A stretch of 64,000 bases of DNA. Origin: a virus. Lineage: Duplodnaviria > Caudoviricetes. The notes below the pieces were generated by a model. The model was not told the DNA's origin. It did not search any database and saw only the letters and a list, made by a program, of their open reading frames with translations. This document shows positions 1-64,000 of this stretch, one piece after another (positions within the stretch are counted from its first letter, which is position 1; every line of letters begins with the position of its first letter). A program made the translations under genes and the position numbers. The stretch spans positions 64,416-128,415 of IMG/VR virus record IMGVR_UViG_3300020036_009553. One strand, 5' to 3'.

Positions 1-1
1 C

Positions 2-30
2 ATTATCTCACAAAACAAACAAAAAAACAA
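2..30 (-). promoter_or_regulatory. leftward sigma70-type promoter (target gene outside window)
   Basis: minus strand TTGTTT-N17-GATAAT; same gtgaGATAATg context as the promoter at 1686-1714. Confidence 0.5.
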
Positions 31-126
31 CTACTTTTTCAAACATACAGTCTCTCATTAAATAACAACACCATACTACAATCCAACACACCATTCAACA
101 ACTCTAATTCTAAATGAACAGTCCTG

Positions 127-155
127 TTGATTTTAATAGAGAGATATTGTATAAT
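127..155 (+). promoter_or_regulatory. sigma70-type early promoter P1
   Basis: TTGATT-N17-TATAAT upstream of the leader/RBS of the ORF at 191. Confidence 0.8.
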
Positions 156-190
156 GGTTTCATCAACTGACAACACACAAGGAGATTCAA

Positions 191-427
191 ATGACCAGAT
201 TGTTATTCCTTGAAATCAACCTGTACACAGGGAGTGTTGAAGATGTAAAACAACTGGAGAACGACAACAGACCACTCAAGGATCAATTGGATGATTATCT
301 TATGTCCGAGTCGGAGTGGGAACAAGTCCCTAGTTCAAATCCTTATTACCAAATCCACCAAACCAAAACGTCCGTCACTTTCCAGGGAGAGGAAGGATCG
401 TTCCAATTGCTCCTTGTTGATCTGTAA
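191..427 (+). CDS. hypothetical early protein (78 aa)
   Basis: own promoter, AAGGAG RBS. Confidence 0.8.
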   Translation: MTRLLFLEINLYTGSVEDVKQLENDNRPLKDQLDDYLMSESEWEQVPSSNPYYQIHQTKTSVTFQGEEGSFQLLLVDL

Positions 428-433
428 AGATTG

Positions 434-473
434 TTGACTTGATGGAGCCATTGTTGTATAATGTCTCCATCAA
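434..473 (+). promoter_or_regulatory. early promoter P2 inside a 14-bp inverted repeat
   Basis: TTGACT(434)-N17-TATAAT(457); arms 439-452 and 460-473, one mismatch. Confidence 0.85.
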
Positions 474-497
474 CTGACAACAACCAAGGAGATTCAA

Positions 498-782
498 ATG
501 ATCAAGGTGTTGTATCGTGAAGGCGATGTTCATTCCACAGAGGAACTGGCAGAATTCTCAGTTGCTGGTTGTTTGGCTTCAATCAATCTGACACAAGACG
601 ATTGTGTTCCTGAGAACGATGACGATGCAACAGCATTGACTGTTCAGTCGTATGATATCGGTGGTCGCAACGACTCCTGTCGCCAACCAAGTCGCCGTGA
701 TCAATTGGTTGTGGTGTGCTATTCCAATAGCGATGGCGAACTTAGGACATGGACTGGTCCTGCTTCTTGTTTTGTGGGCTGA
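498..782 (+). CDS. hypothetical early protein (94 aa)
   Basis: own promoter, AAGGAG RBS. Confidence 0.8.
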   Translation: MIKVLYREGDVHSTEELAEFSVAGCLASINLTQDDCVPENDDDATALTVQSYDIGGRNDSCRQPSRRDQLVVVCYSNSDGELRTWTGPASCFVG

Positions 783-784
783 TG

Positions 785-824
785 TTGACTTGATGGAGTC
801 ATTGGAGTATAATGGCTCCATCAA
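785..824 (+). promoter_or_regulatory. early promoter P3 inside a 14-bp inverted repeat
   Basis: TTGACT(785)-N17-TATAAT(808); arms 790-803 and 811-824, one G:T pair. Confidence 0.85.
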
Positions 825-848
825 CTGACAACACACAAGGAGATTCAA

Positions 849-1373
849 ATGAACTTCGCCATTCTCGAAGAACTGATGAAAGAAGTCAATGGTGCGACGT
901 TCGTATCGATCGATACGATCACGAGCGTGACGTTACCAGGTGGCAAGAAAAACGAGTTCAATGGTCGTGTGACGAAGTTGGTGGAAGGATCGTCGGTCAT
1001 GGTCTTTCAAAACAAGAACTCGAATGCTTACGAGAACATGGTCAACAGGAGACTGGAGAAGGAGGGAGTTTCAGTCGCAACGTTCAAAGTCGGTCCTCGT
1101 GCGTGGGGCACTCGTATCCAAGATACTCCATTCGTCGAACACAACGGACAGATGTACCTTGAAGTCATCTTCCTTCACGCAGGGGAAGCATCGTACCTGC
1201 TCGACGGCCAAAAGACAACAGACCCACGCTGCATTCCTCCTTCGAAGGAAACTGGTGAAGGGAACGGTTTCGAGCAGGGCGGCTTGAACAACAAGGTGAT
1301 TATTCGTACCTACAAGGTCGATTCCATCGTCGGCATTACGATCAACAAACAGCGATTCGAGATCAAGAGGTAA
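849..1373 (+). CDS. hypothetical early phage protein (174 aa)
   Basis: own promoter and RBS; many C-ending codons (TTC, AAC, ATC, GTC). Confidence 0.85.
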   Translation: MNFAILEELMKEVNGATFVSIDTITSVTLPGGKKNEFNGRVTKLVEGSSVMVFQNKNSNAYENMVNRRLEKEGVSVATFKVGPRAWGTRIQDTPFVEHNGQMYLEVIFLHAGEASYLLDGQKTTDPRCIPPSKETGEGNGFEQGGLNNKVIIRTYKVDSIVGITINKQRFEIKR

Positions 1374-1377
1374 CATA

Positions 1378-1437
1378 ATGTTGCATTCTCCTCTTCGATA
1401 TTGTACAATGACTTCTTTGAAGAGGAGAATGCAACAT
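1378..1437 (+). promoter_or_regulatory. early promoter P4 inside a perfect 19-bp inverted repeat covering the -35 and the RBS/ATG
   Basis: TTGCAT(1381)-N17-TACAAT(1404); atgttgcattctcctcttc (1378-1396) / gaagaggagaatgcaacat (1419-1437). Confidence 0.85.
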
Positions 1438-1678
1438 GGTACAAAGAATCAAAGTACAGGGAAGGCTTTGTGTGTATCGTGATGGACACATTAAGCAGTT
1501 TCTTGCTGCGGAATTAATCGTGGGAAGGGAACGGTTTCATTATTATCCCTGTCCGAAATGTTTTGAGGATCTCGTCACTGCCCTTGATAATGAGTGTGAC
1601 ATTGAAGTTGTGGTGAATGGTGGAGATGATGTGTGGGTGAGAGGTCGTAATCCGAGAAATCCGAAACGATTGTCATGA
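1436..1678 (+). CDS. hypothetical early protein (80 aa, CPKC motif)
   Basis: GAGGAG RBS, own promoter. Confidence 0.75.
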   Translation: MVQRIKVQGRLCVYRDGHIKQFLAAELIVGRERFHYYPCPKCFEDLVTALDNECDIEVVVNGGDDVWVRGRNPRNPKRLS

Positions 1679-1681
1679 TTT

Positions 1682-1737
1682 TTTCTTGACTTGAAAGAAT
1701 TGATGTGAGATAATGAACGTTCTTTTAAGTTGAGGAG
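1682..1737 (+). promoter_or_regulatory. early promoter P5 with a G:T-rich 18-bp fold-back onto the RBS
   Basis: TTGACT(1686)-N17-GATAAT(1709); arms 1682-1699 and 1720-1737. Confidence 0.75.
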
Positions 1738-1744
1738 AAACAAC

Positions 1745-1930
1745 ATGAACACCATCACCCCCCTTTCCAACGATTTATATGTGTACTTTGATGCAACTGG
1801 TGCAGGAAGCATGCCTAGTGTTGTTGCAGGCCCCTTTCCTACACAAGAAGCGGCCGATCAATACATGATCGCTGAAGGGATGACTGATCCTCAGTTGTAC
1901 TTCACCGATGTCCTGTACGACGAGGAATAA
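1745..1930 (+). CDS. hypothetical early protein (61 aa; start moved to ATG 1745)
   Basis: GAGGAG RBS before ATG 1745. Confidence 0.75.
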   Translation: MNTITPLSNDLYVYFDATGAGSMPSVVAGPFPTQEAADQYMIAEGMTDPQLYFTDVLYDEE

Positions 1931-1939
1931 AAAGCAGCG

Positions 1940-1968
1940 TTGTATCTTCTTCAGTAAGGTTGTATAAT
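1940..1968 (+). promoter_or_regulatory. early promoter P6
   Basis: TTGTAT-N17-TATAAT; imperfect fold-back onto the RBS. Confidence 0.75.
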
Positions 1969-1992
1969 GTCTTCTTTGACGAGGAGAGACAA

Positions 1993-2313
1993 ATGAAAAA
2001 TATCACCTGCGAGTGTATCACACTTCAAGTTCAGGGAGATGGAAAAGTTTTGGTGTTTGATGGGTTCGACAGGTTTGATATTAAAATGTTGACGAATGGA
2101 CAGGGCGCCGGCGATTGTGTCAAAGAACAAATTTTTGAAATGAAGGAGTTTTTGGCTGAGGAAGAGGTTGAATTTGATGAAAATGAGTTCAAACAGAAAG
2201 AGGAGGAGTTCTTTGCGTTGCTGGGGCAAAAAAAGAACGACAACGTGATGAAAATCGTTTTGTGGAGTAGTGAATATGATAGTGCGGTAAGTGTGATGTA
2301 TCTGAAAGAATGA
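1993..2313 (+). CDS. hypothetical acidic early protein (106 aa; start moved to ATG 1993)
   Basis: GAGGAG RBS before ATG 1993. Confidence 0.75.
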   Translation: MKNITCECITLQVQGDGKVLVFDGFDRFDIKMLTNGQGAGDCVKEQIFEMKEFLAEEEVEFDENEFKQKEEEFFALLGQKKNDNVMKIVLWSSEYDSAVSVMYLKE

Positions 2314-2328
2314 AGTAGTTATGAGACA

Positions 2329-2362
2329 ACAATAAAGGGAGATCTCAGTCTCCCTTTATTGT
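2329..2362. terminator. bidirectional intrinsic terminator between convergent genes
   Basis: perfect 14-bp stem acaataaagggaga / tctccctttattgt, 6-nt loop. Confidence 0.85.
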
Positions 2363-2377
2363 GTGGTGATGTGATCG

Positions 2378-2689
2378 TTACTTCACTACTTTGGGACGAT
2401 GTGCACAGTAAAAGATGACTGCCACCACACATTCATCCGAATTAACGAACACGGTAGTGATGGTTCCTTCCCCCACTGATGCGAAACGATCACGGAGATG
2501 ATGTGTACGATCAATGACGACATCATCTCCCTTCTTGTTGAGGAACTTCAACACCGTGTCTTCGAGGAGGGAGAGATCATTACCCACCCAGTCGATGGTG
2601 TGAGTGTCCTCACCACCTCCGACGATGATAGGATCGAGGACACTACCACACTGACAGTTGTGTGAACATCCATACCGATATGACTTCAT
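2378..2689 (-). CDS. hypothetical early protein (103 aa, N-terminal CSHNCQC; start moved to ATG 2689)
   Basis: GAGGAG RBS and promoter directly upstream. Confidence 0.75.
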   Translation of the reverse strand: MKSYRYGCSHNCQCGSVLDPIIVGGGEDTHTIDWVGNDLSLLEDTVLKFLNKKGDDVVIDRTHHLRDRFASVGEGTITTVFVNSDECVVAVIFYCAHRPKVVK

Positions 2690-2714
2690 GTCTACTCCTC
2701 TCATTAAAGAAGTC

Positions 2715-2775
2715 ATTATACATCATTGTGAGTCGTGAGTCAACTGTTGACTTCTTTGATTGAATGATGTATAAT
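2715..2775. promoter_or_regulatory. back-to-back divergent sigma70 promoters
   Basis: minus TTGACT(2743-2738)-N17-TATAAT(2720-2715); plus TTGACT(2747)-N17-TATAAT(2770); the -35 boxes form the palindrome agtcaac-t-gttgact. Confidence 0.85.
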
Positions 2776-2905
2776 GTAGTCTAATGAGTGAGAGATAGAT
2801 TAAGAGAAAAGTTAAACAGGGCAGTCGAGTTATATACAAATATATAGACGATGGTCGTGTATGTCAGGTACCTGGTACACGTTCATATATCAATTTATTT
2901 TCCAC

Positions 2906-2983
2906 ATTCCAATTTAACATTTCCATCCACATTCCAACTCAACAATTCCAATTTAACATTTCCATCCACATTCCAATTTAACA
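2906..2983. repeat. 39-bp tandem duplication in a G-free tract
   Basis: 2906-2944 vs 2945-2983, 2 mismatches; internal attccaa sub-repeats. Confidence 0.9.
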
Positions 2984-3102
2984 ATTCTGAAACAATATTT
3001 TTAAAAATCTCGTTTTCAAAAATTTTTTTTGAAATTTTTTACCCGTGAAAATGGGTTTCTCTCTGCACCACTTATCCAATAGTTATAGGAGCATTATTAA
3101 AA

Positions 3103-3954
3103 ATGACCACATTTATTAGTCCGCAACGACACAATATCGCTACTATTGAGGGTGATGTGATCGTGAAAATCAACAATCAACAATTTCTCACGACCACTGC
3201 ATATTTCACAAAAAATAAAAATAATTCCGATTCCTTTTATGCTGGGCAATGCAGTAAGACTGGTCGGTGTTCCAAAATGTTATCAGCCGCAAAAATAACT
3301 GTACCACACAAAGCAACAACTGAATTCTTTCTGGATCTGGTCGATTCTGTTATTGATAATGTCACATCAAATTACACACGTATTCCTGCCCCAGTCCGTA
3401 CTATATCCCTATGGGGAGCTATCTGGATTTTCATTTCTGAAATCGACGAGCGTTGCAATTTGCATATCACTTGTGCGATTTATCCGGATCGGCTTACTGC
3501 GATCCCAATGAATGTTGGAGATGGAGCGTTTTATTGGGGGGTAGATGAGGAAACACATTTTATTACAAAGAAAGAAGAACTCAAGAAAGAAGGAACAACG
3601 TCCCCAAAAAATGAAATTAAATTCATTCATGGTCGGTGGTATGATACTCGCGTGGGGGAGGGGAATAGTGGGCTTGTACCAACTGGGGGATATACTATTG
3701 CATATCGTGACAATGGGAATGGGACATATACATTTGGTGGAACGCGGTGTAGTGAAGATGATGTGTTCTGTAAACAGACGGGTCGGGATGTTGCTGCAGT
3801 CAGGTTGAATACAGCAAGATTTTCAAATGGAACGAAACAGTCACATACGATTGAGTGTTTATCAGATAAAGTCTTCTATGATGGTGTGGTGAAGGCGTTT
3901 GCTTCACTGGTGTATCCACGACAACGACATTATACACTGAGAACAAAAAAATAA
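3103..3954 (+). CDS. hypothetical protein, paralog family A
   Basis: C-terminal KFIHGRW...GGYTIAYRDNGNGT...RCSEDDVFCKQTGRDVA..RL shared with 3995 and 5349. Confidence 0.85.
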   Translation: MTTFISPQRHNIATIEGDVIVKINNQQFLTTTAYFTKNKNNSDSFYAGQCSKTGRCSKMLSAAKITVPHKATTEFFLDLVDSVIDNVTSNYTRIPAPVRTISLWGAIWIFISEIDERCNLHITCAIYPDRLTAIPMNVGDGAFYWGVDEETHFITKKEELKKEGTTSPKNEIKFIHGRWYDTRVGEGNSGLVPTGGYTIAYRDNGNGTYTFGGTRCSEDDVFCKQTGRDVAAVRLNTARFSNGTKQSHTIECLSDKVFYDGVVKAFASLVYPRQRHYTLRTKK

Positions 3955-3994
3955 TTTTTACAAAAATACCAAATACCAAAGGATAAATCTCACA

Positions 3995-4798
3995 ATGAGT
4001 ACACATACCTCCCCTGTCCAAAAACATAACATCCCGGAGATTCCGGGCGATGTTATTGTAACGATTAATAATCGTCAATTGTATTCTGTTGCTTCATTGA
4101 TAACAATATACAATCCAGAGTTGATTCGTCATGAAGCGTATTCTACTCCTGTTAGGAAGAATGATTCGACCCCATCCCCAATGTCTCCATTGCAAGAGGC
4201 TGCAATTCAATTCATTATCAGCACAATGCAGCGGTATATTGAAGATATTACAAATAATTTTACCCAAATTCCTGATCATGTTCGGGTAATGTCAACGGGG
4301 GGAATTGTTTGGGTAATTAATTCGTCCGTCGAGCAATCGAATTTGCACATTGATTGTTCTATTTATTTGGATGCGTATATTGCGTGTTTGTATACACCAG
4401 AAATCGTGGGAGGATCCAAAACGATGGAAGATACGCAAATTATCATTACAAATGCATCTGCTCAATCACCGGCGAAATCTGAAATTAAATTCATTCATGG
4501 TCGGTGGCATGATAGTGATGGCTCTATTATTTCAAAGGGTGGGTGCACGATTGCGTTTCGGGATAATGGAGATGGAACATATACCTTTGCTACATCTCAG
4601 TGCAGTAATGATGACGCTTTTAATAAACAAGTTGGTCGCGACCTCGCTGCGGAGCGGTTGGAAGAAGGGTCGGTGGCAAAAACTGTTGCCGTGAAGTCTA
4701 ATGTGACGAATAGCGATCAGTTTCGACATATTACGTCACTGTTCTTCCATACAATGCATCATCGTAAACATCCGCAATATTATATGGCAGCAAAATGA
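3995..4798 (+). CDS. hypothetical protein, paralog family A
   Basis: full-length similarity to 3103..3954. Confidence 0.85.
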   Translation: MSTHTSPVQKHNIPEIPGDVIVTINNRQLYSVASLITIYNPELIRHEAYSTPVRKNDSTPSPMSPLQEAAIQFIISTMQRYIEDITNNFTQIPDHVRVMSTGGIVWVINSSVEQSNLHIDCSIYLDAYIACLYTPEIVGGSKTMEDTQIIITNASAQSPAKSEIKFIHGRWHDSDGSIISKGGCTIAFRDNGDGTYTFATSQCSNDDAFNKQVGRDLAAERLEEGSVAKTVAVKSNVTNSDQFRHITSLFFHTMHHRKHPQYYMAAK

Positions 4799-5040
4799 AA
4801 AAAATTTTAAATCGATTATTCTTTTGTACTGATAAACCTCAGCGGAATGGTGAGGAGAGGGATCGGGATATCCCTCCACGCGCTCATAGAAATCCTCCTC
4901 GTTGGGCGTGCATATTGATAACAATATTGGCAATTGTTATATTTGGTTATGCGTTGTTTTCGTTGATGCGGTTGTTTCACGAATTGATTTATAATGAATT
5001 TTACTATCATAGATCTGTCCATTTGTTCTACATTAGATAG
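4795..5040 (+). CDS. small predicted membrane protein
   Basis: ATGA overlap with upstream gene; one hydrophobic segment. Confidence 0.6.
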   Translation: MKKILNRLFFCTDKPQRNGEERDRDIPPRAHRNPPRWACILITILAIVIFGYALFSLMRLFHELIYNEFYYHRSVHLFYIR

Positions 5041-5052
5041 GGAGAGTGCCAA

Positions 5053-5283
5053 GTGACATATTCCAACTTTATTAAATTGTTGATTGTTGGGTTGATTTGT
5101 TGTCAACCTAGTTATGGGCAGACAACACAGCCAACGACAACCAGGGGAGAGTCAGCAAGTGAGACACAACGGCGGTGGCAAGCAGAGGAACGGGCAGCGA
5201 ATGAAAAGCGTGCGAATGATGCTCACCGTCGGGCGGAAGAACGGCACTGGAAACAGATGGAACAAAAAAATAAACAGAAATAA
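5053..5283 (+). CDS. small protein with a predicted signal peptide and charged helix
   Basis: GGAG RBS, GTG start, hydrophobic N-terminus. Confidence 0.6.
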   Translation: MTYSNFIKLLIVGLICCQPSYGQTTQPTTTRGESASETQRRWQAEERAANEKRANDAHRRAEERHWKQMEQKNKQK

Positions 5284-5287
5284 TATG

Positions 5288-5316
5288 TTGACATGTCGCG
5301 CAATCTATTAGATAAT
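5288..5316 (+). promoter_or_regulatory. sigma70-type promoter
   Basis: TTGACA-N17-GATAAT. Confidence 0.75.
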
Positions 5317-5348
5317 ACCTGCATTATGAATAGGAGTAATTAAATATA

Positions 5349-6197
5349 ATGAATACGAATACAGATAATTCTTTGAAGAACAATGAGATTAAACTGCTCG
5401 AAAGTACACCACGAGTTATGATTAACCCCGATCAATTGGATCGTGCGGTCAGTTGGATTGTTTTGTTAGATGAATTGTACGCCACTGCTCGAGAAACGGG
5501 TAAACCATCGCCGACTGTCGATCGTGCCACACAACAAGCACAGGTAAAAACATTGGCTGAATTACTGACACAATTGATTCATAGGCAGGTGAAAAAGGAT
5601 ACAAATAATCATCAACATGTACCGGTTATGGCAAGGTCAAGTTTTGAGTATGGTAATATTTCGGTAATAATTGATTATGTTGTTTCTCCAGGGATTGAAC
5701 ATACCATTTCTCCGGGGACTACGCCGTTGGCAAGTACGTATTCGCGGTATCACTTGACGGCGGATGTCACTATATCTGATGCGTTTTCCAAGTGGACGGC
5801 AGAAATTTTTCGAATCCCCACCCCCGTTGTTGCTCCTAATAAAAATATTGTCAAGACCGATATCACAACTTATGATCAATCAGATTTGGCCCGGATGAAA
5901 TTCCTCCACGCGAGGTGGGCGGATGTAAATGAGCCAGATCCGAAGAAGCGGCTTCGTCCTAAGGGAGGATATACAATTGCTGTATATGACAACATGGATG
6001 GAACGTTGGTGTATGCTATCTCTCGTTGCAGTGACAATGATTTGTTTTGTAAGAAAACTGGTAGGGATGTTGCTATGAGTAGGTTGGGGAATGGGTACAC
6101 CGTCAAGTGTTCATTCAATGATTTCAGAAAAACGATTTCTCAAATTATCACCACATGGACAGCAGTTAAACCATCCCGCCGCCCCAAAAAGAAATAA
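5349..6197 (+). CDS. hypothetical protein, paralog family A (C-terminal domain only)
   Basis: KFLHARW...GGYTIAVYDN.DGT...RCSDNDLFCKKTGRDVA..RL. Confidence 0.85.
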   Translation: MNTNTDNSLKNNEIKLLESTPRVMINPDQLDRAVSWIVLLDELYATARETGKPSPTVDRATQQAQVKTLAELLTQLIHRQVKKDTNNHQHVPVMARSSFEYGNISVIIDYVVSPGIEHTISPGTTPLASTYSRYHLTADVTISDAFSKWTAEIFRIPTPVVAPNKNIVKTDITTYDQSDLARMKFLHARWADVNEPDPKKRLRPKGGYTIAVYDNMDGTLVYAISRCSDNDLFCKKTGRDVAMSRLGNGYTVKCSFNDFRKTISQIITTWTAVKPSRRPKKK

Positions 6198-6382
6198 TAA
6201 CTTGTGAACTAGCAATAACTGGGCATTATGGAGCAGTTTTTGGGATGACCAATCATTAGGTCAAACAGGGCTTGGGATAAATACAGGGAATGTTTTGAAA
6301 TACAGGTAAGGATGGTTGATATGATGAAATTTTTATATCACACATATTTAATTTTACTCGGTGTTGTTATAGGACTAGCACT

Positions 6383-6592
6383 ATGATCGCTCCCCAATCA
6401 GATAGAATTTATTTGTTGCGACAGCAAGATACTCCTACCCCTTGGGACCTAGATATTCCAGGAGATATTGTAATTGGCTTCACCAATTTGTTGGAAGAAG
6501 CTGAACGATGGGCAGCTAGCACAAATTCTAAATGGACGAGGGCATATACAGGAGTTTTTAAGATGAACCAAAAAATCTTGGATAAACTATGA
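6383..6592 (+). CDS. hypothetical protein
   Basis: ORF with AGGA RBS, coupled to next gene. Confidence 0.55.
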   Translation: MIAPQSDRIYLLRQQDTPTPWDLDIPGDIVIGFTNLLEEAERWAASTNSKWTRAYTGVFKMNQKILDKL

Positions 6593-6861
6593 ATAAAGCG
6601 TTGCTAGCTAACATAATTGGGACAAGACTGGCTGTTTCGTCTAAACAAGGGGGAATGAAAAAGATTCCCTCTTATTCGTTCCGTGGGAGTGAACACAGAT
6701 TACCATCTGTGGACACAGAAGTAACAGGAGGAATGGTCAAACAGGTCATTCCTGCGTATAGTGGGACAGCATGTGTTGGAATATCAACCATGCATAAATC
6801 AAATGCTGTTCCCGTATTCTCAAAACAAGACATTTTAGACATTTCAACCATGCGACGGTAA
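6589..6861 (+). CDS. conserved T4-like phage hypothetical protein
   Basis: C-terminal YSGT..GISTMHKSNAVPVF...DISTMRR motif recalled from T4-like phages. Confidence 0.7.
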   Translation: MNKALLANIIGTRLAVSSKQGGMKKIPSYSFRGSEHRLPSVDTEVTGGMVKQVIPAYSGTACVGISTMHKSNAVPVFSKQDILDISTMRR

Positions 6862-6873
6862 AGGAACCAAATC

Positions 6874-7116
6874 ATGACATTAACAAAAAAACAGCAACTC
6901 TTAATCGGAATTATCATTGTGTCCCTCCTTGGAATTGCCGCTATATGGGTTGGGCCAGCGGTCATTATTTCCATTGTATTATTATCGGCTAGCGTTGGGT
7001 TTGTGGCTGCATATATTCATGCGTCTTTTATGATTCGGGACACCCCCCAAGAAGTATTTACAGATGATATTCCGGTCCTAACCCTCGACGATGAAAATAG
7101 TGAAAAAGGTAGTTGA
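6874..7116 (+). CDS. small membrane protein (two TM segments)
   Basis: AAGGA RBS, hydrophobic N-terminal half. Confidence 0.7.
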   Translation: MTLTKKQQLLIGIIIVSLLGIAAIWVGPAVIISIVLLSASVGFVAAYIHASFMIRDTPQEVFTDDIPVLTLDDENSEKGS

Positions 7117-7141
7117 TTTTTTCCGGGGAATCATGTATCAT
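7113..7141 (+). promoter_or_regulatory. sigma70-type promoter
   Basis: TTGATT-N17-TATCAT. Confidence 0.55.
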
Positions 7142-7175
7142 ATGATTTTCGTTCAATAATCAAAGGAATACAATC

Positions 7176-7310
7176 ATGGATTTTTTAAACATTGAGAAAA
7201 TTGCTGATAAGCATCCAGCGGCACTAACAATCATTATTAATGCTGTTAACATTGCGTTAATGTTGACTGGTGGATTGATCGTTACGATTATTCAAAACCT
7301 GTACGGGTAA
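7176..7310 (+). CDS. 44-aa membrane peptide (not in the ORF track): MDFLNIEKIADKHPAALTIIINAVNIALMLTGGLIVTIIQNLYG
   Basis: AAGGA RBS, upstream promoter, fills the intergenic gap. Confidence 0.65.
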   Translation: MDFLNIEKIADKHPAALTIIINAVNIALMLTGGLIVTIIQNLYG

Positions 7311-7331
7311 TCATTCTTGTGGTGATAAGAA

Positions 7332-8066
7332 ATGAGAATCATTTCTAAATTCAAAGATTATTACGATTATATTGCCCATTTATATGGTAGTGATCCGATG
7401 ATCGTGTATCATCGTAAAGATCTCGACAAAGGGGTAGTAAAAGGTAATGTGTGTTATTATGACACGATCAACATCACCAAAAAGTCATCGTTTGGACATT
7501 TTACATTTAGCGCGCAAGGCAGGTTGTCACCCGATTCAGCAGATTATAAGTGGAGAATGTATGATTTAATGTATCTTTGTATTAATGGATCATCATATCT
7601 CTGCCTGCGGGATACATCAATACCAAAGAGTTCATGGCAATATTATGAAAATATCCCTGGAGCTAGTGAACATGTTACCATCCGGTATTTTAATCCAAAA
7701 AAATGGTATTGGGTTAATACCAAATTAACAATCGGTCAATTAAATGGAACGGTTGTGTTTCCTGAATTGGTAGAAATTTGTAGGGAATTACAAGCTCCAG
7801 TATTTTTATTCAAGGTTAACCATCTCATTGATGATAAGGTAGAGTTTGTTATCGAAGGAAAGGTGCCAGTTCTATCTGAATTGGGGATGGCTAAAATATA
7901 TCCTCCAACGCAATTGTACCAAGACCTATCATATTTCATGGCAAACACAATAAGACCATCTCCTGATACCACCCCTCCTGTCAAATTAACAGATACTCAA
8001 AGAATATCTCAGCGTGGATTTGATTTAGTTACATCTTTTAGAGGACCTCGTAATGGCAAAACGTAA
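7332..8066 (+). CDS. conserved phage hypothetical protein
   Basis: MRIISKFKDYYDY N-terminus; C-terminal GFD..TSFR. Confidence 0.75.
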   Translation: MRIISKFKDYYDYIAHLYGSDPMIVYHRKDLDKGVVKGNVCYYDTINITKKSSFGHFTFSAQGRLSPDSADYKWRMYDLMYLCINGSSYLCLRDTSIPKSSWQYYENIPGASEHVTIRYFNPKKWYWVNTKLTIGQLNGTVVFPELVEICRELQAPVFLFKVNHLIDDKVEFVIEGKVPVLSELGMAKIYPPTQLYQDLSYFMANTIRPSPDTTPPVKLTDTQRISQRGFDLVTSFRGPRNGKT

Positions 8067-8922
8067 GAATCTTGTACAACCATTTTCATTTGCGGACGCG
8101 AAGACAAAAGCTCTTCGTGATTTTGAATTTGATTATGATCGTACTCCATTTGAGCTGCAACCCCTTCCCACTCGTAGATTTGAGGTAGGAGAAAGCATTA
8201 TTGTTGGGCGGTTAGATCAATGTGTTGTTGAGGAAGTGCTGTTCGATGGAATGGCGTATCTATATTCTGCGATGTGGAAGGCACGGGAAACTGAGGAACC
8301 ATCGCGTGTGTGTCGCGTATCGTGGTGGTTTGAAATATTCAAAAAAGTGAATAATGATGGGGTTCCTTGCTTAATGACTCCATCATCTCGTCACCATCCT
8401 ACCTCGGGAGTACTTGGATCTATCATGCATTTTTTGCTGTGTGGTGGATTGGTGTGTGATCCTACGTACCAACGAGAATACGTATGGTCAGAAGCAGATA
8501 AAGATTCGTTAATTGAATCAATTTTTGATCGTGTTCCAATTGGATCAGTGTTGTTGGTTCGTCATGCTGGGTATAATCATTCGGGTGATCGCACTCTCCG
8601 AAAATATACAACCCTTGCTGGCATTGCAGTCACTGTTGAGGCAGGTAATGATTACACTATTTCAATCGTGGACGGTCAGCAACGATTGACGACGATTGTC
8701 GATTTCGTGATGGATAAACGTTCATTCAAAGGGCGATACTTTTCACAATTGAACATTAGAGACATTCGTGATTTTGATAATACTCCAATCACATATTGGC
8801 TGATCAAGGAAGAAGAAACAACCCAAAAAGAAATAATTAAATTGTTCTTGCAGTGTAACCGTGGGGTTTCTCAAACACCCGCACATTTGGAAAAAATTCG
8901 TGCACTATACGAAGAAATGTAA
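8053..8922 (+). CDS. DUF262 (GmrS/ParB-Srx fold) domain protein
   Basis: PTYQREYVWS, LIESI...PIG, IVDGQQRLTTI, F...NRG motifs. Confidence 0.85.
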   Translation: MAKRKNLVQPFSFADAKTKALRDFEFDYDRTPFELQPLPTRRFEVGESIIVGRLDQCVVEEVLFDGMAYLYSAMWKARETEEPSRVCRVSWWFEIFKKVNNDGVPCLMTPSSRHHPTSGVLGSIMHFLLCGGLVCDPTYQREYVWSEADKDSLIESIFDRVPIGSVLLVRHAGYNHSGDRTLRKYTTLAGIAVTVEAGNDYTISIVDGQQRLTTIVDFVMDKRSFKGRYFSQLNIRDIRDFDNTPITYWLIKEEETTQKEIIKLFLQCNRGVSQTPAHLEKIRALYEEM

Positions 8923-8924
8923 TT

Positions 8925-9251
8925 ATGTTAATTATTACTCGTGAGTTAGATGAAATTGTTGATTTGGTCAAAGCGAAGAAACTGCTTCAGTCTGTGACCC
9001 CTCCATATGTTCCAAAGAAATTTCAATCGTTGCCCGAAAATGAGTTGCTAGAACTATTGCTTGTTCAACTGATCAGCCGTGCTGGTGAGCGTGATATCGA
9101 TTTGTTGTCATATAATTTTCAAAACTTCGGTTGTGGCTGTATGGGTCCAATGAGTGGTGATACGTTTTGCGGATGTGAATTTTCTTCATTAGTGAAAGAA
9201 TACAAAGAAGGGTTGGCGCTGTTGTATTTGACCCGCCACGATCATGATTAA
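8925..9251 (+). CDS. hypothetical protein with CGCMGP...CGC putative metal site
   Basis: tight gene packing; Cys motif. Confidence 0.65.
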   Translation: MLIITRELDEIVDLVKAKKLLQSVTPPYVPKKFQSLPENELLELLLVQLISRAGERDIDLLSYNFQNFGCGCMGPMSGDTFCGCEFSSLVKEYKEGLALLYLTRHDHD

Positions 9252-9876
9252 GTATCCACGTACAGTCCACCTTCCATCATCTCCTGGTGCCACAAATGAT
9301 GATAAAATCATTCGTAACATGGATGCGTTTATTGGTGAAGAGATTGTCATTACGGAAAAGGTAGACGGGGAGAATACTACCATATATTCCAATGGGCGCT
9401 GTCATGCCAGAAGCATTGATTCTCGGTCTCATGAAAGTAGAAATTGGATTAAACAATTTGCTGCTTCCATTGCACATAACATTCCTGAAGATTGGAGGAT
9501 CTGTGGAGAGAATTTGTATGCTCAACATACCCTGCCGTACAATGATCTATTGAGTTACTTTTATGGGTTCTCTGTTTGGGATGAAAAGAACGACTGTATC
9601 AGTTGGGATAATACAACGTATGTATTTGGAGAAGTTGGTGTTATCGCAGTTCCAGTCCTATATCGCGGACCTTTTCAAATGTCATTGGTGACAGAGATAA
9701 TTAATGAATTAGATTTAACCACCCAAGAAGGGATAGTCATGCGAGTATCCCGAAGGTTCCCCTTTAGCGAATTTAGCAAGAGGGTAGCAAAATGGGTACG
9801 TAAAGATCACGTAATGACGGATGTACATTGGATGCACAAAGAAGTCACACCAAATAAATTAAGAAACACACTTTAA
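9244..9876 (+). CDS. RNA ligase family protein
   Basis: KYPRTxHLP.SPG, EKVDGEN adenylation motif, GENLYAQH, EGIV, KWVR. Confidence 0.9.
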   Translation: MIKYPRTVHLPSSPGATNDDKIIRNMDAFIGEEIVITEKVDGENTTIYSNGRCHARSIDSRSHESRNWIKQFAASIAHNIPEDWRICGENLYAQHTLPYNDLLSYFYGFSVWDEKNDCISWDNTTYVFGEVGVIAVPVLYRGPFQMSLVTEIINELDLTTQEGIVMRVSRRFPFSEFSKRVAKWVRKDHVMTDVHWMHKEVTPNKLRNTL

Positions 9877-9894
9877 TTTTTAGAGAGGTATATC

Positions 9895-10176
9895 ATGGAA
9901 GAAAAAACTGCTGCACTTACTCAATATCATTCATCAACAATTCTTACAGCAACAGCCGTCGTTAACATTTTGATGGATTGTACAGATAAGGTTGTTGAAA
10001 TTGTTACTTCTGATGGAATTGATCCAATATTTTTTGAAAAATACCCCATGTTGCTAAACTCAAACACTATTAATTATATTAGAGACAGGAGCGGATATTG
10101 TTGTGAGAGTATTTCATTTAGTGTGATATCTCGTGTAAAAGCGGCGACAGTTCGGTTGGTTCGGGTGGTAGCCTAA
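9895..10176 (+). CDS. hypothetical protein
   Basis: GAGG RBS. Confidence 0.6.
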   Translation: MEEKTAALTQYHSSTILTATAVVNILMDCTDKVVEIVTSDGIDPIFFEKYPMLLNSNTINYIRDRSGYCCESISFSVISRVKAATVRLVRVVA

Positions 10177-10652
10177 TGCGCACCGTTGATAAAAAATTGG
10201 CGGGTCAACTGTTCAGTCCTGGTACTGACCGGGAAGTAGATTTAACAGTGTATGTATACCAACGTCCCCACATGAGAGATGCTTCACTTGAGTTTGAACT
10301 ATATATGGGCCGAAAAGTACTTGATGGTATATTTGATGATTACCGCATGATGCCAGATGTGCGTGAGGTTACCTTGCCATTTCCAGAAAATTGGTTGAAT
10401 ATTATTGAGCAACGACTGTTGTATCGAAGATTGGGATATTATTGTCCAAATTTAAAAACTGTAATGATCAAGACTCAATCCGTGTATATCATACAATGCA
10501 CATGTGCTCAAAATTTAAAAATCATTCATTATGATAGCCCAACCCCTGATGAATCAAATGCCGATGGTACAATAAATTTAACAGGTAAAACTTGGCAACC
10601 AATGGTCGGCAATGTTGTTAATCTTGATGTGTTGAATCAAATGCACGTTTAA
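10176..10652 (+). CDS. hypothetical protein
   Basis: TAATG coupling. Confidence 0.7.
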   Translation: MRTVDKKLAGQLFSPGTDREVDLTVYVYQRPHMRDASLEFELYMGRKVLDGIFDDYRMMPDVREVTLPFPENWLNIIEQRLLYRRLGYYCPNLKTVMIKTQSVYIIQCTCAQNLKIIHYDSPTPDESNADGTINLTGKTWQPMVGNVVNLDVLNQMHV

Positions 10653-10662
10653 TGAAAATATG

Positions 10663-10691
10663 TTGATATTTCTCTTAGTATAGGGGATAAT
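10663..10691 (+). promoter_or_regulatory. sigma70-type promoter
   Basis: TTGATA-N17-GATAAT. Confidence 0.55.
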
Positions 10692-10748
10692 TTTCCTGTT
10701 ATAAATCTATTCACCTGTTAATTCATTTACCTGCAAGAGGTATAAATC

Positions 10749-11174
10749 ATGTCGTCACCTACTGTCTCTGCAACACCCATTTCTCCTATGAACGCATTTC
10801 ACAACTCGTTCCCACCTTTTCCCGATGAAATTATTCAAGTTGCAAATCAATTGATTAGTGATAACTTGACTTTGGAAGGTCATTACATAGTTGCAAAATT
10901 TTCTCGTGGAGAATTTCTGCGTAAATCAGTAGAAGCCATTATAAAGTGGAGAGGGTTGTCTTTAAACCAGCCGAACCTTGTTGCCCTTATCGAAGATGAA
11001 ATTAAATCCAAGAAATGGTTAGATATTGCTCCGATGTTTCAGGCCATTGCGTGGGTCGTGAGAATTGTAACTGTGGGAGAGGATCACAGGTATGAATTTG
11101 AGGCTAAATTACCAACGACTGTGATTTCTCGCGCAGTCAGTCTTGCCCCACACATCCCCCCACAAGGCGAATAA
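10749..11174 (+). CDS. hypothetical protein, paralog family B
   Basis: PDEII...N.LI and WLDIAPMF..IAW.V resemble the next gene. Confidence 0.7.
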   Translation: MSSPTVSATPISPMNAFHNSFPPFPDEIIQVANQLISDNLTLEGHYIVAKFSRGEFLRKSVEAIIKWRGLSLNQPNLVALIEDEIKSKKWLDIAPMFQAIAWVVRIVTVGEDHRYEFEAKLPTTVISRAVSLAPHIPPQGE

Positions 11175-11176
11175 TC

Positions 11177-11473
11177 ATGCCCATCACACCTCAAGAAGCA
11201 TGCGAGCGAAAACTCAAATCCATCCCCGAAGAAGTGTACGAAGCATTTGATGAGTGCATTGTGGCTCATCTAACGCTAGGTGGGCGTTCTAGTTTTACAT
11301 TTGATGAGGTGATTGACCGCATCGTGTACAAATATGACATAAAGGGGGTGGCTGTGGCCCGCAACGACATTTATAATCATAATTGGCTCGATGTTGAGCC
11401 CGTCTACCGACACATCGGCTGGAAAGTAACATGTGAAGGTTCTGGTTTTATTTTTCATACTAATAAAGGCTAA
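11177..11473 (+). CDS. hypothetical protein, paralog family B
   Basis: PEEVY...D.CI and WLDVEPVY..IGWKV. Confidence 0.75.
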   Translation: MPITPQEACERKLKSIPEEVYEAFDECIVAHLTLGGRSSFTFDEVIDRIVYKYDIKGVAVARNDIYNHNWLDVEPVYRHIGWKVTCEGSGFIFHTNKG

Positions 11474-11485
11474 AAAGGGTAATTT

Positions 11486-12448
11486 ATGGATATTCATTAC
11501 GGAAGAAAACGGTCCGGCATCATCAGGGAATTGGATGCCAAGATTAATGATTGGTTGGATTCGATCACAGACGAAGAGGTGCAAAAACTGGCAAGACGGG
11601 ATGTTATTGTTACAGGTGGGAGCATTGCATCAATGTTAATGGGTGATGCGGTTAATGACTATGACCTGTATTTTACCGAAAGGGATACAGCAATAGCTGT
11701 TGCTAAATATTATGTGGATAAGTTCAATGCAGCAAGAGTAGCAAAAGTGGCTGCTGGTGCTGCGCCTGATGAAGTAGAAGCTATTCCATATGTGAAGATT
11801 ACTCCTGATGTACCAAACGTCAAAGGTGATTTGGAGGAACGAATCACGATTTATATAAAATCAGCAGGTGTGGCGGGAGAAAGCCAAGATCCATATACTT
11901 ATTTTGAAGAACATCCTGGGCAAGAAGCAGAGCAATTTGCTGAATCATTGATTCATGATGTTGGTACCGATAAGGGGGAAAAGTATCGGCCTGTGTTCTT
12001 ATCACAAAATGCAATCACACTTTCTAATAAAGTTCAAATTATTATTCGGTTTTTTGGATCTCCCAAAGAGATTCATGATAATTATGATTTTGTTCATGCT
12101 ATGTGTTATTATGATTTTGCGGCCAAGAATTTAGTCTTGCCTGCTGAAGCGTTGGAATCAATGCTTAGTCGTACGCTTGTGTACAAGGGTAGCTTGTATC
12201 CTGTCGCTAGTATTTTTCGCATGAAAAAATTCATTGAGCGCGGGTGGAGGATTACAGCAGGGCAACAACTCAAAATCATGTGGCAAATTAGTGAGATTGA
12301 TCTAACTAACGCTGTTATCTTCACGGAGCAGCTAACAGGAGTGGACCAAGCGTATATGTATCAATTAATTCAAGCGCTGGCTGGCGTTGATCCTGAACGA
12401 ATCAATAGTGCATATGTGTCTACCATTATTGATAGGATTTTTGATTAG
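11486..12448 (+). CDS. nucleotidyltransferase (Pol-beta / polyA-polymerase head-like)
   Basis: VTGGSIAS...NDYDLYF motif; later YDF.H. Confidence 0.75.
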   Translation: MDIHYGRKRSGIIRELDAKINDWLDSITDEEVQKLARRDVIVTGGSIASMLMGDAVNDYDLYFTERDTAIAVAKYYVDKFNAARVAKVAAGAAPDEVEAIPYVKITPDVPNVKGDLEERITIYIKSAGVAGESQDPYTYFEEHPGQEAEQFAESLIHDVGTDKGEKYRPVFLSQNAITLSNKVQIIIRFFGSPKEIHDNYDFVHAMCYYDFAAKNLVLPAEALESMLSRTLVYKGSLYPVASIFRMKKFIERGWRITAGQQLKIMWQISEIDLTNAVIFTEQLTGVDQAYMYQLIQALAGVDPERINSAYVSTIIDRIFD

Positions 12449-12810
12449 TGAAAACACATGCCTCCTTTGTTAAAGTACTGGACCACCGAGGTACATACGG
12501 CAAGGGGGTTAGTGATTTTGTTTGTTATGTAAATTGGAGACGACAAGATGGTGATTTATCATCTCGTACTGCGTTAATGTCGTTTTGGGAATCTGAGCAT
12601 TTGACATTATTGTTACGATGTGGGGTATCAGTGCTACACGCGTGTCGTTATCATCATGGATGCTATGATATGGTCGTACTATATCTTCGGCGCATGCCCC
12701 CGTTGGTAACCAGATACGGCACCCACCAGCACACCACCTCGCCCACTCAGATTGAACGTGCTATTATGAATAGTTTGTCTTCAGCAGCAAGTTTCATGAA
12801 TAAGATGTGA
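12448..12810 (+). CDS. hypothetical protein, paralog family C
   Basis: HRGTY...FVCYVNWRR...G.Y..VVLYL. Confidence 0.65.
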   Translation: MKTHASFVKVLDHRGTYGKGVSDFVCYVNWRRQDGDLSSRTALMSFWESEHLTLLLRCGVSVLHACRYHHGCYDMVVLYLRRMPPLVTRYGTHQHTTSPTQIERAIMNSLSSAASFMNKM

Positions 12811-12822
12811 TTCAAGCTATGT

Positions 12823-13191
12823 TTATGATTGATCATAAATTCCATTGCGTTTCAAGTCTTCTTTAATAAGCGCATCAAAGTTATGCTTGATGTCTTCACA
12901 TCGCGGTGGTGTGATGTTTTTCAGCACCCCCAGATATAATACAAAGACCATATATTGTCCACGATCGTTCCCCTCCTGGTGAATTATCTCTAATTGGTAA
13001 AAACCTACTATAGCATCAATGGCGTCATACACAGCATCTTCCATTAGGGTATGGTGGTCAGGCCATTTTTTCCAGGTGATGTAGCAGACATATTCGCTAG
13101 TTTCTCCATGATATGTGCCAACATGATTTTTAATTTTAAAGTTGGGAATCTCAGGTATTTTATAGGTTGTTGATAGAGGATTGTTTTTCAT
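12823..13191 (-). CDS. hypothetical protein, paralog family C (start moved to ATG 13191)
   Basis: HVGTY...YVCYITWKK...GQY..FVLYL. Confidence 0.65.
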   Translation of the reverse strand: MKNNPLSTTYKIPEIPNFKIKNHVGTYHGETSEYVCYITWKKWPDHHTLMEDAVYDAIDAIVGFYQLEIIHQEGNDRGQYMVFVLYLGVLKNITPPRCEDIKHNFDALIKEDLKRNGIYDQS

Positions 13192-13195
13192 AGAG

Positions 13196-13678
13196 TTAAT
13201 ATTGTCGTGAATACATTGATCGTTGATGGGCGGCATCTTGTTGGGCTGCTGCGTCAGCTTTTGCTCTGGCTTGTTTTAACACTTCTGTTGCCATATCCAA
13301 ACACTCGTCCAATGTTGATCGAAGAGTAGTTACCATTTCAGGAACGTTATCACTAGCATTTTTAAATTGAAGATATTCAAATCCAAATAACCAAGCGCCG
13401 TGCTCCTGGGAATCATTATTGACCAAAACTATATTCGGCAATTCTTTAAAAAATCTATTAAAACAACGCTCTAACATTAAATCAGCCCACTCATTGTTAG
13501 ATGGAGCTCTCCATTTTATTATAAATGTATATGAATCATCCCACCCACTAGGTAATGTTCCTGGATGGTATCGAACACTGAAGACAATTGGAGCTGGCAA
13601 GAATTCTTCTATATCGGAGGCATCATCGGATGAATAATAAGTTTCTTTTATTACGGGTTTTATAAGTTGTAACTTCAT
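13196..13678 (-). CDS. hypothetical protein, divergent member of family C
   Basis: HPGTL...YTFIIKWRA...GAW..GFEYL; GAGG RBS. Confidence 0.65.
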   Translation of the reverse strand: MKLQLIKPVIKETYYSSDDASDIEEFLPAPIVFSVRYHPGTLPSGWDDSYTFIIKWRAPSNNEWADLMLERCFNRFFKELPNIVLVNNDSQEHGAWLFGFEYLQFKNASDNVPEMVTTLRSTLDECLDMATEVLKQARAKADAAAQQDAAHQRSMYSRQY

Positions 13679-13708
13679 TGTTGGTTGCCCTCAGGGGATA
13701 AAAAATCG

Positions 13709-13737
13709 TTGACCCAATCAAAAATTCGGTGTATACT
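13709..13737 (+). promoter_or_regulatory. sigma70-type promoter
   Basis: TTGACC-N17-TATACT. Confidence 0.7.
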
Positions 13738-13773
13738 AATATTTATCAAATTAATTCATGTGAGGAAAATTTA

Positions 13774-13974
13774 ATGAGCGAAAAATCCCAACCAGTCTCT
13801 GTTCCACCTTCCTTGGTACTGTTTGACACAAAAACTAATTTATATTCGCATTTCATTGGAAAAACCAAAACGTGCGAAATTCGTGCATCGTGGCCAATGG
13901 ACGCAGAAATGTTAGAGGAGTTTCGCGTGAACCCATTGGCATTACTTGGTGAAGATGGAGATCAACTAGCATGA
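13774..13974 (+). CDS. hypothetical protein (start moved to ATG 13774)
   Basis: GAGG RBS. Confidence 0.6.
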   Translation: MSEKSQPVSVPPSLVLFDTKTNLYSHFIGKTKTCEIRASWPMDAEMLEEFRVNPLALLGEDGDQLA

Positions 13975-14429
13975 AAATCAATAAAAACTCATGGCATTGG
14001 CGGCTTGCAACGGTATATTCCACCCTTCATCCGCATCAATATCGTGGATATCACGGACGGTGTCTTTTAAACATGTGTGAGTACGTGTCATACGTATTGA
14101 GTGGAGCTGTTGTAGCCATGATATTTGGTATTATCGGTGCAACAATTGGATTAATGATAGTGTGTTCCGGGATGTGGTGGTGGTTCTTTTTGTACTATGG
14201 GTTGGTAATTCCTATTGCTATGCACGAAGGAATAGTAGGAGGGTTTGCTGGGATGGGGATGATAATTGTTTGTGGAATAATTGTTTTTTTGTTAATGATG
14301 CTTTGTAGGTTGTGGTACCTTTCAATGAAGAAAAAGATTACCACAGGTTCGTTGCAACCATCTTTCATTGGCCATGTTATTGCTGGTTGGCGTAATAAAG
14401 TATGTACAACTGTGGAGTTTGATGATTAA
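13971..14429 (+). CDS. membrane protein
   Basis: MKINKNSWH N-terminus, two long hydrophobic segments. Confidence 0.75.
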   Translation: MKINKNSWHWRLATVYSTLHPHQYRGYHGRCLLNMCEYVSYVLSGAVVAMIFGIIGATIGLMIVCSGMWWWFFLYYGLVIPIAMHEGIVGGFAGMGMIIVCGIIVFLLMMLCRLWYLSMKKKITTGSLQPSFIGHVIAGWRNKVCTTVEFDD

Positions 14430-14813
14430 ATGAATATATCACATGAACGAGTGGTTGAAGAAATGACATCCGCTGTCCTTGCTTTTCTAAATGGACGCCT
14501 TCGAAACCAATGGCTTACTGATAGTAATGGTATAGTTGATTTGTACGTCCGTAAAGGCGTCCATGCTGTTAACGGACAATTATTGCACACTTTTGATATT
14601 GCTAGCATGACGATTCACGCGGATCATAGAAACAAATCAATTGGACAACGCATCATAGATAACATCCACAATCAACACGATCGAGAGGCAACATACATTG
14701 AAAGCCTGTTAAATCCACGATTTTATGCTCATTTACTTGACGAAAAATGGATTGATGTTACAAATACTGACCCACCGTGTGTTATTAAATTTAAGCAACA
14801 GTGGGAAAAATAG
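14430..14813 (+). CDS. GNAT-like acetyltransferase
   Basis: HRNKSIG acetyl-CoA-type motif, IES.LNP. Confidence 0.55.
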   Translation: MNISHERVVEEMTSAVLAFLNGRLRNQWLTDSNGIVDLYVRKGVHAVNGQLLHTFDIASMTIHADHRNKSIGQRIIDNIHNQHDREATYIESLLNPRFYAHLLDEKWIDVTNTDPPCVIKFKQQWEK

Positions 14814-14851
14814 GATAAATACCCACATCAAAGGTCGCGGTGGAGTATTCT

Positions 14852-15622
14852 ATGTTCAAGAAACATCTGGGAGTATCATTATTAGTTGTGATTATTACGT
14901 TGGTAGCGTTATTATTACCAATCGTCTCCGCAGTGTATTTTAGTTACCACAATAGTCTTCACGACCGCAGAGGACAAGCTGAAAGTATGGTTAATACAGC
15001 GATCCATATTATTAATCATCAATATCTTCATTACACAAGAGGAGATAAGACCGAGGGACAAGCACAAAAAGATGCCATCGAATTGATCCAATTGCTTCGA
15101 TTTGGAGATAATGATTATGTGTGGATAATACGGGAAATTGATGTTGTAATGCTAATGCACCCCGATGAGAGATTGGTTAACACCAATGTGAATAATCTCT
15201 CAGATGAGAATGGAACGCGTGTTTACCAAGCAATGCAGGATGCAGTGTTTCCACTTGGGTTTGGGTATATGAGTTATTGGTGGCCTAAACCAGATCATAT
15301 GGATGGCCTCTCACACGAAAAGATATCTTATATTAGACGATCTTCTAAGTGGGGATGGATAATCGGAGCAGGAATTTACACAGATGATATACTGTTTACA
15401 ATATGGCAAAGTAAATTTAGGTATTTTATATTGTTTAACATATCTGTCACCATAATAATTATTTGTTTGTATGTACATAGTAAGTTGATAGTTCAACTAT
15501 CCGTTCGGTCTTCCAGCCGCCGTTTTAATGATGAACAATTATCGAAAGAGGTTCAAAATGACAACCCCACCCTCCTCCCAGAAAAGCTCCCCTCCCCTCC
15601 CCGTATGGATGCATTATTGTAA
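14852..15622 (+). CDS. membrane protein with a single Cache-2 sensor domain and no output domain
   Basis: TM - AQKDA...LRF...YVWI...MLMHP...D.NG...YWWPKP...KISY...WGWIIGAGIYTDD - TM. Confidence 0.85.
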   Translation: MFKKHLGVSLLVVIITLVALLLPIVSAVYFSYHNSLHDRRGQAESMVNTAIHIINHQYLHYTRGDKTEGQAQKDAIELIQLLRFGDNDYVWIIREIDVVMLMHPDERLVNTNVNNLSDENGTRVYQAMQDAVFPLGFGYMSYWWPKPDHMDGLSHEKISYIRRSSKWGWIIGAGIYTDDILFTIWQSKFRYFILFNISVTIIIICLYVHSKLIVQLSVRSSSRRFNDEQLSKEVQNDNPTLLPEKLPSPPRMDALL

Positions 15623-15788
15623 GTGCAATCGTTTGCAAGATGCCATTGCATTCATTCAACATAAAGCTGAAAGTGGGTGGAATGTGATGGTTCAACCGTT
15701 TGTAACTAAACAAGATATGTTGGATCTTGGTCATGATATGACTATGCCAATTCCCACTGAATGGACTTTCATCATCTTTAAATTATAA
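15558..15788 (+). CDS. hypothetical protein
   Basis: GAGG RBS; overlaps the end of the Cache gene. Confidence 0.45.
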   Translation: MTTPPSSQKSSPPLPVWMHYCKCNRLQDAIAFIQHKAESGWNVMVQPFVTKQDMLDLGHDMTMPIPTEWTFIIFKL

Positions 15789-15800
15789 AGAAAGAATATC

Positions 15801-16403
15801 ATGCAGCATTTTGAAAAATTACGGTTAGCTCTTCGATATTATTTATTGGGGAAAGAATATTATGTAGCTCTGTCTGCATTAGATTATGGTGCTCAATATC
15901 ATACAGGAGTCCGAAAAAATGGTATTACTCCAGAGTATCAACATCAAATTGAAATTGCCCAATACGTAAGAACGTTATCGTTGATTTATCCCGAAACAGC
16001 CATAGCAGTGGCTCTTTTACACGACGTTACTGAAGATTATGATGTGACTGTGAGAGATTTGTCAACAAATTTTGGGTATGATATTGCTGAAGCGTGCGAA
16101 TTGTTAAATAAAAATGATAAGACAACTGAAGAATATTATAGAGGATGTGCCGAACATCCCACCGCGTCTATAGTCAAAGGTGGCGATCGTATCCATAACA
16201 TTCAAACTATGATAGGTGTGTTCACTCCTGACAAACAACGCCGGTACATTGATGATGTTAGAACACATATTCTGCCAATGATAAAAAAAGCAAAACGAGC
16301 ATTCCCTCAACAAGAGTCAGCATATGAGAATATAAAACACATGCTGGTTAGTCAAATTGAATTATTAGAGCATATTTTGAAAGTACCCCATGACACGAAG
16401 TAG
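15801..16403 (+). CDS. HD-domain hydrolase, RelA/SpoT-HD (Mesh1-like)
   Basis: H.G.RK.G.TPE..H, ALLHDVTED, VK..DRIHN. Confidence 0.85.
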   Translation: MQHFEKLRLALRYYLLGKEYYVALSALDYGAQYHTGVRKNGITPEYQHQIEIAQYVRTLSLIYPETAIAVALLHDVTEDYDVTVRDLSTNFGYDIAEACELLNKNDKTTEEYYRGCAEHPTASIVKGGDRIHNIQTMIGVFTPDKQRRYIDDVRTHILPMIKKAKRAFPQQESAYENIKHMLVSQIELLEHILKVPHDTK

Positions 16404-17250
16404 ATATTGGTCAAACAGCGATTTCGCTAAAAAAATAACAGACACATTTGGTGGGAAGCGCAAACCAACGGCAGCAACCATGAGCGAATGGGACAAATGG
16501 CATAAAGAAGCGCAACGGCAAGCACCCTTTGTGTATTGGTTCACAGAGAAATTTCTTGACCAGGTGCAGAGCTGGGTGTGTTATCCAACAGATAAGTTAT
16601 CAGATTTCCGTTATTATTTGCGCAATCGGTTTGTTGACAAGACGCATTATTGTAAAACTGGTCTACCTCCGGGGAAATATAATGACACAGGAACTCGCAT
16701 ATTTCATGGCATGTTTAATGAACTTGTAGATTTTGTTGAAATTGATAAAGCCCACCAACAGGAAATATGGGGGGGGGACACAGACGAGTTCAACGCTCCA
16801 AAGCGTAAAGGGCTTTTTATGAAATGGTGGTTTCATTGGTCACGGTGGAGATGCCCAGCCGCTGGCATTGCGTATTTAACGTGGGAATCTACATTGGTGA
16901 GCGATTCCTCCATGGGTGCGTCAATCAGCAAGGTTGTCCTTGACCCATCGTCGCAAGACGTGCAGTCAATAGAGCCGTCAATTCAGGCGATAGAAGCTAG
17001 GGAAATTCTTGATCTGTACACCTGGTGGACACAAATCCGCCCATTACGAATTGATCCATATGATGCGTCTGGTTGGTCAGAGTTGTGTAAACAATATCCG
17101 AGCTTTGATTTTGATAATGAAACACCTGAAATACGTGACCAAAAAAGCACATCCATTGATGCCTTGCATAAATTGGAAAAACAATATGATGATGAGGACA
17201 TTGAAATGATGATTAGGTTAGTAAAAATCCATCAGCGGCTCTGGGTATAA
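16390..17250 (+). CDS. conserved phage hypothetical protein (Trp-rich)
   Basis: long ORF in operon context. Confidence 0.75.
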   Translation: MTRSRYWSNSDFAKKITDTFGGKRKPTAATMSEWDKWHKEAQRQAPFVYWFTEKFLDQVQSWVCYPTDKLSDFRYYLRNRFVDKTHYCKTGLPPGKYNDTGTRIFHGMFNELVDFVEIDKAHQQEIWGGDTDEFNAPKRKGLFMKWWFHWSRWRCPAAGIAYLTWESTLVSDSSMGASISKVVLDPSSQDVQSIEPSIQAIEAREILDLYTWWTQIRPLRIDPYDASGWSELCKQYPSFDFDNETPEIRDQKSTSIDALHKLEKQYDDEDIEMMIRLVKIHQRLWV

Positions 17251-17256
17251 TACTTG

Positions 17257-17285
17257 TTGTCTTTTACATAATCCCGTAGTATAAT
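17257..17285 (+). promoter_or_regulatory. sigma70-type promoter of the 17.3-20.8 kb operon
   Basis: TTGTCT-N17-TATAAT. Confidence 0.7.
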
Positions 17286-17310
17286 AAACGCTTCAATAGG
17301 AGATTTTTTT

Positions 17311-17754
17311 ATGCGCGCTTATTTTTTTACTAATATGTATCTATCCTCAATTCAACAAGGAATTCAACCACTGCACTGCATTGTTGAAATGATGGCAACC
17401 GCTTGGCCTAATCATATACGAGATATTTTATACGATTGGGCTTTTAACCATAAGACTGTTATTTGTTTAAATGGTGGAGCTACAGGCAACGTATGTGAGA
17501 TTTATGACCGCGTTAAACTTCTCGGCAAAAGACTAGACCTCCCGTTTGGATCCTTCAACGAGGATGAATACTCACTATCTGGCATAAAAACAACTTGTGG
17601 AATTATAGTTCCAAGCGTCATTTACGAATTGGCACAAGACCTGCGGTCGAATAGGTGGTTAACTAAGGACGGAGACCGAAGTATAATGGAGGCATATAGC
17701 TCCGATGAAATCGCATTAGCCAAACTTCTAAACGAATGTTCACTGGCACATTAA
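17311..17754 (+). CDS. peptidyl-tRNA hydrolase II-like protein
   Basis: LSSIQQGIQ..H, W...HKTVICL, F.EDE..L.G..T pattern. Confidence 0.6.
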   Translation: MRAYFFTNMYLSSIQQGIQPLHCIVEMMATAWPNHIRDILYDWAFNHKTVICLNGGATGNVCEIYDRVKLLGKRLDLPFGSFNEDEYSLSGIKTTCGIIVPSVIYELAQDLRSNRWLTKDGDRSIMEAYSSDEIALAKLLNECSLAH

Positions 17755-17770
17755 TTTTTAAGGAATATAA

Positions 17771-18151
17771 ATGATCACAAAATCACCCCATGCTGGTACC
17801 ATTTCACAACACGTATTTTGCACACTCCAAGTGGAAGGCATCCACCAGTGGAGTGAATGTCCTCTTGAAGAAGTGGAATACCTACGCCACCCACATAGGC
17901 ATCTTTTCCACGTAAAAGCGATTTTGGAGGTTACACATTCAAATCGAGATGTTGAGTTCATTGTGTTGAAGCATGATATTGGAGCATATATTAATTTAAA
18001 ATATTTTGATTCTGGATGGAATCTTTGTAATTTTGGAAATATGTCATGCGAAATGATTGCAAAAGATTTATTGATTCAATTTGATTTAACCTCATGTGAG
18101 GTTAGCGAAGATGGTGAAAATGGCGCCATCGTATCGTACCGTCGGCTGTAA
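17771..18151 (+). CDS. QueD / 6-pyruvoyl-tetrahydropterin synthase-like T-fold protein
   Basis: EGIHQW, HPHRHLFH, RDVEF, SCEMIA, VSEDGENGA. Confidence 0.7.
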   Translation: MITKSPHAGTISQHVFCTLQVEGIHQWSECPLEEVEYLRHPHRHLFHVKAILEVTHSNRDVEFIVLKHDIGAYINLKYFDSGWNLCNFGNMSCEMIAKDLLIQFDLTSCEVSEDGENGAIVSYRRL

Positions 18152-18639
18152 TGATAACATATATCACCCAGGATGTTTGTGATGTCCGCGATGGAATTAT
18201 TGTCCATGGGTGTAATTCACGCGGCGTAATGGGGGCAGGAATCGCTCGGGCTATCAAAGTAAAATGGCCAAAGGCGTTTGAATCTTACAAAAAGCATTTG
18301 CTTCATTGTTCCCAACATAGAATCCCTGCGTTAGGAACTTGGGCGTTGGTAAAGGTGGATGAAACGTTGTTGGGTGATGTGTATGTAGCAAATGTTATCT
18401 CTCAATTAAATTATGGTAGGCAGCCAGGGTATGCATATGCTAGTGTTACGGCAATTGAACAAGCCCTTGCGTCTCTTTTTCGGCACATTAACCTAAATTT
18501 TTTTGGGGTTCCAATCTACATGTCAATGATTGGCTGTAATCTCGGGGGATTAGATTGGGACCATGATGTAAGACCTATAGTTGAATCATTAGATTCTATA
18601 TATTCATCATCACTAACAATATATGTGTGCTCATTATGA
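18151..18639 (+). CDS. macro domain (ADP-ribose processing) protein
   Basis: IVHGCNSRGVMGAGIARAIK..WP; IGCNLGGLDW. Confidence 0.9.
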   Translation: MITYITQDVCDVRDGIIVHGCNSRGVMGAGIARAIKVKWPKAFESYKKHLLHCSQHRIPALGTWALVKVDETLLGDVYVANVISQLNYGRQPGYAYASVTAIEQALASLFRHINLNFFGVPIYMSMIGCNLGGLDWDHDVRPIVESLDSIYSSSLTIYVCSL

Positions 18640-19262
18640 AAAAATATACTGCTATTCAAGTTCGTACAGAACGCGATGAAATTTTGGCGCATTTGTTGAG
18701 GCTATCAAAAGCTGATCGTTATTTGCGGTTTTGTCACACCGCTAGTGACGAAGCGGTAATGAAGTATGTCGATAATATTGATTTGCGTTCTTCTACTGAG
18801 GCGGTATTTGCCGTGTTTGGGAATAATCAACGCATTGTAGCAATGTGTCATATTGCCCCTTGCACAGATATTCCCAATGCTGCTGAAATAGCACTAAGTG
18901 TGGATGAAAAATTCCGCCAACGTGGGGTGGGCCGTGTGGTATTTAAACGTGGAATGTTGTATTGTGAATCTTTGGGAATAAAGAACATCCACATGAATTG
19001 CTTAGCGAGTAATTTACCGATTCAGCGATTGGTACGTGGGTTTGGAGTAAGAATTGTAACTGAATATGGTGAATCAGAAGCTAATATGAAACTAAAAGAC
19101 AAAAATGCAATAGTGGCATTTTTGGAAGGTGTTCAAAACGACACAATTGGTCAAATAGATTTGACGTTACGGCATGCTACACATCAATGGGTAGAACATA
19201 TTAATAAAATTACGTCTATAATTACACGCCACGCACCTAAAGAACAAAAGAAAGGAAAATAA
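18636..19262 (+). CDS. GNAT acetyltransferase
   Basis: LS..DRYLRF, AEIALSV...FRQRGVG, N.PIQRL. Confidence 0.85.
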   Translation: MKKYTAIQVRTERDEILAHLLRLSKADRYLRFCHTASDEAVMKYVDNIDLRSSTEAVFAVFGNNQRIVAMCHIAPCTDIPNAAEIALSVDEKFRQRGVGRVVFKRGMLYCESLGIKNIHMNCLASNLPIQRLVRGFGVRIVTEYGESEANMKLKDKNAIVAFLEGVQNDTIGQIDLTLRHATHQWVEHINKITSIITRHAPKEQKKGK

Positions 19263-19894
19263 TGTTAATCGCTATTAGCGGATCCCAAGGATCAGGCAAA
19301 TCAACAATTATTGAAACCCTAATTAAAAATAATCCTACTTATCATTGTGTTGATAGGAAAACATCGCGTTCAATATTGTCTGATTGGGGAGTGTCTTTAG
19401 CAGAAGTCAATGCTGACCCAGCCCTGACTTTGAGGTTTCAGGAAGAGATTTTGGAGCGCAAAGTGGCAGATGATCGTAATGCGGTATTATCAAATGGAAT
19501 TTGGTTTACTGAAAGAACTCCAATTGATTTGTTGGGGTACGCAACTGTTCAGCTCGGTGCCGATAATCAATATTCTACTTGGTTGGATGATTACGCCACT
19601 CGGTGTTTATCTGTTGTAAATAACTTATCCCTTTATGATCATATCTTTTTCCTGACGGCAGGACATTTCTCGGTATCATCAGATGGGGTACGAGGACACA
19701 ATCAATATTACAGTACATTGGTGGATGCTGCCATGGCAAAATTTCATACCAAATATGTGCAATCACACTTGATTACTGTGATTGATAGTCCTGATATGGA
19801 CGAACGACTCAATCAAATCAATAATAAAATACTAAAACTCACCACGCGTCAATTTCATAAGAATGACTGGAACATTGACGGTAAAACAACATAG
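19262..19894 (+). CDS. P-loop nucleotide kinase-like protein (AAA_28/NadR type)
   Basis: GSQGSGKST Walker A, ERTPID, DGVR. Confidence 0.75.
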   Translation: MLIAISGSQGSGKSTIIETLIKNNPTYHCVDRKTSRSILSDWGVSLAEVNADPALTLRFQEEILERKVADDRNAVLSNGIWFTERTPIDLLGYATVQLGADNQYSTWLDDYATRCLSVVNNLSLYDHIFFLTAGHFSVSSDGVRGHNQYYSTLVDAAMAKFHTKYVQSHLITVIDSPDMDERLNQINNKILKLTTRQFHKNDWNIDGKTT

Positions 19895-19902
19895 GAAAAA
19901 TA

Positions 19903-20832
19903 ATGACAGATACTACAGCACAAAAAACAGAAACAAAACCATTTGATTGGGAGTTAGCAATCACAAAAGATGATATTCCTGATCCACAGAATTATCATTT
20001 GAATACCCATGCAAAAATCACAATTCCAAAAGTAGGGATTACCAAACTCCATCTTCCTATAAATGTTGCTAGACGTGATGGTGAAACGATCACCGTCAAA
20101 GGTACTGCGAGTGCATACGTGTCGTTGGATAGTGTAGAATCTCGTGGTATTAACATGTCAAGATTGGCTAAGGGATTCTACGAGCACGTAGATGGTGCGG
20201 GCCGAACGGTGTTGCTTGATTTTATTAAAGTCGTTCAAGGGTACAAGGAGAGTCTTCCAGCCAAAGATGGATATTTGAAAGTTCGTTTTGATTATCCATA
20301 TCAACAAAAACATTGGAGAGAAGATCATTTTGGTTGGTTGTATTATCCAACAACATTTGAAGTTTGTGATGTTGGTGGCTTACTCAAAACATATTTGACT
20401 GTTGTGTATACTTACAATAGTGCCTGTCCGTGTTCTTATGAACTTGCGAGATATTCAAGAGAGCAACTCAATACTCCAGCAATTTCACATTCTCAACGAA
20501 GTGAAGCAACCGTTCGTATCGAATTTGACCCCCACGCAAAAGACCTTCTTTGGATTGAAGACGTGATTGATATTTGTCGTAAAGTTCAACCAGCAGAAGT
20601 GCTGTCTGGAATTGTTACACGTGTTGGTGAATTTAGTATGGCGCAACAAGTGGCGAGTGAGGAAAATATTGGGTTTGTTGAGGATGTTCTTCGAAAGTTC
20701 TGGATGTCATTGAACAATGAACCACGTATCTTAGACTTCTCTGTTGGGGTATGTCATTATGAGTCACTAAACGATAATTATGCTGCTGGGTTCATCAATA
20801 AGTCGTTAATGTCCAATACCGGGCTGAGTTAA
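19903..20832 (+). CDS. folE2: GTP cyclohydrolase I type B
   Basis: I.KVGI, RGINMSRL, SACPCSYEL, HSQRS, FVED, HYESL. Confidence 0.9.
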   Translation: MTDTTAQKTETKPFDWELAITKDDIPDPQNYHLNTHAKITIPKVGITKLHLPINVARRDGETITVKGTASAYVSLDSVESRGINMSRLAKGFYEHVDGAGRTVLLDFIKVVQGYKESLPAKDGYLKVRFDYPYQQKHWREDHFGWLYYPTTFEVCDVGGLLKTYLTVVYTYNSACPCSYELARYSREQLNTPAISHSQRSEATVRIEFDPHAKDLLWIEDVIDICRKVQPAEVLSGIVTRVGEFSMAQQVASEENIGFVEDVLRKFWMSLNNEPRILDFSVGVCHYESLNDNYAAGFINKSLMSNTGLS

Positions 20833-20860
20833 TAGTCGGTAGTTTTTCAATTTTGAACTT

Positions 20861-20893
20861 ATTAAAAACCGTCTTTTTATGACGGTTTTTAAT
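20861..20893 (+). terminator. intrinsic terminator after folE2
   Basis: attaaaaaccgtc / gacggtttttaat stem. Confidence 0.75.
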
Positions 20894-20946
20894 TTGGGTA
20901 CAAAGTTTTATGTTGAGAATTTTTACATGTGTAAAGAAATTGCTGG

Positions 20947-20954
20947 CATAAATA
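20947..20954 (+). promoter_or_regulatory. T4-like late promoter candidate
   Basis: CATAAATA 25 nt before ATG 20980. Confidence 0.5.
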
Positions 20955-20979
20955 TAGATTATTACTAAGGAACACAGGT

Positions 20980-21546
20980 ATGAAACTCTTACAAGAAGCA
21001 CTTCGGGACGTTAAACGGTTGGATGATGAAGATATTGATTTGCCAAATGATAAGTCGGGTGATGAAGATTCGAACGATATGGACATTGATCTCGACGCCG
21101 AAATAAACGATTCCGACGGGGGAAATCTGGATTTAGAAGATGATTTTGATATGAGTGAATTAGAAGATGATCCACAAGATGGTGAACCAGATTTTGATGA
21201 TCAATTAGATAATCCTGATGAAGAATCGGACGAAGACCCAGAAGATGCAAAAGAACTAGATGATGTTGCTGATGAAGCAACGCAAGACCCCAATAAAGCA
21301 GGAGTAATTCGTACTGTACCAAATGCCCATCTGGTATATAAGCGCGAAAGTGAAGAGGGTGGATACGAAGAACTGTGGGTGTACAATGTAGGAGATTATA
21401 AATCCAATTTAGATACTAAAAAAGAAATATTGTCCGGCACTGATATCCCCGTCAACAAGACCTCATCAGATGATGGGAAGCAAACATACACAATGTGGTC
21501 AGCAGGGAATGCTGAAATGATACACATTAAAGGATTAGTAAATTAG
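20980..21546 (+). CDS. hypothetical protein with a long acidic N-terminal region
   Basis: AAGGA RBS; MKLLQE start, D/E-rich. Confidence 0.8.
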   Translation: MKLLQEALRDVKRLDDEDIDLPNDKSGDEDSNDMDIDLDAEINDSDGGNLDLEDDFDMSELEDDPQDGEPDFDDQLDNPDEESDEDPEDAKELDDVADEATQDPNKAGVIRTVPNAHLVYKRESEEGGYEELWVYNVGDYKSNLDTKKEILSGTDIPVNKTSSDDGKQTYTMWSAGNAEMIHIKGLVN

Positions 21547-21569
21547 TCGTACATATAAACATAATAAAA

Positions 21570-21920
21570 ATGGAGAATTTCATGGTAGAAGAAATAGTAT
21601 TAGAATCCCCCAATGATATTTCGCAGCAACTGGAAACTCGTGTTGAATGGTTAACAAAATATGTAAACTCTATAACCACACTTCTCAATGAAATGATCGT
21701 TGATGCAACAAAATTGTTCGATAAAATATCGACAGCCAAAACATCCACAAAACGAAAGTATTACCAAAATAAGTTTAATGTGAAAAAACAAGCTATAGTG
21801 GATGGAACAATAGGGTTGCAACAAGCCTCTACCACGTTACAGAAAGCCCGCGCAGCACTAGAGCAAATTCTAAAAGAAGAGAGTACGGGCGATGCAGCCA
21901 TTCCTTCAATCGAGTCGTAA
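21570..21920 (+). CDS. hypothetical coiled-coil protein
   Basis: ORF. Confidence 0.65.
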   Translation: MENFMVEEIVLESPNDISQQLETRVEWLTKYVNSITTLLNEMIVDATKLFDKISTAKTSTKRKYYQNKFNVKKQAIVDGTIGLQQASTTLQKARAALEQILKEESTGDAAIPSIES

Positions 21921-22245
21921 TCTTCCTAAGTGTGCTACTCCACTACTTTTTCCTGCGGAAGAATTGGTCGTTCAAGTAGTAACAGCAAAAAGTGAATATG
22001 AATTGCAGTGCGCGGATAGGTTGAGAGGGAATACTTCTCCATTACCTTGTATTCGCGAGAGTGTAACGATATCAGCTGATGGACACATTACCGTGATCAT
22101 TGATACAAATAAAATTGATGATAGTAGCACGGGTCAAGTAATTTCAATGGTATCTAAAGCTGTTGATGAACTAGATGGAGATATTGGTACAGTATATTTT
22201 GGGGAATCGTTGTTTGCAACTACTCCATGGATTACGTATCATTAA
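21892..22245 (+). CDS. hypothetical protein
   Basis: ORF converging on 22242. Confidence 0.6.
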   Translation: MQPFLQSSRNLPKCATPLLFPAEELVVQVVTAKSEYELQCADRLRGNTSPLPCIRESVTISADGHITVIIDTNKIDDSSTGQVISMVSKAVDELDGDIGTVYFGESLFATTPWITYH

Positions 22246-23069
22246 TTGACATCTTTAGGCGTTATCTGCTGTAATTGTTGTTGGAGTCGAGTAACAATTT
22301 CATACACATTTGGGGTAATTCGTTGGTTGGTCTGCCCCAAGTATGGTGATGAAAAGGCTTCTACTATTTGTTTAATTACGGGGGAACGAAGGCTATCATT
22401 CCAAAACATTGCAATAATATCAAACTTATCTTTCAGCCATCTTTCCTTGAATGATGATATTCCATTTGGATCCACACCATAAGTTATTACATTTTGAGGA
22501 ACATCTTGAGATCGAATGATAAAATATACTTGGCTGTTTTGTATTGCTTCCCGCTGAGCTTCCAACGCAGGAACTGGTTTACTTCCTAACCAATGATTCC
22601 AACTTCTCCAATTATCATAAACTAAATCAGGCCGTGCTGGGATATCATCGGGCTTATCCCCTGATGGGCTTTTGCAAAACTCCATCCACTCACGGTATGA
22701 TCTTAGTTTTAATTTATGTACCCATAGAATTGAATCATTCAAAGAACGATATTTGACATTTTTCCTTGTGTTAAATTCATTGCTGGTACCAAGAAAATCG
22801 TTCCATGATTGCCATTCTTTGTATACACGATAAGGAAATCGTGGAATTGCCTTGGGTTTATTTCTATCCCACCATTCCTCAAACTTGCTACGAGATGGGA
22901 TCATCTCCTCCCGTATAAAATCTCTTGCATCATTAAACGATAAGAAATTTTCGTTTTTTGGACGGCCTTTTTTCTTTATTTCTGGCTCTGCTTCAACTTC
23001 GTCCCCCCGGGCTTTCCCAACGGGTTCATATGAATCGTCAATATCAGACAATCGTGGCAAATCGGTCAT
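22242..23069 (-). CDS. protein with two phage-integrase-repeat-like units (putative DNA binding)
   Basis: two F..AR....I.S..EW....P..IP..P..VY..W.SW..(F/W)LG units; no recombinase catalytic domain. Confidence 0.65.
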   Translation of the reverse strand: MTDLPRLSDIDDSYEPVGKARGDEVEAEPEIKKKGRPKNENFLSFNDARDFIREEMIPSRSKFEEWWDRNKPKAIPRFPYRVYKEWQSWNDFLGTSNEFNTRKNVKYRSLNDSILWVHKLKLRSYREWMEFCKSPSGDKPDDIPARPDLVYDNWRSWNHWLGSKPVPALEAQREAIQNSQVYFIIRSQDVPQNVITYGVDPNGISSFKERWLKDKFDIIAMFWNDSLRSPVIKQIVEAFSSPYLGQTNQRITPNVYEIVTRLQQQLQQITPKDVN

Positions 23070-23649
23070 TTACACAATTCCAATCTATTAAGTTCCATAC
23101 TGCTTCAAGATAAGCTCTTTTTTCAGCAGGATATTGTAAGTAATAAGCATGTTCCCATCCATCAATAACTATAAGTGGCGTAAACCCAGCATTAGACAGG
23201 TGAGACCCAGCATTTGGGATATTTTTTAGGCGTAGTTGATTCCCACGTATCAATAACTGTGACCAATGTGATCCAACAGCTTTCATGGCATTATCAATAA
23301 ACGATTGACGTAGCCCTGCAATTGAGTCAAACTCAATTGTAATTAATTTTTGTAGTGCACGACACGGTTCTCCACAATTATCAGGTGGGCATAGCCCTCC
23401 CCAATACAGTTGGTGATTTCCCGCTTGGTTTAGATTATCCAAAAGAGTCATACTCGGAGCAAAGGTGGTGTTATTAATAGCTGTTAGGGGGTCTGCACCA
23501 ACGGTTATTCCGAATTTATCTAATTCTTCGTTAGCTAAATCAAAATATCGAACCGTATGTTTATAATAATGGATGTCTACTACTTGGCGTGACAGGTAGG
23601 GCTCGAGAGCAGATACATCATATTTTAGTGGGGGTAATACAAGTGCCAT
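23044..23649 (-). CDS. sod: Fe/Mn superoxide dismutase (start moved to ATG 23649)
   Basis: LPPLKY...ALEPY, IHYYKH, NHQLYW, DGWEHAYY: all four metal ligands present. Confidence 0.9.
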   Translation of the reverse strand: MALVLPPLKYDVSALEPYLSRQVVDIHYYKHTVRYFDLANEELDKFGITVGADPLTAINNTTFAPSMTLLDNLNQAGNHQLYWGGLCPPDNCGEPCRALQKLITIEFDSIAGLRQSFIDNAMKAVGSHWSQLLIRGNQLRLKNIPNAGSHLSNAGFTPLIVIDGWEHAYYLQYPAEKRAYLEAVWNLIDWNCVNDRFATIV

Positions 23650-23708
23650 GATTAAATATTCCTTTTTCAATATTTACAGAGGTTTAAAGATTGGAGACCA
23701 ATATGTTG

Positions 23709-23716
23709 TATAAATA
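23709..23716 (+). promoter_or_regulatory. T4-like late promoter
   Basis: TATAAATA 25 nt before ATG 23742. Confidence 0.6.
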
Positions 23717-23741
23717 ATAGTGCGCATTTTGGAGCAAGCAA

Positions 23742-24209
23742 ATGACAACAGAGAAACAATTGAAACCCGCAAAGAATCAACAAGATAAAAAACAAAGTGA
23801 AGTAATAATTGAACCTCATCCAGTTGGATATGATGGGTTTCCGTTTATCACATTAGTGCAATACCGTAAATCTCCAATGTTGGTTATTGTTGATAATATT
23901 GATGATTCTATAATGAGAACCTTTTTATTAGATTTGTGTGGTCCAGAAGGTGTTGATGAAGAAATGATAATATCAGTAGCGGAGCAGTGGTATAATGTAA
24001 ATCGGTCATTATTTCCAATATCAGTAGAATTTTCAAAACGTGGACTAACACATATAACATCAAAGATTTATAAGGCACTCAATGTTGAGTTTATCTCGAG
24101 AATTATTGGACCAGCTCCAAAATACCCCATGGTTAATGTTAAAAGTGTTAAGCGTCGTAGGAGAAAGGTCATATCTCCTAACATGGAACAACGGATATTA
24201 CATACGTAA
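23742..24209 (+). CDS. conserved phage hypothetical protein
   Basis: GGAG RBS; basic KRRRRK C-terminus. Confidence 0.75.
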   Translation: MTTEKQLKPAKNQQDKKQSEVIIEPHPVGYDGFPFITLVQYRKSPMLVIVDNIDDSIMRTFLLDLCGPEGVDEEMIISVAEQWYNVNRSLFPISVEFSKRGLTHITSKIYKALNVEFISRIIGPAPKYPMVNVKSVKRRRRKVISPNMEQRILHT

Positions 24210-24638
24210 TACTTGCTGTAACAGAGTTAAACTCTCGTTTCTTGCCCCACCCGTCGCGGTAGGTGGAGGTGGCGGAACATCCAAAGCGTCATCTTCTGGA
24301 TTTTCAAGACTCATATCATCCATTCCCATTGATGGATCTGTCGGTTGGGAGATTGGAGCAGCAGCCCCTCCAACCAAGGCTTGTCCTGCATCAGTTAATT
24401 GACCAGATTCATCAGCAATATCTTCTTCAACCGCCAAGTTTGTTCCAAGTTCTGTCAGATGTGCCTCATTTTCAGTAAATGTAATAATTCCAAGGTTAGC
24501 CAATAAGTTACGGGCTGTTTGTAGATTATGATTAGCTGCAATATCAGTTGCGGCCTTTTTAGGAGTAGGAGCAGCCACAATCTTTGCAATGACTTGTTTT
24601 TGAAAAGCTGATAGCGTGAGAGTTTGGAGTAATTTCAT
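24198..24638 (-). CDS. hypothetical protein (likely late)
   Basis: AAGGA RBS; TATAAATA at 24668-24675 (minus). Confidence 0.75.
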   Translation of the reverse strand: MKLLQTLTLSAFQKQVIAKIVAAPTPKKAATDIAANHNLQTARNLLANLGIITFTENEAHLTELGTNLAVEEDIADESGQLTDAGQALVGGAAAPISQPTDPSMGMDDMSLENPEDDALDVPPPPPTATGGARNESLTLLQQVLRM

Positions 24639-24670
24639 TATGGTATCCTTGGTGGTATCATTCGTATTAT

Positions 24671-25243
24671 TTATAGCTGGCCCATCTCTATTAGATGAAG
24701 TTGTAAAACGATTGTTAACGCATAACTAATTGCGTGACTTCGTTTGAAATAATAATTAGTTGATTTGGTGTATAATTCTTGCTGCCTAATTTTCATTTTA
24801 TCTGCTTCGTATGCATCGACTAAATGTTTTTTTGCTGGTCTCAATAAGGCTATAACGTCAGCTAGATCCTGTACAGACCTTGGTCGCAACCTTGCAAGTA
24901 GTGCCGAGTGTTTGCTTATTTGAAATAATTTTTTAACTACATTGTCATCTAATAACAAATCCCAATTTGGATTTTTGGCTATTAGATTTCGCATCTGTTG
25001 TTTGCTTGTGAATTTTTCTAAAAGTGTTAAATGGAGAAAATCAAATTTAAAATACCCTAATATTTCTGCTTCTTCATATGGGATAGCTGCTAAATTAGTT
25101 ATTTGATCAATGGGGATTTGTTGAAAGTATACTCCACAAGGATGTTTTTTGAGGGTATCATCTTGTATCATTGATGCCAAAACAGATTGAGGAAAAATCT
25201 GTTTTGGCTCAAATGAAGAAGTAACATCAATATCAATATCCAC
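24671..25243 (-). CDS. DNA polymerase III alpha-like fragment, catalytic part
   Basis: starts DIDID; KHPCGVYF, GYFKFDFL, ALLRP, F.RSHAISY DnaE motifs; TTGTCA-N17-TATAAT at 25300-25272. Confidence 0.8.
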   Translation of the reverse strand: MDIDIDVTSSFEPKQIFPQSVLASMIQDDTLKKHPCGVYFQQIPIDQITNLAAIPYEEAEILGYFKFDFLHLTLLEKFTSKQQMRNLIAKNPNWDLLLDDNVVKKLFQISKHSALLARLRPRSVQDLADVIALLRPAKKHLVDAYEADKMKIRQQELYTKSTNYYFKRSHAISYALTIVLQLHLIEMGQL

Positions 25244-25289
25244 AATAAACCTTTAATAAGGGAATATTGATATTATATACTATTTTATG

Positions 25290-26963
25290 TTATTTGACAA
25301 GTCTCAAAGTAGAAAAACTCATATTTCCAGCGGCATCCTTTGCTGTAAAAGTTACTACGTGAGTTCCGGCTGGGACACTTGATAGATACCACCGAAAACT
25401 TAATGTGCTTCCCGTCACGGTTTTTCGTACCACATTATCAATCGTCAATGTTTGAGTAATTCCAGTTGCGCCTGAATCGTCAGTGGCAGTACTGTACAAT
25501 GTGATTGCAGATTTGTTGGTAATGGGACTGTTATCAACAGGGGACACCACTGTAATTACAGGAGGAGTCTTGTCGTTAAAGATAGATACATTAATAGGTG
25601 CTGATTCGCCAACGTTGCCAGAAGTATCAATAGCGATAGCCTTGACAACTCCTGTCCCATTTGTGAGTGTTCTTGTATCAACAGAGAACACATATGGGGG
25701 AGACAGTAACGTTCCGTACATAGTGCCGTTGACTGCTAGATTCACACTTTCAACGCCCTTATCGTCTGTTGCAGTGACAGTTATATTGGTCATCCCTGTA
25801 ATTGTTCCTGATGTGGGTGTTATGGTTACAACAGGAGGAGTACGATCAGGAGTTGGAACATTTATTGAACTGGCTAGTTTTAATGCTGCTCCCACATTAA
25901 TGCGTCCATACCCATAATATATATCTTTACCAGGGGTTCCTAGATCTACAGCAGATGTTTGTATAATATTTTGGACTTCATCGGGTGTTAGCGCTGGGTT
26001 GACCGAAAATAACAACGCTGCTAATCCTGCTACTTGTGGACTAGAAAAAGACGTTTTTGACCAGGCACTGTACCCTCCCTCTCTATTTGTGGTTAGGATT
26101 CCTTGACCTGGTGCTGCTACTGATATGTGATTGCCATAGTTCGAATATGTTTGCCACACGTCGTTAGCATCGGTTGCTGCCACGACGATTGAATTGTTAG
26201 AGGTTGCTGCTACGTTCTGTAATAATCCATTGTTGCCAGCACACATAACAACGACCCCGCCCTTGCTTTTGAAATAGGCCGCTGCATCATTAACGATGGC
26301 ACTGCTTGCTACACTAGATACACTAATATTAGCAACCTTAGCTCCATTATCCGCAGCCCACCGAAGTCCTGCAGCCACCGTACTATAATAAGCATATCCA
26401 AGGTCATCTGTTACTCTGATTGGCATGATTCTTGCATTATACGCAACAGAAGCAATCCCTAATGCGTTATTTCCTACAGCTGCTGCCACCCCAGCGACGG
26501 CAGTCCCGTGCCGAGATACATCAGCGGTATTGTTTGTATTATTCCACACATTCCACCCTGGTACTAAATTATTAATTAAATCAGGGTGAGTAGCCAGGAC
26601 TCCACTGTCAAGAATTGCAATAATTACCCCAGTTCCTGTTGACGCGTCCCACCCTACTGGTGCGTTAATTTTTGATAAGTGATACTGGCTGGGAAAAGAT
26701 GGATCATTAGGTGTACCATCTAGAGGCACTCTTTTATCTACTTCAATGTGTTTAGTATTTGGATCTTTGGCGGCGTCCGACATAGCGTCGGCCACACTTT
26801 TTCCTTTTGGAACTACAATTTTTTTAATTTCCGGCGCTGCAGCATCAGACTTATTGGTAGATTGAATTAACAACACCGTTTCTTTTGTTGGGGGCGGCGT
26901 TGGCTGTCCCGCTGTTGCTGTTCCAATAGATAATGCAGCGAGTATTGGTATTAGAAATTTCAT
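25290..26963 (-). CDS. secreted subtilisin-family (S8) serine protease with two C-terminal Ig-like domains
   Basis: signal peptide; LDSG, HGTAVAG, AGN, TSFSSPQVAG catalytic motifs; DRTPP/DKTPP Big-type domains. Confidence 0.9.
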   Translation of the reverse strand: MKFLIPILAALSIGTATAGQPTPPPTKETVLLIQSTNKSDAAAPEIKKIVVPKGKSVADAMSDAAKDPNTKHIEVDKRVPLDGTPNDPSFPSQYHLSKINAPVGWDASTGTGVIIAILDSGVLATHPDLINNLVPGWNVWNNTNNTADVSRHGTAVAGVAAAVGNNALGIASVAYNARIMPIRVTDDLGYAYYSTVAAGLRWAADNGAKVANISVSSVASSAIVNDAAAYFKSKGGVVVMCAGNNGLLQNVAATSNNSIVVAATDANDVWQTYSNYGNHISVAAPGQGILTTNREGGYSAWSKTSFSSPQVAGLAALLFSVNPALTPDEVQNIIQTSAVDLGTPGKDIYYGYGRINVGAALKLASSINVPTPDRTPPVVTITPTSGTITGMTNITVTATDDKGVESVNLAVNGTMYGTLLSPPYVFSVDTRTLTNGTGVVKAIAIDTSGNVGESAPINVSIFNDKTPPVITVVSPVDNSPITNKSAITLYSTATDDSGATGITQTLTIDNVVRKTVTGSTLSFRWYLSSVPAGTHVVTFTAKDAAGNMSFSTLRLVK

Positions 26964-26988
26964 ATTTGTTTCTCCTATTATTATGGTT

Positions 26989-26996
26989 TATTTATA
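26989..26996 (-). promoter_or_regulatory. T4-like late promoter
   Basis: TATAAATA 25 nt before the protease ATG. Confidence 0.6.
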
Positions 26997-27003
26997 TGTT
27001 AAA

Positions 27004-30000
27004 TTAGAAGGCTGCAATTGCCACTCTTCTCCAACCTGTTGCTCCGTACACATAAAAGAAACTATCATCCGCAAACCAATTTCCAGCATATCCAGCAGAT
27101 CCAGAGTTAGCTGGCGCAGCAGCAGTTCTGGTTCCTACTAATTGCCACGATTGCTTGGCAGTAGATGGGTTAGTGGTATCACTACACAGGGCTTGGCTTT
27201 TTGCTGAAGGAACAGCGCCACCGACAGATACTACCCCCGTCGCCAAGATGCTTAATGAACCCAACCCAGCTGTTATGTTAAATTGTCCGTTCGCGGCTGT
27301 TCCGATCCCTGTTGTGAGGGTTATATTACCACCCGTGCCAGCAGATCCTTGTCCGCCCGTAAGTGTGATATTACCTCCGTTTGTTGATCCGTTTCCTCCA
27401 GCTATTGACACATTTCCTCCAGCTCCACCAGCGTTAGTGCCCGCTGTAGCTGTTATTCCAGCCGCTCCTCCAGAAGCAACTGGGGTTCCGGTTAGTGTAA
27501 TAGTTGTAGCATCAATTAATAAATTTACGTTTATGCCATCAGCAGATCCTGTAATGGTGTTATTGAACACTGTAGCGGCTGTAAAAGTCTTTGCCCCTGT
27601 TAATGTTTCAATGCCAGCTTTGTGTACAGCGAGGGTGTCTGTTGTTTTAAGAGCTAATTGTGTATCCACATATGTCTTAGAAGTAGCAGCACCTCCAGCA
27701 GAAGGAATGGCTGGTAGCCCCAACACCTCTCCTGTTCCGCCAAATGTAATGTTTACATTATTAGTTAACACAGTGGAGAGAAGTTTGGATACAAACCCGT
27801 CATCAACATATTGTTTTGTTGCTGCTCCTAATGGAACAACTGGGTCAGCAGCGAGAATCAGCGGACCAGTAAGTGTACCCCCACTAGATCCAAATTTAGT
27901 ATCAGCATATGTTTTATTGACGGCATCTGTTCCAACTACAGGAGCATTTGGTAGAGTGATTCCAACCCCAGCGCCTGATAATATCAATGAACCAGTTATC
28001 GTGTCTCCAGCTTTGTTCACACGAGTTGCTATTGCGTTGTCCACATATATTTTATTTGTGGCGTCACTATTATTAACCGGAACGGGTAACCCTGTTGTTG
28101 TTCCGGCGGTAAAAGTCAGATTTCCTGCGATTGAATCCCCGTTTTTACTAACACGGAGAGCGTCTTGTGTATCAACATATGTTTTGTTGGCGGCATCAGA
28201 TGCTAGAGTTGGAGATGTTACGTTGTTAATTTGATGATTTCCAAGATTGAGCGATCCTGTCATCGGCAAAGTTCCATCTAATCTCAAATAAATGGTGTCA
28301 ATGTATGATGTGTTAATTTTAACAGTGTCTGCGTTAACAGTAATTCCATCACCAGCTCCTACGTTTAATATGCTACCATTGTATTTTAATCCGCCCCCCG
28401 CTACCAACATATTTGGCCCTGAAAATTCAATCCACTTGTAGGTTGAACCATATGATCCCACCCCCCATGTTCCTCTAAATGTGTAGGAATGTCCAAAATG
28501 GGGAGATTGGCTGCTGATATTTGATCCGGTAACTGTTGGACCAACGCCTGTGACAGAAAACGCGTATGGTTCTGTTGGTGTATAAAATGAATATGTATAT
28601 GGACCAATACCTGTAACTGTTGCTATTTTACCAGCTGATCCTGCAACTCCCCCTGAAGGGAGTAAGGTGAGGGGATCTTCAGGATCTGGTTCTACAAATA
28701 CCCCAAATCTATCACCAACTTGGACGTTCCTGCCTAAAATATCTATCCATCCCCATGTTTGGACCTGAGTAATTGGATCAATACTAACTACCCCATATGT
28801 AACTATTCTGTTCGCTTTTCCAACCCAAGCACCCGTGGGAGCAGCCCCAACGATATATGCTTTGTGCATTGCTATAGATGTGTCTGTTGCGGTACCATTG
28901 TTACCAACGCCAACAGGAATAGTGTTAGCAGATACAGTAACATCAGTGTCTCCTCCGTTGTTTGCTGCTGACACAACGACGTATGACATGTTAGCACCTG
29001 GGAAGGTATTATCCGTAATGGTTAATATTTGCCCAGCAGTAAACAATGATGCATAATTTCCGGATAATTTCCATATATTTGCTGGTCCTGTGGTAGCAGA
29101 TAGTACCGTGGCTGTAATAAAAGGAGGAGTTGACACAATATCTGAAAATAAATTAGGTTCCAACACAGGTTGAAGCCAAATAATTCCGTTTGCCAGTCCG
29201 TCAACATACGCTTTATTAGCTCCATCTGCAGGCAGGGTAGGGGTACTTACGTTTATGATTTTGTTTGACCCGAGATTCAACACATTTTGATCAGGAACGG
29301 ATGTGGTAAATGTCATTGTTGGAGCTAGACCAATGTTATTTTGAATAACCACCGTATTTGCGCCTGTTCCAACAGTTACGTTTCCTTTATCGATCAGTAC
29401 ATTGCCTGCTCCTTGAATATGGAAATCTCCTGTGCTCGCTGGATCAAACACGATGTCTGATGTACCATATGCGCGGGTTGGAACACTTGAAAGATTCAAC
29501 CCTAGTACATCTGGTTTTCCTCCTGGTAGGGGTCCAATATTGAGCGATCCTGTCATTGATCCTGATCTAGTTCCTGCTACACCAGAGTAGCCACCAGTTT
29601 TTGCAATATATAATTCATCAGATGTTTTTAAATTAACAGCATCTAAAGGAAGAATAGGATCAGCCATATTAGTAATCTGGTTTCCTCCCATGTCCACAAA
29701 GTCCGCAAATGGAACAGTTCCAACCAATACGCCTTGTTTATTTGTCTTACTTGTGTATGCATATAACTGAGGGGCAGATACATCGAACCAAAGTTGTCCT
29801 ATTAGTGGGTTGGCGGGCTCTTCGCCAGCTCCAATAAACACCCCATCACCAACTACGGTTCCGGGGATATTTTGAGAGAATGTTAACTTTGTAAAATCTC
29901 CGTCTAATTCATTTGTGGTAAGTGTAAGAACTTGATCAGCCACTCCTGTATCATCAATATATTGATAATCTCTTCCAACGACGAGAGCATTATCATTATA

Positions 30001-31527
30001 GAACTTTGCTGGTAAGAAAATTTTACTATTGACTCCTGGTACCACATTATGTACAGTGGTACGAATTCCCGTTGCAAAATTTTCAGTTATATGGAGGTCA
30101 TTACGTTGAATAGCTTCCCCCCATGTTATAGTGTCATTAAATGATGCTGATCCCTTACCTATAAGTGCCAGTGGGGAAAGATCATTTAACACATCATATT
30201 GTAAATACCCATATGATGGAACAGGCACAGGATAAAAAATCTCGCCAGTATCGTTAATGACGGGAGTTCCTGAAGTGTGTACGAGATGGGTTACAATTTC
30301 AGTAACATTACCACCAATGTTATAAGATATGGACTCGATGGGGAGTTCATTGTAAGAGTAATAATTATTGCCTTTAACTATGATTGGACATCCCACAGTA
30401 AATTTATCTACCTGGTTTCCAGAAATTCTCCAAATCACCAAATAATTGTTTGGGGTGGTTAGCTGGATGGAGGGAGCGGAAGCCAATGGTCCATACCCAA
30501 CCGTTGGTTGAGTTGTTAACATTCCATCGTTGCCGACACCAATAGGAATCGTTCCTGTTACGGTCACAAGTGAGACAGGAGGATACATCATTGTTTTACC
30601 ACTCGCAGTAGTAGCAGGAGATATTGCTTCCGTGGTAGTAATAACAGTGTTAGCACCGGAGTTAATCGCTGATGCTACAGTGTATTCAGCATTTGCTGTG
30701 TTTGATATAACACGAAATTTCTGATTGTGAGGATATAGATTTGCCTTATTTCCCACAATAGTGATGGTTTGAGCAGGAATGTTGAGCCCAATGATTAGAT
30801 CAGTACCACTATTAGCTAATGATTGCACAGTGTATACATCATTTGCTCCTGGCAAACTGTTAGATCCAATTGAGAAATCAGAGCCGGCCGGAAGACTACA
30901 CGCTGCATTTGACGCTCCGAGGAAGGTGAACGTTCCGTGTAATCCTGATGAAGCTGCAATTACGGGAAATTGTGGAGTTATTAACGTTGTGCCAGGAAAC
31001 AATGGGATAATGGTGCGATCGTTAACATAGGACGCTCCAATTGGATCCATTAGGTACGTACCATCGTATGCTCCACCAAGGATATTAAATTGCTTGATAG
31101 TTGTCATTGTTCCAATGGCTGTTATTCCTGAAAACACCCCATCTAATGTGATAACAGTATTAGGACCAACATTAGCTGTTGCTGTAATACGATGAATACC
31201 ATCTGCCGGCCCATTATTGGATATAAGAATAGCGTAGCCAACTTGAAAATCTTCGTTGCTAGTGTAATTTCCAGCAATTGTTATAGATCCATATGATACC
31301 CCCAACGCCCCAGCTGTTACAGCAACAATTGGTGCGTCAATTACTGTACTAGCGTCAAATTGTCGTGTTACTTCATCAGCAATCACAATACGTGGCGGAG
31401 TAGTAGAAAAATCAATATCGACAATTTGGCGAGGGACTGATTGAGCGCCCGCCCCATTTCCTTCGAGAGGATATACTGTTCCTAATACTTGCCCACTGGA
31501 TAATTTAAATACATATTCTGAAGCCAT
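27004..31527 (-). CDS. tail fibre / baseplate-associated structural protein (1507 aa)
   Basis: multiple DA(A/T)(N/T)K.YVD fibre repeats, Gly-rich beta repeats, C-terminal WRRVAI motif. Confidence 0.85.
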   Translation of the reverse strand: MASEYVFKLSSGQVLGTVYPLEGNGAGAQSVPRQIVDIDFSTTPPRIVIADEVTRQFDASTVIDAPIVAVTAGALGVSYGSITIAGNYTSNEDFQVGYAILISNNGPADGIHRITATANVGPNTVITLDGVFSGITAIGTMTTIKQFNILGGAYDGTYLMDPIGASYVNDRTIIPLFPGTTLITPQFPVIAASSGLHGTFTFLGASNAACSLPAGSDFSIGSNSLPGANDVYTVQSLANSGTDLIIGLNIPAQTITIVGNKANLYPHNQKFRVISNTANAEYTVASAINSGANTVITTTEAISPATTASGKTMMYPPVSLVTVTGTIPIGVGNDGMLTTQPTVGYGPLASAPSIQLTTPNNYLVIWRISGNQVDKFTVGCPIIVKGNNYYSYNELPIESISYNIGGNVTEIVTHLVHTSGTPVINDTGEIFYPVPVPSYGYLQYDVLNDLSPLALIGKGSASFNDTITWGEAIQRNDLHITENFATGIRTTVHNVVPGVNSKIFLPAKFYNDNALVVGRDYQYIDDTGVADQVLTLTTNELDGDFTKLTFSQNIPGTVVGDGVFIGAGEEPANPLIGQLWFDVSAPQLYAYTSKTNKQGVLVGTVPFADFVDMGGNQITNMADPILPLDAVNLKTSDELYIAKTGGYSGVAGTRSGSMTGSLNIGPLPGGKPDVLGLNLSSVPTRAYGTSDIVFDPASTGDFHIQGAGNVLIDKGNVTVGTGANTVVIQNNIGLAPTMTFTTSVPDQNVLNLGSNKIINVSTPTLPADGANKAYVDGLANGIIWLQPVLEPNLFSDIVSTPPFITATVLSATTGPANIWKLSGNYASLFTAGQILTITDNTFPGANMSYVVVSAANNGGDTDVTVSANTIPVGVGNNGTATDTSIAMHKAYIVGAAPTGAWVGKANRIVTYGVVSIDPITQVQTWGWIDILGRNVQVGDRFGVFVEPDPEDPLTLLPSGGVAGSAGKIATVTGIGPYTYSFYTPTEPYAFSVTGVGPTVTGSNISSQSPHFGHSYTFRGTWGVGSYGSTYKWIEFSGPNMLVAGGGLKYNGSILNVGAGDGITVNADTVKINTSYIDTIYLRLDGTLPMTGSLNLGNHQINNVTSPTLASDAANKTYVDTQDALRVSKNGDSIAGNLTFTAGTTTGLPVPVNNSDATNKIYVDNAIATRVNKAGDTITGSLILSGAGVGITLPNAPVVGTDAVNKTYADTKFGSSGGTLTGPLILAADPVVPLGAATKQYVDDGFVSKLLSTVLTNNVNITFGGTGEVLGLPAIPSAGGAATSKTYVDTQLALKTTDTLAVHKAGIETLTGAKTFTAATVFNNTITGSADGINVNLLIDATTITLTGTPVASGGAAGITATAGTNAGGAGGNVSIAGGNGSTNGGNITLTGGQGSAGTGGNITLTTGIGTAANGQFNITAGLGSLSILATGVVSVGGAVPSAKSQALCSDTTNPSTAKQSWQLVGTRTAAAPANSGSAGYAGNWFADDSFFYVYGATGWRRVAIAAF

Positions 31528-31546
31528 TATTTTTGTCCTTTGTTTA

Positions 31547-34165
31547 TTATTGTGATACTAATATTTCTAATACATTGCCATTTGGTACCACGGTATTGAA
31601 TGTAACTTGGGTAGATAATGTTCCTGGAATTCCAACTTCCTCATATCCCAATGAACCGGACACAGAAGTATTTACAGGTGCGGAACATGAATCAATCTGC
31701 TCAAACAATTCTCCTGCGCTGTATGATACCACCATGCTAGATCCCGGTCCACCAGATAAACTAGATATAAAACTTATTACAATTTCGTTTGGCCGTTGAT
31801 CGTTAACGAGTCCTACGGGTTGCCATCCATGGGGAGGAACAGGGGTAGCCACACTTTGATAGTTAGGTAGTGAAGAAAATAGCGGATTAACAGTGGCGTC
31901 AGTAATTGAGATGCTTGAAGTTTCCCCTGTTGTAGTAGATGTAATTCGTATCCGGTGGTTTCCAGAATCTAATGTGGCAACAGCAGCCCCAGCTAAATCA
32001 ATATTGATTTCAGTAAGTAGGTCAGTAAAAGTAGCAGCATTAACTCCCGTGATTAATAATGATTTAACGTCACTATCATCTACTTTGACTGTTGCTGCGT
32101 ACGTAGTTCCTCCCGTCAATCCTGTTGCATCCCCACCCGCTGGACCGGCTCCAGAAAACGTTACATCTTCATACCCACTTGTTGAGGTGGGAAGTGATGA
32201 TAAGGCTAGATACAACGCATTCAATAGATCAAGATATGTATAATCTGCGGTTACCACTGTAGTTAACACTGTAGCAGTTCCATCCCAAGTCAAGGTAAAA
32301 TCATATGAGCCAGGAGTAATTGGAACCAATGATTTTAATCCAACATTGGGTTGTTGAAAGGTTAATGTAGATGTTCCTCGCTCATCAGCATATAATTTGA
32401 TGCCGTCTTGGAATATTTGCAAATTATTGCTGCTAATTTCATACGCCATTTCATCATTCAAAGTTAAATTAGTGATTCCGCCAACACCAGCAACAACGAT
32501 TTGTCGCCGTTTATTTTGCGCTGCGGCATACAACATTTGGTCAACAGATGTTATTATATCCTTTAACGTAATAAGTGGATAATTTGGATTGGTGGCGAAA
32601 AAGGACATTAATGCACTTTGGCTGTACTCACGCGATAAGTCATACAATAGTTGGGTAGTCATGTGGTTGTGAACCATTGGAGAAATACGGTCACGTGTCA
32701 CAACAGGATCCAACCCAGAGGACCTCACCAATATTAACGATCCACCTGGTACTCCAGGAACGGGCGCAGCAATGGTTACGTAATCAGTCAAAGAATTAAA
32801 TAAATCTGTGTCACTGATTGCCACGGATGAAAATTCACCTGATGTGGTTGATAGAATTTTCAAATAGCCAGTGTTGGTAAATTGACATATTCCTGCTCCT
32901 CCCAGGTCATTGTTTATTTCAGTGAATAAATTTGAAAATATTTGTGCTTCAAATCCATTAATTGATATATTTTTATCAACACCATCAATATTGATAGTTG
33001 CGGTATATACAGTGGCGTCATTAGCTAGTCCTGTAGCATCAGGTCCTGATTTTAGCGTAGTAAATACCACAGTCTGATATCCTGCTGTATCTGATGGATT
33101 GAAAATAGATTCGGTTGTTACTCCATCCGCAGCTCCATTATTAGGAGGAAATACTATATTTGTAATAGCATCGGTGATAGTGTCATCCACATATAATTTA
33201 TTGGCAGCATCGGTGTTTGACACAGGAGATCCAACAGCTTGGACCACATTATCTCCAAATGATATTCCTCCAACGCTTACATTTCCGGGGGCAACAACAA
33301 AGTTAGAATTGGGATGAATGGTTATGTCACCTCCCACAATTACAGGACCAGATAGCGCTCCTCCTGTTAATGGGAGATAATTTCCGCTTCCTGTTACAAT
33401 GGCGTCAATTCTGGCACTCAATGCTTGGTCAGCGATGATCATATTGTTATCTAGCACAGCAATCTGATTACTTAATATTGTATCAGTATTTTGTAATGTG
33501 GTAATTTGCCCCGATAGGGTCGAATGGGATAGATTGATAGAATTCTGCAACGCTGCATCTACAGCATCAACATACGTCTTATTTGTTACGTGATTACCAA
33601 GGACAGGCAGCTCTGGAGAAATAAAATAATGTCCTGGTGTAGTGGCCAGATCACCAGTTAATGTTCCTCCTCCTAATGTTAGTATATTAGCATTAAGGTA
33701 AGCAACACTAACTGCATCGTTCGGATCGGTGGCTAATCCTAAATTGGTAATTTTTTGGTTTCCAACATCAACAGGAGCGGTGATTTCTCCGCTTATGAGT
33801 AGTGGCGACCATGAAACGTTGTTCCACAGATACAATCCTTTTGTAGCTGGATCCGTAGGAAATAAAATATTTGCTCCTACGGTGTCTTTGTACCAAAGCA
33901 TTCCCTTCAGGGGAGGTTGGGGGCGAGTTGGACCAGCGAAATTTTCAGCAAGATACACCAGATTATTTTGTACCATTTCTCCATATTCAGGAACTCCTTT
34001 TCCGGTCAATACCAGTGGAGTGTTAGCAGAAACAGCGTGAACACTTGAAATTGGATTAATATATAATGACGTGGTTAAAGGGGACTGAGGTCCATTTGCT
34101 GTATATGGTTTAACAACAAACGCAGGAGTCCCATCATTGGAAAATCTAAAATTATAATCTGACAT
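31547..34165 (-). CDS. virion structural / fibre protein (872 aa)
   Basis: N-terminal L.GKG...YGE....L..LAENFA...P..G.LW domain, NK.YVD repeats, duplicated ~100-aa internal domain; AATAAATA at 34209-34216. Confidence 0.8.
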   Translation of the reverse strand: MSDYNFRFSNDGTPAFVVKPYTANGPQSPLTTSLYINPISSVHAVSANTPLVLTGKGVPEYGEMVQNNLVYLAENFAGPTRPQPPLKGMLWYKDTVGANILFPTDPATKGLYLWNNVSWSPLLISGEITAPVDVGNQKITNLGLATDPNDAVSVAYLNANILTLGGGTLTGDLATTPGHYFISPELPVLGNHVTNKTYVDAVDAALQNSINLSHSTLSGQITTLQNTDTILSNQIAVLDNNMIIADQALSARIDAIVTGSGNYLPLTGGALSGPVIVGGDITIHPNSNFVVAPGNVSVGGISFGDNVVQAVGSPVSNTDAANKLYVDDTITDAITNIVFPPNNGAADGVTTESIFNPSDTAGYQTVVFTTLKSGPDATGLANDATVYTATINIDGVDKNISINGFEAQIFSNLFTEINNDLGGAGICQFTNTGYLKILSTTSGEFSSVAISDTDLFNSLTDYVTIAAPVPGVPGGSLILVRSSGLDPVVTRDRISPMVHNHMTTQLLYDLSREYSQSALMSFFATNPNYPLITLKDIITSVDQMLYAAAQNKRRQIVVAGVGGITNLTLNDEMAYEISSNNLQIFQDGIKLYADERGTSTLTFQQPNVGLKSLVPITPGSYDFTLTWDGTATVLTTVVTADYTYLDLLNALYLALSSLPTSTSGYEDVTFSGAGPAGGDATGLTGGTTYAATVKVDDSDVKSLLITGVNAATFTDLLTEINIDLAGAAVATLDSGNHRIRITSTTTGETSSISITDATVNPLFSSLPNYQSVATPVPPHGWQPVGLVNDQRPNEIVISFISSLSGGPGSSMVVSYSAGELFEQIDSCSAPVNTSVSGSLGYEEVGIPGTLSTQVTFNTVVPNGNVLEILVSQ

Positions 34166-34247
34166 GTATAACGTCCTTATGGCTTACCAACAATAAAATA
34201 TGTAATACTATTTATTGTTGGTTGACATAAAGAATCTATGGCGTATT

Positions 34248-35516
34248 TCAATCTATCCAATGTATTGAATTATTGAACAGCAATTTTAATGATGCTGTCC
34301 GTATAGCTTTATAATGAATTTTTTCAAGAGTGCAATTTATTGCAAACACAGCATCACCCAAATCTAACGGACAGGAACTCTTGCATACACGATAATTTCC
34401 ACAAGAAATACAATGAGATTCTCGCGTTATGTCCATTTTTTTAATGCGAATTCCCTTGAGGTGCATTATATTACCACTATTGTACGTTTCGTCTACATTT
34501 TGGCAAGCTCTAACATTGCCCAACATGTCCATAGTGATAGTTTTGCTGTCATCCGACCCACATGAAGTTTTAATGATGGATTTAGCTGGATGTTTCAAAG
34601 ATGCCGCTAGTGGAAGGATTCCTGTTCCTGTGTGGACCAAGGTAGTACGGAGTAGGGTTGAATTGGGGTTTGTATGAGTGAGTTGAACAATATGAGCGTC
34701 TAGGTAATTGGTAAGGATATCATGATACTTTGGCAAATCATCTCCTGTGATGACATGGTGTGTGGAATTTTGTGATAATGTACTATCATACACTCGTCCT
34801 AATTCATATACTAAAGTAACTAGATTTAAGTTGTGTGTTGTGAGGTAATTGTAGAAAAAATCATTAATGTTGAATAGGTTATAATTTGTTTTGCTGATAA
34901 CAGCATTGAAACTGAATTGTATTCTTGGGTAAAAATCAGTTTGAATTCGTTGAAGAACTTCCACTTTTCTGTGTAAAAATTCAGGTCCTCTAGTGACATC
35001 ATGCCCGGGTCCATCGTGAGATATCCCGATAACTACCTTCCCTGTTAATTGTGCAAAAAAATCTATATGTTTATGATTTAATAATGTCCCATTTGTGGGG
35101 ATGTACCAAGTAAGAGTTGGAGCATCCAACTCTTTCATTAACTCTTTTATATCATTCCAATATAATAATGTTTCTCCACCCCAGAGTTCAACGCGCTCTA
35201 AAGAAGAACAATCTAAATGGCGTCGTATAGACTTGATCAACATTGGGGTCAAAGAATTGGTTTTTCTCTCTTCAGGATTACCAATATCTTTTTGCATACA
35301 ATACCCACAACTGTAATTACATCCATGGCCTAAAATAATTTTAAGCAGTACTGGCGTCTTTGATTTAGATAAAGTTCCATACCTGGTAACAATTGGGGAA
35401 TCGGGCAACTCATAGGATACTAATGGCACACCATCAGCATCACAAATCCCATTATAGACATTGTCATATGTTAGAATTTGAGGAGAATCACCAACCCTAA
35501 ATTTAAAGAGGCTCAT
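34248..35516 (-). CDS. radical SAM/SPASM protein (rSAM-4)
   Basis: CNYSCGYC, WGGETL, TNG, SHDG; C..G...C and CISC.....CKSSCP....C. Confidence 0.9.
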   Translation of the reverse strand: MSLFKFRVGDSPQILTYDNVYNGICDADGVPLVSYELPDSPIVTRYGTLSKSKTPVLLKIILGHGCNYSCGYCMQKDIGNPEERKTNSLTPMLIKSIRRHLDCSSLERVELWGGETLLYWNDIKELMKELDAPTLTWYIPTNGTLLNHKHIDFFAQLTGKVVIGISHDGPGHDVTRGPEFLHRKVEVLQRIQTDFYPRIQFSFNAVISKTNYNLFNINDFFYNYLTTHNLNLVTLVYELGRVYDSTLSQNSTHHVITGDDLPKYHDILTNYLDAHIVQLTHTNPNSTLLRTTLVHTGTGILPLAASLKHPAKSIIKTSCGSDDSKTITMDMLGNVRACQNVDETYNSGNIMHLKGIRIKKMDITRESHCISCGNYRVCKSSCPLDLGDAVFAINCTLEKIHYKAIRTASLKLLFNNSIHWID

Positions 35517-36643
35517 GCTGAAAATCCAAATAATGATACTATCCCTGGAATATTAGAGGATGGATTATACAATCCATGTTCGGTAGACATCCATCCTTGT
35601 TTGACAAATTGCTTATATATTTGCATATATGGTCTGAACACTAACATTGGAATAAAATTATAATTAGGATTAACAATTACATTATTGGACACATATTCAA
35701 AATATTTTTTAAACGCAGGGTTTGGAGCGAAAGTCAACAACGCAGCGTCTTGTTTGTACTTGTTAATTTTTGCCTGCAATGTCTTATATACTAATACTGA
35801 CACATCATCGTTTCCCTCTTCCATAATATCGTAATAAGGAGTTGAGTTTTCAATGGTGCTATCCACCATAGTTAAATAGATATTAGTTCCTTGAACATAT
35901 ATTAATTCACTCAACACACTTACTGGGATGTTATTAATTACAGTATGAGTTTGATCTTTGTAATCAACACCGGGCGCATCAGTAGAAGTACAAGGCTGCG
36001 TAAAGTCAAAATGTGATCCGACTGCAATGTTATTTTGATGAGCCCAATCTACTACAGTTTGTACCCCAGTACTTGTATCCCCCCCAGGAGTGCTAATGAT
36101 GATTTTTATCTTTCCAACAGGGGTTTGTTGGTGGCAAGCAGTCAACCTTCGAACAATTTCGTGGGCGAATTCTCCTTTTTTCTTGTTTAAAAACACATCG
36201 CTGAAAGATAGTTCATAAATTCCAGTAAACTCTAATGAATTAATGATTGGTTGTTGTTGAATAAACCCAATATCTGTCACACCGGCGTGCAGCATTCTAC
36301 TACTGTGTTTTTCGTAGAATGCAAACAATGAAGGATGGTTTCGTTTAATAAAGTACATGTCATCGCATGTGGTAACAACATCAAATAAATCCATTATTTT
36401 GACGAGGCGTTCTTCTTTATCAGGAGTCATTGGAGTGATATATTGTTTCATTTTTTCTTCATCCACCCAAAAATCTTCAAGATAACATATTTTACATCCA
36501 GAGTAACATCGGTATTTGTTAAACACATTAATAACAACATCATTCGTCAAGTTATATAATAAATCATAGCGAATGAAAAAATCCTTAAAATTTGTATCCA
36601 ACGTGAGTTCTGGGATGGTGTGTTGGTCTAGCGCATTAATCAT
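35513..36643 (-). CDS. divergent radical SAM protein (rSAM-3), no SPASM; start moved to ATG 36643
   Basis: CYSGCKIC; no GGEP; ATGA overlaps on both sides. Confidence 0.65.
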   Translation of the reverse strand: MINALDQHTIPELTLDTNFKDFFIRYDLLYNLTNDVVINVFNKYRCYSGCKICYLEDFWVDEEKMKQYITPMTPDKEERLVKIMDLFDVVTTCDDMYFIKRNHPSLFAFYEKHSSRMLHAGVTDIGFIQQQPIINSLEFTGIYELSFSDVFLNKKKGEFAHEIVRRLTACHQQTPVGKIKIIISTPGGDTSTGVQTVVDWAHQNNIAVGSHFDFTQPCTSTDAPGVDYKDQTHTVINNIPVSVLSELIYVQGTNIYLTMVDSTIENSTPYYDIMEEGNDDVSVLVYKTLQAKINKYKQDAALLTFAPNPAFKKYFEYVSNNVIVNPNYNFIPMLVFRPYMQIYKQFVKQGWMSTEHGLYNPSSNIPGIVSLFGFSA

Positions 36644-37707
36644 ATTCCTACCCAATGAAAGAAAGTTTTTTGTGTTTTTAATTTTTGTGAATGGAGTATA
36701 ATTACATTCAACATTTCATAGAATTGTTTACATTTATCTGATGTTCGTGGCTCATTAAATCCCTTAAATAAGTATTTGAGGCCACATGTGGGTCGGGATG
36801 AACAAGAGACGCAGTCAGGCAATAACATATCATCATCATTTTTAATTCTATTTAATTTAATTGGTGGTTTCCATGATCCGATTGATGTATGGGTCCACTT
36901 ATATTCAAGAAAATCATATTCCGGATAAATTAACCCGTCAGGGGATAAGATTAATTGTTTGTGTTGATTGAAGTAATGTTTATCAATACCGGTCCCTTGT
37001 CCATCAACGACAACATCAACCCCATATGTGTAAAGGACGTGTATAAACCGCAGGAAAGCGGCGAAAAACAAAGGTAAATCTAAGTCATTGATCAACACTT
37101 TAAAATTATCAGCGCCACGATGGTGCCGCAATGGAATTAATACAATATTACTAATCGAGTGTTGGTTAAACATAGCCACGATGGCTTTGATGGTATTGAG
37201 ACTAAAAACTTGTGGATCTGTGATGGGCATTACATATTGTAATTGCACATCTTTAATTCCTGCATTGTTGAGGATCGTTAATGCTTCGTGGATGTCAAAC
37301 TCTGTTCGATTAATTGGCTGATATAAAAAATCATAGCTGATGCTTACTCGTAGCAATTTCCCCCACCGCTTGAAGAATTTTTCATTGCGTTGGATTAAAC
37401 TGCCATTTGTTTGAATAAAAAATTGAACAGGAGATGAAGTGTTAATCGATATTGAAGATATGAGTTGGTCCATAACATCTACAAATACCAACGGTTCTCC
37501 TCCGTGAAAACTAAACATTTTTGGAGGATTAGTGAATAGTCCAGTATCACGCAAAAAGGTTATCAGTGCGGGTACATCGTCAAGGGTAAAAGACTGGTTT
37601 CCTATTTTTGTGATATACTTGCGGTCACAATATCCACATTGGAAATTGCACTTAGTGCCAAGATGAAAACTTACATCTTGGCACCCACTGAAATCAAACG
37701 TATCCAT
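36640..37707 (-). CDS. radical SAM protein with partial SPASM (rSAM-2); start moved to ATG 37707
   Basis: CNFQCGYC, FHGGEPL, QTNGSL; CVSC.....C...C; first SPASM cysteines missing. Confidence 0.9.
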   Translation of the reverse strand: MDTFDFSGCQDVSFHLGTKCNFQCGYCDRKYITKIGNQSFTLDDVPALITFLRDTGLFTNPPKMFSFHGGEPLVFVDVMDQLISSISINTSSPVQFFIQTNGSLIQRNEKFFKRWGKLLRVSISYDFLYQPINRTEFDIHEALTILNNAGIKDVQLQYVMPITDPQVFSLNTIKAIVAMFNQHSISNIVLIPLRHHRGADNFKVLINDLDLPLFFAAFLRFIHVLYTYGVDVVVDGQGTGIDKHYFNQHKQLILSPDGLIYPEYDFLEYKWTHTSIGSWKPPIKLNRIKNDDDMLLPDCVSCSSRPTCGLKYLFKGFNEPRTSDKCKQFYEMLNVIILHSQKLKTQKTFFHWVGI

Positions 37708-37708
37708 T

Positions 37709-39421
37709 TTAGGAGGATGTGTTGGGATCGTTGGGAACAGCCCTCGAGTAAAAAACATCTCCCCTTTTTGACAAAATTAATAGATGAAGCAATGTCAAAT
37801 AGAATATGCGTTTATTAACATCACTAATCGTTGTGGAATTTAACATTTTTGGGGTTGCTCCCTTTGCGATAGATGCTGCGTGAAATAATTCATCAATTTC
37901 AACTCGTGAGTTGTTTGACTCATAAATTTGTAGAATAAATTCACGTGGATCTGTTGGTAAGAGAGCAGCTGTGGATTCATCTTGAGGTAATGCGCTAATA
38001 AAATATCCCGCTATATGTCGGTATGGTGGGAGGGCAGCAGCAACCATTAACTTATCGTCCCATTCAATATGATGTTTGTGAACGTAGAAATACAGCAAAT
38101 GAAGGAGAGCTTTCGCAAAAATGAATTCTTCTCCCTGTTCCTCTACCGCCGCAATAATATTCTTCATTTTTCGTAGCATTGCTGTTTGAGTAGATTTATT
38201 GTGGAGTGTATTATACAAATCCACGATTTCCATACACATGGCATCAGGGCGGAACATGCGGCCGTCGCCTGTTGAGAGATTACCAGCAGGACATTGAAAA
38301 CATTCATCATGCATCGTACAAGTTTTACATTGAGCTTCTTCCAGAAACATTTTTTCATATTCACTCTGAAAAGTAGCATATCTGTCGATATATACAGCAT
38401 CATTAAATAGGTTACCAAGAATCGTGTTTCCTAATTGTTCTTTCATATTGGTGAAGAAATAACATCCAGAATAATCGCCACTTCCATCCATAGCAATCAT
38501 ATCAGACCCAACCATGCAATTGGATTTTCCCTTAATTCCAACTCCCTCAGAAAACTCAATATTGAAATCTGGATACTTCATAATCAAATAAGACACATCT
38601 TTCCGGAGTTGTGTCCAATTTTCCTCGGGCCACATTACGAAACCATCGGTGACGCTTGTAGTAAGTGGATGAATCACCATGTTGGTAAGACCTAGCCCAA
38701 TAATTTTTTCAACAAATGCAACCAATCGTGGTGCTGTCTCAATGGAAACGGTGTTACGAATGCACACATTGTGAATTCGTTTAGTGGTTTTAACAATTCG
38801 GTCCATCATTTTAAACAAATGATCTTGTTGATCTTGTGTCAAGTTGCGGTGATCATGCTCTAGTTCCGTTGTGTCTAGGCTGATTAACATTCCTGTAAAA
38901 TCATACCCAAAATATTCATCAACGAAATCGGGAGTTAATAGCAATCCATTGGTAACCATATCAATATGTTGGCGATTTGAATTTGCTGATAGCTCTAATT
39001 TGTGGGTGCGCAAAAAATCTAAAATCAATTTTTTATGGATCAATGGTTCTCCCCCAAAAAATTGAAAATGTTTCATTGTGACATTGTTGCAATTTAATAG
39101 GAAATCATAGATTTGTTTCAGAGAATCAACCGTGAACCGCCCATAATCAAGCCTGTGTTGTTCATAACAATAATCACAAGTTAAATTACAAGCATTTGTG
39201 AGAATAACATTGATTAATTGAAGTTGATTAAACAATTCAGGAACTTCTTTGATGGATACGATTCGTTCAGTATCCGTTGGTTTAATTGTTTTATACGCTT
39301 TGTTCGCAACAATTCCGTGAGGTGTCACAATGGATTTGGTTGTAACGATTAACCCATTTATGTGTTCGTCGATAAGATTATTTCTTTTTTTGTAAAATTC
39401 AATTGGTTGTGTTGCGGCCAT
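37709..39421 (-). CDS. radical SAM/SPASM protein with a long C-terminal extension (rSAM-1)
   Basis: CNLTCDYC, FFGGEPL, TNG, SLD; C.VG...G...GC, CKTC.....CFQCP....C. Confidence 0.92.
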   Translation of the reverse strand: MAATQPIEFYKKRNNLIDEHINGLIVTTKSIVTPHGIVANKAYKTIKPTDTERIVSIKEVPELFNQLQLINVILTNACNLTCDYCYEQHRLDYGRFTVDSLKQIYDFLLNCNNVTMKHFQFFGGEPLIHKKLILDFLRTHKLELSANSNRQHIDMVTNGLLLTPDFVDEYFGYDFTGMLISLDTTELEHDHRNLTQDQQDHLFKMMDRIVKTTKRIHNVCIRNTVSIETAPRLVAFVEKIIGLGLTNMVIHPLTTSVTDGFVMWPEENWTQLRKDVSYLIMKYPDFNIEFSEGVGIKGKSNCMVGSDMIAMDGSGDYSGCYFFTNMKEQLGNTILGNLFNDAVYIDRYATFQSEYEKMFLEEAQCKTCTMHDECFQCPAGNLSTGDGRMFRPDAMCMEIVDLYNTLHNKSTQTAMLRKMKNIIAAVEEQGEEFIFAKALLHLLYFYVHKHHIEWDDKLMVAAALPPYRHIAGYFISALPQDESTAALLPTDPREFILQIYESNNSRVEIDELFHAASIAKGATPKMLNSTTISDVNKRIFYLTLLHLLILSKRGDVFYSRAVPNDPNTSS

Positions 39422-39445
39422 AGGTATCTCCTTGGCAAATATGAG

Positions 39446-40342
39446 TTATGAGGATATAATTAAGGTGGAATATTCAAATCGCTCTGCTGGATCATTGGAG
39501 TCATCGCAAAATACACCAGAGTTAAATTTAATGTGGACGTACCCTAATTTATTGACGGGCGGAGTTATTAGTATTCCTGTTTCAGTAATCGTTGTGGTTA
39601 AATTAGTTTTAAATGTGGGATTCATATTCTTCCACCATTCTATTTGATCTGTTGGGGTTACATCAAAATATGGTCCACAAAAAAAGGAAATATGAAAAGG
39701 TTGGTCCTCACATATTAATATATTAGTAGATAGTTGGGTAGCCCCATCTATATGTGGGGATACAACTGCTTGTTTCAATGACCCATCTTCCCTGCCCACA
39801 GTCCGAATATGTAGTGTCTCTGTGGTAATATCACAATTATACGGAAGTCTGGCCATATTCTCATTAACCACGGCACAATATATGGATGTATTTTTTACAT
39901 TATAAAATCCCATAACTGGTAGAACAGCGATGTGCTCTGGAAATTCGGAATGTGTTATAATATCAATTAGTACCCCGTCACTCTTGCGACGGGCGATATA
40001 TCGTAGATTAGCAACAAACTCGTATTCTGATAGGTTGGTGGAAGGGGGAATTACTGCCAATAATACAAAATCACAATCTAATAATGAATGTATTATTGCG
40101 TTGAAGTCTATCGGGTGAACCAAAAATGTTTTCTCATTTAATGGTCCCGTTGGAGTAGTTGAATGTGCTATTACCATGGGGGAATCATGAATATCGTATG
40201 CTTTTCCGGGCATTACATGAAGTCCCATCGCTGGTCGTACACAATCGCTTATTCTACTACCAAATACACAATGAACAATATCTATGAATGAATCAAAAGC
40301 ATTTACTGCAGCAATGCCCTCTTTTACGTAAATATAATTCAT
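39446..40342 (-). CDS. hypothetical protein in the radical SAM operon (298 aa)
   Basis: co-oriented ORF starting 6 nt after the peptide gene. Confidence 0.75.
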   Translation of the reverse strand: MNYIYVKEGIAAVNAFDSFIDIVHCVFGSRISDCVRPAMGLHVMPGKAYDIHDSPMVIAHSTTPTGPLNEKTFLVHPIDFNAIIHSLLDCDFVLLAVIPPSTNLSEYEFVANLRYIARRKSDGVLIDIITHSEFPEHIAVLPVMGFYNVKNTSIYCAVVNENMARLPYNCDITTETLHIRTVGREDGSLKQAVVSPHIDGATQLSTNILICEDQPFHISFFCGPYFDVTPTDQIEWWKNMNPTFKTNLTTTITETGILITPPVNKLGYVHIKFNSGVFCDDSNDPAERFEYSTLIISS

Positions 40343-40348
40343 GTGTAA

Positions 40349-40561
40349 TTATAAAATCCCTCTGGTGCAATTGTTGTTAACCCAACAATTGCAAGCTGTT
40401 CCATAATCGTCGTAATACACGTGGGTATGACTTACCAATGCGTCAAGGCAGGCAATCATATCGTGAAACACTCCCACTGTGATGGGATCACCGATGTTAG
40501 GGGTAGCTTGAACGTTTGGTTGGGCGGTTGAACTAAATGCTGTATTATCAGAAGCGCTCAT
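40349..40561 (-). CDS. 70-aa His/Tyr/Cys-rich peptide, candidate radical SAM substrate
   Basis: AAGGA RBS; first gene after a promoter; C-terminus HTHVYYDDYGTACNCWVNNNCTRGIL. Confidence 0.8.
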   Translation of the reverse strand: MSASDNTAFSSTAQPNVQATPNIGDPITVGVFHDMIACLDALVSHTHVYYDDYGTACNCWVNNNCTRGIL

Positions 40562-40593
40562 AAGGTTTTTCCTTTATTATAATTTATATTTTT

Positions 40594-40622
40594 ATTATAC
40601 GACAATCGTATGCATAAGACAA
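40594..40622 (-). promoter_or_regulatory. sigma70-type promoter of the peptide-radical SAM operon
   Basis: TTGTCT(40622-40617)-N17-TATAAT(40599-40594). Confidence 0.7.
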
Positions 40623-40627
40623 CAATA

Positions 40628-41068
40628 TTAATAAGAATCGTCGTACCAGAAATGATAGTGGTGTAATCTAACTGCTAATATACGATTTCTCAAGGTATCC
40701 ACACTGGCTTTGGTGATGGCTGTTCCCTGTGCGCACGGATTGTTGATGTTATACGTGTACATGTATCCATTTACGTTATATGGGTATCCTGACGTTTCCC
40801 AGTGATCAAGTGTTGTAGTTGCCACTTGGTCATATCCTCCGGTGGTAACATTGTGTAAATCATAGATTTGGTGTGTATGATAACCAAACGTGGAAGTAAG
40901 ATAATTGATAGAACTCATCGTTGCTGCCGTAATGGACGCCCCTGTAGCAATGCCAGCTTTTATTGTTGCGTGAGCTGCCTTTGTAGACCAAGCATTCTCT
41001 ACATTAGTCGTTCGTGTAGCCTGGTAAAAAGTTAGCGGTTGTTGCCAATATTCATAATCCCACCCCAT
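40628..41068 (-). CDS. 146-aa aromatic/His-rich protein with two GxxIT...HxH repeats
   Basis: AAGGAG RBS; motif shared with the 70-aa peptide. Confidence 0.8.
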   Translation of the reverse strand: MGWDYEYWQQPLTFYQATRTTNVENAWSTKAAHATIKAGIATGASITAATMSSINYLTSTFGYHTHQIYDLHNVTTGGYDQVATTTLDHWETSGYPYNVNGYMYTYNINNPCAQGTAITKASVDTLRNRILAVRLHHYHFWYDDSY

Positions 41069-41083
41069 GTGTTAATCTCCTTT

Positions 41084-42526
41084 TTATGAATACACAGCAG
41101 GGTACACTTGTTTCCAAGCACCATTTGCTCTAATGTAAATTAAATTTCCAGAAACAAGAATATCACCATTCTTTTCTGTGCCACCAGTAGGGTTAATTCT
41201 TGGGGTATTGGCTGCGGTTACTCCTCCTAGGCCACCTGATATAGCATTTACTTGATCGACAACATATTTTTTAGTGGCAGCATCTTGGTTAGCTATTGGG
41301 TCTGCTACATTATGAACAAGCTGGTTATTCATGTTCACATTGGTGCCGTTTATTGATACTCCGCCGGCATTAAGTGTCGTACCATTAACAGTTGCTGCGG
41401 TTAATGTACCAGTCACTCCAGCGTTTCCAGAGACATTCAATGTTACTACGTTGGCGGTAGATAAAGTAGAAATTCCTGTTACACCAGCAGCTCCAGTAAC
41501 TGTCAGGGAAGAAATAGTTGCGCCACCATTTAAAGTAGCTGCTCCCGTTACGCCTAATGTTGTAGATACTGTAGCTGCACTTATAGTAGCTCCACCGTTC
41601 AATGTTGTGGTGCCGGAAACAATTAGGTTTCCTGTAATGGTTCCACCAGCCTTGAGTAAGTATAATCCGTTTGATGCGGTTTCTGAAGCAGATATGGCGG
41701 TTGTTACATAATCATATACAACCCCACCATTGGTAGCTTGTTTGTTGCCAGACGCCACAATGCCATTAGCCAGGTTGATGATTTTGAAGTTGTTCATATT
41801 CAAATCACCACCAAGCACCATATTTCCGCCACCACTCAGCAATGAGTTCCAAGCGGTTCCGTTCCAAATGTTTATTTCATTGGTGTTAGTATCATACCAA
41901 ATTGTACCACGCTGTGGATCTGATGGGGCTACGCTGGTTACCGTTACTGTTGTCGGGGAAATCCACTCTCCACTTCCGCCATTTGTGTAAGCGTTATAGA
42001 CCAATAGTCCATGTTCAGGAGAATTAGTAGGAGCTGTCCCTGACCCGCCAGGTGGAGTTAGATTGGTAAAATACCTTGGCATCCATGCCGCCCCAGCTTG
42101 CTTATATGCCGAATCCCAACGATACAATGTGTCATCAGCGGAACTATAATAATACGCACCAATGGTTGGATTACCTGGAGGTGCTGTGGCAACAATGCCT
42201 GTACCGTTTAACCTAGCCCACACATTTGATGAAGGATTAAACCACCACCATCCTTCATCATCAGCAAGACTTGAGTCATGGTAATAATAACGAATAGTAT
42301 TCCACAATTGCCCGGAAATAGGGCTAACCGGTGGCGATGATCCACCGAAAGTTTCAGCTAATCGAATCAGATCTTCATCAACTGCTTCTCCCCATTCAAG
42401 AGCACCACGTCCATATAAACGCAATGATGAGTTTGATTGGGCGCCGCCAGGACCATTGAATCCACCAGGCTGAATTAAAAATCCACTTTTTAGTGGATCC
42501 GATAGGGTGATATCGTATGTTGACAT
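41084..42526 (-). CDS. tail fibre-like structural protein (480 aa)
   Basis: same N-terminal domain as 31547..34165; G.IWYDT, DAATKKYV; CATAAATA at 42563-42570. Confidence 0.8.
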   Translation of the reverse strand: MSTYDITLSDPLKSGFLIQPGGFNGPGGAQSNSSLRLYGRGALEWGEAVDEDLIRLAETFGGSSPPVSPISGQLWNTIRYYYHDSSLADDEGWWWFNPSSNVWARLNGTGIVATAPPGNPTIGAYYYSSADDTLYRWDSAYKQAGAAWMPRYFTNLTPPGGSGTAPTNSPEHGLLVYNAYTNGGSGEWISPTTVTVTSVAPSDPQRGTIWYDTNTNEINIWNGTAWNSLLSGGGNMVLGGDLNMNNFKIINLANGIVASGNKQATNGGVVYDYVTTAISASETASNGLYLLKAGGTITGNLIVSGTTTLNGGATISAATVSTTLGVTGAATLNGGATISSLTVTGAAGVTGISTLSTANVVTLNVSGNAGVTGTLTAATVNGTTLNAGGVSINGTNVNMNNQLVHNVADPIANQDAATKKYVVDQVNAISGGLGGVTAANTPRINPTGGTEKNGDILVSGNLIYIRANGAWKQVYPAVYS

Positions 42527-42587
42527 AAGTATTATTCCTCTACATTAAACAGAATTATATCTTATTTATGCTTGGGCATTACTTATG

Positions 42588-43316
42588 TTAGAGATCTAAT
42601 TGGGTTAGATATTTTTTAGCTTCATTAACTATTTCAGGCCGCGTAGAAAATTGTTCTTTCCAATAGGTTGGCCGAATTAATGTTTCCAATATAGTTTTTT
42701 GTTCGGTAGTTGTATTTGATACAAAGTATTTTTTGAACGCAGTACTATGTAATAACACCCACGGAGATATTTTTCGTACGCGAATCCAATGGATTAAATC
42801 ATAGGGATCAATAACATTGAATACCGCAGACGGATCAACATTGTGCAAAGTTGCAGTTTTAACCAATAAGGTAATTGATTGTTTTATCAAATCAACAGGG
42901 TCAGCTTGTTTATCAACATACTCAATATACAAAGTATACACAGCATCAGATACCCACATGCCAGGAGGGTATTTTTGTTCTGAGGCAAACCAAATAAATT
43001 TATCGGGAAATGGCAATTCAACTTTTTTTACGAATTTCGTAAAGTTGATAAACGTTCTGAAATAGTTAGAGTTCATAAAGGTATCAGGAGTGGGGGTAGG
43101 TTTTTTGGAATACCTATACCAAGTTTGGTAATATATCCACGCTCCTTGTCCTAATGGGGTCTTAAATTCATTGAATCGTTTTATCTGTTTACATTCGTGA
43201 GCAACAAATCGTGACTCTGTTAAAAAAGCATGTTTACAAAACTTGCAGGTAAACGTCTGCCGTTGTTTTACTGGGTGCTGTGGCAAAATTGGCACAATTG
43301 ACGAGAAATCTACCAT
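42588..43316 (-). CDS. hypothetical protein with an N-terminal zinc finger
   Basis: CKFC...F....F..HEC. Confidence 0.7.
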   Translation of the reverse strand: MVDFSSIVPILPQHPVKQRQTFTCKFCKHAFLTESRFVAHECKQIKRFNEFKTPLGQGAWIYYQTWYRYSKKPTPTPDTFMNSNYFRTFINFTKFVKKVELPFPDKFIWFASEQKYPPGMWVSDAVYTLYIEYVDKQADPVDLIKQSITLLVKTATLHNVDPSAVFNVIDPYDLIHWIRVRKISPWVLLHSTAFKKYFVSNTTTEQKTILETLIRPTYWKEQFSTRPEIVNEAKKYLTQLDL

Positions 43317-43334
43317 GTGAGTCCTTGTATATGA

Positions 43335-43811
43335 TTAAACCCATTCTTTTTTCAACTTTGTTAATTCGGTAGGCTGAAACCCACGATCAACTGCCATTTC
43401 ATACACATCTTGCATTGTTAGGAGTGATAATGATTCGGATGCTTGTTTTATACTGTATCCGTATTGGTCTTGCAATAACTTGATTGACATTGGTTTTGCA
43501 GCATTGCCCCGTCCAGGAGCTTTAATCCATTGAACCTTTTGATTTGTTCCAGAGTTTGCGATGGTGAGTAACTGCCATAATAATAATTTATGTTGCGACA
43601 TGCTAAACACAAGTGGATTGATTAATTCGTTTATCAAAACAACCTGGTCGGGCCGAATGGTCCCTGACATCCAACGCATTATCAACACGGGGTAAAATGT
43701 TTTTTGTTCTTCTGGTGTCAATTCATCAAAAAAATCAACATTTTTTTTATTTGCCGCATTGATAACGCGAAAAATGTCTAACCGCGCCGACTTAGTGTTA
43801 TCGTCGTTCAT
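43335..43811 (-). CDS. putative clamp loader small subunit (T4 gp62-like)
   Basis: F.P.LIMRWMS...NE.IN pattern, size, position near the clamp loader ATPase. Confidence 0.55.
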   Translation of the reverse strand: MNDDNTKSARLDIFRVINAANKKNVDFFDELTPEEQKTFYPVLIMRWMSGTIRPDQVVLINELINPLVFSMSQHKLLLWQLLTIANSGTNQKVQWIKAPGRGNAAKPMSIKLLQDQYGYSIKQASESLSLLTMQDVYEMAVDRGFQPTELTKLKKEWV

Positions 43812-44142
43812 TGTGCAATACTTTGAAGTTCTTCATACAAAATTTACATTGAATAGTTCCATCAGACTGGAGAACTAATTCATCAAAAGGATGCACGCAT
43901 TCGTGAACCATGTCTAACCGGAGGCAAGATATAGCATCCATGATAGGAACCTTCTCAGCTAATGCAGCGGTAATTCGTTCTTCAATTGGAGTTAATTTAG
44001 CAAGCAACGCATTCATATTATCCATTTTTCGTTGCCAAGAAACCTTTTCACTACGGGATGCTCCATCAGCTACTGTTTCTAACAATCTTCTGGTTGTTGT
44101 TTCTTCGGGTGTTTCATCATCGGGGCGTTTTCTACGTGCCAT
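43798..44142 (-). CDS. hypothetical protein (C.H...C..C); start moved to ATG 44142
   Basis: AAGGA RBS. Confidence 0.7.
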   Translation of the reverse strand: MARRKRPDDETPEETTTRRLLETVADGASRSEKVSWQRKMDNMNALLAKLTPIEERITAALAEKVPIMDAISCLRLDMVHECVHPFDELVLQSDGTIQCKFCMKNFKVLHNERR

Positions 44143-44156
44143 TATGTTTATCCTTT

Positions 44157-45089
44157 TTATTGTAAAGTAATTTGTCCTAGTTTGATAAAACATGCTGCTG
44201 CACAAATCTCTTGGTCGGCTACCATTGAGTTTCTATACAAGTGATCAGCAATAATCACGATAGCTTCTTCCCATGTTGATTTGTGTTGAAATTTTGGACA
44301 CTTGTGAATATTAGTGTAAAGAAATCTATACAAGTCCTCCCAATCGTTTGATGACAGACTTTCACATACTAACTTGCGAGCCATCACCCACTTATTTCGT
44401 TCGATTAAATCCAACAATTGTATTTTGTATTCGGCGGTGGATCCTTGTGATTGGGGCAGGGACAGAGTACCATCCGTGGAATTTTGTTGTAGTGTTATAA
44501 TTAATTTGCGAATATCAGGATAAGTCATCGATACGATTTTATCAACTGTATCTAAATCAAATTTAATGTGTTCTGTGGAAAGAATGTTGATTGCCAATTC
44601 AGTAATATCACTTTGACTAGCTGACTTGAAAAAATACTGATGGAATCGGGACCGAAGCGGTGGAATAATTTTATTAACTTCATTGCAAGTAAGAATGAAG
44701 CGGACATTTTCGCCTGCTTCCTCTGTGAAAGCCTTTAGTGCTCGTTGAGCAACAGGAGTTAACGCATCTGCTTCTTCGAGATGAATTATTTTGAAATCTC
44801 CGATGGAAAAAGAGGTGGCAAATCCTTTAATTACGTCTCGGAAAGTGTCGATTCCACGATCATCAGATGCATTAATTATCAATACATCCATTTCGTTCAC
44901 ATCCATTTCGTTGATAAGAATCTTTGCCATGGTTGTCTTGCCACTCCCTGTCATCCCTGATAACAGGAGGTGCGGAATGGTTTTACTCATAACCATGTTG
45001 CTAAAGGCAGTTTTGTGGTTAGGATTTTGGAAAATGTACCCATCAAGAGTTGATGGACGATATTTTTCTTCCCATAATTTATGTTCCAT
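44157..45089 (-). CDS. sliding clamp loader ATPase subunit (T4 gp44 / RFC-like)
   Basis: LWEEKYRP, GMTGSGKTT, NASDDRGID, EEAD.LT..AQ.AL, LRSR. Confidence 0.92.
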   Translation of the reverse strand: MEHKLWEEKYRPSTLDGYIFQNPNHKTAFSNMVMSKTIPHLLLSGMTGSGKTTMAKILINEMDVNEMDVLIINASDDRGIDTFRDVIKGFATSFSIGDFKIIHLEEADALTPVAQRALKAFTEEAGENVRFILTCNEVNKIIPPLRSRFHQYFFKSASQSDITELAINILSTEHIKFDLDTVDKIVSMTYPDIRKLIITLQQNSTDGTLSLPQSQGSTAEYKIQLLDLIERNKWVMARKLVCESLSSNDWEDLYRFLYTNIHKCPKFQHKSTWEEAIVIIADHLYRNSMVADQEICAAACFIKLGQITLQ

Positions 45090-45164
45090 GTATTTTCTCT
45101 TAAAAATATAACCTATTGAATATTTTATTATACACGAACTTCGTTAAAACCACAACGCAAAATG

Positions 45165-45190
45165 ATAAAACCTCCAATTGGAGGTTTTAT
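45165..45190 (-). terminator. intrinsic terminator
   Basis: ataaaacctcc-aatt-ggaggttttat. Confidence 0.7.
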
Positions 45191-46362
45191 GCGTAGATGC
45201 TCAATTTGTGTTTTTCCAATACTTGTTTAATAGCAGCTAATTCCCATAATTCATCTTGAGAGAGTTCTTCTCCATCTGCTAATCGTTGTGTTAACCAGCG
45301 ATGATACGCAATTAATTCACTAATTTTTTCGGTTGGATTTTTAGGATCCCATATTCCAATGTATGGTCGTGTGTGACGTTGGGTGGGGGGTGGGAGGGAG
45401 ACATCTGGGTTGAGATGAATTGGTTCTACAATTGGTTCTACAATTGGTTCTACAATTGGTTCTACAATTGGTTCTACAATTGGTTCTACAATTGGTTCTA
45501 CAATTGGTTCTACAATTGGTTCTACAATTGGTTCTACAATTGGTTCTTTTAGAACCTTATCTAAATTCACGGAAGCAGGTGACCGAAATGCTCGTTTGAA
45601 CTCAGCGAGAGTTGGAGGTTGTCTATTTAGATCAAACGCAGGAGTACTTAACTGAGGTGAAGCGACAGATTGTTTAAGATCTTCTCGCCGCTGTCTTAAT
45701 GCAACGTTAAGAGCTAGGGTGAGAGCGACAGCAAATGGATCAAATGCAAAAATAATCAAGTAAATCAAATATTTAGTAGCGTTATCGGTATCCAATCCAA
45801 CCGCTTTAGCAATGTACGTAATGGGCCCTACGTGAGCTTCTGTTTGAATGAGTTTTTGTCTTGTTTCTAGTACTTTTGCATCTAATTCGCTAATTCTTGC
45901 CGTAACGGATGTTTGTTCATCTTTAAACCCTTTCATGAGTTGTGTGCGACCTCTGACAGAATTTGCAGGTAATTGAGAAATTTGTGTATCTATATTAGTT
46001 TTGCGGTCTATTAATCGGGTCTTTTCTTCGGTTAATAATTTAACTTGTTCTTCAAGTTGTTTGAGAGGGAGAGAGTCAGTTTGGTATCCTGCACTCAAAT
46101 ACCCAAAGTGTCCAATTCCTGTCACAAACATCAAATCAACGACAAAAAATAAAATGGAGGCTTTAAGCAAAATCTGCGTTTTATCCCAATACCTATAAAG
46201 ATATGAAGCTCCAACTAGCTTTGCTATACCAAGTGCCACCCCCATTATCACAACAGGCCAAAAGATTCCATGGAAGGTAGTTGCTAATCCCCACACACTA
46301 AAAAATTCTGATACTGATGCTAAAAAGAACGCACTAAACCCCAATAATATGATAAACGCCAT
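45187..46362 (-). CDS. multi-pass membrane protein with coiled coil and EPIV repeat
   Basis: three N-terminal TMs, coiled coil, IIFAFDP.A TM. Confidence 0.8.
   Translation of the reverse strand: MAFIILLGFSAFFLASVSEFFSVWGLATTFHGIFWPVVIMGVALGIAKLVGASYLYRYWDKTQILLKASILFFVVDLMFVTGIGHFGYLSAGYQTDSLPLKQLEEQVKLLTEEKTRLIDRKTNIDTQISQLPANSVRGRTQLMKGFKDEQTSVTARISELDAKVLETRQKLIQTEAHVGPITYIAKAVGLDTDNATKYLIYLIIFAFDPFAVALTLALNVALRQRREDLKQSVASPQLSTPAFDLNRQPPTLAEFKRAFRSPASVNLDKVLKEPIVEPIVEPIVEPIVEPIVEPIVEPIVEPIVEPIVEPIVEPIHLNPDVSLPPPTQRHTRPYIGIWDPKNPTEKISELIAYHRWLTQRLADGEELSQDELWELAAIKQVLEKHKLSIYA
45418..45547. repeat. perfect 12-bp tandem repeat, about 10.8 copies
   Basis: (aattggttctac)n encoding (EPIV)n. 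Confidence 0.97.
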
Positions 46363-46375
46363 TTATTTCTCCAAT

Positions 46376-46942
46376 TTAATCGTTGGGACTATAAACAAGA
46401 ATATCATCTTCTTTGATAAAAGCAAGGTTTGTTTTATCAATAGTATCAGTAAAAAGCTCTCCATTATAATAGATAGTAGCATTTTGCAATTCTTGAGATA
46501 CTCCCTCACCAATAGCAACAACTGTGCCTGATGCGGTATCATCCTGAGACCCATTCACAACAAAAAATCCAGGCCATACTTCTTTCGTAGTTTCTTTTTC
46601 CAAAAGTGAAAAAATAACACGACCCGGCATAGGAACAAGTTGATCATTGCGACGAACCACAGCAACCTCAGACTCGTCCGTTTTCCAAAAAACATCTCCA
46701 TTGTATTTTAACCCAGACGTCCATCGTAACGCAGGGATTAATATAATATCATCTTGCTTAACAAAGGTACATTCAGGCCCTGTACTAATTACAGTAGCCC
46801 ATCTCGGTTGTTTGGCACTGTTATCTGTTGTTGATATCAGGGTAATACCTGTTTCGGTAGATTCTCTTACAAACGTTCCAGCGGAAGTAATTTCATCAAC
46901 AAATTGAAATATAATTCCGGTATTAATTGCGGCAACTGTCAT
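46376..46942 (-). CDS. tandem GroES-like co-chaperonin
   Basis: T.TGI.L...ATVISTGP..VK.DD and P.PGRVI...GTVVAIGEG...IKEDDIL halves. Confidence 0.7.
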   Translation of the reverse strand: MTVAAINTGIIFQFVDEITSAGTFVRESTETGITLISTTDNSAKQPRWATVISTGPECTFVKQDDIILIPALRWTSGLKYNGDVFWKTDESEVAVVRRNDQLVPMPGRVIFSLLEKETTKEVWPGFFVVNGSQDDTASGTVVAIGEGVSQELQNATIYYNGELFTDTIDKTNLAFIKEDDILVYSPND

Positions 46943-46962
46943 TGCATATATTCCTTATAGTA

Positions 46963-47256
46963 TTATTTTTTTGGTGGTGTAACTGGTGCAGCAGGTGCTT
47001 CTGTGGTGGGTTCGTCACTTGCTTGTGGAATCTCTTTTAGCCCATTAGGGAGTGGATCCACAAGATTAGGAGATTGAGCAACAGATGCTGTTACAGCAGC
47101 CACTGTTCTTTTTAATCTTCGTTTAAATTTCTGATCAATGAAGTTTTCTCGAGCTTCAACTTGGACTGATCGTGGAGCGGCAGCTATTTGTTCTTTTATT
47201 CTCATCAAATCAAAATTGACCATTTCCCCCTTTGCGCTTCGTACTTCTTTGCCCAT
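46963..47256 (-). CDS. hypothetical protein
   Basis: GGAG RBS; RSAKGEMVNFD motif. Confidence 0.7.
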   Translation of the reverse strand: MGKEVRSAKGEMVNFDLMRIKEQIAAAPRSVQVEARENFIDQKFKRRLKRTVAAVTASVAQSPNLVDPLPNGLKEIPQASDEPTTEAPAAPVTPPKK

Positions 47257-47269
47257 TAATGAACTCCAA

Positions 47270-47806
47270 TCAATGTAAAAAATCTGTTATGTCTAGGTCA
47301 TAAAGATAACTATCGACGTCATGAGTGCCAATCACAAACAGCACATATGACGCAGTACTGCTACCTCGTCCAATTCCCCATACAATATTGTGTGTATTTA
47401 AAGTATTTATGATATAAATTACGGCGCGTAACACAGGAAAAAGGCTTAATTTCTTGTATTTTTTAAGTTCGGTAATTAATCTATTTTCTCTATTGGTAGT
47501 CTCAAGTAAAGAAAAATCTTTTGCAAACTCTTCGTGTTTGGTTAAAACCCAATCAACAACGTTTAGATTGGAATATTCTTCGGGGAGATTCCAATCTAAA
47601 CTTAAAGGGTTGCAAGTATCTTTGATTGTTAGTAATTGTGCCGGTGATACGAATCGATTATATTCTATTACCTCTTTTGTAATATTATCAACATACCGTA
47701 TATCATTATATTGTTGTATGATTGATAATAATGAATTCGGATCAAACGAAGAATCCCCATCATACCAAAGTACGCGATCTTTTAATACTGTATTATGCAA
47801 ATCCAC
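47270..47806 (-). CDS. DNA polymerase III alpha-like fragment, N-proximal part
   Basis: RL..EL, IVWGIGRGSSTASYVLF.IG...VD...YDL...FL matches DnaE GRGSAAGSLV.Y.LGIT..DP...L.FERFL. Confidence 0.8.
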   Translation of the reverse strand: MDLHNTVLKDRVLWYDGDSSFDPNSLLSIIQQYNDIRYVDNITKEVIEYNRFVSPAQLLTIKDTCNPLSLDWNLPEEYSNLNVVDWVLTKHEEFAKDFSLLETTNRENRLITELKKYKKLSLFPVLRAVIYIINTLNTHNIVWGIGRGSSTASYVLFVIGTHDVDSYLYDLDITDFLH

Positions 47807-48209
47807 TTTGGTAATTTCCGTTAGTAGTATCTATATTTGGAGTCTTGGTCAATGCGTTATTCACGCCAGTAGCAAACAAAGGCGAGGTTGGCTGGTTAGT
47901 GGGAGATACTCCAAGTATTGCACTAGGATGTCCGTACACCTGATCTAGTTGAGCAGGTTGGGGGTGCTGAGGTACGTCGCCCCTTGCGATAGGATAGGGG
48001 GGAATGGTATCAGTAGCATGGTACACCATTGGTTGGGCGATCGGCTCCTCAATAGCATCAATTCGATTGCGAATTCGTTTCCATTGGTCAGGGGAAGGAA
48101 CCCATCCATCGTCCTGCATTTCTTCAACGCCTAGCAGCCACATTTTAAATTCTGCAAGGGTCAGTGGGCGGGGTGCGGATGTTGTTGTGGGGGATTGGTT
48201 TGTTGTCAT
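47793..48209 (-). CDS. hypothetical protein
   Basis: AGGA RBS; EFK.WL.G.EEM. Confidence 0.7.
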   Translation of the reverse strand: MTTNQSPTTTSAPRPLTLAEFKMWLLGVEEMQDDGWVPSPDQWKRIRNRIDAIEEPIAQPMVYHATDTIPPYPIARGDVPQHPQPAQLDQVYGHPSAILGVSPTNQPTSPLFATGVNNALTKTPNIDTTNGNYQSGFA

Positions 48210-48307
48210 TGTTTTGTCCTATTAGTGGAAGGGGAGAAATGGCTGAGGTTTCTCTAAACCATCTTTGAAATTCAATTAAGGGGGTTCTATGTGGGGAGTA
48301 CATTCTA

Positions 48308-48799
48308 TTAATATCCTATAATATCACCTACAATACTGTCTTTAAGATATTTGTTATAGCAATCGCTGGGGCCTACCGACACCCACTCTGTTGAATTTAT
48401 GGGGTGGCACAGTAGTTGATGCTTGTGCAAAAAAGGACCAACATTACGATATTCGACAAAATAATTTGTTACTTGAATTTTAACTGGAGATGGCCGTCTA
48501 GCTTTAGGACCATACACCAGTGCCGTAAATTCTCGCCCTGCTGTTTCAGCTAATTCCACCACATCTAATTGAGCAGTATCTTGGTCATATACTAGAATAT
48601 TCCAATACGCTGGAAGAATAAAATCAAATCCATTTACACATAGTTGCATAGATGGACAAGTAGTCTCTTCCAGCATATATAGAGGAATGAGGGTATAATC
48701 CATTATCGTCAAATCTAGGGCCCAAAGATATTCTGATATAGTTGGACCATTGATATTGTCCAAAATTATTGGGTGATTGGTTTCATCGAATATTATCAT
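48308..48799 (-). CDS. hypothetical protein downstream of the helicase
   Basis: ORF, GGA RBS. Confidence 0.75.
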   Translation of the reverse strand: MIIFDETNHPIILDNINGPTISEYLWALDLTIMDYTLIPLYMLEETTCPSMQLCVNGFDFILPAYWNILVYDQDTAQLDVVELAETAGREFTALVYGPKARRPSPVKIQVTNYFVEYRNVGPFLHKHQLLCHPINSTEWVSVGPSDCYNKYLKDSIVGDIIGY

Positions 48800-48815
48800 G
48801 TGGTATCCATAGTTG

Positions 48816-51428
48816 TTAAGTGATTATGTTGGTATTTTTGTGTTTATCATATGAAATTTTATGCAATTTATAGTCATATTGCGCTTCTTTAAAATATGAA
48901 ATTCGTTGAGCTAGGTGAGCTTTGCTGTATTTTAAATCTGAGCACACATCTGCCATTGTAACACAGTCCTTATCGTCAGCAATACGCAAGGCACGTCCAA
49001 TTCCTTGGATGACACGAACAAAAGATTTCCCAATGTCAACCGTAATAAGATGAAAGATTCTACGAATGCTTAGTCCTGTTCCAGCAATATTTACTGTGGC
49101 TATTACCACCAAATTGTCTTGTTGTTTAAATAAATTGTAAACTTCTTGCTTTTCTTTGGTTGTTTTCATATCCTTACCATTCACAAAGATGGCATTAGGA
49201 ATCAATGCCGCCAACTGTCTTCCGAATGGGATACTATCTACTAGACAAAGTACATTCCCTTTTTCATCATTCCTTTTTGATTCAATTAAAGCTGCTATCC
49301 ATCCGGTTCGGATAGTGTTGTGGCGTAAATATTCTTTCTCCGCAGAATAATCAGGAAAATATGATTCTTTAAAATTACGATAACTCAATGGGGTTTGTAT
49401 CGCAACTTCGTCGCAATATTCAGTATATTCTTTTTGTAAATTCTCTTCTAATTGAACCACATCAATGTGCAATTTGGCTAAAATTCCCATGTCCATCAAA
49501 GTTTTGGCTGGCATTTTGTGTTTTATAGGGCCAAGTGCACACAATACTGCCATGCTGTCAGCCGGTTCCTTAGGCATAGTTCCCGTAACTCCAAACCGAA
49601 ATGGAGCGTCGGCACAGTGCTCTATTAATAATTTTTGGAGGACTGCTCCCTTTGCCACATGACATTCATCCACTACGATCACCTGAAACAACCTAACAAT
49701 TTTTGGATTATTTTTCAGTGCTTGCCAAGTAGATACTACATGTGAAGGATCTAAAATTTTATGTGTGCCACTATACACCCCAGTGTGAATTCCACAGTTA
49801 ATGTAATCTGCTTTTGTTTGTTGGAGTAACACATCATTTGGAACGATGGTTAGCGTGCGATACCCACAACGACCGTATGCTTCGCATATGGCTGCGGTCA
49901 TAAAGGTATTGTGAGTCACAATATAATCATCTGTAACATACAATTGATCTGGGCTACTAACAGCAATACATTGGGCTGGTTCAGTAGAATGATATTGTAT
50001 ATTTTTAATTCGGCGCCTAAGTTGAATCCTGCCTTCTCCATGTTGTTCTATACATAGTGCCTTTTTTCTAGGGAGAGAAAACAACTCTATAGGAGTTTTA
50101 TATCCAATTCCCAGATAATACGCAAGTTGACCACGTTTTTTGGTACCGTTATAGGTAAAAGTTGGATAGCGAAAAGACATGGAGCACGTTCCACCAATTG
50201 ACCAAACCATCTCTCGTATATCATCAGCCAGTTGTTTACTTACGGTGGTATATGAAATACTTCCTTTTTTTGACACAGTTCCATCAGTGTCGAGTAGTCC
50301 TTGCAATAACCGTATCTTTTGAGATACAGATGCTTTTTTATATACTGTTGGAATAAATTTGCTATTAGATTTTGTTCCCATCAATGATAAATTCGATATA
50401 GCGCTAGTCAATGGGTTTTGTGTCGGTGGAACACTATTTGGTGGGTCAATTTTAGTGATATTATAATTGTGGTCAGTCATCGTGTGTTTGAGAGACACAT
50501 TAAATGGAATTATTGATTCAGAAACCTGATTCAATATTTCTTTATCGTGAGATGTAAGTGATATCATCTTTGCTGACCAATTTCCGTCCCCCAATAGCAC
50601 CCCCAACAAGTATGGGTCTACGGGCAGATCGCTATTTTCAGTATCCATAGGGTTAAACATTGGAATAGATACGTTTCCTGGCATTACTCCGTGGTCTGAA
50701 GAGTTTTTGCGGTCTAAAAATTGACGGATGTGGTTAGTAGATACCACTTGCTCATAAGTTTTGGCGCTACTTAATGTGGCGTTGGGCATTTTTACTTGCC
50801 ATAAATGATCGTTACAACATAAGGTGCTAGATCCATCGTGGAATAATACTTTATAAATATCTTTTGTTCCTTGAGGGAATACAGCAAGAACAGTGGTTGG
50901 CTGTCCTCTTTGATCTGAAATAATATCTCCTACCTTAATATCTCCCATCAATTTCCATCCGCTGGGGGTTAGAACTTTGGATGATAGAGGCTGTGCTTTT
51001 CCACTGCCTGTAGAAGATACGCAAATGCCATTGCCATCTTGTAATAAGGCATTAACTCCAGCCACCTGATCATCTCTCAAGATGATAGGTTTGCCAGTAT
51101 CTAAGTGTTTCACGTGAGCAAAAAAGTTATTATCAATTAAAGATGGCAATAGTTGAGGAATAGGCCGTTTATCTTCTAAATTTATATTATACCCAAATTT
51201 TGCTAAAGTCGGCAGAATTTTATCCAGTAAATACACATACGTTCTACCTGTTTTTGAAAAATACCCAATGCGTCCATCCCATCTTCCCAGTTTGTACAAT
51301 GGGTGAAACACATAATTTGGAGCAAACACAGCATACTGTTGCACCAAGAAATCCAAGTGTTCTTTGGATAACCCAATCAACACCATATTCACTTCGTCAA
51401 GCAGTCGAACAGTAACGGTTGTTGTCAT
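48816..51428 (-). CDS. uvsW: UvsW-like SF2 DNA helicase containing an intein
   Basis: WDG.I..F, LRDDQ, STGSGK/T Walker A split by the intein, DECH, TGT, GLSI, Q.IGR.LR. Confidence 0.9.
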   Translation of the reverse strand: MTTTVTVRLLDEVNMVLIGLSKEHLDFLVQQYAVFAPNYVFHPLYKLGRWDGRIGYFSKTGRTYVYLLDKILPTLAKFGYNINLEDKRPIPQLLPSLIDNNFFAHVKHLDTGKPIILRDDQVAGVNALLQDGNGICVSSTGSGKAQPLSSKVLTPSGWKLMGDIKVGDIISDQRGQPTTVLAVFPQGTKDIYKVLFHDGSSTLCCNDHLWQVKMPNATLSSAKTYEQVVSTNHIRQFLDRKNSSDHGVMPGNVSIPMFNPMDTENSDLPVDPYLLGVLLGDGNWSAKMISLTSHDKEILNQVSESIIPFNVSLKHTMTDHNYNITKIDPPNSVPPTQNPLTSAISNLSLMGTKSNSKFIPTVYKKASVSQKIRLLQGLLDTDGTVSKKGSISYTTVSKQLADDIREMVWSIGGTCSMSFRYPTFTYNGTKKRGQLAYYLGIGYKTPIELFSLPRKKALCIEQHGEGRIQLRRRIKNIQYHSTEPAQCIAVSSPDQLYVTDDYIVTHNTFMTAAICEAYGRCGYRTLTIVPNDVLLQQTKADYINCGIHTGVYSGTHKILDPSHVVSTWQALKNNPKIVRLFQVIVVDECHVAKGAVLQKLLIEHCADAPFRFGVTGTMPKEPADSMAVLCALGPIKHKMPAKTLMDMGILAKLHIDVVQLEENLQKEYTEYCDEVAIQTPLSYRNFKESYFPDYSAEKEYLRHNTIRTGWIAALIESKRNDEKGNVLCLVDSIPFGRQLAALIPNAIFVNGKDMKTTKEKQEVYNLFKQQDNLVVIATVNIAGTGLSIRRIFHLITVDIGKSFVRVIQGIGRALRIADDKDCVTMADVCSDLKYSKAHLAQRISYFKEAQYDYKLHKISYDKHKNTNIIT
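49908..50996 (-). mobile_element. class-3 (Ala1, WCT) intein with LAGLIDADG homing endonuclease, 363 aa
   Basis: starts AQPLSSKVLTPSGW, ends VTHN/T; DHLW, AQCI; LLGVLLGDG and LLQGLLDTDG. Confidence 0.9.
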
Positions 51429-51895
51429 ATAATATCATCCTGTGATTGAGAAGTTTTAAGCAACGTCCAATCTCTCAACGCGAACCCTCTACGGTCAAAA
51501 GCATCACAAACAGCAACAAATTTTTCTCGTAATTCATCGATTTCTAAAAATAAAGCATACATCCGCAGATACTTATCTTCATTATCTATGTATTTGTCTT
51601 TTGTGCGGTCAGGCAGTGCTCTTGAATATTCTTCTGTGTATGTTTTAAATAATTCGCCACGAATGGCGTCTACGCGAGCACTGAAATATTTTGCGAGTTT
51701 GGTTATTTCCGCCTTTCGTACTCCATAGAAAATAGGCCAAGCACATTGGTCTTTTAATGCTTGACTGCCAGTTTTTCCTTTTATAGCTAGTCGCGATTCA
51801 GCATCTACAATATCTGCTTCGTATTCAGAAATGATATCAGGCAAAGCTCGCTTGATATTGTCCCAATCGCCAGATACACTGGATAGTGTTATCAA
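51425..51895 (-). CDS. uvsY: UvsY-like recombination mediator
   Basis: helical 156 aa, Y.E.Y.R.L....DKYID pattern, adjacent to uvsW. Confidence 0.6.
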   Translation of the reverse strand: MITLSSVSGDWDNIKRALPDIISEYEADIVDAESRLAIKGKTGSQALKDQCAWPIFYGVRKAEITKLAKYFSARVDAIRGELFKTYTEEYSRALPDRTKDKYIDNEDKYLRMYALFLEIDELREKFVAVCDAFDRRGFALRDWTLLKTSQSQDDII

Positions 51896-52401
51896 TGTAT
51901 TACTCCTGAATGTTGTTTTTGTAAGTGTAATATCATGAGACGTTGTTCATCTGTTAAATCATCGTTATTGGTTGTGGTGACGGTGGTATGTTGAGGTTCG
52001 TGGGTGGCTTGTTCCATCGCAAGGTCAGTCAATTGCATTAGAAACTCTTGTGCTTTTTCAGCAGTAGTAAACATCAAAGCAATAGGGACTCGCATAGTAA
52101 CAGGCCGTATTAAGGCACTTTCTGTGTTTGCTTTGTGTGGAGCTAACACGTCCATGAATTTTGGGATTTGATCAACGGTGTCATAATTAATGGTACATGA
52201 AATAATCATGACAGGAATATCTAGGTCAACGGTTTCCCACGATATTGAATCAACATCACATTGGAAAAAGGTGGCTAAATATCCGAGGATTGGATCTCGT
52301 AAGTAATCAAAAATTGCTATTGTTGCAATTTTGTTTAATACATCACGTTGATCAAATAATTCAACGAGTTTTTCCGCTTGTGTTACTTGTTCTGAGTCCA
52401 T
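51892..52401 (-). CDS. hypothetical protein
   Basis: ORF overlapping both neighbours by a few nt. Confidence 0.7.
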   Translation of the reverse strand: MDSEQVTQAEKLVELFDQRDVLNKIATIAIFDYLRDPILGYLATFFQCDVDSISWETVDLDIPVMIISCTINYDTVDQIPKFMDVLAPHKANTESALIRPVTMRVPIALMFTTAEKAQEFLMQLTDLAMEQATHEPQHTTVTTTNNDDLTDEQRLMILHLQKQHSGVIH

Positions 52402-53450
52402 ACCATGTCCTGTATTTGTAGAATTAAAGATGCTGCCAATTTAACATCTGGGTACTTTGGTAAATTGGTTACGGGGTAAAGGTCCTGTCGGATATGATTA
52501 TCTAAATCTTCGGCATATTTTATGATTTCTTCATATGTCCAAGCTCCATTGCGGATGGATAATAGTTCGGCAGCGTCAGGCCGATATACGTTGATTATAC
52601 CAGTTGTTAGTGCTTCTTCTCCCATCCTCAATAATCTGACGAGGTGCATGGCATGTTTCGTGTCGAATGAATGTTCTTCCTCAAGTTTGCTCCGGGCGAC
52701 ATTACGGTTTTTCTTCCAAGTCCAGTAATGGCTCCATTGTTCTTTTTGTGTGGTATACACATCATTGTTAAATTTGATTATGTACAATGGTGTACCCAAA
52801 GCATGTGAATCACCCTCATAATCAATATTTAAATTACCTGACGTTATATTAAATGGATGATATCCATTCATTTGGTATAAACCAAACGTATTACTACTGT
52901 ATGGAACCAATCTATGATTTTCGTAAAAGTCACGGAGATTTATTTTAAATTTTTGAGCGGTGGTAAAATTATGAACCAATGAAACAAAATCCACTTGTTG
53001 TGGAGCCTGTTCAGGCTGTGGATTATTGATCCATTTGTTATGCCCCTTGATACGCTTGAGTTGAGAAATTGCGTATCCTGATGTAGTAAATGCGATCTTA
53101 GAACTCAGTAGTTGGGGAGCAGCTTTTCGTAATAGTTCATACGCTGATGACGAATATGTTATTTCCTCATATCTAACCCATAGAGTTTCAATTATATTGG
53201 GGTTACAATCCAAACATAATTTCATGAATTGGTTCAATTCATAAATTTTTGTGTCTTCTTCTGTTTGGTCGTCCACTTCACGGATGGGATAAAATGGAGT
53301 ACGAATGTTCGCAGGGTCTGCTACAAAAATTCCTCTGAAATCTACATCAGACGTAGGAAGACTTGTGCCGTAGGCGTAAGATCCAGCAAAATGCTTAACA
53401 ATTAAATTATCGCGGATTTGTTGATCTGCTTGTTTTATGGTAAGTGACAT
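52383..53450 (-). CDS. Pol-beta superfamily nucleotidyltransferase (T4 NrdC.11-like)
   Basis: GSYAYGT..PTSDVDFRGIF, NPNIIE.L, DTKHAMHLVRLL. Confidence 0.85.
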   Translation of the reverse strand: MSLTIKQADQQIRDNLIVKHFAGSYAYGTSLPTSDVDFRGIFVADPANIRTPFYPIREVDDQTEEDTKIYELNQFMKLCLDCNPNIIETLWVRYEEITYSSSAYELLRKAAPQLLSSKIAFTTSGYAISQLKRIKGHNKWINNPQPEQAPQQVDFVSLVHNFTTAQKFKINLRDFYENHRLVPYSSNTFGLYQMNGYHPFNITSGNLNIDYEGDSHALGTPLYIIKFNNDVYTTQKEQWSHYWTWKKNRNVARSKLEEEHSFDTKHAMHLVRLLRMGEEALTTGIINVYRPDAAELLSIRNGAWTYEEIIKYAEDLDNHIRQDLYPVTNLPKYPDVKLAASLILQIQDMVWTQNK

Positions 53451-53486
53451 ACTATATGCTTTCTACATTGTTATTATCAATAATTG

Positions 53487-53515
53487 ATTATACAATAAAA
53501 TTGTAGTATAGTCAA
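53487..53515 (-). promoter_or_regulatory. sigma70-type promoter
   Basis: TTGACT-N17-TATAAT. Confidence 0.8.
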
Positions 53516-53534
53516 CAGTGATTGCACTACAATT

Positions 53535-53567
53535 AATAAAAAATGCCCCTAAGGGGCATTTTTTATT
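53535..53567 (-). terminator. intrinsic terminator after uvsX
   Basis: aataaaaaatgcccc-taa-ggggcattttttatt. Confidence 0.85.
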
Positions 53568-54654
53568 GAGTTGCTTTTGCTCGTCGTTTACTCTTTTGGG
53601 TTTCATCGTCTCCTGATTCATCTTCATCATTCACATCGTATAAACCAAACAGTCGTTGATCAACTTTTAGTTCACACTTTGCTAAAATGGCATCAGCATG
53701 TTTTGCGATATCCCCACCACGCCAATTACCTTCAACGCCATCAGTCACGTACCATGCTCCGTTCCTGTGTACTACCCCAAGCTCAATCGCGGTTTCTAGT
53801 AACCCTGAGTATGGGTTCATGCCAGTGTCATAAGGTACTTCTATAATAACAACCGAGAAAGGTGCTGTGAATCGTGTCTTATATCCTTCGCATTTCATGC
53901 GAATGCCGATAATTTTGGACCCAACTTCTCCCCCATCCTTGAGTTTTAATTTGGATAACATCACAATTTGAGAAGGAGCGTATTTTACAGCATCGGATAC
54001 AATCCAAATACCTTCGCCGTTGGTAACATCTTGATTCTTATACACCTGCGATGTACATACCATCGCCACGTTTAATCGTTTGATATCTTGGATAAACGTC
54101 CGCAACATTGCTTTTAATTGTTTGTTGCGTTGTCCTTGATCACCTTTTGATACCCCTTTGTCGTAATGATCTAATTCTGTTTCTGTCATTAACATATCTA
54201 ACGAATCAATTAGGATGAACACTTGGGGTGCATCTACTGCCTCTCCCACTTGCTTTTGGTAACCAGATAAGAAAGATGACACAATCTTTGTCACTTGGGG
54301 TATAGTGGAAACTTCCACGTACTTGTATCCCTCATGGACATTTACCCCAATTTTCGTCATAAATTCATCATCAAGCGCATTTTCACTATCAATAACCAAG
54401 CAATACGCCCCTGCTTGCTGAGCAGCTCTAACGATGTTTGCCGCCAAAAAACTCTTTCCTGATCCACTTGATCCAGCGAGGTTGGTGATTCTTCCTTGTG
54501 GTATGCCTTTGGTGAAACTACCGGAAATAATACGATTTAAACAATAATTTCCCGTGCTATACCAATATCTAGGAGGTAGGCTAGATGTACCAATTCCTTT
54601 CATTGAAGCTAGTTCTTTGTCAAAATCTTTTATAAAATTCAAATTTACTGCCAT
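53563..54654 (-). CDS. uvsX: RecA-like recombinase (start moved to ATG 54654)
   Basis: STG..LN..ISG, GSSGSGKS, DSENALD, IDSL, KTRF..PF, GAWY. Confidence 0.92.
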   Translation of the reverse strand: MAVNLNFIKDFDKELASMKGIGTSSLPPRYWYSTGNYCLNRIISGSFTKGIPQGRITNLAGSSGSGKSFLAANIVRAAQQAGAYCLVIDSENALDDEFMTKIGVNVHEGYKYVEVSTIPQVTKIVSSFLSGYQKQVGEAVDAPQVFILIDSLDMLMTETELDHYDKGVSKGDQGQRNKQLKAMLRTFIQDIKRLNVAMVCTSQVYKNQDVTNGEGIWIVSDAVKYAPSQIVMLSKLKLKDGGEVGSKIIGIRMKCEGYKTRFTAPFSVVIIEVPYDTGMNPYSGLLETAIELGVVHRNGAWYVTDGVEGNWRGGDIAKHADAILAKCELKVDQRLFGLYDVNDEDESGDDETQKSKRRAKATQ

Positions 54655-54672
54655 GTTTAGTACTCCAAAAAG

Positions 54673-54700
54673 AAAAAAGGAGGCTATAGCCTCCTTTTTT
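54673..54700 (-). terminator. intrinsic terminator after the SSB gene
   Basis: aaaaaaggaggc-tata-gcctcctttttt. Confidence 0.85.
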
Positions 54701-54711
54701 ACCATCCAAAA

Positions 54712-55629
54712 TTAATAAGGAATATCGTCGTCGTCATCAAACGAAACAGGAGCTTTCTTGGCAGCAGCAGCTCTACGAGCTTTAACTACAGCCAGCATGG
54801 CGTCAATGTCATCATCGTCGGTAACTGCGGGTGGAGCACTGCTAGGCTTTGGAGCAGCAGCCGGTTTTGCTGGAGGGGTAAAGTCATCGTCATCATTATT
54901 CGAATCATTTTCTTGGAAATCTTCCCCATTCACATCAGCATCCAACATTGCTTGAATTTTTGCAACTCCTGGATTCTTTGGCAGAAGAGTTTCTAGTGAA
55001 ATTGAATTTTCGGTAGCAACTTCAATTTCATTCTCCGATAATCCCCGTTGCTTCGAATAGAACTTTGTTCCAACGGAGTAATCAGCATATCCACCTTTTT
55101 CGCTTTTCTTGATGATAAAATCATAACCATCATGAGTATTGTACGGAATGCTTTCCAACCCATCATCAGTAGCCGCAAATGCTTCTTTAATGATGTTATA
55201 AATTTGATAGCCAAGAGCAAAAAATCGTACTTTGCCTTGATGTTTTTCCCCTTCTTCATCGGCTGGTAGTGGATCTTCTACCACAAGAGCTTGTGCAATG
55301 TATTGCTTCTTCCTCCAATATTTCTTCCCATTGGGCTCATCCTTAGCCTTGTAGTATGCTTGGGATAGTTTGCAAATTGGACATTCTTCCCCGTACATGG
55401 ATAAACAAGGAACCATTTTTTTCTTGCCGTTAATCACAAGATTGTGAAAGATCTTTTCGACAAGAAAACCGCGTGGATTTTGTTGGTTGGTATCAGGAAG
55501 AAAACGAACAATTGCTCGTTCGCCTGATTTCATATTCCAAAAGGGGTAGTAGTTTGATACGAAAGTGGTCTTTTCTTCTTTTTCGGAACCACCAAATTGT
55601 GCCCGAAGGCTTTCGAGAGTTTGTGTCAT
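54712..55629 (-). CDS. single-stranded DNA binding protein (T4 gp32-like)
   Basis: AIVRFLP, H...C....G..CPIC zinc site, G.DF.IK, acidic DDDDDIPY tail. Confidence 0.88.
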   Translation of the reverse strand: MTQTLESLRAQFGGSEKEEKTTFVSNYYPFWNMKSGERAIVRFLPDTNQQNPRGFLVEKIFHNLVINGKKKMVPCLSMYGEECPICKLSQAYYKAKDEPNGKKYWRKKQYIAQALVVEDPLPADEEGEKHQGKVRFFALGYQIYNIIKEAFAATDDGLESIPYNTHDGYDFIIKKSEKGGYADYSVGTKFYSKQRGLSENEIEVATENSISLETLLPKNPGVAKIQAMLDADVNGEDFQENDSNNDDDDFTPPAKPAAAPKPSSAPPAVTDDDDIDAMLAVVKARRAAAAKKAPVSFDDDDDIPY

Positions 55630-55711
55630 TTTTATCGTCTCCTAATTCTCTTCTAATTGTTATTATTTTTTACTACGTCTAATGAACCTAAAAGTCCGTT
55701 CACTTCTAATT

Positions 55712-55776
55712 ATTTTAGACAGGGTTTTTAATCATGTCAAGCGTTAGAGAAAATATCCCTAACGCTAATATTTATG
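55712..55776 (-). promoter_or_regulatory. tandem late-like and sigma70 promoters of the SSB gene
   Basis: CATAAATA (55776-55769); TTGACA(55740-55735)-N17-TAAAAT(55717-55712). Confidence 0.6.
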
Positions 55777-55809
55777 ATTATTTTAGACAGAGTTGCCTTT
55801 TGTTGTATA

Positions 55810-58800
55810 CTATGAAGTAGCTAAATCTCCAAGGAGGTCCCACTCATTTGTAGCAACTTTAACTAATTTAAATTCGCACCCTGGCCCTCTCGTCTTAGCA
55901 ATGAAGCCAGTTGGAATGTTGATGACAGCAGCTCCCTCTGGGGAAATGATGACCTCTCCAGCACCAATTTGATAGCCACTTATCGAGGTCCCAACAGGAA
56001 ATGCTACTGTTGCATTTAATGGAACCGTAAGCGTTACATCTGTTGCAGATGTAAACCTGACCCAAGCTGATACATCTGATAAAGCAAGAACTTTGGTGGT
56101 GCCTGCTTCTGTTACAATAGTAGCATATTTGGGAGCTCCTGCAACAGTTTGCGTTGTACCATCAGGAAATATAATTCCGTGTGTTCCTGGTGTTCCTTCA
56201 ATTTTAATATTTCCATCTTTAATATGACAAGTTTCCGTTGGAGTTGCAACGTTGACCCCTAACCGGTTGTTGAGATCATCCCATACGAAATCTAGTTCTC
56301 CCGTAAATTCACTATTTTTGTTGAATTGAACCGCACCAATAGATGACGCAAGACTAGTATCAATAAATGGTGCCGTTGGAGGGGTAAAGTTAGCAGTATA
56401 TACAGCGGTCCCTTTTACGATGCGGAATTCATCTATGTATCCAGTCCAGTTATATCCAGATGTGCTAGCGTATATTCCCAAATAAGCAGTTGTTGATGTG
56501 ATGTTTTCCACGTTTGCTTGTGAAAATTGCAATGTTCCATTTATAAACGTCTTATATGTTCCTCCTGACCTAGTTACAGCAATGTGATGCCATTGGTTTG
56601 CTGAATAGGTGTTTGTTGAAGCTACTGCTACACCACTACTACTTTTGAACGAAAGTTTAGTTCCAGTGGAGGTATATATCCGCATAAATTCTGGTGATAT
56701 GCCATCGTTCGATAGCATAAACAATCCTTTACTATCTAGGGTTCCTGTTGGGTATGCCCAAAATTCTATAGTAAAATCGTTAGTTCCAATCATAGTGGGC
56801 AAATCGCACCGTAAATAATCTCCCGTTCCATCCAAATACAAGCTGGATCCACCAAATTTGGACTGTGCCGTTGAAATTTTAGCATCACCAACTCTCGTTA
56901 TGATAACAGGAGATCCATATGAACTATCCACAAAAGTGGTACTATTGTTAAGTCCGTCGAAGTGGAGTTGGCATATCGTTTGCCCATATGTTGAATTAGG
57001 ATTGTGCGATCCGACGTGGGTCGATTGTCCCCCCGGTAATGCTGCTTTCACTTGTTTTCCACCATCGGGAAATATGATACCATGTGTTCCTGATATTCCT
57101 TGAAGTTTAATGTTGCTATCAGATAAATGAATTCCTTCATCAGGAGTTATCGTGTTAATTCCAAGCCGTCCATTGATCTCATCCCAGACGAAAGTATTAG
57201 CTCCAGCATAGGTAGTATTACTTCTGTTGAATTGAACAGAACCAACTGATGCCGAGTTGCTATTATCTGGAAATGGGGCGGTTGGCGGGGTGAAGGCAGC
57301 CGTGTATAAGGCAGCCCCTTTAATGAAACGAAATTCATCGATGTATCCCAAGAATGAATATGATGTGCCGTTTCCAAGACCAATTGCGACATTGTATGCT
57401 GTAATATTGACGGCATTGGCCTCTGTGTGGATCAACTTTCCGTTCACAAATCCCCTAGCTGTTCCGCCCGTTCGAGTTACAGCAACGTGGTGCCATTGAT
57501 TTGGATAATATAGATCCGTTGATACAGTAGTAGTCGCGAACACAAATGTAAACTTGGGCCAGTCATATCTTACTTGAATTGCGGCGTTATTGGTAGAAGG
57601 CGTATCACAAAAACAAAAAATTCCAAGTGTTGACGAGTTTGGTAATAAGGTAGGGTATATCCAACATTCTATCGTAAAATCCTCTGTGCCAACAGAAGTT
57701 AGGGTGTCGACCGTAACATAGTCTCCTGTTCCGTCCAAAAATAAACTTGACCCACCGAATTTGGATTGTGTCGTTGAAATTTTACTATTGCCGTATAAAG
57801 TAACCTCTTTGGGGGAAGAAGATGTATCAATAATAGATGTACTGTTATTAAGACCACTAAAATGAAATTGGCATATAGTTCGCCCATATGTGGACACGGG
57901 GTCAACGGTGGTTGTATATGACGATGTTCCACCTGGTATATTAGTTCCTGATAGTTGTTTTGATCCATCAGGAAATATAATACCGTGTGTCCCAGATGTT
58001 CCTTCAATTTTAATATTTCCATTAGTAATATGGAGTTTTTCCGTTGGTTCAGCAGTGTCTATTCCAAGTCTATTATTAAATTCATCCCATACGAAATTTA
58101 CCATTCCAGATAGTGCAGTGTTGCCTTTATTGTACTGGACTGATCCAATAGATGATCCACCGGTTCCAAGGTTAGTATCAGCAAAAGTGGCAACAGGCGG
58201 CGTGAAGTTAGCAGTGTAAATTCCGACGCCTTTAATCACACGAAAGTCATCAATGTATCCTTCGAATGAATACCCAGATCCATAGTAACCACCTATCCAC
58301 AACGTCTGTGCTGTGTTATCAACAGCATATGTAAATGCAGATCCTTGGCGAACGCCATCCATGAACAGAGATATTAATCCTCCAACGCGAACAACTGCCA
58401 AATGGTACCACCGATTTGGTATAGTTGCTGAGGTAGCTTGAGTATTCCCCACAGTCGAAAGGGTAAATGAAGATCCATTTGTCCTGATGTGTAGTGCCGT
58501 ATCAGATAAGTTCGTAGATATTTGCCATATTCCATCATTAGAACTAGGTACCCACGATCTTGCCCAACACTCAATGGTAAAATCTTCAATTCCAAGGGAT
58601 GTGCCGAGTGCCACACTCAAGTGGGAATTTCCTCCAACCAATTGTAAACTAGATCCACCAAATTTTGATTGGTACGTAGTTAGTCTTGGAGTACCATATG
58701 ATGTCACAGTTTTGGCAACAGGAGATGTATCAGCGAATGTTGTGCTATTGTGGCTTCCATCAAAATGGAATTGGCACAGTGTCGAATCATAAATTGGGTT

Positions 58801-61800
58801 AAGCCCAGAATTATCAACAAATGTTGATGTTCCACCAGGAATGCTCGCTCCTGTTTTTAGTTTTGTTCCATCGGGAAATATGATACCATGCGTTCCAGGG
58901 GTTCCTTCAAGCTTAATGTTTCCATCTTTAATATGGCACAACTCTAATGGGGTTGTCGTATTGATCCCAATACGATTCTTAATTTCATCCCACACGAGAA
59001 TGGATTCGCCGGCGAATGTCACATTGTTTCTATTATATTGAATTGACCCAATGGATGATGGCTCACTCGTGTCTGGGAATGGAGCTGTTGGCGGGGTGAA
59101 GTTGGTTGTGTAAATAGCACGACCCCGGATATATCGAAATTCATCAATATATCCTTGCCAAGGATAGCTCGTGCTGTAGTACAATCCAATATACAAATAT
59201 TGAGAAGTAATACTGGTAGCTCCAACGGTTTCTGATGCGAACAATACACCATTGACAAAGAACCGTAATACTCCACCTGTTCTAGTAGCAGCATAATGAT
59301 ACCAAGTATTTACAAATCTTATAGGACCTGATAGTTGGTTGTTTGCTGGTCCTCTGGCTAAAAATTGAGATAACGTCACATATGCACGAACTTGAATTCC
59401 GGTACCTTCTGTAGTGGACAATTGAAATATTCCATCGTCCCCACCTGAATCTGTGTGCATTACCCAACATTCTATTGTGAAATCTTCAGTTGTTGGGGTT
59501 GGGGACAATGTAACTCTTAAATAATCTCCCGTTCCGTCCAAGTATAAACTGGACCCGCCAAATTTGGATTGTGCCGTTGAAATTTTAGCATCACCAAATC
59601 GAGTAATTGTTGATGGGGTGTATGCTGAGTCAGTAAATGTCGTTGAATTATTATCACCATCAAAATGAAGTTGACACACTGTTAATCCGTAATCAGAATT
59701 AACATCATGCCCACTTGAATACGTGGAGGTTCCTCCTGGTGAGCCACCGCCTCCGCCACCTCCAGCGCTCGCCGTAGTTTGCACTGTGTCATCAGGGAAT
59801 ATGATACCGTGGACCCCTACTGTTCCTTCGATTTTAAGATTACCATCTTTAATATGAACGGCTTCTTCCGGAGCTGTTGTATTAATTCCTAATAAATGCT
59901 GGGTAGCATCCCACACAAGTGAACTATCTCCACCGAAAGCTGTGGCATTTTTGTATTGAACAGAATTTATAGAAGCACTAGAATATCCGGACGGAATGCT
60001 AGCATATTTTTGATTAGTTCCATCTGGAAATATGATACCATGTGTTCCTGGTGTTCCTTCAATTTTAATGTTTCCATTTTTGGTGTGGATAGATTCATCA
60101 GGACTGGGAGTGTTTATCCCGAGTTTGCTGTTGATTTCATCCCATACAAAAGTGCTCACTCCTGCAAACGTAGAAGAACCCTTTTTAAATTGAATAGATC
60201 CAATAGATCCACCAGCATATGATGTTGGGAATGTTGCAGTTGGAGGGGTAAAGTTGCTCACATACAGAGCAGTTCCTTTAATAAAACGAAAATCATCAAT
60301 GTACCCCTGCCAAGGATAGTCGCCACTATAATAGGTACCTATCCACAAATTAGTACTGGTAATATCTACTGCGTTGTTGGCGTTGTGAACCACAACACCA
60401 TCTACGAAGAATCTTAATACTCCACCATCTCTCGCAACAACGAGGTGGTACCAAGTATCAGCTGATATAGTAAACGCAGTTGATTGTGTTCCTCCGGAAT
60501 GTCTAATCTCAAATCGTTGACCGTATGATAACACTTGGAGGGCAGCGGATCCGGTTACGGTGTCTGATAGTTGAAACACACCATCGTTTACATTGTCGTT
60601 ATCCATGTTGACCCAACACTCAATGGTAAAATCTCCCGTACCAATAAGATTTCCAGCTAGACTGACGCTTAAATAATCTCCAGTACCATCTAACCGCAAG
60701 CTCGTTCCTCCAAATTTAGACTTAGTGGTTGAGATTTTAGCATCACCATATATAACCGGAGTTTTGGGGGTAGGAGAGGTGTCTGTAAACGTCGTTGAAT
60801 TGTGGGTGCCATCAAAATTGAATTGACACACAGTATCCCAATATTCTTCGTTTGGTATAGTTCCATCAACAAAAGATGACACTCCTCCAGGAGATCCACC
60901 AGAAACATCTACCCATTCCGTATTGTAGTCTGTATTATCTATTTTTACCAGTGTTTGTCCTGTTGTTCCACCGACTGGGACGCCTTCTCCGCCCCCTCCA
61001 GCAATTGTTATCCATTCCGTATTGTAGTCTGTATTATCTATTTTTACCAGTGCTTGTCCTGTTGTTCCACCAACCGGAACACCGATGCCAGGCGCCCCAT
61101 CGCTGCCAGACCCCCCTCCGCCCACTGCTCCTTTAAATTGTCTCCAGTCAATAAAGTCAGTTCCGGTGGAAGTTTGTGTTATTTTTGATTTGACAGCATT
61201 GCCATATGAACTATCTGTTTGAACAATGATAGTAGCAACGGGGACAAATTCAAGGCTCAATGTTGATAGTGCTCCAAGGCTAAGATTATACCACTCAACT
61301 TCAGCGCCTGCTTGTGCCAATGCTGCTGTTGTATATTCGTTTTGTCCAACAATCCAGAATAAGTGTCCTCTAATGTCATTAGTTGCCAGCAAGTGCATTA
61401 GAACAAATTGACCATTGGCTACTTCTGACAGTTGCCATTCATTGATAACAACTTCGTTCCATGCTGCTCTTCCGCTTCCAATTGAAGTAACGACATATCC
61501 AGAACTAGGCAACACCCGCCAATTTCCTGTTATCCCCTCGCGATAGATGAATGGAATACTGGCAGGAGATGCCTTTGTTGTTACCGAATGTTGTATATCT
61601 TCGTCCCAAAATGTACCTGAGTTAACCCCAAGTTGCGCGTGAGAAGCAATGGATCCATTTCCAATAGTTACCCCAGTTGGCGCTAACCCAGTTGCCCACC
61701 TTGCTCCAACTGTGTTGTGGTTGTATAAATGGGTTCTCGAATCCATTTCACGGCCATGTCGTTCGTCTCCAACTACAACCGCCATTTTGTTTGTAGCATC

Positions 61801-63999
61801 CCAATATATTGCTGCTGTGAAAGCATATGATGTAATGATTAATGGGTCAAATGCTGATGTTTCTGTTAACGTACCACCGTTGTTGTAATATATGAAATGA
61901 ATACCTTCTGTATCCGGAATTTGGATAGTCTCAGCTGTTCCTGGTTTAGTGTAGCGGATTCCGTTACACCAAATGTAATATGGTGATCCTGATGAAATGG
62001 TTAAGGTTCGGGTGCCATCATCAAATGACATACTAACAGTATTTGGGTCAGTTTCCCAACCATTTTGTTGAATTCCACCAGATATTTGAACAGTCCCATC
62101 AGGATATTCTATGCTTGATACTTTGACGGCTCCGTTAACATAAAGTTTATATGATGAATTTGGAGCAATGCCCAAACTAACATTTCCAGCAGTACTCATC
62201 ATTAATCCGGTGGTACTAAATGTGGTAGCATTTGGCGTGATGTTAAATCTGTTAGAACTATCTACCCCCCAAGAATACCAATTGGTTGCATTAGATAGAA
62301 TGTTCAATGCTTGACCGCCTGCTCCAGTCCATTGCGTAATTCTATTATTTCCGCCAAGAGCAGTATCAATCATAAAGGTAGCACTAACAGATCCGCTTGT
62401 TGTACTACCCAATCTCAATTTGTCTGTTATTTGTGCATCACCATATACACTGAAAGTTCTTGCCACTGTATCTGCACCAGAATTTCCAATAATCGTATTA
62501 CCGTTAGGTTTTATCGCAAGTTGTGTGGTGTTGGAAGTTTTTAGTTGTATTTGTCCTGCTTCTTGGGAAACAATATTAAAATCACCAGTTCCACGATGAA
62601 TTATTTCTGTGGCGGCATTCGCTCCAGAATCATATCTAATAATTCTTGTTCCAAAATCGGTGTATGTTGTATCTCCAACTAAATCAATGTATGCTAATCC
62701 TGAACTACTTCTTCCATACCCTAATTCTAGTGTAGCGGATGTCGATCCGTTTGGTTGAACATATACGGACGCTCCGGTTAAGTATAATACATTATTTGTG
62801 TTGCTGGTGAACGCGTATTGACCAGCTGGATTGATTTCTTGTGTCCACGAAGTTACAGAGAAAACATTTTCAAGTTTGATTTTTCCATCAGTAACATGGA
62901 TGTATTCCGTTGGAGTTACTGTATTATATCCAACATTTCCTGTGAAAGAATCTCCAGATTTTTTAGCATACTGAGGATGATCATCATCACCAAGGCCAGA
63001 TAGTCCACCATGATCTAAAACGCCAGGATCATTATCAATCCACTCAACGTTGTTATCATTGTTGTTAATCTTAGCTAATATTTGGCCCGTTGTTCCACCA
63101 GGAGGAAGATTCCCAGCAGTAAAAGACAAACTATCGGCGTAAAATTTTGTAACAGCGTGGTTATTAGCCGTTGGAGGTCCAGCTAAAAACAATTCGCCAG
63201 TCATTGTGCCACCAGATTTTTTTATGTACAAGGTATCAGCAGTTGAAAGAGATGTATCGACATACAATTTTGTCGTTGCTTCCAATTCATTAGACGGAGC
63301 TCCGCCTAATATAAGTGGCCCAGATACTGTTCCGCCTGTTTTGAGTAGGTATTGTGGGTGGTCATCATCAGCAAGTCCTAACAATGCGCGATGCTCTGTG
63401 ACACCACCTCCACCGGCATTATCATCAACATATTTTTTGGTAGCGGCTTGTTGGTCTACCGTTGGTGTTCCAGTCAATAATAAATTGCCAGTCATTGTTC
63501 CACCAGACTTGGGCAAATATTGTGGATGATCATCATCCGCTAACCCTATTAAGTCACCGTGATCAATAATTGGTGGAGGCGGAGCAGTCCAAAAAACATT
63601 GTTATCGGTATCATCAATCTTGGCTAGTACTTGGCCAGCTGTTCCGCCAGATGGAATACCAGCAGGTAGAATGCTCCATTCCGTATCATTATCAGCATTC
63701 GAACTTTTTGTTAATACTGTTCCGGCTGTTCCACCTGGGGGTACGCCCAATCCGTCGTTTCCAGGAATTCCTTGAACTCCTTGTGGGCCTTGGCTTCCAG
63801 TACCAGCAGGTCCTTGCGCTCCTTGAGGTCCTTGGTCACCAGTTGCTCCTTGTGGTCCTTGAGGTCCTTCATCTCCTCGCAATCCTTGTTCCCCTTGAAT
63901 TCCTTGAATTCCCTGAGGACCTTGTGGTCCCATTGGACCAGCAAAGCTAAATCCATCCACATATTGTTTAGTAGCAGCTTGTAAGGCTGTTGCTGGATC
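55810..63999 (-). CDS. giant tail fibre/adhesin with collagen segment and five LamG/ConA-like domains; 5' end outside window (>2729 aa)
   Basis: frame stays open to the window edge ([16 protein letters not shown]...); G-X-Y repeats, DDDHPQY repeats, five DFTIE.W...W.H.A..R...GYIDEFR domains. Confidence 0.9.
60913..61071. repeat. 60-bp direct repeat inside the fibre gene
   Basis: 60913-60972 vs 61012-61071, one mismatch ([19 protein letters not shown]). Confidence 0.9.
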
Positions 64000-64000
64000 A

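Follow-up and report, generated by a model that had tools for sequence, protein, structure and literature searches.

Hairpins over the early promoters of an uncultured jumbo phage as a probable longer-stemmed form of the promoter-early stem-loops of T4-like phages

Early promoters that lie inside hairpins raise the question of what the hairpins do, and of whether they act as DNA or as RNA. A preliminary description of the window, the 64,000-nucleotide stretch of viral DNA analysed here, placed a run of such promoters at positions 434–1992, and hairpins are indeed found there; their extent was understated, as promoters P2–P5 stand at the end of an array of 53, the first of which lies about 23 kb before the window begins. 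We propose, with a probability of about 0.6, that the hairpins are cassette boundaries of the promoter-early stem-loop (PeSL) type in the hyperplastic early region of a jumbo phage distantly related to T4. Their main role is most likely the shielding of each cassette from read-through RNA.

Hairpins at the end of a promoter array

A promoter scan located 53 host-type early promoters at genome 41.3–67.2 kb, driving about 50 tiny genes. These promoters, all within 26 kb, have the form TTGACx-16/17-TATAAT, with most matching 10–12 of the 12 consensus positions and with a Shine-Dalgarno sequence (SD) and ATG after each. The cassette genes code for 35–320 aa, and at the array junctions the host-type promoter of the next gene comes directly after each tiny gene, the upstream stop codon typically falling -4 to +15 nt from the -35 box. 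In the window, P1 (TTGATT-17-TATAAT, 127–155, + strand) is the first promoter after a terminator and an antisense gene, and is without a hairpin (z 0.06; p 0.51). The cassette genes that follow, all on the + strand, encode proteins of 94 aa (498–782, driven by P2, with a stop codon that abuts the P3 -35 box), 174 aa (849–1373, following P3), 80 aa (1436–1678, driven by P4), 61 aa (1745–1930, driven by P5) and 106 aa (1993–2313, the last of the array). A perfect 14-bp hairpin at 2329–2362, which looks like a two-way terminator, closes the + strand array and faces a convergent gene on the - strand. An Rfam search of positions 1–3200 gave zero family matches beyond a noise hit on the terminator.

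Each promoter was folded as RNA and compared with 200 dinucleotide shuffles. For P2, P3, P4 and P5, none of the 200 shuffles matched the native folding energy (-20.6, -24.3, -34.8 and -21.8 kcal/mol, with z-scores of -4.4, -6.1, -9.4 and -5.0, respectively), and the hairpins previously described at these four promoters were confirmed. P2 (431–483, + strand) has its -35 box at 434–439, its -10 box at 457–462 and arms at 439–452/460–473 that leave the SD uncovered; in P3 (782–834, + strand) the boxes lie at 785–790 and 808–813, and the arms at 790–803/811–824. Both promoters had been credited with 14-bp stems. The 14-nt arms are there, but the P2 stem contains one C.U mismatch and that of P3 consists of 13 Watson-Crick pairs and one U:G. 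Each also has an outer helix across an internal loop, which adds 5–6 bp at P2. The stem of P4 (1378–1437, + strand; arms 1378–1396/1419–1437) is perfect at 19 of 19 positions, just as it had been described, and reaches 21 counting a G:U; its -35 box is TTGCAT (1381–1386), and its -10 box, TACAAT (1404–1409), is in the loop. At P5 (1679–1740, + strand; arms 1679–1699/1720–1740), with a -35 box at 1686–1691 and the -10 box GATAAT (1709–1714) in the loop, 16 Watson-Crick pairs are accompanied by five G:U pairs, the only imperfections that had been noted. At P2 and P3 the -10 box straddles the border between loop and 3' arm, half in each; at P4 and P5 it is inside a loop of about 20 nt. The 3' arm of P4 contains the SD GAGGAG (1423–1428) and the initial AT of the start codon (ATG at 1436), and that of P5 contains the SD GAGGAG (1732–1737).

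The weaker version of this structure that had been ascribed to P6 (TTGTAT-17-TATAAT, 1940–1968, + strand) did not hold up. Its hairpin is not significant (z -0.34; p 0.16) and its folding is at background, with 66 of 200 shuffles equal or better. The promoter at 2747–2775 is likewise without a hairpin (z +1.0). That promoters elsewhere in the window lack the feature agrees with the controls outside the array, of which 2 of 22 reached p ≤ 0.05, neither of them in the window.

Pairing across the array

Array-wide, 18 of the 53 promoters beat their shuffles at p ≤ 0.05 (2.65 expected) and 12 of 53 at p ≤ 0.01 (0.5 expected). Roughly between a third and a half of the units carry a qualifying stem-loop, and about half of the promoters have no hairpin above background. 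Hairpins were present at 15 of 37 tight stop/-35 junctions versus 3 of 16 loose ones, a trend that is not significant (p 0.21). Four stems are about 19–24 bp long (P4, P5 and those with -10 boxes at genome 62,624 and 51,052), most others measure 8–15 bp, and the loops are mostly 5–22 nt. Because the stems lie in different registers, a partner-swap test stood in for covariation on one fixed structure. The mean pairing energy of native flanks was -16.4 kcal/mol versus -12.8 kcal/mol for swapped partners (z -7.5; 0 of 20,000 permutations), which bears out the view that the architecture is conserved and the arm sequence is not. At least eight arm families are unrelated to each other, and one 3' arm, GGCTCCATCAAC, occurs at two promoters where its 5' partner arms differ in position (genome 59,749 vs 63,016). 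The stems contain 33 G:T versus 9 A:C oppositions (p 0.0003), or about 14 versus 4 once promoter families are collapsed (p 0.03). As the tolerance of G:T had suggested, this excess points to folding of the + strand, and together with the independent 5' arms for one 3' arm it points to selection on pairing.

The strand bias bears on whether the hairpin works as DNA, as a cruciform or single-stranded structure that toggles the promoter. The preliminary description had raised this possibility by analogy with phage N4 and plasmid Frpo. The N4 virion-RNA-polymerase promoters have 5–7 bp stems and 3-nt loops and are served by the phage's own polymerase, and in Frpo of plasmid F the -35 and -10 boxes are rebuilt as duplex in a stem. 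A promoter associated with an inverted repeat is common to all of these; in addition, many stems of the array are fully Watson-Crick, so that either strand could fold, and sense and antisense duplex energies showed no significant overall difference when promoters were selected without bias. However, the stems here are longer, the loops are larger than those of N4, and the -10 box is unpaired rather than rebuilt as duplex. On the opposite strand the G:T pairs turn into A:C, and P5, with five of them, pairs well on the sense strand only (-23.8 kcal/mol sense vs -9.2 kcal/mol antisense). The boxes are plain sigma-70 type, and the giant ORF of the window encodes a Laminin_G_3/collagen protein, not a virion RNA polymerase. 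We regard a DNA-level switch as very unlikely.

The absence of a hairpin from half of the promoters would also fit structures with no function at all, left behind when templated (quasi-palindrome) mutation occurs or when the repeated promoters undergo gene conversion with one another. The GTTGAC of the -35 region and the ATCAAC of the +1 box are already partly complementary and could seed such palindromes. Arms unrelated to those boxes exist, however, such as ACGGCAAGGGAATTA, and G:T is retained over A:C; moreover, related phages have their own unrelated stems, such as the 16-bp stem at 6895 of L030. Hairpins without function seem quite improbable to us.

Relation to PeSLs and to ribosome-site hairpins

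The hairpin promoters are a longer-stemmed version of the PeSLs already described in the T4-type phages RB49/phi1, PST/T4 and nt-1/KVP40 (Arbiol et al. 2010, PMC2839356; Comeau et al. 2014, PMC4122927). Both systems are dense arrays of tiny ORFan genes, and in both the unit comprises an upstream stop, a sigma-70-type promoter with an embedded stem-loop, an SD and an ATG. In both, the stem-loop often lies over the -10 box and contains G-T pairs, and near-identical units precede unrelated genes. The stem-loops of PeSLs were placed mostly between -35 and -10 or overlapping the -10, and their G-T pairs were noted (PMC2839356). Reading the RB49 sequences directly, we find pairing between the spacer and the bases that follow the -10 box, as in GGGGATAT-AGCATA-ATATCCCC, and also that a CATC... 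box similar to the +1 box of the array stands at +1. The two differ in their stems, which here are 14–24 bp of mixed, promoter-specific sequence and in RB49 are 7–8 bp of G-tract/C-tract; some stems here also extend to the -35 box and to the SD/AUG. An AT-rich tract upstream of -35, a trait described for RB49/phi1 PeSLs and treated here as accessory, is missing at the array promoters, where AT content in the 20 nt upstream of -35 is 58% versus 56% array-wide.

In lineage, the nearest cultured phages to the one studied here are jumbo phages of the XacN1, RsoM2USA and Munch type, outside the Straboviridae. Its window genes include a T4-type gp32 (PF08804) and UvsX-like, clamp-loader-like and UvsW-like genes, and its UvsX is 50–56% identical to the UvsX of contigs with Gp23 and the same promoter motif. 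Gp23 and portal genes were not found on the contig, which is about 57% complete, and a megablast search for a near relative among GenBank phages gave zero matches. Cultured relatives such as Salmonella phage Munch have the same layout. The 174-aa gene has homologues in many phage contigs, viral and metagenomic, at 40–62% identity, and the boundaries in front of them are built differently, some as units that combine a classic terminator with an extended -10; no relative of the 80-aa gene was found. Among the sequencing runs listed, four metagenomes contained 17–29% of the sampled words of the array, and no RNA run with the phage appeared. No RegB gene was found on the contig, a result that is uninformative because control genomes also gave nothing.

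One RB49 stem-loop lowered lacZ expression as strongly as the rrnB T1 terminator (PMC2839356), and it too has no clear U-tract. Among the 18 strong stems of the array, none is followed by a U-tract within the 10 nt inspected (tails are such as CTGACAACAA or GGTACAAAGA), and a terminator scan found nothing at the hairpin-promoter sites. Since they lack a U-tract, none of these stems is a canonical intrinsic (rho-independent) terminator. A sigma-dependent pause with the hairpin acting as terminator was dropped because the 3' arm would still be within the polymerase at the expected pause. A palindromic repressor operator was dropped because the unrelated arm families would need as many repressors.

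The modular shuffling proposed for PeSLs offers a different reading, in which the units are mainly recombination seams where cassettes are duplicated, swapped and lost at repeated promoters, RNA effects are secondary, and the hairpins themselves are perhaps ssDNA or cruciform substrates. Promoters identical over spacer and leader do precede unrelated proteins (-10 boxes at genome 48,936/49,351 and at 62,624/63,016/65,223). The promoter at genome 59,369 is chimeric, with a P3-type spacer, a downstream half of the 49,706 type and a junction at the -10 box, which is the loop; of the RB49 mini-circle crossovers, one was mapped in the loop of a stem-loop. Homology alone accounts for such crossovers, however, with no need of a hairpin, and both the G:T excess and the independent 5' arms to one 3' arm point to pairing that is selected. 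We consider recombination an unlikely main explanation. In a more specific conjecture, to which we give very little credence, a phage recombination enzyme would recognise the hairpins structurally, as ssDNA or cruciform, and the boundaries would be attC-like in having variable sequence, fixed geometry and a crossover in the -10 loop; if true, tiny early genes would move as cassettes that bring their promoters along. Integron attC core sites themselves were rejected by eye, as the order GTTGAC...ATCAAC is the reverse of the attC R''/R' order.

The stems that reach the SD allow a further comparison. Occlusion was measured as the change in the cost of opening the SD/AUG in read-through RNA, using predicted start sites. 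By this computation, opening is dearer by 14.1 kcal/mol at P4 (SD/AUG) and by 8.4 kcal/mol at P5 (SD), and these two promoters are among seven of 47 array promoters with large SD occlusion, the other five being at 6 or more kcal/mol. The earlier proposal that read-through mRNA hides the ribosome binding site, so that each gene would be translated only from its own transcript, is supported by this computation for P4 and P5. It gains less from P3, where opening the SD is only modestly dearer (+4.1 kcal/mol), and is not supported at P2 (-0.3 kcal/mol), where the SD is not hidden, or at the majority of strong stems. In these the 3' arm extends roughly as far as the predicted transcription start, and the SD stays uncovered.

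Ribosome-site hairpins are known in T4, where gene 49 is one case. T4 gene e, I-TevI and Aeh1 mobE have ribosome-site hairpins with an internal promoter (review PMC3014915, section 29), and their long upstream transcripts are poorly translated while the promoter's own transcript is translated well (PMC3014915). P4 and P5 resemble them in that the 5' strand of the SD-burying hairpin lies upstream of the promoter. The internal promoter in T4 is late (TATAAATA), giving a switch in time, whereas the promoter here is an early one of host-type sigma-70 form. As it is one of a row of promoters of the same kind, the hairpin would serve to insulate adjacent cassettes from each other.

Such a block could be lifted from upstream. 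The upstream stop codon precedes the 5' arm by 5 nt at P4, by 0 nt at P5 and by about 10 nt at genome 63,318, and a ribosome that terminates this close to the arm (0–10 nt) could unfold the stem and turn the block into translational coupling. The SD-covering hairpins would then be couplers, in which the ribosome that ends the upstream gene melts the 5' arm and frees the next SD. At P4, however, such a ribosome would get no further than the outer third of the stem, and the SD is paired deeper inside; the idea is also inapplicable to hairpins with a free SD. We find coupling distinctly unlikely for the SD-covering hairpins.

The early genes of phage T7 provide another precedent, with RNase III sites between them, intercistronic hairpins and single-gene messages that carry 3' hairpins. 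The array shares the intercistronic hairpins in a long early transcript, and the long stems could be imagined as places where the RNase III of the host divides read-through RNA into messages of one gene each, leaving the upstream message with a 3' hairpin and the downstream one with a near-native 5' end. The four stems of 19–24 bp would suit this, as would P2 and P3, which are extended by the outer helix and whose 3' arms end at about the predicted start. An RNase III substrate, however, spans about two turns of dsRNA, and most stems here, at 8–15 bp, are shorter than its typical substrates; nor do the T7 sites lie over promoters. No RNase III gene is present on the contig, so the host enzyme would be required. 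RNase III processing as the main role appears unlikely to us.

Probable insulation of early cassettes

We return to the PeSL-type boundary as the preferred reading. Between the stop codon and the gene start, the sequence can vary freely only in the 17-nt spacer and in the segment that follows the -10 box. A hairpin placed over the promoter would consequently have to pair these two segments, and the -10 box would come to lie within the loop or next to it. As had been stated, the 5' arm is upstream of the start site, here a predicted one, that belongs to the same promoter, and the hairpin should therefore exist only in read-through RNA. There it would insulate the cassettes from transcripts that run on from as many as about 50 strong promoters facing the same way; the start sites, the read-through itself, the attenuation and the occlusion are predictions made from the sequence. 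Two classes of hairpin may be distinguished. In the first, which would include P2, P3 in the main and most strong stems of the array, the hairpin ends at about the predicted start site and may attenuate transcription, offer a processing site or protect the 3' end of the upstream message, roles that have been suggested for RB49 PeSLs and put to the test there once. In the second, formed by P4, P5 and five others in the array, the SD/AUG would be buried as well, and the genes would be translated well only from their own promoter's transcript, as in T4 gene e, I-TevI and mobE.

In conclusion, these findings extend the range of the PeSL design to uncultured jumbo phages that live in wastewater and freshwater and form a distant lineage, and the array represents an extreme PeSL form. 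The function of PeSL stem-loops has so far been based on one reporter assay; the long, promoter-specific stems found here make compensatory-mutation tests easy to design, and the two separable classes could settle whether that function is attenuation, processing, 3'-end protection or translational gating. The geometry is general, in that a promoter-overlying hairpin has nothing but the spacer and the segment following the -10 box to build its arms from, which puts the -10 box in the loop, and its recognition should aid annotators of such early regions.

Hairpins in the early promoter array

The inverted repeats at P2–P5 lie where the preliminary description placed them, as re-reading of the arms in the sequence confirmed. 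P1–P6 and the promoter at 2747 were folded as RNA, with z-scores taken relative to dinucleotide shuffles. The + strand hairpins of P2 (arms 439-452/460-473; 14 nt, one mismatch; -20.6 kcal/mol, z -4.4), P3 (790-803/811-824; 14 nt, one U:G; -24.3 kcal/mol, z -6.1), P4 (1378-1396/1419-1437; 19/19 paired; -34.8 kcal/mol, z -9.4) and P5 (1679-1699/1720-1740; 21 positions, 16 Watson-Crick and five G:U; -21.8 kcal/mol, z -5.0) are real, as no shuffle was as stable as the native fold. P1 (-7.7 kcal/mol, z 0.06) and the 2747 promoter (-6.4 kcal/mol, z +1.0) were at background level, as was P6 (-11.6 kcal/mol, z -0.34), so the weaker version of the hairpin reported there is not upheld. The 2747 promoter (+ strand, 2747-2775) is one of two divergent consensus promoters arranged back to back at 2703-2787, the other occupying 2743-2715 on the - strand; their TATAAT boxes make a 14-nt inverted repeat, I4, and the pair comes after a hairpin (2329-2362) and a convergent - strand gene (2378-2716).

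The viral contig is 128,415 bp long, and the window makes up its second half. P2–P5 are the tail of a larger array, a feature far larger than first stated. Curation by the form TTGACx-16/17-TATAAT yielded 53 + strand promoters between 41.3 and 67.2 kb of the genome (window -23,000 to 2,775). Behind nearly all of them come a Shine-Dalgarno (SD) ribosome site and the start codon of an ORF of 35-320 aa, and at most junctions the preceding stop codon lies -4 to +15 nt from the -35 box, so that the whole intergenic space is promoter and leader. Many leaders open, 5 nt after the -10, with a conserved +1 box, CATCAACTGAC(A/G)A, which resembles CATCGAAACGA of RB49 and was also found in several IMG/VR jumbo-phage contigs (G001-G005 examined); it may serve in promoter escape, as a leader element or as a binding site.

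In a swap test, the upstream part of each promoter (-34 to +2 of the -10 start) was paired with a downstream part (+4 to +50). Mean flank pairing was -16.4 kcal/mol for native combinations versus -12.8 kcal/mol with partners swapped among promoters (z -7.5), and 0 of 20,000 permutations reached the native value. When spacer and flanks were shuffled and the hexamers kept, 18 of the 53 array promoters gave p<=0.05 (2.65 expected) and 12 gave p<=0.01 (0.5 expected); a hairpin above background is absent at about half of the 53. Among 22 control sites elsewhere in the genome (promoter-like, with SD and ORF), two reached p<=0.05 and one p<=0.01, none of them inside the window, in agreement with the earlier remark that other promoters in the window lack the hairpin. 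The arms of different promoter families are unrelated (ACGGCAAGGGAATTA, CTTCTGTTGTTAGTT, TGTCGTCAGTTGGTG and the P4 arm), and the 3' arm GGCTCCATCAAC has 5' partners in two different positions, one directly next to the -10 and the other 7 nt further upstream, which argues for selection on pairing, not sequence. Together with the swap test, the unrelated arms bear out the proposal that architecture rather than arm sequence is conserved.

Promoters identical over spacer and leader precede proteins without detectable similarity, and one array promoter is a chimera with its junction at the -10; these sequence patterns may be signs of shuffling. About 1.8 kb before the window, at genome 62,590-62,650 (L018:4590-4650, in a part of this array), one P3-type unit contains two additional bases (GTTGTCAGTTGATGG versus GTTGACTTGATGG in other copies), which give it a near-perfect 24-bp stem (-36.8 kcal/mol) but a -35/-10 spacer of 19 nt; this copy seems to have retained its hairpin at a cost to the promoter.

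Folding strand and the ribosome site

When arm alignments penalised G:T and A:C alike, the stems that scored at least 16 contained 414 Watson-Crick, 33 G:T and 9 A:C pairs (p 0.0003); after promoter families were collapsed by hand, the G:T to A:C ratio was about 14 to 4 (p 0.03). Sense pairing is the stronger at P5 (-23.8 versus -9.2 kcal/mol antisense) and in the stem at genome 44,728 (-28.9 versus -12.8 kcal/mol), but sense and antisense energies did not differ significantly across all strong stems. The suggestion that G:T tolerance reflects folding of a single + strand thus draws support from the G:T excess and none from the overall energies, and folding of the + strand is favoured moderately, not decisively.

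The cost of opening the SD/AUG was computed for each gene's own transcript, predicted to start 7 nt after the -10, and for read-through RNA. With these predicted starts, the cost rose by at least 6 kcal/mol in read-through RNA in 7 of 47 cases, including P4 (+14.1 kcal/mol) and P5 (+8.4 kcal/mol). P3 was intermediate (+4.1 kcal/mol), and there was no rise at P2 (-0.3 kcal/mol) or most other strong stems among the 47. The idea that read-through mRNA hides the ribosome site, each gene being translated only from its own transcript, therefore fits only the SD-covering class and is not supported for P2 and most other strong stems. The SD-covering class matches the design of T4 gene e, I-TevI and mobE, in which the message that can be translated comes from a promoter within the inhibitory hairpin (PMC3014915); in T4 this internal promoter is a late one. 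In the SD-free class, the 3' arm starts within the final -10 bases and ends near +4 of the predicted transcript, so that the entire hairpin would precede the gene's own message and lie about 20 nt ahead of the SD.

An ssDNA or cruciform promoter switch of the N4 or Frpo type, also put forward in the preliminary description, is unlikely, as the loops are 5-22 nt, the -10 is unpaired and the boxes are plain sigma-70. The giant - strand ORF at 55,810-64,000 (>2,716 aa, running off the contig end) is a Laminin_G_3/collagen protein, with five Laminin_G_3 domains and collagen-like repeats, rather than an N4-type virion polymerase. The hairpins are not canonical terminators, no strong stem being followed by a U-tract, and those within 1-3200 matched no Rfam family.

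Related phages and other features of the window

The window encodes gp32-family, UvsX-like, clamp-loader-like and UvsW-like proteins, the UvsW-type helicase gene (48816-51428, - strand) being interrupted by a LAGLIDADG domain that is probably an intein. UvsX is 50-56% identical to that of IMG/VR contigs of 72-292 kb, which have the promoter-plus-box motif in common and carry T4-type Gp23; the nearest cultured phages are the jumbo phages RsoM2USA, CM1/RAS14 and XacN1 (44-46% identity). In the related contigs a few strong stems occur as well, of unrelated sequence (a 16-bp stem in contig L030, an anti-SD stem in L029), and the swap-test signal is weaker (z -1.3 to -2.8). Units of Salmonella phage Munch include TTGACA...GGGAGTATTA-TA-TAATACTCCC-ATC. 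Where other phage contigs (L020-L023, L026, L027) carry homologues of the 174-aa gene of the window, a classic terminator hairpin and T-run lie about 60 nt upstream and are fused to an extended -10, as in GGCCCC-TA-GGGGCC-TTTTTTATTGTATAAT; this boundary is thus built in another way there.

Direct repeats at 2885-2990, with the motif TTCCA(C/T)ATTCCAAT...AACA, lie upstream of two paralogous genes (3103-3954 and 3995-4798; 283 and 267 aa) with the common block IKFIHGRW...DNG.GTYTF. The presence of FolE2-type GTP cyclohydrolase, radical SAM and QueE-like genes (19903-20832, +; 37709-39421, -; L074:4035-4934) suggests a 7-deazaguanine DNA modification pathway.

Comparison with PeSLs and proposed role

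Promoter/early stem-loop (PeSL) cassette units were described in hyperplastic regions of RB49 and phi1, with G-T pairs marked in the figure and unit limits set by the stop codon upstream and the SD/ATG downstream (Arbiol et al., PMC2839356). The drop in lacZ expression caused by one such stem-loop was similar to that from rrnB T1, and the units were proposed to keep transcription from building up over the array and to mediate the shuffling of genes (PMC2839356); PeSLs were also described in further T4-like phages, in which the stems follow another consensus (Comeau et al.). Folding the intergenic gaps of the RB49 region for comparison, we found at least eight units in which the spacer pairs with the post -10 stretch, such as GGGGATAT-AGCATA-ATATCCCC and GGGTGTAT-ATCATA-ATACACCC, with a CATCGAAACGA or CATCAAGACGAG box after the stem. 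P2 and P3 have the same geometry, but the RB49 stems are 7-8 bp. Relative to published PeSLs, the stems of this phage are two to three times longer and promoter-specific, some extending to the -35 and SD/AUG; the AT-rich tract upstream of the -35 is absent, and the lineage lies outside Straboviridae.

With a stop codon touching the -35 and both hexamers fixed, the room to encode a hairpin would be confined to the spacer and the post -10 stretch, and a stem-loop over the promoter would thus have to straddle the -10. The -10-in-loop geometry may then be a consequence of compaction, and would not by itself point to a promoter-level mechanism. In the best reading of these analyses, the boundaries would be of PeSL type, with hairpins that are present in read-through RNA only and insulate each one-gene cassette, and a subset that may additionally gate translation.

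Follow-up and report, generated by a model that had tools for sequence, protein, structure and literature searches.

A widespread phage cassette joins a small peptide to four radical SAM enzymes and may cross-link a fibre-associated structural protein

Why would a tailed virus carry four radical SAM enzymes beside a 70-aa peptide, in a region of fibre-like genes? The question is raised by a 64,000-nucleotide stretch of DNA from a large, uncultivated phage (Caudoviricetes), hereafter the window. We re-derived its minus-strand open reading frames (ORFs) and recovered the gene content described in an earlier note on this DNA: the peptide, a 298-aa protein (P298), and four CxxxCxxC proteins, here rSAM-1 to rSAM-4 (Table 1). 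The enzyme genes are joined as that note had claimed, by ATGA overlaps at the rSAM-2/rSAM-3 and rSAM-3/rSAM-4 junctions and by a 1-nt gap between rSAM-1 and rSAM-2, the latter if rSAM-2 starts at ATG 37707.

Table 1. Features of the cassette and its surroundings, in window coordinates.
Feature	Position	Strand	Basis
480-aa fibre-like protein, C-terminus ...WKQVYPAVYS	41084..42526	-	homologues with the same C-terminal motif in related loci
146-aa HxH protein, two copies of a G-x-x-I-x-A...helix...HxH-xxx-D module	40628..41068	-	11-orthologue alignment
Intergenic promoter-like sequences: sigma-70-like (40622-40594), TATAAATT (40588-40581), then AAAGGA ribosome-binding site	40581..40622	-	
70-aa peptide	40349..40561	-	ORF and orthologue alignments
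P298, 298 aa	39446..40342	-	ORF, neighbour conservation, AF2 model
rSAM-1, 570 aa, CNLTCDYC, full SPASM domain	37709..39421	-	Pfam, NCBIfam, conserved Cys
rSAM-2, ~355 aa from ATG 37707, CNFQCGYC, one four-Cys auxiliary motif	36640..37707	-	Pfam
rSAM-3, 376 aa from ATG 36643, CYSGCKIC, no auxiliary Cys	35513..36643	-	motif and AF2 model
rSAM-4, 422 aa, CNYSCGYC, full SPASM domain	34248..35516	-	Pfam, NCBIfam, conserved Cys
12-bp hairpin directly past rSAM-4 stop codon	34186..34222	-	folding versus shuffles
872-aa fibre-like protein, duplicated internal domain	31547..34165	-	homologues, P0113 fusion
1507-aa fibre-like protein	27004..31527	-	weak PHROG tail-fibre matches
S8 subtilase, three genes downstream of cassette	25290-26963		

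The sigma70-type promoter that had been proposed upstream of the peptide does not stand out from background: it is a 10/12 match, and the region has 37 such sites where 38.1 are expected by chance. A T4-late-like sequence lies closer to the peptide gene, and (C/T)ATAAATA-type motifs are also found ahead of three further genes in the window, the 480-aa gene among them. This pattern is no more than suggestive of a late-type promoter for the cassette. The hairpin past rSAM-4 (−19.6 kcal/mol, z −3.6; 0 of 200 shuffles fold as well) is followed by no U-tract and possibly marks the operon end.

By cluster motif together with profile or fold, all four enzymes belong to the radical SAM superfamily. 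Three match the Pfam Radical_SAM model (PF04055) above its cut-off of 29.5 bits: rSAM-1 (E 1.2e-16, 61.7 bits), rSAM-2 (2.5e-8, 34.7 bits), and rSAM-4 (1.5e-10, 41.9 bits). The Pfam search gave no match for rSAM-3, a family of 109 representative clusters whose CxxxCxxC motif is invariant in 47 homologues. Its AF2 model (pLDDT 93.2) has radical SAM enzymes as all of its top 26 structural matches, with MoaA (Z 11.3), SuiB (11.1), ChlB (10.9), and anSME (9.7) aligning over ~250 residues. Motif and model together point to a divergent radical SAM fold.

The enzymes differ in their auxiliary cysteines, whose conservation we scored over 39-63 orthologues. A SPASM domain, which binds two auxiliary clusters, was defined by the pattern C-x(9-18)-G-x4-C ... 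C-x2-C-x5-C-x2/3-C ... C. Seven cysteines fit this pattern in rSAM-1 (C302, 320, 365, 368, 374, 377, and 396; 100% conserved) and seven in rSAM-4 (C319, 338, 369, 372, 378, 382, and 395), with 87-100% conservation across the two enzymes. Only four auxiliary cysteines are conserved in rSAM-2 (C316, C319, C325, and C343) and none in rSAM-3. The alignments thus agree with the earlier assignment of full SPASM domains to rSAM-1 and rSAM-4, the C-terminal cluster alone to rSAM-2, and none to rSAM-3. The Pfam SPASM model reported none of these enzymes at E 0.01 or better. In rSAM-1 and rSAM-4, 55-70 residues precede the cluster motif, where relatives carry a recognition element, and no PqqD or recognition-element profile matched there. 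Each enzyme is 23-56% identical across loci, and the four are at most 27-33% identical to one another, only near the cluster motif. Being mutually distant yet each kept across loci, they represent four distinct, retained functions.

Which chemistry these enzymes perform cannot be read from homology, because none scores high enough to pass the curated threshold for a named maturase family. The best NCBIfam match of rSAM-1 is PapB (NF047865; E 9e-31, nearly the full profile) at 107.3 bits; rSAM-4 (36.3) and rSAM-2 (30.6) also fall below the cut-off of 340, so none of the three is a member of this ranthipeptide maturase family. The same holds for rSAM-1 against QhpD (TIGR03906, its second-best match; 66.5 bits versus 453), the CrpC family (TIGR04463; 55.6 versus 525), and the SCIFF maturase (TIGR03974; 50.5 versus 425). 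The closest solved relative of rSAM-1 is CteB (PDB 5WGG), and rSAM-4 aligns over its full length with CcpM, DynA, and PapB. PapB, QhpD, CcpM, DynA, CteB, and TigE, with SuiB and ChlB for rSAM-3, make up the best family and structure matches of the enzymes, all of them cross-linkers of peptides or proteins. The earlier note would have been contradicted had the enzymes grouped with cofactor- or nucleotide-modifying families. The full-length matches of the SPASM enzymes are to maturases that cross-link peptides or proteins (PapB, QhpD, CcpM, DynA, and CteB), and their matches to viperin and MoaA are short and N-terminal. Relatives of the cassette add tailoring enzymes of kinds typical of RiPP clusters: DUF3050 haem-oxygenase-like proteins, a B12-dependent radical SAM enzyme, and a fifth radical SAM enzyme.

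We find that the peptide, P298, and the four enzymes form one co-inherited, conserved phage module. Every locus recovered with the peptide motif has rSAM-1 to rSAM-4, in that order. Conversely, a search with rSAM-4 alone returned 47 viral loci with all four enzymes, of which 46 carry the peptide (HMM E 1e-17 to 1e-35); the 47th ends at a contig edge, leaving 46 informative loci. Clusters of these enzymes lacking a conserved peptide, which would have counted against the earlier note, are thus absent from this set, and the genetic linkage of precursor and enzymes that characterizes RiPP clusters is seen in 46/46. The linkage persists through five gene arrangements, one with the peptide on the opposite strand. 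P298 adjoins the peptide in 43/46 loci, whatever the gene order. A minimal cassette (L084) comprises P298, a peptide with C-E-C-E-C, the HxH protein, and one rSAM-4-like enzyme. The peptide family contains at least 412 clusters, none of them named. Scanning 185,579 prokaryote species genomes for the motif yielded no copy, and among 50,697 phage records only Ralstonia phages RP12 and RP31 have the peptide, as an unannotated ORF. The cassette is widespread in viral loci but undescribed, and we found no paper describing it.

Structure comparison gave no fold match for the N-terminal alpha/beta domain of P298; residues 188-298, at the C-terminus, form an Ig-like sandwich with structural matches at Z 5-7.3. 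Its AF2 model (pLDDT 86.6) has a sole full-length structural match, RP12 ORF075 (TM 0.78).

The peptide begins with a variable polar N-terminus, followed by an amphipathic helix (F32, M35, L39, and L42), H45-T-H47, YYDDY, CNCWVNNNC, and TRGIL. We aligned 39 distinct orthologues from viral loci and, separately, 16 sequences. The Cys positions and the RG are the best-conserved part. In the 16-sequence alignment, H45, T46, H47, D51, Y53, C59, C65, R67, and G68 are invariant, the strongest conservation spans the helix as well as the Cys tail, and the entire 45-residue C-terminal part is conserved. The tail has the form (Cys-x)n-Arg-Gly, with x almost invariably one of Asn, Asp, Glu, Gln, and Ala. 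Orthologues have 3 to 5 cysteines; the window's own peptide has only three, versus the usual five.

The helix-HxH-xxxD module, present in two copies in the upstream 146-aa HxH protein, recurs in the peptide as a third copy. The peptide HMM matches HxH proteins at E 1e-4 to 3e-8, and in both proteins the HxH is preceded by a 3-4 hydrophobic spacing. The HxH protein, which matches phrog_31780 (function unannotated), is the immediate upstream neighbour of the peptide at most loci; H64, H66, H137, H139, and D143 are invariant in 11 orthologues, and no Cys is conserved. Furthermore, the peptide module occurs fused to larger proteins: to the HxH protein (P0115), to the internal domain of the 872-aa fibre-like protein (P0113; 38% identity, E 3e-13), and, via a proline linker, to a C-terminal globular domain (P0116). 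One fused form has the module at its N-terminus, before a folded domain.

The flanking genes had been described as tail fibre genes. PHROG tail-fibre or virion matches (about E 1e-4 to 1e-7) bear this out in part; they are weak and come without a PDB or cultured-phage match. Together with sequence style, they weakly suggest that the flanking genes are fibre-like. The 480-aa protein has weak PHROG virion-protein matches only and no match in the PDB or cultured phages; in many related loci a homologue of this protein comes first, then the HxH protein, then the peptide. An internal domain of ~115 aa is present twice in the 872-aa protein (residues 345-462 and 658-769), and homologues of this protein come after rSAM-4 in L005 and L006. 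The 1507-aa protein weakly matches phrog_2710 (7.9e-5) and phrog_11338 (3.6e-4), and over 101 aa it shares 40% identity with gp028, a gp36-like Hint protein from Achromobacter phage JWF. The position of the cassette beside fibre-like genes is constant in divergent phages.

These observations support the predicted RiPP-like modification system of the earlier note and, through the module common to the HxH protein and the fusions, indirectly support its preference for a modified virion component over a secreted toxin. On balance, we favor a phage-specific maturation cassette whose enzymes cross-link the Cys tail of a small fibre-associated structural protein, probably through thioethers, rather than a secreted RiPP. 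A structural role is also in keeping with the Ig-like domain of P298 and with the lack of copies in the scanned prokaryote genomes. The peptide is probably the substrate of the enzymes. The case for Cys-based thioether chemistry on it is evenly poised, the WxN, YxD, and HxH sites raised in the earlier note are candidates for cyclophane formation, and the end product is somewhat more likely to be virion- or fibre-associated than to act elsewhere. This suggests that phages apply peptide-antibiotic-type chemistry to a small part of their own host-binding apparatus.

We propose that, in the host cytoplasm, the SPASM enzymes would abstract a hydrogen atom from a carbon of the residue beside each Cys and attach the thiol there. 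rSAM-4 is placed first because it is the sole enzyme kept in the minimal cassette, and rSAM-1 may also participate. Short, stacked thioether rings would result, of the ranthionine or sactionine type known from QhpD/QhpC, PapB, NxxcB, and CrpC/CrpA. rSAM-2 and rSAM-3 could make further modifications, with the invariant H-x-H-x-[FY]-x-D-D-Y as the likeliest target, and P298 may hold or present the peptide or serve as its docking partner. The matured peptide would then use its HxH site and short, heptad-like helix to assemble with the HxH protein and neighbouring fibre proteins, giving a hardened component of the host-recognition apparatus that possibly binds metal.

Could the peptide instead be a conventional RiPP, a leader-plus-core precursor whose modified C-terminal part is cleaved and, once lysis frees it, acts on other cells as a toxin, a signal, or a metal chelator? 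A short peptide beside SPASM maturases and variable tailoring enzymes is the classic layout. The N-terminal third of the peptide is variable, polar, and leader-like, and the window has an S8 subtilase nearby. Also, none of the products of ORF68-76 was detected by RP31 virion mass spectrometry (PMC5468394, Table S3), which is weak evidence against a virion product, because the peptide ORF was absent from the search database and coverage was low. Against this, inspection of ORFs, Pfam, and PHROG matches found no transporter or leader peptidase in the operon, as the earlier note had stated, nor a signal peptide, a conserved protease, or an immunity gene, and no related locus has the S8 gene. The operon thus has neither the leader peptidase nor the exporter of a RiPP cluster. 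Moreover, the best-conserved region covers the would-be leader helix as well as the core, the module is homologous to a neighbour protein and fused inside larger ones, and the position by fibre-like genes is fixed. We consider a conventional RiPP unlikely.

It is similarly improbable that the peptide only assists, whether as a Cys-ligated Fe-S or metal carrier, an electron donor, or an assembly chaperone, and that the enzymes modify the HxH or large fibre proteins. The nearly always adjacent HxH protein does share the module, radical SAM enzymes require a reductant, and in a related clade single rSAM-4-like enzymes adjoin glycine-rich fibre-type proteins without such a peptide. Yet CxCxC is no known Fe-S ferredoxin motif, the Cys count varies, the restricted inter-Cys residues suit acceptors better than ligands, and the HxH protein offers no conserved Cys. 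The one-to-one co-occurrence of peptide and enzymes also argues for a substrate.

Another reading, which we regard as quite improbable, draws on the bacterial HXS antiphage system, whose effector HxsA carries HxS repeats and is matured by HxsB and HxsC (PMC13128918). By analogy, the peptide would be a radical SAM-matured intracellular or periplasmic effector for host takeover, counter-defence, or superinfection exclusion. HXS is a precedent for such proteins in phage-host conflict, likewise with several radical SAM enzymes and a His-motif protein, and HxsB (TIGR03978) weakly matches rSAM-1 (E 1.7e-12) and rSAM-2 (7.2e-10). These scores (46.8 and 38.2 bits) lie far under the cut-off of 370, and the peptide has a single H-T-H. 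The HXS effector is periplasmic with HxS repeats, whereas ORF translations and Pfam gave no HxS repeats, signal peptide, or peptidoglycan-binding domain here. The fibre-like surroundings and fibre-type fusions also speak against an effector. Finally, a peptide-derived redox or metal cofactor excised from the YDDY/Cys stretch is very unlikely: PqqE and MftC are radical SAM/SPASM enzymes on short peptides, and PqqE matches the rSAM-3 structure (Z 9.4) and MftC, weakly, rSAM-4, but downstream pathway genes such as a peptidase or oxidase are absent, conservation extends over the 45-residue C-terminal part rather than a mere dipeptide, and the fusions point to a protein module.

How does a cassette that may cross-link a fibre-associated protein compare with known systems? 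The same cassette, in the same order, is present in the Ralstonia jumbo phages RP12 and RP31 (ORF074-080; PMC5468394; NC_041911.1), the only cultured carriers found, with SPASM enzymes 44-47% identical. Their genes had been given separate annotations (radical SAM, Fe-S oxidoreductase, MoaA, and MgoB) with no function proposed, and the peptide counterpart is a 65-aa ORF at record positions 82888-83085.

The T4 fibres gp12 and gp37 offer a structural analogy. In these, HxH binds metal on the trimer axis. The cassette module likewise has a short amphipathic helix followed by an invariant His-x-His, recurs in the adjacent protein, and lies among fibre-like genes; we found no sequence or structure match to T4-type HxH fibres. 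By this analogy, the module may adopt a trimeric, metal-binding fold. We suggest, tentatively and as something short of probable, that in many phage lineages up to four radical SAM enzymes cross-link a mini-protein, trimeric and metal-binding, by which the fibres are capped or joined. If so, no earlier case is known of a virus particle modified post-translationally by radical SAM enzymes, and the modification would newly account for fibre stability or receptor binding.

Ranthipeptides and sactipeptides (PapB/freyrasin, CteB/SCIFF, and NxxcB) share the short peptide beside a SPASM maturase. NxxcB forms an Asn-Cys beta-thioether, and the N-C-N-C spacing of the peptide is compatible with an NxxC reading. 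The cassette differs from these systems in having no exporter or protease, in the sub-threshold score of rSAM-1, in the homology of its peptide to a neighbouring structural-type protein, and in its absence from the scanned prokaryote genomes.

The closest precedent for radical SAM thioethers on proteins is provided by QhpD/QhpC of quinohemoprotein amine dehydrogenase and CrpC/CrpA of Methanococcus voltae (PMC13692751). In both, a SPASM enzyme places Cys-to-Asp/Glu (or other) thioethers in a small Cys-rich protein that remains a protein part, and rSAM-1 matches both families below their cut-offs. What sets the cassette apart is that it is phage-encoded, combines four different radical SAM enzymes with P298, has a probable substrate with an HxH module and alternating Cys, and lies in a fibre-gene context.

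We find that the 70-aa peptide and the radical SAM enzymes of this cassette are closely linked across phages. An IMG/VR scan with the peptide motif returned 21 loci, and every sufficiently long locus has rSAM-1 to rSAM-4 downstream. A scan with rSAM-4 only matched 141 loci; 80 were kept, and 47 of these carry all four enzymes. The peptide is present in 46 of the 47 four-enzyme loci (E 1e-17 to 1e-35), while the sole exception stops at a contig end. Thus, the possibility raised in the earlier note, that homologous enzyme clusters occur without a conserved peptide, is not borne out. The peptide precedes its partner protein P298 (298 aa) in 17 loci and follows it in 25; the pair lies after rSAM-4 in one locus, and the peptide is on the opposite strand in two. 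The link between peptide and enzymes survives such rearrangement. Homologues of P298 adjoin the peptide in 43 of 46 loci.

The peptide family comprises at least 412 clusters at 90% identity. Among the clusters listed, most are of 65-79 residues, some lie on contigs of up to 360 kb, and none has a functional name or Pfam domain. Pattern-based scans, which do not prove absence, found no relatives of the peptide in 185,579 prokaryote species genomes, and none of P0116, a longer protein carrying the peptide module, in the prokaryote genome collection. Across 50,697 cultured-phage records, the peptide is matched only in the Ralstonia jumbo phages RP12 and RP31, which have the same gene order as the window cassette; a DNA-level search of cultured phages gave no match. 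In RP12/RP31, a 280-bp gap between ORF074 and ORF075 holds a 65-aa ORF ending in HTH-x-[FY]YD-x-Y...CNCNC...TRG.

Within the window, minus-strand ORFs reproduce the gene order first described (peptide, 298-aa protein, four CxxxCxxC proteins), and the enzyme genes likewise join through one 1-nt gap and two overlaps of the ATGA type if translation begins at the internal ATGs 37707 and 36643. An IMG/VR viral contig of 128 kb, estimated to be 57% complete, has the window as its latter half, and on that estimate the source phage is jumbo-sized. The sigma-70 promoter that had been proposed did not hold up: it is a 10/12 match, and 37 such sites are found against 38.1 expected in shuffled sequence. 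A T4-late-like TATAAATT lies 27 nt ahead of the peptide ATG, and (C/T)ATAAATA-type motifs also precede the 480-aa gene and two further genes. These motifs are only a hint. The hairpin behind the last enzyme gene may mark where the operon ends, or may serve for processing. Neither a signal peptide nor an exporter or conserved protease was found in the cassette operon. Just after the fibre-like genes lies a subtilase gene (Peptidase_S8, E 6.9e-46, plus Big_7 Ig domains), with a TATAAATA motif of its own at 26996. The S8 subtilase was considered for the role of the leader peptidase that the operon lacks, but was dropped as a conserved component, being found near no related cassette.

Features of the window cassette (in order along the stretch 42526-27004, then the subtilase) and of related loci
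Feature	Coordinates	Strand	Remarks
480-aa fibre-like protein	41084-42526	-	first in order
146-aa protein	40628-41068	-	second in order; two HxH motifs
66-nt spacer		-	between 146-aa HxH protein and peptide
70-aa peptide	40349-40561	-	after spacer
P298, 298 aa	39446-40342	-	after peptide
rSAM-1	37709-39421	-	CxxxCxxC protein; after P298
rSAM-2	36640-37707	-	CxxxCxxC protein
rSAM-3	35513-36643	-	CxxxCxxC protein
rSAM-4	34248-35516	-	CxxxCxxC protein
12-bp AT-rich hairpin	34186-34222	-	-19.6 kcal/mol, z -3.6; directly after rSAM-4; no U-tract
872-aa fibre-like protein	31547-34165	-
1507-aa fibre-like protein	27004-31527	-	last in order
Subtilase, 557 aa	25290-26963	-
RP12 65-aa peptide ORF	L001:12889-13086 = NC_041911.1 82888-83085		unannotated in public records, as is the RP31 copy
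Minimal cassette	L084:8306-11284
Extra tailoring genes (DUF3050 haem-oxygenase-like; B12-binding radical SAM)	L006:11825-12562; L018:15828-17442; L010:15214-16050; L013:13471-15330

The layout of the peptide was drawn from 39 distinct sequences. A variable, polar N-terminus is followed by G-D-x-I-x-x-D-T-F-x-Q-M-L-x-x-L-x-x-L, with hydrophobics 3-4 residues apart, and then by H-x-H-x-[FY]-x-D-D-Y and two or three small residues. Next comes a Cys tail, (C-x)2-4-C, in which x is N, D, E, Q or A, and the peptide ends in x-R-G-x plus a last residue that is usually hydrophobic. The window peptide reads CNCWVNNNC at residues 57-65 (40373-40399, minus strand), with three Cys against five, and is unique in this among the 39. 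A near-identical wastewater-metagenome contig keeps CNCWVNNNC, with only two synonymous changes over the 37 codons covered; it is thus no assembly error.

The 146-aa protein and its orthologues carry a G-x-x-I-x-A...helix...HxH-xxx-D module twice, and most stop exactly at the second copy. Since the HxH protein holds the same module and is detected by the peptide HMM, the peptide is a third module copy with an added Cys tail. ESM Atlas places the HxH protein in unnamed viral clusters, with a weak lead (0.82) to a cluster in which 19% of members carry the Pfam family of radical SAM CXXX-repeat targets. The module also occurs in longer proteins. P0115 joins an HxH protein and the peptide in one chain, and P0116 begins with the module and continues through a proline linker into a ~180-aa domain. 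In P0113, the module follows an N-terminal domain 38% identical (E 3e-13) to a ~115-aa domain that is duplicated in the 872-aa protein (residues 345-462 and 658-769). P0114, a peptide family member, has a Hint/intein-like insert of ~130 aa within its CNCNC run; when viral contigs were scanned with P0114, nothing but the intein part was recovered, and this lay in other genes. Hint domains were also seen at the C-terminus of another phage's HxH protein (L005:3724-5082; Pfam Hom_end_hint, E 9.3e-7) and in Achromobacter phage JWF, where a Hint/gp36-like protein is paired with a single radical SAM enzyme.

rSAM-1, rSAM-2 and rSAM-4 are recognised by Pfam Radical_SAM; for rSAM-3, neither Pfam nor NCBIfam has a matching model. 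The rSAM-3 family spans 109 representative clusters, with its three cluster cysteines invariant, and the best 26 structural matches to its AlphaFold model (pLDDT 93.2) are all radical SAM enzymes (Z 9-11.3 against MoaA, SuiB, ChlB, anSME, PqqE, TigE and EpeE). Auxiliary cysteines, scored for conservation over 39-63 orthologues, agree with the earlier description: seven in a SPASM pattern in rSAM-1 and rSAM-4, four in rSAM-2 and none in rSAM-3. Mutual identity among the four is 27-33% and confined to the surroundings of the cluster motif, and each is kept across phages at 23-56% identity. Judged by sequence, they are not recent duplicates. The best named matches of rSAM-1 (PapB, E 9e-31; also QhpD, nif11, CXXX-repeat and CrpC-family maturases) and of rSAM-4 (CcpM, DynA and PapB, full-length) are peptide or protein cross-linkers, all far below curated cut-offs. 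CteB and TigE are the nearest solved relatives by sequence; viperin and MoaA also match over short N-terminal stretches, which is little informative. The enzymes' chemistry is predicted from family resemblance only.

Related cassettes differ in gene content. The minimal cassette L084 consists of a P298-like protein, a 67-aa peptide (C-E-C-E-C), an HxH protein and one rSAM-4-like enzyme; large fibre-like genes come next. Because this is the sole enzyme type there, rSAM-4 is the likeliest Cys-directed enzyme. Other cassettes have extra genes for DUF3050 haem-oxygenase-like proteins, or for a B12-dependent or a fifth radical SAM enzyme. One DUF3050 gene is inserted between rSAM-1 and rSAM-2, two stand in tandem in L018, and a B12-binding radical SAM gene is convergent to its cassette. 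Collagen-repeat proteins are found among the neighbours. Single rSAM-4-like enzymes also form a second clade (33-38% identical; L077, L080, L088, L093, L096 and L101), with cupin and fibre-like genes nearby. The enzymes of this clade adjoin glycine-rich, fibre-type proteins of ~135-150 aa whose start reads ...RLIACGACA, with no cassette peptide; such proteins may be another substrate class.

The model of P298 (pLDDT 86.6) comprises an N-terminal alpha/beta domain and a C-terminal Ig-like sandwich, the latter a generic match (Z 5-7.3). Its sole full-length structural relative is RP12 ORF075. For the N-terminal domain, Foldseek PDB, BFVD and VIA-wide searches gave no fold match, and ESM Atlas returned nothing usable for P298. 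A predicted complex of P298 and peptide scored 0.00, which counts neither for nor against an association.

The flanking genes are taken as fibre-like from weak PHROG matches, sequence style and a stretch 40% identical to a gp36-like protein of phage JWF. RefSeq labels the neighbours of the RP12 cassette "virion structural protein." The 480-aa protein has no tblastn match in cultured phages, and a PDB sequence search with the HxH-protein profile, the 480-aa and the 1507-aa proteins gave nothing significant, the single match being a His-tag artefact. In RP31 virion proteomics, a gel-band survey whose database did not include the peptide ORF, ORF68-76 were all undetected (PMC5468394).

Overall, what was observed in the sequence is confirmed, and its interpretation as a phage RiPP-like modification system is supported as far as computation goes. 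We lean towards a reading in which the enzymes cross-link the peptide as a fibre-associated structural protein. If true, RiPP-type radical chemistry would build a virus particle and would not be limited to secreted microbial peptides; virion maturation would gain a new class. The radical SAM genes reported in some jumbo phages without an assigned role might find their explanation here. A large unnamed peptide family would also be defined, and enzymology would gain four new radical SAM enzymes that differ from one another and have a defined substrate. Because RP12 and RP31 are cultured carriers of the cassette, the hypothesis is directly testable.

Our search of the literature on phage radical SAM enzymes, tail fibres and RiPPs or thioethers found no paper describing such a system. 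Jumbo-phage papers that mention cassette genes list them singly (radical SAM, Fe-S oxidoreductase, MoaA, MgoB), with no function proposed. The cassette resembles the PapB and CteB peptide systems, and NxxcB is a further peptide system to which it can be likened. Its predicted mode of working is most like that of QhpD/QhpC and the recently described CrpC/CrpA, in which a SPASM enzyme places thioether bridges in a Cys-rich protein (PMC13692751). The HXS defence system is a looser analogue (PMC13128918). By curated score, the cassette is not a member of any of the QhpD, CrpC, PapB, CteB or NxxcB systems. In contrast to these, it is encoded by phages and, within the searches made, confined to them; it combines four distinct radical SAM enzymes with P298; its putative substrate derives from a fibre-type HxH module; and it is placed among fibre-like genes.

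Follow-up and report, generated by a model that had tools for sequence, protein, structure and literature searches.

A candidate split three-module HxH unit with a cysteine ladder beside radical SAM genes of an uncultured large phage

Described systems and the phage gene row

In the fibres and spikes of phages, HxH pairs build His6 metal sites on the three-fold axis; such sites are known from T4 gp12 (Zn), whose HxH-bearing domain is the phage tail collar domain PF07484, and from the spike apex of P2 gpV and phi92 gp138. For the fibre tip of T4 gp37, octahedral binding of Fe by HxH pairs and a needle with seven Fe are given as cited in PMC11705849. A second group of relevant systems comprises radical SAM enzymes of the SPASM type and their substrates. 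In ranthipeptide and SCIFF systems such as PapB-PapA (freyrasin) and CteB-CteA, one SPASM radical SAM gene is located beside the gene for a small Cys-rich substrate. In the QhpD/QhpC pair of quinohemoprotein amine dehydrogenase it is the small subunit that is cross-linked by the SPASM enzyme through Cys to Asp/Glu thioethers, and this subunit stays a structural part of a larger complex. Ranthionine cross-links on a Cys-rich protein have been described for CrpC/CrpA of Methanococcus voltae (TIGR04463; PMC13692751).

The window analysed here, a stretch of 64,000 nucleotides, makes up the latter half of a 128-kb fragment that comes from an uncultured large phage and has an estimated completeness of 57%. 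Its minus strand carries a tight gene row that runs from a fibre-like protein through a 146-aa protein, a 70-aa peptide and a 298-aa protein to four proteins with a CxxxCxxC motif (Table 1). T4-type replication genes (clamp loader, helicase, UvsX) adjoin the row on its upstream side. Three of the four CxxxCxxC proteins match the radical SAM family; for two of these, enzymes 1 and 4, there are also matches to peptide maturase families of the SPASM type. The 298-aa protein had no match in Pfam, PHROG or NCBIfam and its ESM Atlas model was poor; homologues of ≈300 aa adjoin the peptide in related loci and are absent from the minimal systems of a distant phage family (L086-L094, see below).

Table 1 Positions of the genes, modules and signals of the gene row within the 64-kb window
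Feature	Position	Strand	Remarks
480-aa fibre-like protein	41084..42526	-	ORF; C-terminus 41084-41170 = NGDILVSGNLIYIRANGAWKQVYPAVYS
146-aa two-module protein	40628..41068	-	distant member of the RP12 ORF074 family (phrog_31780)
Module 1 of the 146-aa protein, residues 43-70	40859..40942	-	GASITAATMSSINYLTSTFGYHTHQIYD
Module 2 of the 146-aa protein, residues 115-143	40640..40726	-	GTAITKASVDTLRNRILAVRLHHYHFWYD
Sigma70-like promoter match TTGTCT-17-TATAAT	40594..40622	-	consensus scan, 10/12 positions
70-aa peptide gene	40349..40561	-	ribosome-binding site AAAGGA ahead of the ORF
Peptide module (third copy), residues 24-51 of the 70-aa ORF	40409..40492	-	GDPITVGVFHDMIACLDALVSHTHVYYD
Peptide Cys tail	40352..40402	-	GTACNCWVNNNCTRGIL; relatives have a (Cys-X)n-x-RG-x-[LIV] ladder, of which this is a degenerate form
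298-aa protein	39446..40342	-	ORF; no family match; companion of the peptide in most loci examined
Radical SAM/SPASM enzyme 1 (570 aa)	37709..39421	-	PF04055 1.2e-16; phrog_1802
Radical SAM enzyme 2 (372 aa)	36640..37758	-	PF04055 2.5e-8; phrog_1802 2.4e-33
Divergent CxxxCxxC protein 3 (380 aa)	35513..36655	-	CYSGCKIC motif; phrog_36229 3e-41; no Pfam match
Radical SAM/SPASM enzyme 4 (422 aa)	34248..35516	-	CNYSCGYC at residue 66; phrog_1802 2.7e-44; NCBIfam SPASM maturase matches

The same order of genes, namely those for a fibre-like protein, a two-module protein, the peptide, a protein of ≈300 aa and four radical SAM enzymes, is present in ORF073-080 of the Ralstonia jumbo phage RP12 (28% identity for the two-module protein and 45% for the peptide). 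RP12 is the sole relative in culture that turned up in 50,697 phage records. The RP12 cluster has been published only as scattered 'radical SAM / Fe-S oxidoreductase / MoaA' genes (PMC5468394). It differs from the present description in that the peptide gene is unannotated there; we found the peptide ORF in RP12, in the Ralstonia jumbo phage RP31, where it is likewise unannotated, and in many IMG/VR contigs.

With the ranthipeptide and SCIFF systems the row shares a SPASM radical SAM gene beside a small Cys-rich candidate substrate, and the cysteines of this substrate and its relatives alternate with Asn, Gln, Asp and Glu, the usual thioether acceptors. It differs from them by four radical SAM genes instead of one and by its phage setting. 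In addition, the loci examined closely did not reveal a protease or exporter, and those accessory genes to which a name could be given code for a DUF3050 oxidase and for B12 radical SAMs. Moreover, the presumed 'leader' is here one third of a predicted folded three-module domain, and the same ladder of cysteines also ends true tail fibres. Enzyme 1 has its best NCBIfam match in the PapB ranthipeptide maturase (9e-31; 107 bits against a cut-off of 340), followed by QhpD (1.8e-18; 66.5 bits against a cut-off of 453) and then by the CXXX-repeat family. The match to TIGR04463 reached 3.7e-15 (55.6 bits, cut-off 525), and against the SCIFF maturase the enzyme scored 50.5 bits (cut-off 425). All these scores are far below the cut-offs, and enzyme 1 is therefore not a member of TIGR04463 or of the maturase families PapB, ScfB and CteB. 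In the case of QhpD/QhpC, substrate and biological setting are unrelated to those of the phage row. The CrpC/CrpA pair shows that SPASM thioether chemistry can take place on a substrate of protein size that is not secreted (PMC13692751), but CrpA is archaeal, not viral, and lacks the HxH modules that are present here.

A literature search on phage radical SAM enzymes in connection with fibres or RiPPs returned no description of the system; a cyanophage paper that came up in this search concerns an unrelated radical SAM gene. Taken singly, the components (HxH motifs, SPASM maturases with Cys-rich substrates) belong to known kinds; their combination was not found described in the literature.

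Homology, distribution and architecture of the helix-HxH modules

An initial annotation of this DNA had recognised three copies of a GxxIT-helix-HxH-xx-(Y)DD module, two of them in the 146-aa protein and one in the peptide, and had noted that only the peptide module continues into a Cys tail. The translations of the minus-strand ORFs bear out both observations, with three copies of the form G-x2-[IV]-helix-HxHxxxD and no such tail after modules 1 and 2. The six-frame translation of the 64-kb window comprises 1,059 stop-to-stop segments (68,913 aa), and in these G..[IV]-x15-19-HxHxxxD matched exactly three times, each time at one of the known copies. Comparison of the 146-aa protein with the 70-aa peptide by BLASTP resulted in a weak match only (E 0.02). 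Profile-profile comparisons were clear: hhalign aligned the peptide family with the two-module family at a probability of 95% (E 3e-8), with the peptide module placed on module 2, and aligned module 1 with module 2 at 97% (E 1e-10). HMMs that had been built without the window's own clade retrieved the respective other protein with E 5e-5 in both directions. On the strength of these profile comparisons, and despite the weak BLASTP match, we regard the three module copies as homologous, that is, as the outcome of common descent and not of chance.

A profile of the two-module family identified 268 clusters at E<=1e-3 and 182 at E<=1e-10 (counted at 50% identity) in 1.84 billion representative proteins, and the members are mostly 120-160 aa long. 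H64, H66, H137 and H139 are the only invariant residues in 125 aligned two-module proteins, while D70, G78 and D143 are nearly invariant. In the peptides, H45, T46, H47, Y50, D51, Y53, C59, C65, R67 and G68 are invariant among 16 aligned sequences, and H-x-H is present in all 40 distinct peptide homologues from phage loci, for which the consensus is G-[DE]-x-[IV]-[ST]-A-D-T-[FY]-x-Q-M-L-x-[IV]-L-[DE]-x-L-x-x-H-x-H-[IT]-F-Y-D-D-Y-x-T-x-(C-X)n-x-R-G-x-[LIV]. The histidines of the motif are hence conserved throughout the homologues of either protein. The profile phrog_31780 is matched by the 146-aa protein (9.8e-5, residues 30-146), by the peptide (0.011) and by RP12 ORF074 (1e-86); the HMM search and the fold match to RP12 ORF074 given below support this relationship. 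Neither the 146-aa protein nor the peptide had a match in Pfam (E<=0.1) or NCBIfam, and no match to the 50,697 phage records was obtained by megablast of the region or by tblastn of the 146-aa protein. A word-based homologue search found only two to three close relatives for each of the two proteins.

Among the 150 best HMM hits the module is located N-terminally in small proteins, and no long fibre that carries the module is among them. The sole exception in position is P0108, in which the module is C-terminal and a lectin-like domain forms the N-terminus. The loop between modules 1 and 2 holds a beta-propeller in P0049 and a Gly-rich domain in L013, and Hint-containing or other domains are appended to the C-terminus of further two-module proteins (L004, P0063, P0129). 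The presence of inserted and appended domains around the modules implies that modules 1 and 2 meet in space and may serve as a scaffold on which variable, adhesin-like domains are displayed.

The AF2 model of the 146-aa protein (125 sequences; pLDDT 77.8, pTM 0.65) is a compact helical fold with helices at residues 30-39, 48-61 and 120-136, and in this model each HxH directly follows a long helix. For L089, a natural single chain with three modules, the AF2 model had a pLDDT of 50 and was unusable for an assessment of His clustering. MAFFT alignments that mixed two- and three-module proteins misplaced module 2 and were excluded from folding. The sole informative fold match of the 146-aa protein was RP12 ORF074 in BFVD (TM 0.63-0.72). 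Foldseek found nothing in the PDB at E<=0.001, the best match in VIA wide (Z 4.8) was to generic helical chains and TssK, and the two-module profile matched only a His-tag artefact and, weakly, a portal protein among the PDB sequences. Neither the 146-aa protein nor the peptide matched PF07484 (Pfam, E<=0.1). No solved structure was thus matched in sequence or fold, and the previous suggestion that the modules descend from a homotrimeric fibre-tip module of the T4 gp12 or gp37 type finds no support. The likeness to the His6 sites of phage fibres and spikes consists of three HxH pairs per presumed unit, of His as the sole invariant residues and of the setting in a fibre locus. Unlike in those sites, the pairs are contributed by two chains (2+1) or by one chain and not by a homotrimer, each pair follows an amphipathic helix of 14-17 residues instead of being located in beta-structure, and solved fibres are not matched.

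Evidence on the composition of the unit comes from natural fusions. P0159 is a single chain of 230 aa that contains module 1, module 2, the peptide module and the tail CACNCNCNCTRGIL. P0152 (221 aa) and P0104 (332 aa) also have three modules, the third of which is clearly of the peptide type (TF..ML..L..L.DH.H.FDD.Y), and have no Cys ladder. In the distant phage family L086-L094, one chain of 176-200 aa combines three helix-HxH modules with a (Cys-Glu/Thr/Gln)n tail; its gene sits among tail/baseplate genes, beside genes for a SPASM radical SAM and a B12-type radical SAM enzyme. Only Met1 and the six His are invariant in an alignment of ten three-module chains, and the Asp of HxHxxxD is not retained in L086-L094. 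Scans of viral, metagenome and genome contigs did not reveal the genomic contexts of P0152, P0104, P0159 and P0160. The occurrence of three modules together with one tail in single chains points to a 2+1 pseudo-trimer, which would be a heterodimer in the window phage. It speaks against the homotrimer of the peptide that the initial annotation implied, as the fusions give three modules for each single tail. We therefore consider a 2+1 pseudo-trimer with one tail to be the most likely form of the unit of 146-aa protein and peptide.

The two genes also travel together. A scan for radical SAM enzyme 1 confirmed 123 viral stretches, the 60 strongest of which are clear orthologues, and both the peptide and the two-module gene are present in 57 of these 60 loci although the loci were fetched via enzyme 1 alone. 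The DNA fetched for the three exceptions shows no ORF for the peptide or the two-module protein; L058 is one of them, and there the enzyme gene begins at base 53 of the contig. The peptide and two-module genes vary in position: in some loci they are neighbours, in others 2 kb separate them, and they can also follow the enzymes or lie on the opposite strand. Co-occurrence at this frequency in spite of a varied gene order argues for a functional rather than an accidental linkage. Four CxxxCxxC genes were found in every complete locus listed among the related loci.

The cysteine ladder, its link to tail fibres and competing explanations

The 480-aa fibre-like protein shows weak PHROG matches to phrog_2647 (head decoration, 5.9e-5) and phrog_20787 (virion structural protein, 8e-4), which are head-and-packaging and virion-structural families, not tail-fibre families. 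Its RP12 homologue, ORF073, is annotated as YomR-like. A likeness of its C-terminus to the T4 fibritin foldon, noticed by eye, was dropped as Pfam Fibritin_C finds nothing in the genome. A protein ending in W[RK]Q[IV][FY]PAVYS is linked to the system in 13 of 16 loci, with a length of only 90 aa in one or two lineages. The connection to fibres that had been proposed before is thus borne out by a fibre-like protein with a conserved C-terminal motif.

The ladder itself varies in composition: across the 40 distinct peptides the residue X in C-X-C is N in 48 cases, Q in 41, A in 21, E in 15 and D in 13. In the clade of the window the tail is degenerate (CNCWVNNNC), and the ladder is reduced to C-N-C...C. 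A scan of viral contigs for DNA patterns coding for CNCNCNC revealed many proteins, 173-616 aa long, with the ladder at their C-terminus. Of these, six were scanned against PHROGs and all six match tail-fibre families, two of them strongly (phrog_5073 and phrog_6320, E 1e-48 to 1e-70). In most of 20 ladder-ended loci that were read, a CxxxCxxC protein of ≈440-510 aa follows after a helper-sized gap; the only such protein that was scanned (in L168) is assigned to phrog_1802, as are enzymes of the window. With true tail fibres that carry the ladder at their ends and have this radical SAM family for a neighbour, the earlier idea of chemically tailored tips gains support. These fibres have no HxH module directly ahead of the ladder, which means that module and ladder are separable. 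Judged from the sequences at hand, the pair of ladder and enzyme is a general feature of fibre tips, for which the HxH three-module unit serves as one specific carrier. The two-module family, the enzyme 1 loci and the ladder-ended fibres together indicate that the system is widespread among viral loci. Virion mass spectrometry of RP31 (32 proteins, gel bands) does not list ORF68-71, which are homologous to the fibre-like, two-module and 298-aa proteins. Note that the replication genes adjoining the cluster and the host-type promoter match ahead of the peptide also count against a role in the virion.

We assume that the 146-aa protein with two modules and the peptide with one form a 2+1 unit with a putative six-His metal site, and that this unit, its Cys ladder modified by the radical SAM enzymes, is part of the fibre apparatus; we assign a probability of about 0.55 to this reading. 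The helix-HxH module of the peptide would dock with the two modules of the 146-aa protein, as suggested by the fusions and by the co-occurrence. The three amphipathic helices would then pack against each other and bring the six His into one common site that holds the unit together; by analogy to T4 gp37, this site would most plausibly be a metal cage. The front half of the peptide would accordingly be a docking and assembly element and not a throw-away leader. From this unit the single C-terminal Cys-X ladder would project as the substrate of the four co-transcribed radical SAM/SPASM enzymes. Thioether cross-links of Cys to carbon atoms of neighbouring Asn, Gln, Asp or Glu residues are the probable products, in view of the enzyme families and the CrpC/CrpA precedent. 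Gene neighbourhood and ladder-ended fibres suggest the fibre apparatus as the probable place of the finished unit, in company with the upstream fibre-like protein whose last residues are ...AWKQVYPAVYS. The lack of any likeness to solved fibres or spikes, the loss of the Asp of HxHxxxD in L086-L094 and the separability of module and ladder count against this reading. A full version of this model, in which a host-recognition part of the fibre is a split pseudo-trimer that closes a six-His metal cage, in which its single Cys ladder is cross-linked by dedicated radical SAM enzymes and in which the 'leader' is the assembly element, is conceivable but tentative, and we would sooner doubt than assert it in all its parts.

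If true, the model would describe a new class of post-translational modification of the virion, with RiPP-type chemistry on a virion structural part, and a new way to build an asymmetric, one-tailed tip on a three-fold fibre. Phages would apply the chemistry of peptide antibiotics (thioether formation by radical SAM enzymes) to their own particle, and a RiPP 'leader' could serve for structural docking instead of being discarded as a tag. The stability of fibre tips, host range and the use of metals would be concerned, and cultured models exist in the Ralstonia phages RP12 and RP31.

The layout of the row, a precursor with its maturases, is also that of a conventional RiPP, in which the front half of the peptide would be a leader that is bound by the enzyme or held by the 146-aa protein as a chaperone and is then cut off; the modified Cys core would be released for host takeover, against competitors or as a signal and would not be part of the virion. 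The PapB ranthipeptide maturase family as the best match of enzyme 1, the host-type promoter match ahead of the peptide, the position of the cluster beside replication genes in the window phage and the absence of homologues from the RP31 virion list are all in agreement with such a product. However, a release would call for the protease or exporter that the loci read in detail do not show, and the conservation of the supposed leader exceeds that of most leaders. In the fusions it is part of a three-module protein, which argues that the front half of the peptide is retained. In P0160 the ladder is internal and is followed by a Pro-rich linker and a domain of 180 aa, so that it is not a terminal core for release. 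The ladder as the C-terminus of proteins of 173-616 aa, of which the six scanned ones match tail-fibre PHROGs, and the adhesin-like inserts in two-module proteins likewise speak against a released peptide, and we hold this explanation to be unlikely.

Quite improbable, in our estimation, is a different role of the histidines, namely that the radical SAM enzymes act on the conserved His (and Tyr/Asp) residues, e. g. by His- or Tyr-based formation of a cyclophane or another cross-link, with HxH as a modification motif and both proteins as targets. Four radical SAM genes face only three Cys in the tail of the window peptide, FYDDY is strictly conserved after HxH in the peptides, and the cyclophane maturases YhhB and GrrM as well as the His-Xaa-Ser maturase HxsB are among the weak NCBIfam matches. 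These matches, however, fall far short of the cut-offs and do not surpass those to numerous other SPASM families. From module to module the neighbours of HxH vary and leave no shared three-residue acceptor pattern, and in the minimal distant systems the six His are all retained beside no more than two radical SAM enzymes. The weak BLASTP match between the two window proteins, finally, is what would be seen if their likeness were a short shared motif that arose by convergence or chance and if the two gene products did not interact; the profile comparisons, the joint presence in 57 of 60 loci and several independent gene fusions make this hardly credible.

Variation of the peptide and its gene

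The initial annotation had credited the peptide with its own sigma70 promoter. A consensus match is indeed present in the window, where it sits in a 66-bp gap ahead of the peptide gene. In most relatives, however, the two-module gene and the peptide gene abut or overlap and the gap is not conserved; a separate promoter is therefore not a conserved feature. The peptide also varies at the protein level: P0157 has an N-terminal extension of 140 aa, and in two peptides (P0158, L077) a mini-intein is inserted within the ladder itself.

Cysteine ladders, inteins and Hint modules

A Cys-Asn ladder forms the C-terminal end of tail-fibre-like proteins in other phages; two of these proteins give strong tail-fibre PHROG matches. 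No HxH module is present in the three listed. On their 3' side follow a helper-sized gene and then a CxxxCxxC protein of ~450 aa; the single one scanned, in L168, belongs to phrog_1802, as do radical SAM enzymes 1, 2 and 4 of the window. The ladder of two peptide homologues is interrupted by a mini-intein, with the junctions (shown as slashes) ...CNCNCN/CFEEETKV...VTMN/CTCCVRGMVW, and a homologue of this intein resides in the portal gene of a phage. Some two-module proteins carry a Hint (intein/hedgehog-type) module within a long C-terminal extension, that of P0129 matching Pfam Hom_end_hint (2.6e-9), which suggests tips that may be self-cleaving or self-ligating.

Features in related phage loci (L), homologous proteins (P) and the window
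Feature	Location	Strand	Match
DUF3050/haem-oxygenase-like di-iron enzyme	L006:14214-15050		Pfam 2e-68
same	L035:12050-12805		Pfam 1e-76
B12-binding (class B) radical SAM enzyme	L060:3047-5098
same	L066:13346-15238	-
same	L090:8269-9621
Cys-Asn-ladder-ended tail-fibre-like protein	L140:8663-10513
same	L191:9596-11233	-
same	L168:9294-10469	-
Mini-intein-bearing peptide homologue	P0158 (206 aa)
same	L077:9793-10416	-
Portal gene with intein homologue	L019:4680-7457
Two-module protein, long Hint-bearing extension	L004:6617-7975
same	P0063; P0129; P0095
65-aa peptide gene, RP12	L001:8941-9138 (record 82888-83085)
391-aa predicted membrane protein	window 45187-46362	-
242-aa protein, C-x2-C...H-x-C zinc-finger-like N-terminus	window 42588-43316	-	phrog_11058, 8e-47

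Accessory enzymes of related cassettes

In many relatives, but not in the window, radical SAM gene 4 is followed by a gene for a DUF3050/haem-oxygenase-like di-iron enzyme, annotated as MgoB-like in RP12. Some of the related cassettes also encode a B12-binding radical SAM enzyme; its presence hints at an extra methylation or other step there. In the GenBank records of RP12 and RP31, both cultured Ralstonia phages, the 65-aa peptide gene is not annotated.

Other genes of the window

The 391-aa protein, for which no PHROG match was found, contains the four-residue unit EPIV eleven times in tandem. The gene of the 242-aa protein is flanked by clamp-loader genes and the cassette, a placement that is identical in L002, L014 and L015.
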